DNA of 21,670 nucleotides from a bacterium. Lineage in GTDB: Bacteria; Sysuimicrobiota; Sysuimicrobiia; Sysuimicrobiales; Kaftiobacteriaceae. The stretch covers positions 1 to 21,670 of the forward strand of contig JBIOWP010000016.1 in assembly GCA_044868695.1 (NCBI GenBank), written 5' to 3'. The number at the start of each line of letters is the position of its first letter. Within the stretch, counting starts at the first letter, position 1. The notes beneath the pieces were generated by a model, which was given only the letters and a program-made list of their open reading frames with translations, had not been told where the DNA came from and ran no database searches. The position numbers and the translations under genes are program-made. This document shows, piece by piece, positions 1 through 21,670 of the stretch.

Positions 1-49
1 GCACGAACTCATCGTAGTTATAGCGAGCCAGGAGGTCGGGATCGTTCAT
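1..49 (-). CDS. 5' end of a gene running off the left edge (MNDPDLLARYNYDEFV...), probably the third gene of the tlpA-ccdA unit; possibly a deiodinase-like/peroxiredoxin-like redoxin
   Basis: ATG at 49-47 with an AAGGGGG Shine-Dalgarno-like sequence just upstream; frame is open to the window edge. The product guess rests only on my recollection of 'YNYDxF' N-termini. Confidence 0.5.
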   Translation of the reverse strand, partial: MNDPDLLARYNYDEFV

Positions 50-107
50 CGCAGCCCCCTTCATGGCATGTCTGATGTCCTGAGGAGCTTGGCGGCGTCA
101 GTCCACT

Positions 108-977
108 CTATAGGATCGCACCGGACAACCAGACCCAGTAATACACGAGGTAGAAACCGGCGCCGATGAGAAATAGCGCGCTGAGACCATGCACGTGAGG
201 GACGATCGCGCGCACCATTCCGATTAGCGCATCCTGGAAGAGGGCCGTGCCAATGGTGACCGCCATGAGAATCGTCCCCATGCCCAGCCCGAAACTGATG
301 AACTGAGCGAAAGGCGCCAGCAGCCCCTGGGAGGCCAGCGACGTTCCAAGCACGAGCAAGAACACCGGCAGCGTGCAGCTCAGCGATCCCGCAGCGTACG
401 CGATGCCAAACAGAAACACGTTGCGTGTACTGCGCTGCGGTGCGACATGGACCCGACTGGCGGCCAACAGCCCGATGGTCCGGCCGCTGCGCAGCATCCA
501 CGCACCCAGCACAATGAGCGCGGCGCCGGTGGCCACGCCGACATACGGGAAGGTCCGGATGAGCCACTGCCCCCCCACCGCAATCACACCGCCAACCGCG
601 GCCAGGACGAGCAGAAAGCCCGATGTCGCCACCACGCCAAGGCCGAGCCCTTGCGCCCCGCGGCGGAGTCGCGACGCCCCCTCGATGGGGCCGCGCGCCC
701 CGAGCTGATACGAAAGATACGCCGGCAGCATGAAGAACCCGCACGGGTTCACGCTAGCCACCATTCCGGCTGCGAAGGCCCACCCCAGCGGGATCAGCGT
801 AGCGAGATCGGCCACCGTGCTCTCCGCGCGGTTTCGGACGGCAATCAGGAGGATCAGCAACCCTGCGACAATCAGGATCGGCAGCACGCCAAGTGCTACG
901 GCGAACGCGACAGACCGTGTCGTGCGGCGTGGGGGGAGCTGGAACGTCTGAGATTCGTCGGCCATCGGCACGCTCAC
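108..977 (-). CDS. ccdA: CcdA / cytochrome c biogenesis (DsbD-beta) family membrane thiol-disulfide transporter
   Basis: Multi-TM protein with AGMVASVNPCGFFMLPAYL and YAAGSLSCTLP Cys motifs and FGLGMG. Start is either GTG 977 or ATG 965. Confidence 0.88.
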   Translation of the reverse strand: MSVPMADESQTFQLPPRRTTRSVAFAVALGVLPILIVAGLLILLIAVRNRAESTVADLATLIPLGWAFAAGMVASVNPCGFFMLPAYLSYQLGARGPIEGASRLRRGAQGLGLGVVATSGFLLVLAAVGGVIAVGGQWLIRTFPYVGVATGAALIVLGAWMLRSGRTIGLLAASRVHVAPQRSTRNVFLFGIAYAAGSLSCTLPVFLLVLGTSLASQGLLAPFAQFISFGLGMGTILMAVTIGTALFQDALIGMVRAIVPHVHGLSALFLIGAGFYLVYYWVWLSGAIL

Positions 978-987
978 ACTAGCAGGG

Positions 988-1572
988 TCATCGCGAGGAC
1001 ACCCGGACCAGTTCGGTGGAGAGCGCCATAATCTGATCGAAGGTCAGCAGCCCGGCGTGCTTACGCCAGATCCGACCGCTGGCGGTGATGAACACAGTGG
1101 TCGGCATCCCCAGGATTTCGTAATTTCGTATGGTTCTGATGTCGAAGGTCGTACCGGTGGGATAGGTGATCTTGAGCTGACGCAGCAACGCGCGCGCGTC
1201 GTCGCGGGATCCCAGGCCGATGAACGGACCGATATCGACGCCGATCAGGGCAAACTTCCGATCGGGCTGCTCGTAGAGCCGTTGAAAGTCCGGCATCTCC
1301 GCGCGGCAGGGCGGGCACAGTCCTGCCCAAAAGTTCAGGACCACCGGTTGGTGCTTCTTCTCCCAGAGGTCGGACAACGCGATCTTCTCGCCCCCGACTT
1401 CTTCCTGGCCCTGGTACATGGTGACCTCGATATCCGGTGCGGGCCGCAGCGACGGGGCTGAAGCGGCCTCCGGCGGACGTTGGACCAAAGGGAGGCGGAA
1501 AAGGACGAAGCCTGCGATTGCTGCGAGTGCGACAACCACGGACACGCCGATGACCGACGCTTTTGCGCGCAT
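988..1572 (-). CDS. TlpA/ResA-family membrane-anchored thiol-disulfide oxidoreductase
   Basis: N-terminal TM anchor, APDIEV, VVLNFWAGLCPPCRAEMP and GMPTTVFI. Start set at ATG 1572 (GAGGGG RBS) instead of GTG 1623. Confidence 0.88.
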   Translation of the reverse strand: MRAKASVIGVSVVVALAAIAGFVLFRLPLVQRPPEAASAPSLRPAPDIEVTMYQGQEEVGGEKIALSDLWEKKHQPVVLNFWAGLCPPCRAEMPDFQRLYEQPDRKFALIGVDIGPFIGLGSRDDARALLRQLKITYPTGTTFDIRTIRNYEILGMPTTVFITASGRIWRKHAGLLTFDQIMALSTELVRVSSR

Positions 1573-1682
1573 GGTTTCCCCTCTCGCACCTCTCAGAATG
1601 AGTATACGGTTCAACTCCACCACGGGCGGGAAATATTTCGCAGTAGTCTAGCGTACAACGGTCTGACAGGGGGTGAGGGACG

Positions 1683-1916
1683 GTGCCGAAGTCTGTCGTC
1701 GTCTACTCGCAGCCGGGCTGAGTGTTCTGCGGCAAGGTGAAGGAGTTCCTTCACCAGAAGGGCGTGTCGTACACGGAGAAGGATGTTAGTATCGACGAGC
1801 AGGCGATGAACGATTTGATGGAACGTGGCTTCTATGCCACGCCGGTCACCATTATTGACGGTGAAGCGGTCGTGGGGTTCAACCGCGCCCGGCTGGAACA
1901 GCTGCTGGGATCGTGA
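1683..1916 (+). CDS. Glutaredoxin/NrdH-like redoxin, predicted selenoprotein (U13-V-F-C16), 77 aa
   Basis: GAGGGA RBS, then GTG 1683 gives MPKSVVVYSQPG-TGA-VFCGKVKEFL...ATPVTIIDGEAVVGFN. The in-frame TGA 1719-1721 sits at the CxxC N-terminal Cys position and a SECIS-like hairpin follows. Confidence 0.9.
1736..1755 (+). promoter_or_regulatory. Putative bacterial SECIS element of the glutaredoxin gene
   Basis: GGTGAAGG-AGTT-CCTTCACC: perfect 8-bp stem starting 14 nt after the TGA, with G second in the loop. Confidence 0.8.
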
Positions 1917-2338
1917 TCGAGGAGTATGCCGTGGAGCTGACCTTGGACGGGTTGAAGCAAATTCTCGACTCGGCGAGGACGATCGCCGTCGTCGGGCTCT
2001 CCGACAAACCCGACCGTCCGAGCTACGACGTGGCCAGCTATCTCCAGCGGGTCGGATACCGTATCATCCCCGTCAACCCCACCATCACCAAGGTGTTGGG
2101 AGAGAAGGCATACAAGAGCCTGCGCGACATTCCGGACCGCGTCGATGTGGTGCAGATCTTCCGCCGCCCGCAGTACGTGCCGTCCATTGTAGAGGACGCG
2201 ATCGCGATTCGTGCTAAGGTCGTCTGGATGCAGCCCGGCACCGAGCATGAGGAGGCCGCGGCCAGAGCGGAAGTGGCCGGTCTTCGCGCCGTTGTCGGCG
2301 CGTGCATGATGACGGTCCACCGCATGACGCGGCACTAG
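1913..2338 (+). CDS. CoA-binding protein (YccU family)
   Basis: TIAVVGLSDKPDRPSYDVASYLQRVGYRIIPVNP, DVVQIFR, VWMQPG and CM motifs; GTGA overlap with the upstream stop. Confidence 0.92.
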   Translation: MIEEYAVELTLDGLKQILDSARTIAVVGLSDKPDRPSYDVASYLQRVGYRIIPVNPTITKVLGEKAYKSLRDIPDRVDVVQIFRRPQYVPSIVEDAIAIRAKVVWMQPGTEHEEAAARAEVAGLRAVVGACMMTVHRMTRH

Positions 2339-2347
2339 CATGGAGCA

Positions 2348-2797
2348 ATGCGCATAGGCGAGCTGGCGCGCCGCACCGGCGTTCCAGCGAAGACGATACG
2401 ATATTACGAGGCCATTGAGATTCTCTCGAAAGTGCCGCGCACGCCATCGGGATACCGGGACTATGACGCGCGCGCGGCTGACCGCCTCGAGTTCATTCGA
2501 AAGGCCAAGGATCTTGGCTTAACCCTGGCCGACATCCGCGAGATCTTCGATGTGCGCGACCATGGGGCTTCGCCGTGTCCTTACGTGGTGCACCTCCTTG
2601 ATCGCAAAATTGTAGAGCTGACCCACCGGATCAGAGGCATGCGGGCACTGCGAGATGAATTGACGAAGGCTCGAAAACGAGCGTCCACACTGTCCGCGGA
2701 AGAAATCGCTGCCCGTGCCCGCTTCTGCCACATCATCGAGAACCGCGCGCTGAGCGCACAACGCCCCCGACCGGTCATTACCCTCAGGCCTGTCTGA
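2348..2797 (+). CDS. MerR-family heavy-metal-responsive transcriptional regulator
   Basis: MRIGELARRTGVPAKTIRYYE HTH, SGYRDY, FIRKAKDLGLTLADI; Cys in SPCPYV and RFCHII. Confidence 0.93.
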   Translation: MRIGELARRTGVPAKTIRYYEAIEILSKVPRTPSGYRDYDARAADRLEFIRKAKDLGLTLADIREIFDVRDHGASPCPYVVHLLDRKIVELTHRIRGMRALRDELTKARKRASTLSAEEIAARARFCHIIENRALSAQRPRPVITLRPV

Positions 2798-2813
2798 CCT
2801 GTTGCGAGACCCC

Positions 2814-2845
2814 TTGACCTTCCAGCCCGCTGGAAGGTGTATGGT
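2814..2845 (+). promoter_or_regulatory. MerR-type sigma70 promoter/operator of the P1B-ATPase
   Basis: -35 TTGACC (2814-2819), 20-bp spacer, -10 TATGGT (2840-2845). Perfect dyad ACCTTCCAGC-CC-GCTGGAAGGT (2817-2838). Confidence 0.88.
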
Positions 2846-2878
2846 CCATATGGATGGACTGCTCGCAGGAGGTTTATT

Positions 2879-5290
2879 ATGGCGAAGATGCAGGTCAAAA
2901 TAGGCGGGATGTCCTGCTCATTCTGCGCGGAGACGCTGCGCAAGGCCGTAGGCCGGCTGGACGGCGTAGAGAAGGTCACCGTTAGCTTGGCGCACGAGGA
3001 GGCGCTGGTGCAGTTCGACCCTGATCGAGCTGCGGAGTCGCAAATTAAAGACGCCATCCGCAGCGTCGGCTACACCGTTCGGGACCCCAAGAAGGTGCGC
3101 ACGTTTGAGGACGAGGAGGCGGAACTGCGGCGCGAGCGCGGTCGGCTCCTCATTGCAGCTTCCTTCACCGTGATTTCCCTCGATTTGATGGTGCTGATGT
3201 GGCTGGGCCGGCCGCTTGCGGCGATGCGCTGGCTGATGCCGCTCCTGGCGATCGCCGCGATGTTCGGGCCCGGGTTGGACATCCTGCGGATGGCGGTTCC
3301 GTCGCTGCGCCGCGGCATCTTGAATCAGCACGTGCTCCTGGAGTTCGGCGCGTTTGCCGGGCTGATCGGCGGCACGCTAGGATTCTTCCGGCCGAGCTTC
3401 CCGATGGCAGATTTCTTCGCGGTTGCCGTCTTTATCACGACGTACCACATCCTCTCAGGGTACGCATCCCTCTTTGTACGCACGCGGGCATCCCAGGCGG
3501 TGCGCAAACTGATGGAACTGCAGCCGCCGACGGCTCGGGTGATCCGCGAGGGCAAGGAAGAGGAGGTCCCAATCGAAGCGGTCAGGCCCGGCGATGCGGT
3601 TCGCACTCGGCCGGGTGAATCGGTCCCTGTGGACGGCGTCGTTGTGGACGGTGCGTCCGCGGTTGATGAGAGTCTGGTCACCGGCGAGCCGATTCCAAAG
3701 GAGAAGGTAGCCGGCGACGAGGTCATCGGCGGCTCGATCAACCAGTCGGGCACGCTTGTCGTGCGGGTGACCAAGGTCGGCGAGGAGAGTTTCCTTCAGC
3801 AGGTGGCCCGGCATATCGAGGAAGCCAGGGCGCTGAAGCCCGGCATCATCCAGCTCGTCGATCGGATTCTGCAATGGTACGTACCAGGTGTACTGACCTT
3901 CGCCGGCGTCGCGGTCCTCATCTGGGTGGCCGCCGCGTGGCTGATCACGGGCCAGCCGAACTGGACGCGGGCAACGTTCGGGGCGCTGGCAGTGCTGGTG
4001 ATGGGGTATCCCTGCGCCCTGGGCATGGCCACGCCGCTGGCGATGATCCGGGGTGGAGGCGAGGCGGCAAGGAAAGGCATCCTGATGCGCAGCGGCGAGG
4101 CATTCCAGGTGTTCAAGGATGTCAAGAAGATCGTCCTGGACAAGACCGGGACCATCACGGTCGGGAAACCGCGCGTGGTTGGCCTCTTCACAATGGGCGG
4201 CGATCAGCGAGCCGTGCTGCGATTCGCAGCCAGCGCGGAAGCGCCGTCGGAACATCCACTGGCCAGGGCGATTGTCGATCGCGCCGACCGTGATGGGATC
4301 GAACTCATGGCTGCGGCGGACTTTGAAGCCGTGGCAGGTCGCGGCATCCGCGCGCAAGTCAGCGGCTCCACGGTGATGGTCGGGAGTTCCCATTTTCTGC
4401 GTGAGGAGGGTGTGGACTTCACATCCGCAGCGACGCAGATCCAGACCTGGGAACAGGAGGGCAGGACCGTGATCGGCGTCGCGCGTGACGGCCGGCTCCA
4501 GGGGCTGGTGGCGATTGCGGATGAGATCAAAGAGGACGCGAAAGAAGCGATCGACCGCCTCACACGCCTCGGCATGGAGCCGGTAATGATCACGGGTGAC
4601 AACGAGCGGACGGCCCGGGCCGTCGCTGGGGAGGTCGGCATCAGCGAGGTGTATGCACAGGTGCTGCCGCCGGAAAAGGCCGCGAAGGTACGCGCGCTGC
4701 AGGAGCAGGGTTTCCGCGTCGCCATGGTGGGGGATGGGATCAACGACGCGCCGGCACTGATGCAGGCGGACGTGGGGATCGCCATCGGAGCGGGAACCGA
4801 CGTCGCCATTGAATCCAGCGACATCATCATCGTGGGCGACCGGTTGGGCGCGGTCGTCGACGCCTACAACATCGGCCGCACCAGTTTTCGCAAGACCGTG
4901 CAAAATCTTACCCTGGCGTTCTCTTTCAATGGCATTGGGGTGCCTGCAGCGGTGACAGGTTTGGTGCACCCCGTATGGGCGATGGCGGCGATGGTGGCGA
5001 GCGTGAGCACGGTGCTTCTGAATTCCTTCGGTGGGCGCCTGCTGCCTAAGCCGCGGGTCGCCGCGCCTGAAAAGAAGCTTGAGAAGATTACCCTCAAAGT
5101 CCCTTCGATGCACTGCCAGCGGTGCGCGGGCAACCTCAAAGAAGCGATCGGCAAGGTCCCGGGGGTCGTATCCGTCGGGGCCGATCCTCGGGAGAAGCTC
5201 GTAACCGTCGCCGTGCGAGATGGCGGGATAGGACGTGAGGACATCTGCGCCGCGATCACCGCCATTGGGCACGTGTGCGGCGAAGAGTGA
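2879..5290 (+). CDS. Heavy-metal-translocating P1B-type ATPase (CopA-like) with N- and C-terminal HMA domains
   Basis: AGGAGG RBS before ATG 2879. GMSCSFC HMA, TGE(P), DKTGT, SEHPLA, GDGINDAPAL and C-terminal SMHCQRC HMA. The TM6 motif is YPC. Confidence 0.95.
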   Translation: MAKMQVKIGGMSCSFCAETLRKAVGRLDGVEKVTVSLAHEEALVQFDPDRAAESQIKDAIRSVGYTVRDPKKVRTFEDEEAELRRERGRLLIAASFTVISLDLMVLMWLGRPLAAMRWLMPLLAIAAMFGPGLDILRMAVPSLRRGILNQHVLLEFGAFAGLIGGTLGFFRPSFPMADFFAVAVFITTYHILSGYASLFVRTRASQAVRKLMELQPPTARVIREGKEEEVPIEAVRPGDAVRTRPGESVPVDGVVVDGASAVDESLVTGEPIPKEKVAGDEVIGGSINQSGTLVVRVTKVGEESFLQQVARHIEEARALKPGIIQLVDRILQWYVPGVLTFAGVAVLIWVAAAWLITGQPNWTRATFGALAVLVMGYPCALGMATPLAMIRGGGEAARKGILMRSGEAFQVFKDVKKIVLDKTGTITVGKPRVVGLFTMGGDQRAVLRFAASAEAPSEHPLARAIVDRADRDGIELMAAADFEAVAGRGIRAQVSGSTVMVGSSHFLREEGVDFTSAATQIQTWEQEGRTVIGVARDGRLQGLVAIADEIKEDAKEAIDRLTRLGMEPVMITGDNERTARAVAGEVGISEVYAQVLPPEKAAKVRALQEQGFRVAMVGDGINDAPALMQADVGIAIGAGTDVAIESSDIIIVGDRLGAVVDAYNIGRTSFRKTVQNLTLAFSFNGIGVPAAVTGLVHPVWAMAAMVASVSTVLLNSFGGRLLPKPRVAAPEKKLEKITLKVPSMHCQRCAGNLKEAIGKVPGVVSVGADPREKLVTVAVRDGGIGREDICAAITAIGHVCGEE

Positions 5291-5327
5291 GCAGGGAGTG
5301 GCACATAAGTGGAAGGAGGATGCGCTG

Positions 5328-5864
5328 ATGCGGTACGGAGCCATGGGCGCAGTGCTAACAGCGGCACTATTCACCGCTTACGCGATCTTTTTCGCTGTGA
5401 CCACCACGCCGGCCGGCCAGATGGGCGGCATGGGTCAGAGCCTGACGCCGCCCGTGAAGGGGTCATACAACGGTCGGGAGGTTCAGTTCATCCACACCGA
5501 GGCATCGGATCCCCAGGTCGCGGAGATGCTGACGCGCATGATGGGTCCGAAGGTCCTCGTGGTCCCCAGCCTGGCCCGCGTACCGGCTGATCTTCTGGGC
5601 GACGTCTACGTGTTCACCAACGGTGTGAAGGGCGAAGGACCATTCGGCTTCCAGGTGGATGTTTTCGACTCAGTGCCCGGCGATCCACGATACACACCGC
5701 TACGGTCGGTCACTCTTGTCACTTGGAAGGAGGGAATGCCGACTCGAATGTTGCGGTCGGTGGCCGAAATCCGGGGAGCTGTCGACAAGGACGAGGTGAC
5801 TATCCGGCGCCCCGGCATTGTGGTCAATATGCCGATTATCGTGTGGCCCGGGGGGAGCCGATAA
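5328..5864 (+). CDS. Exported/membrane-anchored Met-rich hypothetical protein, possibly metal-binding
   Basis: AAGGAGG RBS and ATG 5328; hydrophobic N-terminus, then QMGGMG, MLTRMMGP, GPFGFQVDVFDSVPGDPRYTPLR and VVNMP. Lies directly downstream of the ATPase. Confidence 0.75.
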   Translation: MRYGAMGAVLTAALFTAYAIFFAVTTTPAGQMGGMGQSLTPPVKGSYNGREVQFIHTEASDPQVAEMLTRMMGPKVLVVPSLARVPADLLGDVYVFTNGVKGEGPFGFQVDVFDSVPGDPRYTPLRSVTLVTWKEGMPTRMLRSVAEIRGAVDKDEVTIRRPGIVVNMPIIVWPGGSR

Positions 5865-5888
5865 GACCGGATACATCCTGGATGACAT

Positions 5889-6548
5889 TTAGCGGGTTCG
5901 ACGAGACCTACTCCGGCGCCGCGCGTCGAGGCCGTGGAGCAACGTGTCCAGACCGAAGGCGAACTGCGCATCTGTGTCGCACTCGGCGAACGCTTCGGAG
6001 ACCTCTGGGAACCGGCCCGCTGCTTCTGGTGTGATACAGCGTCGGACGGCCGCCTCTGACTGACCGAGCCTGCAGTTGCGTTCGACCATCGCATAGCCCA
6101 GTGCGTACGCCACGATTGTTCCCAGGGCTTGTGCGGCCAGCGCGCCGCCAAACCCGGCGGCGTGGAATGTGCGGAGCAGCGTGTCGAACACGCGCAGGGC
6201 TGGCTCTGAAAGGGTTGGCCGCCAGAGCAGGAGCGAGAACGAGTGCGGGTGCGCCCGGACAACCCCGCGCAGCGAGTGAGCTGTTTCTCGGACGGCTCCC
6301 TTCCAGTCCGAGGCATGCTCGTCGGGGATGCGGATCTCGGACCAGAGCTGCGCGCTGACGCTGTCGAGGAGCGCCTCCTTAGCATCCACATAGCGGTAGA
6401 GGGACATCGCCTCGACTCCCAGCTCGGTCCCCAGCCGGCGCATGCTGAGCGCATCCAGTCCTTCCCGGTCGATGAGTTTGAGCGCCTCTCCCATGACTCT
6501 GGCCCGTGACAACGTTCCCCGTTGCCCCGTCCGCCCCGCTGTCGCCAT
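5889..6548 (-). CDS. TetR-family transcriptional regulator (TetR_N + TetR_C-like)
   Basis: LSRARVMGEALKLIDREGLDALSMRRLGTELGVEAMSLYRYV HTH and C-terminal FAFGLDTLLHGL. Start set at ATG 6548 with GGGAGG RBS. Confidence 0.92.
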   Translation of the reverse strand: MATAGRTGQRGTLSRARVMGEALKLIDREGLDALSMRRLGTELGVEAMSLYRYVDAKEALLDSVSAQLWSEIRIPDEHASDWKGAVRETAHSLRGVVRAHPHSFSLLLWRPTLSEPALRVFDTLLRTFHAAGFGGALAAQALGTIVAYALGYAMVERNCRLGQSEAAVRRCITPEAAGRFPEVSEAFAECDTDAQFAFGLDTLLHGLDARRRSRSRRTR

Positions 6549-6628
6549 CTCTCGCCTCCCGCCGTGCTTCCCCCTGGTCCGGGTCACCTTTTCCGCTCCT
6601 CTCCGTCCAAGATCCGTGAAAACACCTA

Positions 6629-6683
6629 TTGACAGTTTACACCGTAAGGCTTAATCTCACAATCACAAACTTACATCGTAAGT
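6629..6683 (+). promoter_or_regulatory. sigma70 promoter of the permease gene with two putative TetR operators
   Basis: TTGACA (6629-6634), 17 bp, TAATCT (6652-6657). Dyads TTAC-ACC-GTAA (6637-6647) and ACTTAC-ATC-GTAAGT (6669-6683). Confidence 0.82.
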
Positions 6684-6705
6684 CTGCTATTGGGAGGCTG
6701 GAAGC

Positions 6706-7644
6706 ATGGACAATCTCCTCGAGGCCGTCCGCTGGTTTGTGATCATGACTCCTCTATTGAGCGCTCTGTTCCTGGCGCTGATTTTCGTGGTCACGTTGAT
6801 CCAGGGCCGTGTGCCACAGCGGAGCGTGCGTGAGATGTTCCAGCGCAGGCGCGCGGGGCTAGGCTACCTTGGTGGCGCAGTACTCGGCACCGTTACGCCG
6901 TTCTGCTCCATGACGACCATCCCAGTGCTGGCCGGGCTCCTGCGCAGCGGCGTGCCTTTCGGTCCAACCATGGCGTTTCTAGTCTCCTCCCCGCTGTTGG
7001 ACCCCATTGTCCTGGGTGTGCTGCTCTTCCTAATCGGGCCCAAGCCCACCGCGATCTATGCCGGGATCACCTTCCTCTTCTCTATGGGCATCGCCCGATT
7101 TCTGGCAGGTCTCGGTCTCGGGTCGGACGTCAAAGAGGCCAAGGAAGTGGCAGGAGGATCTGCGCCTGAGCACGCTGCGCCACTGGGGAGCGTATCGGCT
7201 GGACAGCCGGTATCTGCGGGGCCGCGGGTCCGGACTGCCGTCGGACGAGCATGGCGGACGTCATGGAGGGCCTTCGTGCGCCTTGCACCCCATTTGGTGG
7301 TGGGTACGGCGATCGGAGCGGCCGTCCGCGGATTTCTGCCGGTGTCATGGATCCTTTCGGTTGCCGGGCCTGGCCGGCCGTACGCCATACCGCTGATGGC
7401 GGCCCTCGGGCTGCCCGTCTACATCAACTCCGAGATCCTCCTGCCGATCACGGCGGCGCTGCTGCACAAGGGCCTGGGTGTCGGGCCCGTCGTCGCACTG
7501 GTTATCACCGGTCTGGGGATGAGCGCGTCAGAAGTGGCCCTGCTGACGGCTTTCTTCCGGCCAAGATTGATCGCTGCCCTTGCGATTAGCTTCTTCCTGG
7601 TTGCTGTTGTCGGAGGTCTGCTTGCTGCTGCGCTCGCGGGATGA
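6706..7644 (+). CDS. ArsP/DUF318-family permease
   Basis: GGGAGG RBS. Two hydrophobic halves with LGTVTPFCSMTTIPVLAGLLRSGVPFGPTMAFLVSSPLLDP and LGLPVYIN..LPI motifs. Confidence 0.85.
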   Translation: MDNLLEAVRWFVIMTPLLSALFLALIFVVTLIQGRVPQRSVREMFQRRRAGLGYLGGAVLGTVTPFCSMTTIPVLAGLLRSGVPFGPTMAFLVSSPLLDPIVLGVLLFLIGPKPTAIYAGITFLFSMGIARFLAGLGLGSDVKEAKEVAGGSAPEHAAPLGSVSAGQPVSAGPRVRTAVGRAWRTSWRAFVRLAPHLVVGTAIGAAVRGFLPVSWILSVAGPGRPYAIPLMAALGLPVYINSEILLPITAALLHKGLGVGPVVALVITGLGMSASEVALLTAFFRPRLIAALAISFFLVAVVGGLLAAALAG

Positions 7645-7662
7645 AACCTTCTGCCGCCCGGT

Positions 7663-9111
7663 TCATTCTGCGCAGCATGAGAGCCGCTCGACGTCTTTGA
7701 AGAATGACAGGGCCGCGATCTTGAGGGCCTCGGCCATGGTCGGATACACGTGCACCATGTCGATGAAATCGTAGACGGTGGCCTTGAAGCGCAGCGCCAT
7801 GGCGGCTTCGTGAATCACCTCTCCAGCGTCGCGCCCGACCATCGAGACGCCAAGGACGCGCTTGGAATCCCAGTCGAGCACCATCTTGATGAGCCCCCGT
7901 GTGTCCCGGACTGCGCCGGTCCGTGGAACGATCCGCATCGGGACCGTGCCGCAGTTGCAGCGAAACCCGCGTTGATTGGCCTCTTCATCTGTCAAGCCTA
8001 CGACGGCCACCTGCGGATCTGTAAAGATGGTGCGCGGAATGACCGTGTGGTCCACCGTCCGCTTTTCACCGTTGAGAGCGTTGGATGCAGCGATGACCCC
8101 ATCGTGCGCACCGACAGGCGTCGCCATCTGACTGTAGGTATGCACGCCGATCACATCCCCGGCGGCCCAGATGTTTGGTGCTGTTGTCGCCAAGACCTCG
8201 TTCACGACGATCGCGCCGCGCCCGTCGGTCTTGACGCCGACGTGCTCCAGGCTAATGCCATCGGTATTAGGGGTTCGTCCAGCCGCAATGAGAAGTCGAT
8301 CGGCTTTGAACGCGCGCTCGCCGCCGTGCGTCTCACCGGCGACTACGACCGTGGCGCCGTCCCGTGAGACACGTCGGACGGTGACTCCTGTCATGAGCTT
8401 GACGCCTTCTTCCTCCAGGATCTCCCTGATCACTTGAGAGACCTCTGGTTCGTACCCTGGAAGCACCCGATCGCTGCGCTCAAGGATGGTAACTGCGGCG
8501 CCGAAGCGCTGAAACATCTGCGCAAGCTCGAGTGCGATGTACCCGCCACCGATAATGACCAGGGACTTGGGGAGTTCCCACAACTCCTCTGATTCCCCCG
8601 AGGTCAGCAGGTCAGAGGTGAGGTAGGGGACGGAATCAAGTCCCTCAATCGGTGGGACGACGGGTCGAGACCCTGTGGCAATGAGGTACTGACGACCGAC
8701 CAGCCGCCGCCCGTTGATTTCAACTGCCCCATCCCGCGTAAAGGCTGCATGCCCCATGTAGACTTTGATGCGATCTGAGTCGTGGACAATAGATTGATAT
8801 TTCTTGTCTCGGTAGTCATGAATCACACCATCTTTCTGCCGGACGAGCTCCTTGAAGTTCAAGTCCATGCCACGAGGAAGCAGGCCAGGAAAGCGCGGGT
8901 GGTGCGCTTCCCAATAGATCCGAGCAGCTTCGATCAGGTTCTTACTTGGGAGGCAGCCGCGATTCACGCAGGTGCCCCCCAGCGTGCGAGATTCCGTCAT
9001 GGCGGCGGTCTTGCCGAGTTCCGCGGCCCGGATGGCCGCTGCGAAGGCTGTGGAGCCGGAGCCGAGGATGACCAGGTCGTAGGACTCGACGGACACCGGC
9101 GTCCTAGCCAT
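7663..9111 (-). CDS. merA: Mercuric reductase (no N-terminal NmerA domain)
   Basis: [41 protein letters not shown] and C-terminal LSCCAE. AAGGAGG RBS before ATG 9111. Confidence 0.95.
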
Positions 9112-9577
9112 GGCGGCCTCCTTGGGACCTGCGACTGAGCTGCCCGGCAACCGACGTTCTTGGTTTGTGGAAGCTTTCGATCAGTGTGAAGCACACGCAG
9201 TCCTCAGCCGACCGCGCGTCGATAGTGACCCGCCCCTTCAGGCGCCGCCGCAACCGATGAAGGTCCCCTTTGAGGCGACTCAGCTGTGCAATCTGCTCCT
9301 CGACCTTGCTCAAATTACGGGCGACGATCTCCACGACATGTTGGCACGGCGCCGCTCCTTCATCGCGAACCGCCAGGATGCGGCGGATATCGGCGAGCGA
9401 CATGCCCAGGGCTTTCGCGCCGGCGATGAAGTGGAGCCGGTCGACTGCCTCGGCAGCGTACAGGCGGTAACCAGTTGGAGTGCGGCCTGCCGGTTGGACG
9501 AGTCCAACCCGGTCGTAGTAGCGGAGGGTTTTCGGCTCCAGCCCAGCCAGGGAGCCAAGCCGGCCAATGGTGAGCAT
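9104..9577 (-). CDS. merR: MerR-family regulator within the mer operon
   Basis: [25 protein letters not shown] and TGYRLY; Cys in APCQHV and DCVC; AGGAGG RBS; 8-nt overlap with merA. Confidence 0.88.
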
Positions 9578-9600
9578 CGTTCCTCCTAACTCTTGGTTCC

Positions 9601-10263
9601 TTACGCATCTACGTGCACACTAAGGGCTTCGTCGAAGTTCCGGGCGTTGGTCAGCTGCCCGAGGGCGAATGCTTCGTCGACAGAAAGAAGAAAGGTTCCC
9701 GCGTGCCGTGAGATCCAGGACGCCGCAACGTCGGTGGAGCGAAAGAAATGAACGAAATGGCAGAAGTTCGCGATGACATCACGGTCGAAAGTCCGACCAG
9801 GGGTGAGGAAGGAGACCACGGCGGTAGATGGGTCGACCCACTTGACGCCATCTGGCCCGACCTCAAGCGAAATCTGGCCTTTGGTTACTGGGCAGACGGA
9901 CTCAATCCGTGCAGTCTTGCCGAGAATACCCGGGATAAACAGGCTATCCCATGCGCACCACGTGTAGAGGGTGTGTCCGTTGACAATGAAGCGGTGAGGA
10001 GGCATCTCGACCACGGTGAGGCCGCCGTACCCGATCACCGCGTTCTGGTCATCGAAGAACACCGGCCACATGGCCAAGGTGTCCCTGATCGTGTCGACAG
10101 GTAAGGCGGCGACCCCAGCGAGCTGGTTGAGGGGCACGGGATTCCCTTCGCTCAGCAAACGGTAGAGGACAACGGCGATCTTCTGGCCAACCGCGTCGAA
10201 CCGCGGTACCGCCCCGACAATCTTGTCAGCCAATTCGGTGACTTTCGCTGAAACCTGGTGCAT
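9601..10263 (-). CDS. merB: Organomercurial lyase
   Basis: LYTWCAWDSLFIP, IESVCPVT and FCHFVHFFRS motifs. AGGAGG RBS before ATG 10263. Confidence 0.93.
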   Translation of the reverse strand: MHQVSAKVTELADKIVGAVPRFDAVGQKIAVVLYRLLSEGNPVPLNQLAGVAALPVDTIRDTLAMWPVFFDDQNAVIGYGGLTVVEMPPHRFIVNGHTLYTWCAWDSLFIPGILGKTARIESVCPVTKGQISLEVGPDGVKWVDPSTAVVSFLTPGRTFDRDVIANFCHFVHFFRSTDVAASWISRHAGTFLLSVDEAFALGQLTNARNFDEALSVHVDA

Positions 10264-10294
10264 GCACGGCCTCCTGACGTGATTTGGTGTTCCC

Positions 10295-10326
10295 ACAATA
10301 GACCTTGAACCTAGGTTTAAGGTCAA
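10295..10326 (-). promoter_or_regulatory. MerR-type promoter/operator of merB-merR-merA
   Basis: Minus strand: TTGACC (10326-10321), 20-bp spacer, TATTGT (10300-10295). 24-bp dyad GACCTTGAACCT/AGGTTTAAGGTC with one mismatch (10301-10324). Confidence 0.85.
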
Positions 10327-10365
10327 GTGCGCTATCATGCCTTAACCTTATCCGCCCCCTGGAAC

Positions 10366-10385
10366 ATATCCGCCAAACCGTATAT
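10366..10385. promoter_or_regulatory. Putative ArsR/SmtB-type operator
   Basis: ATATCCG-CCAAAC-CGTATAT imperfect dyad next to an AT-rich -10-like stretch, upstream of the unit containing the arsR gene. Confidence 0.45.
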
Positions 10386-10479
10386 TATCATATTGGAGGA
10401 TTCAAGCCAAATGTCCAAGGCGGTACCCAGCGCCCACGGCTGGATGGTGTATCTACGCTGACACGGCGCAGGTCGCAAT

Positions 10480-10683
10480 ATGAAACCCGGTGAGATCGGG
10501 CTCGTATTGGGGCTCCTCGTTTGCTGCGCCTTCCTTCCACTACTTCTCGCAGGAGGAATTGGCGCCGTGACCGGGGTGCTCGTCGGCAAGCCGGCTCTCG
10601 TTGCGTCTGGTCTTGCACTCCTTCTGCTTGGCGTGGCTCTATGGCACAAGAGGTCGAGGACCGCACGCCATCCGTCGGATTAG
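10480..10683 (+). CDS. Small two-TM membrane protein with vicinal Cys pair (MerF/MerT-like Hg transporter candidate)
   Basis: GLLVCCAFLPLLLAGG helix, second hydrophobic helix, basic tail; divergent from merB. Confidence 0.65.
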   Translation: MKPGEIGLVLGLLVCCAFLPLLLAGGIGAVTGVLVGKPALVASGLALLLLGVALWHKRSRTARHPSD

Positions 10684-10712
10684 GAGGAACCTATGGACAG
10701 GCGGAGTCGTCA

Positions 10713-11075
10713 ATGAAAACACTTCGGATAACGGCACCGTTTGTGGTGCCGCACCTCTCGAAATCCATTCTCCTCGCAAAGTTCTTCCGGGCGCTCGGCG
10801 ATCCAACCCGATTACGCATTCTCCAAGCCGTCCTCGAGGAGGAGAAGAATGTTACAGCACTCGTCCGGATCATTGGCGCTCCGCAGGGGCGAGTCTCGAC
10901 CCATCTCGCCTGCCTGCGCTGGTGCGGCTACGTGATGACGCGTCGCGATGGACGAAACGTCTTCTACCGGGTCGCCGATCCTCGAGTCCGCGAAATCATG
11001 ACTGTCGCCTCGAAGCTCGTCAGAGACAATCTGGATCGCATCCGCACCTGCACCGTGGTGGACCGGGGACAGTAG
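10713..11075 (+). CDS. ArsR/SmtB-family metalloregulator, CmtR-like
   Basis: AKFFRALGDPTRLRIL, QGRVSTHLACLRWCGYV (CxxxC in helix 4), RRDGRNVFY and a C-terminal Cys. Start set at ATG 10713. Confidence 0.9.
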   Translation: MKTLRITAPFVVPHLSKSILLAKFFRALGDPTRLRILQAVLEEEKNVTALVRIIGAPQGRVSTHLACLRWCGYVMTRRDGRNVFYRVADPRVREIMTVASKLVRDNLDRIRTCTVVDRGQ

Positions 11076-11180
11076 AATGGACGCCCGTTCGCTATCGAGG
11101 ACTAGCTGTGGCGGCGGTCTGCTAGACCGGGAATGCACGACGGCCGAAAGCGTTTAAGGAGAGAGGCATCTCATCACACG

Positions 11181-12203
11181 ATGGTGGTGAATCGGGTGGC
11201 GCGAGTGGCCGGACCGAAGGAAGGCGAGACGATCCCTGTCTTTAGGGCCCGCGACCAGTTTGGCCGGTGGCAGACACTGGAGACGATCGCGGGGCCGGCC
11301 GGGGCACTAATCGCCTTCATGCGCAGTGCAGATTGGTGACCGTACTGCAAAGGCCAGCTCGTGGAGCTGGCGAGACATGCAGACCGGCTGCGAGCGAGGG
11401 GATACGGGATCTGTAGTATCAGTTATGATCCTGTCGAAGTCTTGCGGGAGTTCGCGGACCGCCGTGGGATCACGTATCCGATGCTGTCAGACCCGGACTC
11501 CGCGATCATCCGCACGTTCGGCCTGCTCAACGAGACGGTCGAGCCGGGTACGCGCGATTATGGCGTGCCTCATCCGGTCATGTTCTTTGTGGACGGGTCT
11601 GGCACGGTGATCCGAAAGTACATGGAGGAGCGGTACTTTCACCGCCGGGCGCTCGCGACGATTCTTGCCGAAGACGGCGAACCGTCTGATCTCCAGACCG
11701 TCTGGCAGGTCGACGGTGAGCAGGTCGCCATACGGACGCTGACCCTGCAGCGGGAGGTCTACCCGGGGAACCGGTTCGCGCTGCTGGCCGAAGTGGAGCC
11801 CAGGCCGGGGCTGCACGTCTATGCGCCGGGCGCCGGCGCGGACTATCGCCCGCTCACGCTGCACATGAATGCGCAGCCATACGTGGCCGCCGGGGAGCCG
11901 GTCTACCCGGCCTCGGACGAGACCTGGACATCTCCGCTTGAGGAACAGGTTCCGGTTTACACGCGCCTCCTGCGCGTCCGCGTGGAGGTAGTGCTCGGCA
12001 CTCGTCAAGAGTTAAAGCCGGTCTATGACGGTGGAGGCAGGCTTGAAGTGACTGGCACCCTGTCATTTCAGGCATGCAGCCAAACGATCTGCTGGCCTCC
12101 ACAGGATGTGCCTCTGACCTGGCCGCTTACGCTGCTTCCACCTGATCTGGAGCGTCCTCCTGAACACCTCCAGCGGGAACGATTGATGCAGCGGAACGGC
12201 TAA
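11181..12203 (+). CDS. AhpC/TSA (peroxiredoxin-like) redoxin fused to a DsbD N-terminal-like domain, predicted selenoprotein (U-P-Y-C)
   Basis: ORFs 11133-11339 and 11361-12203 are in one frame and joined by TGA 11337-11339: GPKEGETIPVFRARDQFG...FMRSADW-U-PYCKGQLVEL...SISYD...YPMLSDPDS...PHP. C-domain has LHVYAPG and FQACSQTICWPP. Start uncertain (11133, 11181 or 11196). Confidence 0.88.
11353..11371 (+). promoter_or_regulatory. Putative bacterial SECIS element of the AhpC/TSA fusion gene
   Basis: GCCAGCTC-GTG-GAGCTGGC: perfect 8-bp stem starting 13 nt after the TGA, loop starting with GT. Confidence 0.8.
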
Positions 12204-12327
12204 GGCTTGACGCAGCCCCGCCTGTCGTTCCCGTTATGCTTGGCCTATCCGTAATGGAAGCGCGAGCGGTGTGTTGACGAGAGGGGCGTCCGCACGGTAA
12301 CATCGGCAAGTCTGTCTGAGGAGATCT

Positions 12328-13749
12328 ATGGACTCCGTGCTCGTCGAACACGACACCTCTGTGCCGGCCCCCGAAGGTGGTTCGCCGGTCAACCCCGTGC
12401 GCCGGCTTCTCCGGCTCGCTTGGCCTGTGGTCATTTCCCGGTCGAGCCAGGTGGTGGTCGGCGTCTCGGACGCGATCATGGTCGCGCACCTCGGCGAAGC
12501 GGCGCTCGCAGCCACGACCACGGGTGCGGCCAACACCTTCAACCTGCTCATCCTCCCGATGGCGCTCGTCTTTATCGTCAGCAGTTTCAGCTCCCAGTTC
12601 ACCGGCGAGGGCAATCCGGTTGCTGCGCGCCGCTACGGATGGTATGGCCTGGGTGTGGCGTTCATCACAGAGCTGATGTGTCTGGCGAGCATTCCCGCCG
12701 TACCGGGTTTCCTGCGCACCATCGGGTATCAAGGTGAGGTCCACGGGCTGATGAGCGCCTACCTGCAGGTGCGGCTCCTGACGGGTGGAGCGGCGGTGGG
12801 CATGGAGGCACTGGGCAACTTCTATGGAGGGCTGGGGAACACGCGGCTTCCCATGGTGGTCAGCGTGGCGGCGATGGCCCTCAACGTCTTCGGCAACTGG
12901 GTGCTCATCAACGGGAAGCTGGGCGCGCCTGCTCTGGGCGTCCGGGGGGCGGCGCTGGCAAGCGCCCTCGCCACGCTCATCGCATTCACCCTCTTCCTCA
13001 CCCTCTTCCTGGCCGGGCTCGGCGCGCCGCGCGTCTTCCGAAGGGTCCGCCTGGTCTGGAGCGAGTTCGTCCGCATGCTGCGCTTCGGCCTCCCCGTGGG
13101 TCTCAACTGGTTCTTCGAGTTCCTGGCCTTCAGCTTCTTCATCAACGTCCTTGTCGCCGGGCTCGGCACCACGACGCTGGCCGCGTTCATGATCGTGCTG
13201 CAGATCAACTCGGTGTCGTTCATGCCGGCGTTCGCCGTCGCCAGCGCGGGAGCCATTCTGGTCGGCCAGGCCATCGGCGCCGGGGGGCAGCGCGATGTCC
13301 CGCACGCCGTCGGCCTGACGGCGAAGGTGGTCGGAGCCTGGCAGGGTGCCGTCGGCCTCTCGTATCTGGTCCTGCCCGGCCTGTTCATGGCTCCGTTCGT
13401 GGATGAGCGCACGACGACGCCGGAGCTGCTGCGGATCGGTACTACTATGCTGATGCTGTCGGCAAGCTGGCAGCTGTTCGACGCCGCCGCCATGACGCTC
13501 TCTGAGGCGCTCCGGGCCGCGGGCGACACCGCGTTTTCCATGTGGGCGCGGGTCGTGATCGCGTGGGCGGTGTTCGTCCCGGGGGTGTGGGTGTCCGTCA
13601 AAGTGCTGGGCGGCGGCTACATCGAGGCGACGCTGTGGCTCGTCGCGTACATCGCCCTGCTCGCCGGCATCCTCGCGTGGCGATTCAGGAGCGGGGCGTG
13701 GAAACGCATCAACCTGACCGGTCGAGCGGCGATGCCCGCGACGGAGTAG
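12328..13749 (+). CDS. MATE-family efflux transporter
   Basis: GAGGAG RBS. RLLRLAWP, DAIMVAHLGEAALAA, GNTRLPM, PALGVRGAALAS and LRAAGDT; about 12 TM segments. Confidence 0.93.
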   Translation: MDSVLVEHDTSVPAPEGGSPVNPVRRLLRLAWPVVISRSSQVVVGVSDAIMVAHLGEAALAATTTGAANTFNLLILPMALVFIVSSFSSQFTGEGNPVAARRYGWYGLGVAFITELMCLASIPAVPGFLRTIGYQGEVHGLMSAYLQVRLLTGGAAVGMEALGNFYGGLGNTRLPMVVSVAAMALNVFGNWVLINGKLGAPALGVRGAALASALATLIAFTLFLTLFLAGLGAPRVFRRVRLVWSEFVRMLRFGLPVGLNWFFEFLAFSFFINVLVAGLGTTTLAAFMIVLQINSVSFMPAFAVASAGAILVGQAIGAGGQRDVPHAVGLTAKVVGAWQGAVGLSYLVLPGLFMAPFVDERTTTPELLRIGTTMLMLSASWQLFDAAAMTLSEALRAAGDTAFSMWARVVIAWAVFVPGVWVSVKVLGGGYIEATLWLVAYIALLAGILAWRFRSGAWKRINLTGRAAMPATE

Positions 13750-13802
13750 GGCTGGGAAAGCAGGGGCCTTCTCCCGGCGCTGCGAATCACTCTTCCAGAC
13801 CC

Positions 13803-15056
13803 ATGCGCAGGATTCTGGCGGTTGCATCCCTCGTCATCCTGGCGGCCGGTCCGGCCGCGCGATCGGCCGATCTCACGACGCTGCGGTTCACCATCTGGAG
13901 CGGCAACCAGGCCCACCTCGACCTGCTGAACGGGATCGCCGCGGCCTACCGGGCTTCGCACCCGAATATCGACGTCAGATATGATGTCGTCCCTTTCAGC
14001 GACTACGTTCAAAAGATCACGATCCAAATCGCTTCAGGAACGGCGCCCGATCTGGGCTGGCTGCTCGAAACCTCGGCGCCGACCTTCATCAACGCCGGCG
14101 TCCTGGCCGACGCGTCCGGCAGCCTGCGGGGAGACCGGTCATACGCCTTTGAGGACCTCTCGGCGCCGGCGCTGGAACTCTGGGTGCAGAAGAACGCGGT
14201 CTACGGCGTGCCGTTCTCCACGTCGCCGTTCATCGTCTTTTTCAACCGGGACCTGTTCAAGGCGGCGAAGCTGACGCCCCCGGATCAACTTCCGGCGCGG
14301 AACTGGACGTGGGAGGCGCTGAAGCGCAGCGCGTATGCCATCTCGCGAACCGCCGGATCCGGGATCTACGGCTTCGAGAGCGTCGACGGCCAAGGCTATG
14401 ACGTGCGGGTCTGGCATACGTTGATCCCCGTCGTCCGGGCCTACGGGGCCGATGCGTGGACCGGAGGGACGTGCGGCCTGTCGTCTCCTGAAGCCGTCCG
14501 GGCCGTCCAGTTCTATCACGACATGATCTTCAAGGACCGCAGCGTCGTGCCGCCCGGGGAGCAGGGCGATTTCTTCTCCGGACGCTCGGCGATGACGATT
14601 ACGCAGCTGAGCCGTGTGTCCAAGCTCGAAGGGGCGAAGTTCTCGTGGGGGATCGCGCCTCTTCCCGCCGGCCCGGCAGGGCAGGTTGGTGTGATCGGGC
14701 AGGCGGCCATCGTCGTGTTCGCGAAGAGCGCGCACCGTCAGGCAGCGGTCGAGTTCCTCAAGTTCATGACGAACGCGGAGAACACTGCCAAGATGGCCAA
14801 GTTCTTTCCGCCGGTGCGTGCATCCGTCCTCACCTCACGCGATTTTCTCACGGCAAACCCGCTGGTCTCCCCGGAGCAGATGAAAATTGTCGCCGACGGC
14901 ATTCGCACGGGGAAAGTTTTGCCCAGCCACCCGAACTTTCCCCGGATCGAGGCGGCGGCGCGGCCGGTGTTCGACCGCCTCTGGCGGGCGGACGCCGACG
15001 TGCGGGCGGTGCTGGGAGACGTCTGCGGTGTGATTCAGCCGCTGCTCAAGGAGTAG
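13803..15056 (+). CDS. Carbohydrate ABC transporter substrate-binding protein
   Basis: Signal peptide MRRILAVASLVILAAGPAARS; ASGTAPDL, YGVPF, FFNRDLFKAA, WTWE and WGIAPLPAGP. Confidence 0.9.
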   Translation: MRRILAVASLVILAAGPAARSADLTTLRFTIWSGNQAHLDLLNGIAAAYRASHPNIDVRYDVVPFSDYVQKITIQIASGTAPDLGWLLETSAPTFINAGVLADASGSLRGDRSYAFEDLSAPALELWVQKNAVYGVPFSTSPFIVFFNRDLFKAAKLTPPDQLPARNWTWEALKRSAYAISRTAGSGIYGFESVDGQGYDVRVWHTLIPVVRAYGADAWTGGTCGLSSPEAVRAVQFYHDMIFKDRSVVPPGEQGDFFSGRSAMTITQLSRVSKLEGAKFSWGIAPLPAGPAGQVGVIGQAAIVVFAKSAHRQAAVEFLKFMTNAENTAKMAKFFPPVRASVLTSRDFLTANPLVSPEQMKIVADGIRTGKVLPSHPNFPRIEAAARPVFDRLWRADADVRAVLGDVCGVIQPLLKE

Positions 15057-15062
15057 CCGCTC

Positions 15063-15950
15063 GTGGCCCGGAGGCGGGGCTGGACGCGGCTCGACGCGTG
15101 GCACGCCTACCTCCTCGTCAGCCCGCAGGTCCTGGGGTTCCTCGCGTTCGTGGTCGGGCCGCTCATTGCGGTCTTCGTCTTCAGCCTGCAGGCCCGCGAC
15201 CTGCTCACGGGCCGGGTCGCGTTCGTCGGCGCGAGCAACTTCGGGGCGGTCCTGAGCGACCGCCTCTTCTACACGGTGCTGACGAACAGCCTTACGTTCA
15301 CCGCCGGCCTCGTTGTCCTCAACATAACCCTCGCGCTGTCGCTCGCCCTGCTGCTTGCGCGCGGCTTCCGGGGGAGCACGGCCTTCCGCACGCTGTTCTT
15401 CGCCTCCGTCGTCACGTCGGCCGCGGCCTGGGCGATCGTGTGGCGGTTCATCCTTCAGGGAGAGCAGGGCGTCCTGAACCAGTTCCTGGCGCTGGTAGGG
15501 ATCCACGGCCCGAACTGGCTGCGGGAGCCGCGCTGGGCCATGGCCTCCGTCATCGTCACCCGCGTGCTGAAGAATGTCGGCCTCAACATGACCATCTACC
15601 TGGCCGCGCTCAAGTCCATCCCTGAGGAATACGCCGAAGCCGCCCGCGTGGACGGCGCAGGCAGCTGGCGCGTGCTGCGCGCCATCACGATTCCGCTGCT
15701 GGCTCCGACCACGCTGTTCGTCGCCATCGTCACCGTCACAAGCGCCCTGCAGGTCTTCGACCACATTCTCCTGATGACGGCGGGCGGGCCGGAGAATGCC
15801 ACGAACGTCCTCGTCTACTACATCTACCGGCAGGCCTTCCAGTTCTTTGACATCGGCTACGCGAGCGCTCTGGCGGTTTTCCTGTTCGCCGTGGCGCTCC
15901 TGCTGACCCTGGCCATGTGGCTGGCCCGGGGACGGACGGCGACGGCATGA
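15063..15950 (+). CDS. Carbohydrate ABC transporter permease
   Basis: FVGASNF, FRTLFF, EAA loop IPEEYAEAARVDGA, and GYASALA. Confidence 0.92.
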   Translation: MARRRGWTRLDAWHAYLLVSPQVLGFLAFVVGPLIAVFVFSLQARDLLTGRVAFVGASNFGAVLSDRLFYTVLTNSLTFTAGLVVLNITLALSLALLLARGFRGSTAFRTLFFASVVTSAAAWAIVWRFILQGEQGVLNQFLALVGIHGPNWLREPRWAMASVIVTRVLKNVGLNMTIYLAALKSIPEEYAEAARVDGAGSWRVLRAITIPLLAPTTLFVAIVTVTSALQVFDHILLMTAGGPENATNVLVYYIYRQAFQFFDIGYASALAVFLFAVALLLTLAMWLARGRTATA

Positions 15951-16795
15951 GCTCCCGGTGGACCGGCACGTGGACCCGGCGCGCGGCCTGGTACGCGGCG
16001 CTCCTCGTCCTGGGGGTGCCGTTTCTCTTCCCGTTCCTGTGGATGGTGTCGGCGGCGTTCAAGGGGCCGAGCGAGATCTTCGCCTTTCCGCCCCAGCTAA
16101 TCCCGGACCGGTGGCACTGGCAGAACTTCGTCGAGGTCTTTCGCTACCAGCCGTTTGCCCGCCAGTACGCCAACAGCCTGTACATCGCGGTGCTGGTGAC
16201 GGTCGGAACGCTGTGTGTGGCGGCGCCGGCGGGGTACGCGTTCGCGCGGCTGCGGTTTCCCGGCCGCACCGGCCTTTTCCTGGTGCTGCTCAGCGCCCTC
16301 ATGATGCCGACCGAAGTAACCATCATCCCCAACTTCTTCTTCATGAAGACGCTCGGGCTGGTCAACACGCACGCGCCGATCATTGCACTGCCAATTGCGG
16401 GCGCGAACGGGGTGGTGGCGATGTTTCTGCTGCGGCAGTTCTTTCTCGGGCTCCCGAGGGAATTGGAAGACGCCGCGATGATCGACGGCCTCGGCCGCCT
16501 CGGCGTCTTCTGGCGGGTGGCCGTGCCCCTCGTGAAGCCCGCCATGAGCGCCGTCGCGATCCTCACGTTCCTGTACAGTTGGAACCTGTTCCTAGAGCCG
16601 CTGGTGTTCATCAACGATCTCGGGTTGTTCACCCTCCCCCTGGCGCTGAACAACTTCACCGACACCTACGGCCTTCCGGTCTGGCACCTGCAGCTGGCGG
16701 CGACGACACTGTCCGTGCTGCCGGTCCTGGCCGTCTACGTGATCGAGCAGCAGCGGATCGTCGATAGTTTCGTTCTATCCGGCATGAAGGGGTGA
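15947..16795 (+). CDS. Carbohydrate ABC transporter permease
   Basis: ATGA overlap with the upstream stop; AGYAFARLRFPGR, LPRELEDAAMIDG, WNLFLEPL and SGMKG terminus. Confidence 0.92.
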   Translation: MSSRWTGTWTRRAAWYAALLVLGVPFLFPFLWMVSAAFKGPSEIFAFPPQLIPDRWHWQNFVEVFRYQPFARQYANSLYIAVLVTVGTLCVAAPAGYAFARLRFPGRTGLFLVLLSALMMPTEVTIIPNFFFMKTLGLVNTHAPIIALPIAGANGVVAMFLLRQFFLGLPRELEDAAMIDGLGRLGVFWRVAVPLVKPAMSAVAILTFLYSWNLFLEPLVFINDLGLFTLPLALNNFTDTYGLPVWHLQLAATTLSVLPVLAVYVIEQQRIVDSFVLSGMKG

Positions 16796-16799
16796 CCCT

Positions 16800-18407
16800 A
16801 TGGAAGCCCGTGCTGAGATTCTCGTCGTGGGTGGAGGATTGGGCGGTGTCGCAGCGGCTCTCGCCGGCTCGCGCATGCGCCGCAAGACGATCCTGGCGTC
16901 GCCGCACGCATGGCTCGGGGGCCAGCTCACGACGCAGGGCGTTCCTCCCGACGAGCACCCCTGGATCGAGATGTTTGGAGCGACGGAATCCTACCGGCAA
17001 CTGCGTGAGGCCGTGCGAACGCATTACCGCCGGCACTATCCGCTCACGCCCGCCGTACGGCGAGATCCGTACCTGAATCCCGGCAACGCGTGGGTCAGCC
17101 GCTTGGCCCACGAACCGCGGGTGGCCGCTGAGGTCATTGACGATCTCCTCGCCCCCCACGAGTCTGACGGGATCCTCACCGTCCGGCGCGGCTACCGGCC
17201 CGCAGCCGTCGAGACTGTTGGAGACATGGTGCGCGGTGTGACCCTGACCGGACCGGACGGAAATCCCCTGACCGTCACGGCCGATTTCGTGCTCGACGCG
17301 ACCGAACTGGGCGACCTGCTCGCGCTGAGCGGCACAGAGCACGTAACCGGAGCGGAGTCGCAGGCGCAGACCGGCGAGCCTCACGCAGCGCCCGAGCCCG
17401 GCCCACTCAACCAGCAGGGGTTCACCTGGGTGTTTGCGGTTGAGCACCGGCCCGGCGAGGATCACAGGATCGGCAAACCTGCGATGTATGACTTCTGGCG
17501 TTCGTACCGGGCGAGGTTCTGGCCCGGCCCGCACCTGGGATGGGACTACCCCCATCCGATGACGCTGCGGACCGTCCGGGCGCTGCTGGACTTCGACGAT
17601 CCCAGCCAGGCGTATTCGGGGCGGATCGGCCGGGTGCCGGTTCCCCCTGAGGATCGTGTCAATTTCTGGACCTACCGGCGGATCCTGCATGCCCGGGGCC
17701 TCGAGGGGCGGTTTCGAGACGTCGTCATCGTGAACTGGCCGCAGAACGACTACTGGCTGCAGCCGCTGGTCGGCAGCGGGGAGGAGACACGCGCGAAGGC
17801 GCTCGATGAAGCGAAGCAGTTGAGCCTGTCGTTGCTCTACTGGCTGCAGACAGAGGCGCCGCACGCCGGCGGCGGGACCGGATACCCCGGGCTCCGGCTG
17901 CACCGCGAGACCTTTGGAACGCGCGACGGCATGGCGCACGAGCCCTACATTCGCGAGTCGCGCCGGATCACAGCCCAGTTCACGGTGCTCGAGCAGCACG
18001 TCTCGGCCGCCGCCCGCAAGGAGGCCGGTCCCGCGAAATTCGCGGACAGCGTGGGCGTCGGCGCGTACCGGATCGATCTCCACCCCAGCACCGGCGGCGA
18101 CGGGTACATCGACCTGGACTCCTGGCCGTTTCAGATTCCGCTGGGGGCGCTTGTTCCGATCCGCATGGAGAATCTGCTGCCGGCGGCCAAGAACATCGGC
18201 ACGACCCACATCACCAATGGCTGCTTCCGCCTGCATCCTGTCGAGTGGAACATCGGTGAAGCTACGGGACTGCTCGCCGCATTTTGCCTGGACCGTAGGG
18301 TTGGGCCTCACGCGGTGCGGGCGTCGGCGGACCTGCTGGCGGACTTTCAGCGGCTCCTCACCGCCGAGGGCATCGAGCTGGACTGGCCGGCGATTCGTCC
18401 CCTGTGA
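16800..18407 (+). CDS. FAD-dependent oxidoreductase
   Basis: ILVVGGGLGGVAAAL Rossmann motif, LGGQLT, LDATELGDL, PYIRESRRI, FQIPLGALVP and RLHPVEWNIGEA. Confidence 0.9.
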   Translation: MEARAEILVVGGGLGGVAAALAGSRMRRKTILASPHAWLGGQLTTQGVPPDEHPWIEMFGATESYRQLREAVRTHYRRHYPLTPAVRRDPYLNPGNAWVSRLAHEPRVAAEVIDDLLAPHESDGILTVRRGYRPAAVETVGDMVRGVTLTGPDGNPLTVTADFVLDATELGDLLALSGTEHVTGAESQAQTGEPHAAPEPGPLNQQGFTWVFAVEHRPGEDHRIGKPAMYDFWRSYRARFWPGPHLGWDYPHPMTLRTVRALLDFDDPSQAYSGRIGRVPVPPEDRVNFWTYRRILHARGLEGRFRDVVIVNWPQNDYWLQPLVGSGEETRAKALDEAKQLSLSLLYWLQTEAPHAGGGTGYPGLRLHRETFGTRDGMAHEPYIRESRRITAQFTVLEQHVSAAARKEAGPAKFADSVGVGAYRIDLHPSTGGDGYIDLDSWPFQIPLGALVPIRMENLLPAAKNIGTTHITNGCFRLHPVEWNIGEATGLLAAFCLDRRVGPHAVRASADLLADFQRLLTAEGIELDWPAIRPL

Positions 18408-18496
18408 CGGCAGGCCCGCTCCGACAACAGGAGGGGACGCGCCGCTCACGAACTAGCACGACATCCCCAGCTGAGCCGTTAATGGGAGGGAGACGC

Positions 18497-20170
18497 ATGT
18501 CGGGTCGAACCACCGCTGCGTTGCTGACCATATCCGCTGTGTTCGCCGCGATGTGGGCCGGGGTCCCGGCGACCTCTGCCGCCGGCGCCTGGAGCGGTAG
18601 CGTCCGTTTCACCAATCAAGTGGCCAGTTCGCCGTTTACCGGCGGGGGCTATCCGGTTCCGCCCGGCGCCAGCGCGCCGCTGCCCGGGACCTGCCGCCCC
18701 GGGCTGTACAACTCGAACCGGTCGGAGTCCTGGATCGCGGTGCAGCCGGGTACTGAGAACCTGGTTGGAACCTCCAAGGTGTTCTTCGAGACGTTCAGCA
18801 CGCTGTACGACTTCCACCTCGGTTCGTACACGATCCTGAACGGCAAGCCCGTGGCCAACAACCTGGTCCAGGGGTATGAGTGTATCTCTACCGGCACTCA
18901 GGCCATGCCGCCGAGCTGGATGAACAACACTGATCCCAACGCGGACTTCGACACGCAGGGCCGGGTGTATCAGGTGACGCTCCCGTTCAATCCGTGGTGG
19001 GTGAACCACATCCATCCGGACGGGGCCCTTGGGGTCTCCTATAGCGACGACCTGGGCCGGACGTGGGTGACCGGCAACGGCGGGACTTACCTGGACCGCG
19101 TCCCGAACCAGTCGTCCAAGACGATCGGGGGCGTCGAGGACAAGCAGTGGATCGCCGTCAACCACTTCCCCGCCAGCGAGTTCCGGGACCACGTGTACGC
19201 GATGTGGGCGGTGTTTAACGGATTTGCCGTCGAGATCCGCTACAGCATCTCCCGAGACCGCGGGCTGACGTTTTCGCCGGTCCGGAAGCTCACGGTGCCG
19301 GCACAACAGAGCGGGCCCGCCAACACGTACGTGTACCCCTCGGTCGACGCGGCGGGGCACGTCTACGTCGCCTTCGCGTCGTTTCCTCCGTGCTGCGTGA
19401 CGCCGGCGGCGATTTACATCACCCGCTCGACAGACGACGGGGAGACGTGGAGTCCATTTGTCCAAGCGGCCTCCGGCATCGGCGTCGTCTCGACCGGGAT
19501 GCTGCCCAACACCACCTTCCGCGACGGGATCGTGGAGCATTTCGCGGCGAGTCCGACCTACCCCGGACACCTCTACCTGGTGTACGAGGACTGGGACGGC
19601 ACGCAGATGGACGTCAAGTTCATACAGTCAACCGACGGCGGCCTCAGCTGGTCGCAGCCGATAATCGTGAACGACAACGTGGATCAGCCCGGCGCGCCCA
19701 GCGACCAGTTCCAGCCGTCGGTTGCCGCGGGCCCGAACGGTGCGGTAGCCGTCGCATTTTACGACCGCCGCCTTGCCTGCCCGTCGGACTCGAGCATCCT
19801 GCCGGACCATGCGGGCCGGACGAACTTCTGCATCGACGTGTCCCTCCAGGCCTTCAAAGACAGCGGTGGCGGTGCCGCGCCGGTCGGCGGCAATGTCCGG
19901 ATCACGCAGTTTACGTGGGATCCGGAGCAGCCTGGGCAGACGGTGGACGGGCTGGATCAGATGGCGTGTGCGGCGCACGAGAACCCGTGCACGAGGAACG
20001 CGTTCATCGGGGATTACTTTGGACTGGCGGTGTCAGCGAAGAGCATCTATGCGCTGTTTGTGTCGACGCACTACCCGTCAGACGTGACGGGCGACGACGG
20101 AGGGCCGGTATTCTACCAGCAGCAGGTGCTGGGGACGGTGTCGAGAGGTGCGTTCGGAAGAGGGTACTAG
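18497..20170 (+). CDS. Secreted BNR/Asp-box repeat (sialidase-fold beta-propeller) protein
   Basis: GGGAGG RBS before ATG 18497; signal peptide. Asp-boxes SDDLGRTW, SRDRGLTF, STDDGETW and STDGGLSW; also DKQWI, DQFQP and FIGDY. Confidence 0.82.
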   Translation: MSGRTTAALLTISAVFAAMWAGVPATSAAGAWSGSVRFTNQVASSPFTGGGYPVPPGASAPLPGTCRPGLYNSNRSESWIAVQPGTENLVGTSKVFFETFSTLYDFHLGSYTILNGKPVANNLVQGYECISTGTQAMPPSWMNNTDPNADFDTQGRVYQVTLPFNPWWVNHIHPDGALGVSYSDDLGRTWVTGNGGTYLDRVPNQSSKTIGGVEDKQWIAVNHFPASEFRDHVYAMWAVFNGFAVEIRYSISRDRGLTFSPVRKLTVPAQQSGPANTYVYPSVDAAGHVYVAFASFPPCCVTPAAIYITRSTDDGETWSPFVQAASGIGVVSTGMLPNTTFRDGIVEHFAASPTYPGHLYLVYEDWDGTQMDVKFIQSTDGGLSWSQPIIVNDNVDQPGAPSDQFQPSVAAGPNGAVAVAFYDRRLACPSDSSILPDHAGRTNFCIDVSLQAFKDSGGGAAPVGGNVRITQFTWDPEQPGQTVDGLDQMACAAHENPCTRNAFIGDYFGLAVSAKSIYALFVSTHYPSDVTGDDGGPVFYQQQVLGTVSRGAFGRGY

Positions 20171-20184
20171 CATCGCACCGCGGC

Positions 20185-21670
20185 TCACGTGTTGGTCTGA
20201 TCGGCCTCGAGGTCGGCGGCACGCACGATGGACTTGCCGCTTTCCGCGGATTCCACCGCGTTCTTCGCCGCGAAGCTGAGCTCGGCCGCGGCGACGGCGT
20301 CATCGGGAAACGCGGCGATCCCCACGCGGAAGCCTGACGGCGACTGCCCGTTAAGCAGCTGGCTGAGGCTCTCGTCCTCGCGGAGCCGGTGCAGGAGGCG
20401 TTTGGTGAACTTCTCCGCTCCGCCCAGGTCCGTCATCGACAGCAGGATGAACAATTCGCCGTGCTCGGCCTGGGCCACCACGTCGATCCGGCGGACGGCG
20501 CCGAGGGCGACTTCGGCCAGCCTCATCCGCACCGGCGCGGCGGGCGGATGCTCGGGCGCGCGGAGGTGAATGAGCGTCAGGGGGACGCCCAGCTGGGTCG
20601 CCCGGTTGACTTCGTCTCGAAGAAAGCGCTCGAATTGCTCCTCGGCATACAGGCGGGCCTGCGGCTTTGCCGTGGCGAGGCGCTGCATGTCTTCGGCCAG
20701 GAAGGCGCGGTCGAGCGCGATCGCGGCCTGGCTGGCCACGTGTCCCAGAACGGCCGCTGAGTGCCGCGCGGCCTGCCACCCATCGTCGCCGCCTACGCAC
20801 AGGGCCCCGAGCAGGCGGCCCTCGACCAGCAGGGGGGCACAGACCGCTCGGATCCAGGGTCCCTTCCCGTCGGCGGCCACCGTGACCGGATCCGCGCTGT
20901 CTTTGGCGAGCTTGCGCCCGCAGGCCTCCATGATGGGTCTCGCTTCGCTTTCGGAGAGCCCCGCGGCGTACGCGGGAGCGAGCTCCCCGTCCGCATTGGA
21001 CGAGAGAAACACCGCGCTGTAGGGGGCCTGCAGCAGGCGGCGTGCAGCGTCGCCCACTGCGACGAGCGCCGGAACGATCTCCGTCGTGTCTGCAAGCTGC
21101 CGGGACAGGTCGTAGGCAAATTCAAGCTCGCCCACCCGGCGCAGCACCTGGTCGTTGGTCTCATTGAGCCGCTCATTCAACGCGCGGTTGCGGACAGCCC
21201 GTTCATGCAGCAGCCGGGTCTCGCGGGCCAGCAGGCTGAAGAAGATGGCCAGCACAACGCTGGTGCCGGCGAACAGCCCGACCCGCATTGTCGTTGAGCC
21301 CAGGGAGGGGAGCCCGCCTTCTTCAAGGCTCCACATCCAGACGACAATTCCCGACACCGCAATCGCGGAGAGCACCGCCTCGCGCAAATCAAACCGGATG
21401 GCAGCGGCGAGGATCGGCAGGTAGAGCAGGAACAGCAGGTTGCTGCCGATGCCGCCCGTGAACCAAACGAGCGTCGTGATGGCGATGATGTCGATGGTCA
21501 GGAACAGATCATGGCGCAGCACCATGCGCAGTCGCGGGAAGATGAACAGCGCGGCCAGGATATAGGCGGCGATCAGAGCCGTCAGCCAGATCAGCACAAT
21601 CTTCGTTTGGGGCGAGACGACGTCCCACCAGAGGAGAGGCAGCAGCGCGAACAGGATCAGCAGACGGATG
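20185..21670 (-). CDS. Membrane sensor with N-terminal TM region, GAF domain and degenerate GGDEF domain (5'-partial; starts beyond the window)
   Basis: Frame stays open past GTG 21597 to the edge (IRLLILFALLPLLWWDVVSPQTKIV). GAF: CAPLLVEGRLLGALCVG..ASQAAIALDRA. GGDEF-like: LRDEVNRA, RRIDVVAQAEHGEL and RVGIAAFPDD. Confidence 0.82.
   Translation of the reverse strand, partial: IRLLILFALLPLLWWDVVSPQTKIVLIWLTALIAAYILAALFIFPRLRMVLRHDLFLTIDIIAITTLVWFTGGIGSNLLFLLYLPILAAAIRFDLREAVLSAIAVSGIVVWMWSLEEGGLPSLGSTTMRVGLFAGTSVVLAIFFSLLARETRLLHERAVRNRALNERLNETNDQVLRRVGELEFAYDLSRQLADTTEIVPALVAVGDAARRLLQAPYSAVFLSSNADGELAPAYAAGLSESEARPIMEACGRKLAKDSADPVTVAADGKGPWIRAVCAPLLVEGRLLGALCVGGDDGWQAARHSAAVLGHVASQAAIALDRAFLAEDMQRLATAKPQARLYAEEQFERFLRDEVNRATQLGVPLTLIHLRAPEHPPAAPVRMRLAEVALGAVRRIDVVAQAEHGELFILLSMTDLGGAEKFTKRLLHRLREDESLSQLLNGQSPSGFRVGIAAFPDDAVAAAELSFAAKNAVESAESGKSIVRAADLEADQTNT

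Follow-up and report, generated by a model that had tools for sequence, protein, structure and literature searches.

Table 1 of a 2026 review (PMC13188914) counts the UxxC glutaredoxins (PF00462) among the bacterial selenoprotein families with experimental verification, and a glutaredoxin family containing selenocysteine (Sec) also figures in the accessible text of PMC1088965 and PMC1794560. The closest described structure is that of cGrx1 from Clostridium (Alkaliphilus) oremlandii (PDB 7C10, 7C12 and 7C13). The accessible part of PMC7642778 presents cGrx1 as a native selenoprotein with a catalytic Sec and a U/C-P-X-C motif, and proposes it as the reductant of methionine sulfoxide reductase A (MsrA). 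Similar in fold are the thioredoxin-like small redoxins BC3987 of Bacillus cereus and Cp9 of Clostridium pasteurianum, the latter of which carries electrons from thioredoxin reductase (TrxR) to a peroxiredoxin along a Cp34-Cp9-Cp20 chain (accessible text of PMC3720550). NrdH-redoxins have the same fold, and the UXX-star proteins (NF041212, NF041211, NF041114 and NF047338) are small glutaredoxin-like selenoproteins.

The gene described here, grx(U), occupies positions 1683–1916 on the plus strand of the window, the whole 21,670-nt stretch of DNA that was analyzed. It has 77 codons and encodes a glutaredoxin fold with the predicted active site U13-V-F-C16 and a cis-proline position at P54. cGrx1 is the best sequence match in the PDB (E 9.3e-18), and the two proteins share the position of the catalytic residue (13) and a VKEFL stretch, which in the window gene encodes an RNA hairpin. 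The window protein has the motif UVFC (U-[LMVIF]-F-C in its clade), as opposed to U/C-P-X-C in cGrx1, and the msrA gene of the host genome encodes an unlinked Cys form, both of which speak against orthology with cGrx1. In further contrast to cGrx1, the glutathione (GSH) synthesis genes searched for, GshB and GCS2, were not found in the host genome, and around the window clade lie CoA-binding, AhpC/TSA(U) and metal genes.

With the Sec glutaredoxin family, grx(U) shares a PF00462 score over the cut-off, the UxxC motif and an in-frame SECIS element with a G in a small loop. The window clade differs from the known Sec glutaredoxins in spanning several phyla, in being recorded as proteins of 58–65 residues and in its recurring copper and mercury context. 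BC3987 and Cp9 match the product at E 1.2e-14 with a TM score of about 0.9; unlike grx(U), BC3987 has a Cys-only CPPC motif and no SECIS. The UXX-star models give weak matches (NF041212, 49.4 against a cut-off of 66; NF041211, 43.2 against 100; NF041114, 24.5 against 72; NF047338, 29.5 against 97), all of them under the cut-off, and the grx(U) product differs from these proteins in keeping its resolving Cys.

With the TGA read through, the PF00462 match improves from 39.8 to 57.1 bits (cut-off 22.9) and gains profile positions 1–10. The AlphaFold model, computed from a 50-row alignment, has a pLDDT of 96.2, with a strand at residues 5–9, contributed by the read-through part, and a helix at residues 14–26. 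Foldseek superposes it on cGrx1 (7C10) with a TM score of 0.93, an rmsd of 0.7 Å and 47% identity. The product thus shows the features that define a Sec glutaredoxin, namely the PF00462 match, UxxC at the N-terminus of helix 1 and the cis-proline. No NCBIfam model scores over its cut-off, the best being the YruB-type TIGR02196 (72.9, below 88.55).

The preliminary description had called the product an NrdH/glutaredoxin with a UVFC active site. The glutaredoxin half of this name stands. The NrdH half does not, as TIGR02194 (61.8, below 85.75) and PRK10329 (25.9, below 131) both fall short; no class Ib ribonucleotide reductase gene is found among the neighbors in the window or the recurrent neighbors of homologues. 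NrdH-redoxins match at E values of 2e-12 to 6e-10. In a search for fused forms, 2 of the 43 candidates were Grx-PDZ proteins and none joined the redoxin to a metal or CoA domain, which is weak evidence. The grx(U) product is a member of the already known UxxC glutaredoxin kind of selenoprotein, not an NrdH.

The in-frame UGA codon and its hairpin

The open reading frame runs from GTG 1683 to the stop codon TGA 1914–1916 and yields 77 residues when the internal TGA is read as U. A Shine-Dalgarno-like sequence, AGGGGGTGA, lies at 1668–1676 on the plus strand, and AGGAGG-type motifs precede the homologous starts; in the closest relative (L050/L021), AGGAGGTGA followed by ATG is found at the position matching the ribosome-binding site and start of the window gene. 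A start farther upstream is barred by an in-frame TGA at 1674–1676. The internal TGA, the predicted Sec codon, occupies 1719–1721 (+) as codon 13, with the Cys16 codon at 1728–1730. The extension from GTG 1683 behind a good ribosome-binding site, as first proposed, is therefore confirmed. So is the claim that the 64-residue reading frame, the form in which the gene stands in databases, is without the first strand and the attacking residue, since residues 5–9 and U13 come from the read-through part.

Contigs from runs X1 (possibly the source of the window DNA), X3 and X5 (second study) span codon 1719–1721 with no other letter, and the listed pieces of X6 miss it. The concern that the sequence data might not support the TGA is met by this agreement of two studies. 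Nor does the genome lack Sec machinery, the other ground on which the reading could have failed. In the host genome (G000, 95% complete), selA (E 7e-147), selB (over the cut-off) and the tRNA-Sec gene selC (78.3 bits) form a cluster on contig C84; the selD gene, which itself has an in-frame TGA, is on contig C146.

Conservation of the TGA was followed in 41 genomes, the host and 40 relatives, and the matches were pooled with 80 GTDB loci to give 92 distinct loci. A grx(U) match occurs in 26 of the 41 genomes (host included). At 62% identity and above there are 23 matches, and all but one of them (22) have a single internal TGA. In the pooled set the TGA is present at 66 loci (host included), always within UxxC and in 63 cases within U-[LMVIF]-F-C. 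The remaining 26 loci have a Cys codon, TGC or TGT, aligned opposite the TGA, and C13 of PDB 7C10 aligns there too. Both checks proposed in the preliminary description, for a Cys opposite the TGA and for conservation of the TGA among relatives, come out in its favor, the latter over about seven phyla. The Sec loci belong to CSP1-3/Sysuimicrobiota-type, Acidobacteriota, Chloroflexota, Rokubacteria, Nitrospirota and Deinococcota records and to one Bacillota genome. Residues C16 and P54 are invariant in the alignment, and the 12 residues upstream of the TGA and the start are conserved among the loci.

The only locus with a Cys codon at 50% identity or more is L040 (68%), where the hairpin is lost (3 of 8 pairs kept) and the genome still has selA. 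In a quick, poorly resolved tree of 77 columns with many forks open, which omits L045 (cut) and L095 (no clear N-terminus), L040 is nested among the Sec rows. The U-x-x-C redoxin clade is multi-phylum and widespread in soil and the subsurface. One homologue of 81 residues, P0054, the single one of the 120 listed that falls outside 58–65 residues, has a W at the UGA position and the motif W-G-P-C-H; here the UGA was probably called as Trp, in a different active-site subfamily.

The predicted bacterial SECIS element lies at 1736–1755 (+). It is a perfect 8-bp stem closed by an AGUU loop, GGTGAAGG-AGTT-CCTTCACC, which starts 14 nt past the TGA, as the preliminary description had noted, with the loop beginning at 22 nt. 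Its position just past the UGA and its small apical loop with a G are those expected of a bacterial selenoprotein gene. The segment 1730–1765 folds with a z-score of −3.24, none of 200 shuffles being equally stable. Genome-wide, a perfect Watson-Crick stem of at least 8 pairs with a G-containing loop of 3–5 nt follows 132 of 64,101 TGA triplets (0.2%), and a looser rule admits 1,597 of 14,640 TGA candidates (11%). Since the genome has 67% GC and so many candidates pass the looser rule, the hairpin alone is weak evidence, and its conservation carries the weight. For the same reason, a genome-wide hairpin and motif scan proved too noisy as the sole finder of selenoproteins. A codon-filtered scan overlooked some selenoprotein candidates, and one candidate, C151:6841, turned out to end at an ordinary stop.

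A hairpin at least as stable as −5 kcal/mol forms in 65 of 65 scored Sec loci (mean −10.9) and in 15 of the 26 loci with Cys (mean −5.6). The register of the window's hairpin is kept with at least 7 of 8 pairs in 33 of the 65, and most of the others have a stem shifted by one base with a GUU loop; because about half of the homologues use this shifted register, the RNAalifold consensus differs from the window hairpin. Covariation is weak, with two pairs changing on both sides, no better than in slid controls. The codons that form the hairpin are nearly fixed in the 60 ungapped Sec loci (V19 GTG in 58, E21 GAG in 60 and L23 CTT in 58). CTT makes up 4.7% of the Leu codons of the host genome, and the codons of L42 and L45 vary freely. 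SelB would bind the hairpin and insert Sec at U13.

The conserved TGA, the presence of selA, selB, selC and selD, the conserved hairpin and the agreement of the contigs together lead us to read grx(U) as a hidden selenoprotein gene, and it is almost certain that its in-frame UGA is read as Sec. With the fold as further support, the original proposal, a glutaredoxin-like protein that contains Sec and has its SECIS within the reading frame, is upheld.

Other likely selenoproteins are present in the host genome, each with a hairpin that has a G early in the loop. They are SelD (C146:10011, L143), a protein disulfide oxidoreductase with U-P-H-C (C96:1054, L139; TIGR02187 227.7, over 185), an OsmC-like protein (C63:23908, L142) and a protein with U-P-V-C that we take to be GrdB-like (C52:19372, L140). 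The window itself holds a second hidden selenoprotein candidate at 11181–12203 (+), AhpC/TSA(U), which combines AhpC/TSA and DsbD_N-like parts and has a W-U-P-Y-C motif at TGA 11337–11339. Its hairpin, GCCAGCTC-GTG-GAGCTGGC, lies at 11353–11371, 13 nt past the UGA, and read-through lifts its AhpC-TSA profile score from 49.1 to 81.2 bits.

Neighbors and predicted regulation in the window

Upstream of grx(U) and divergent from it is a gene for a TlpA/ResA-like thiol-disulfide oxidoreductase with a CPPC motif (988–1572, minus strand; profile matches), followed by a membrane protein gene (108–977). A tlpA gene is near the Sec gene in 8 of the 33 closest loci. Directly downstream, at 1913–2338 (+), is a gene for a CoA-binding protein (CoA_binding_2; PF13380, 144 bits), with a likely start at GTG 1931 after GAGGAG and a conserved Cys in a C-terminal xxCM motif. 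It is followed at 2348–2797 (+) by a MerR-family metal-responsive regulator (PF13411/PF09278) that stays below all subfamily cut-offs, and at 2879–5290 (+) by a P1B copper-type heavy-metal ATPase with two HMA domains (TIGR01525 562.7, over 346.25; TIGR01511 465.4, over 397), starting at ATG 2879 after AGGAGG. A predicted MerR-type promoter/operator of the ATPase is located at 2814–2845 (+), where TTGACC and TATGGT are separated by a 20-nt spacer and a perfect dyad with 10-bp arms (22 bp) occupies 2817–2838. A long spacer and a dyad are the hallmark of MerR promoters.

The preliminary description had placed grx(U) at the head of a transcription unit leading to a metal sensor and an ATPase. The gene order holds, as do the identities of the regulator and the ATPase; the immediate downstream neighbor, the CoA-binding protein, was absent from that account. 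No plus-strand terminator is found in 1500–3000, and one transcript from grx(U) to the ATPase is possible, though not established, since the ATPase has a predicted promoter of its own.

Farther along, a merB-like gene (179.5 against 193), a MerR-family gene and merA (535.4, over 454.45) lie at 7663–10338 on the minus strand in the order merB-merR-merA, and the metal island of the window also includes an ArsP-type permease gene and an ArsR-family gene. From 12328 to 21597 we recognize what are presumably a MATE-like transporter, a sugar-type ABC transporter, an FAD-dependent oxidoreductase-like gene, a secreted sialidase-like repeat protein and a GAF/GGDEF-like membrane protein.

A predicted ECF-sigma promoter, GGAAA-N19-GTA, precedes grx(U) at 1629–1655 (+). 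It is a variant of the SigH/SigR pattern GGAAT-N18/19-GTT, given as the corynebacterial SigH consensus in the accessible text of PMC10012870. A scan for sigma-70 promoters found nothing. The related pattern G[AG]AAT[AG]-N17-GT[AC] occurs in 14 of 34 upstream regions of CSP1-3/Sysuimicrobiota type, compared with a mean of 0.3 and a maximum of 3 in shuffles, a test that is partly circular as the pattern was first picked by eye. Across the genome, a GRAAT-N18-GT[AT] site precedes 19 of 3,105 genes, no more than with spacers of 16 (17 genes) or 22 (22 genes), and the number does not stand out from the other spacers (6–22).

The host genome encodes a SigH-like sigma factor (202.8 bits, below the cut-off of 251.55) and an RsrA anti-sigma factor (67.3, over 62.5). 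The SigH/SigR-like sigma gene is found at L147:1432-2306 (contig C107) and has its own GGAAT-N19-GTT site; sites of the form GGAAT-N18/19-GTT lie before trxB and trxA as well. Similar GGAAT-type sites precede genes that we take to be clpC, clpP, htrA and a sufT-like gene. This set of sigma factor, RsrA and sites suggests an actinobacterial-style thiol-stress regulon in a non-actinobacterial genome. The site of grx(U) ends in GTA, not GTT, and the genome has other ECF sigma factors; control of grx(U) by a SigH/SigR-type factor is plausible, in which case its transcription would rise under thiol stress. A GGAAT-N17-GTT site also lies at 11130–11154, before AhpC/TSA(U). The palindrome GAAATATTTC at 1630–1639 overlaps the predicted −35 element of grx(U) and also gives a minus-strand GAAAT-N19-GTT site toward tlpA, so that the two promoters are possibly back-to-back.

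Metal genes around the selenocysteine loci

Neighbors were counted at the 64 Sec loci other than the window's own (L020) and L045, with flanks that are often short. Strict metal genes, defined as P1B ATPase, HMA, CsoR, MerR, MerB, MerT and CopZ-N genes within about 4 kb, are present near 29 of the 64 Sec loci, versus 0 of 26 Cys loci and a background of 1.5% in the host genome. With MerA-like and ArsR genes included, the count is 31 of 64 against a background of 2.2%. The strict hits comprise 12 of 37 loci of own-order/CSP1-3 type, 9 of 14 in Acidobacteriota, 4 of 6 in Chloroflexota, 2 of 2 in Rokubacteria, 1 of 1 in Nitrospirota, 1 of 2 in Deinococcota and 0 of 2 in others. The other 35 loci have no metal gene in the DNA available, where flanks are often short. 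The link to metal genes noted in the window therefore holds across relatives, in six phylum-level groups. The Sec loci of kin do not count as independent, and most of the Cys controls are remote, Grx3-type genes of other phyla, so the result stands as a strong association and not as a test of function.

The arrangements vary by lineage, are often on the same strand and often have metal genes directly upstream of grx(U). We find merR-merT-merP-copZN-grx in L102 and L103, csoR-merTP-reductase-copZN-dsrE-like-grx in L079, csoR-merTP-grx in L093 and HMA(U)-HMA-grx in L080, with an ATPase farther on. In L157 the order is merB-merR-grx, the Sec glutaredoxin standing at the place of the window's merA.

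Some neighbors of grx(U) in these lineages themselves appear split by TGA or incomplete. In Rokubacteria (L080:3227-3583 and L083:91-447), an HMA/MerP-like gene just upstream of grx(U) is apparently split by a TGA at C-Q-A-U; the L080 gene scores 56.6 bits for HMA on read-through and 71.9 against 95 for NF041115. From its sequence, this split gene likely encodes a metal-binding selenoprotein. In Chloroflexota, a small redoxin-like frame without an N-terminus directly follows grx(U) (L081:4372-4590 and L082:4036-4173), and L079:6499-7050 is a split gene that we take to be AhpD-like. These frames and the split gene are possible further selenoproteins.

Candidate functions of the selenoredoxin

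The grx(U) product would reduce oxidized or metal-blocked cysteines, likely including those of neighboring copper- and mercury-handling proteins. The selenolate of U13 would attack the target disulfide and C16 would resolve it, and the physiological targets would be the CxxC motifs of HMA domains, the P1B ATPase, MerT/P and MerB. Recharging by TrxR rather than by glutathione is likely, as the host genome has two TrxR genes over the cut-off and as GshB, GCS2 and BshC were not found in it (95% complete; the search covered these three). In line with this, the product has VVGF at the site of GG-D, the glutathione motif of glutaredoxins, and Cp9 provides a precedent. One of the two TrxRs, or a neighboring flavoprotein disulfide reductase, would re-reduce the product. 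As a whole, the mechanism of a TrxR-recharged, thiol-stress-induced Sec redoxin that maintains the cysteines of its metal-handling neighbors has, in our estimate, a probability of about 0.5.

A wider proposal is put forward more tentatively, at somewhat worse than even odds. The U-x-F-C selenoredoxins may form a clade, extending over several phyla, that has the unannotated grx(U) product as its founding member and whose proteins serve as dedicated accessories of mercury- and copper-resistance operons (merR-merT-merP-copZN-grxU, csoR-merTP-grxU, merB-merR-grxU and grxU-merR-copA). They would keep metal-binding CxxC motifs reduced or remove Hg/Cu from these motifs, in hosts that lack glutathione and under a SigR/RsrA-like circuit outside Actinobacteria.

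The strongest competing explanation, which we consider rather unlikely, makes grx(U) a general electron shuttle of thiol stress, delivering to AhpC/TSA(U), to the CoA-binding protein or to both, with the metal genes merely sharing a stress island. In close kin the steady neighbor is indeed the CoA-binding gene, with its conserved Cys, and not a metal gene. It is near grx(U) in 25 of the 64 Sec loci, all within the 33 closest, and it also adjoins L040. AhpC/TSA(U) lies directly downstream of grx(U) in five loci including the closest relative, and the order flavoprotein disulfide reductase-grx(U)-AhpC/TSA(U) in L053, L057 and L060 recalls the route from reductase to peroxiredoxin in Cp34-Cp9-Cp20, at least as set out in the accessible text of PMC3720550; the SigH/SigR-like promoter would also suit a general stress role. 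Against the shuttle, none of the 31 more distant Sec loci has the CoA-binding gene, whereas metal genes recur in varied arrangements in six groups, often directly upstream on the same strand.

Direct binding of Hg(II) or Cu(I) by the U-x-x-C pair, which would make the protein a metal sink or chaperone instead of a catalyst, is improbable. The placement of grx(U) inside mer/cop-type clusters would fit such a binder, as would the suggestion, in the accessible text of PMC13188914, that Sec may coordinate metal in UXX-star and Sao proteins. The catalytic glutaredoxin layout is nevertheless kept, with C16 and P54 invariant and cGrx1 superposing closely, and dedicated HMA chaperones adjoin grx(U).

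Less probable again is a GSH-dependent glutaredoxin that recycles MsrA in the manner of cGrx1. The proposed role of that closest structure, the msrA gene of the host genome and a glutathione-reductase-like gene upstream in L079 (312 bits, below the cut-off of 480) point in this direction. The UVFC motif and the failure to find GshB and GCS2 in the host genome point away from it, as does an msrA with no internal stop on a contig other than that of grx(U). Finally, the view of the TGA as a genuine stop codon or a sequencing error, leaving a pseudogene or the annotated 64-residue protein, draws on the 58–65-residue length of 119 of the 120 homologues among the matches listed (120 of 217), and is effectively refuted by the TGA at the catalytic site of 66 loci, the conserved start and 12 upstream residues, the Sec machinery, the concordant contigs of two studies and the loss of strand 1 and the attacking residue in the short form.

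Against this background, the link to metal operons is the only part of the finding that may be new. Our literature searches turned up no paper on the U-x-F-C clade, and Kim 2011 or the mSystems article 'Novel selenoprotein neighborhoods' could already describe it. The main text of BSepDB makes no mention of glutaredoxin, the accessible part of the preprint by Haft and Gwadz reports no selenoprotein found in mercury resistance, and predicted metal-related selenoproteins are listed in the accessible text of the 2026 review (PMC13188914).

Databases cut the U-x-x-C redoxin clade at its catalytic site, which makes the clade invisible and leaves it with no NCBIfam model over the cut-off. Should the metal link prove functional, selenocysteine would have a place inside mercury and copper resistance operons, and the clade would provide a compact bacterial system in which Se-Hg/Cu chemistry can be tested.
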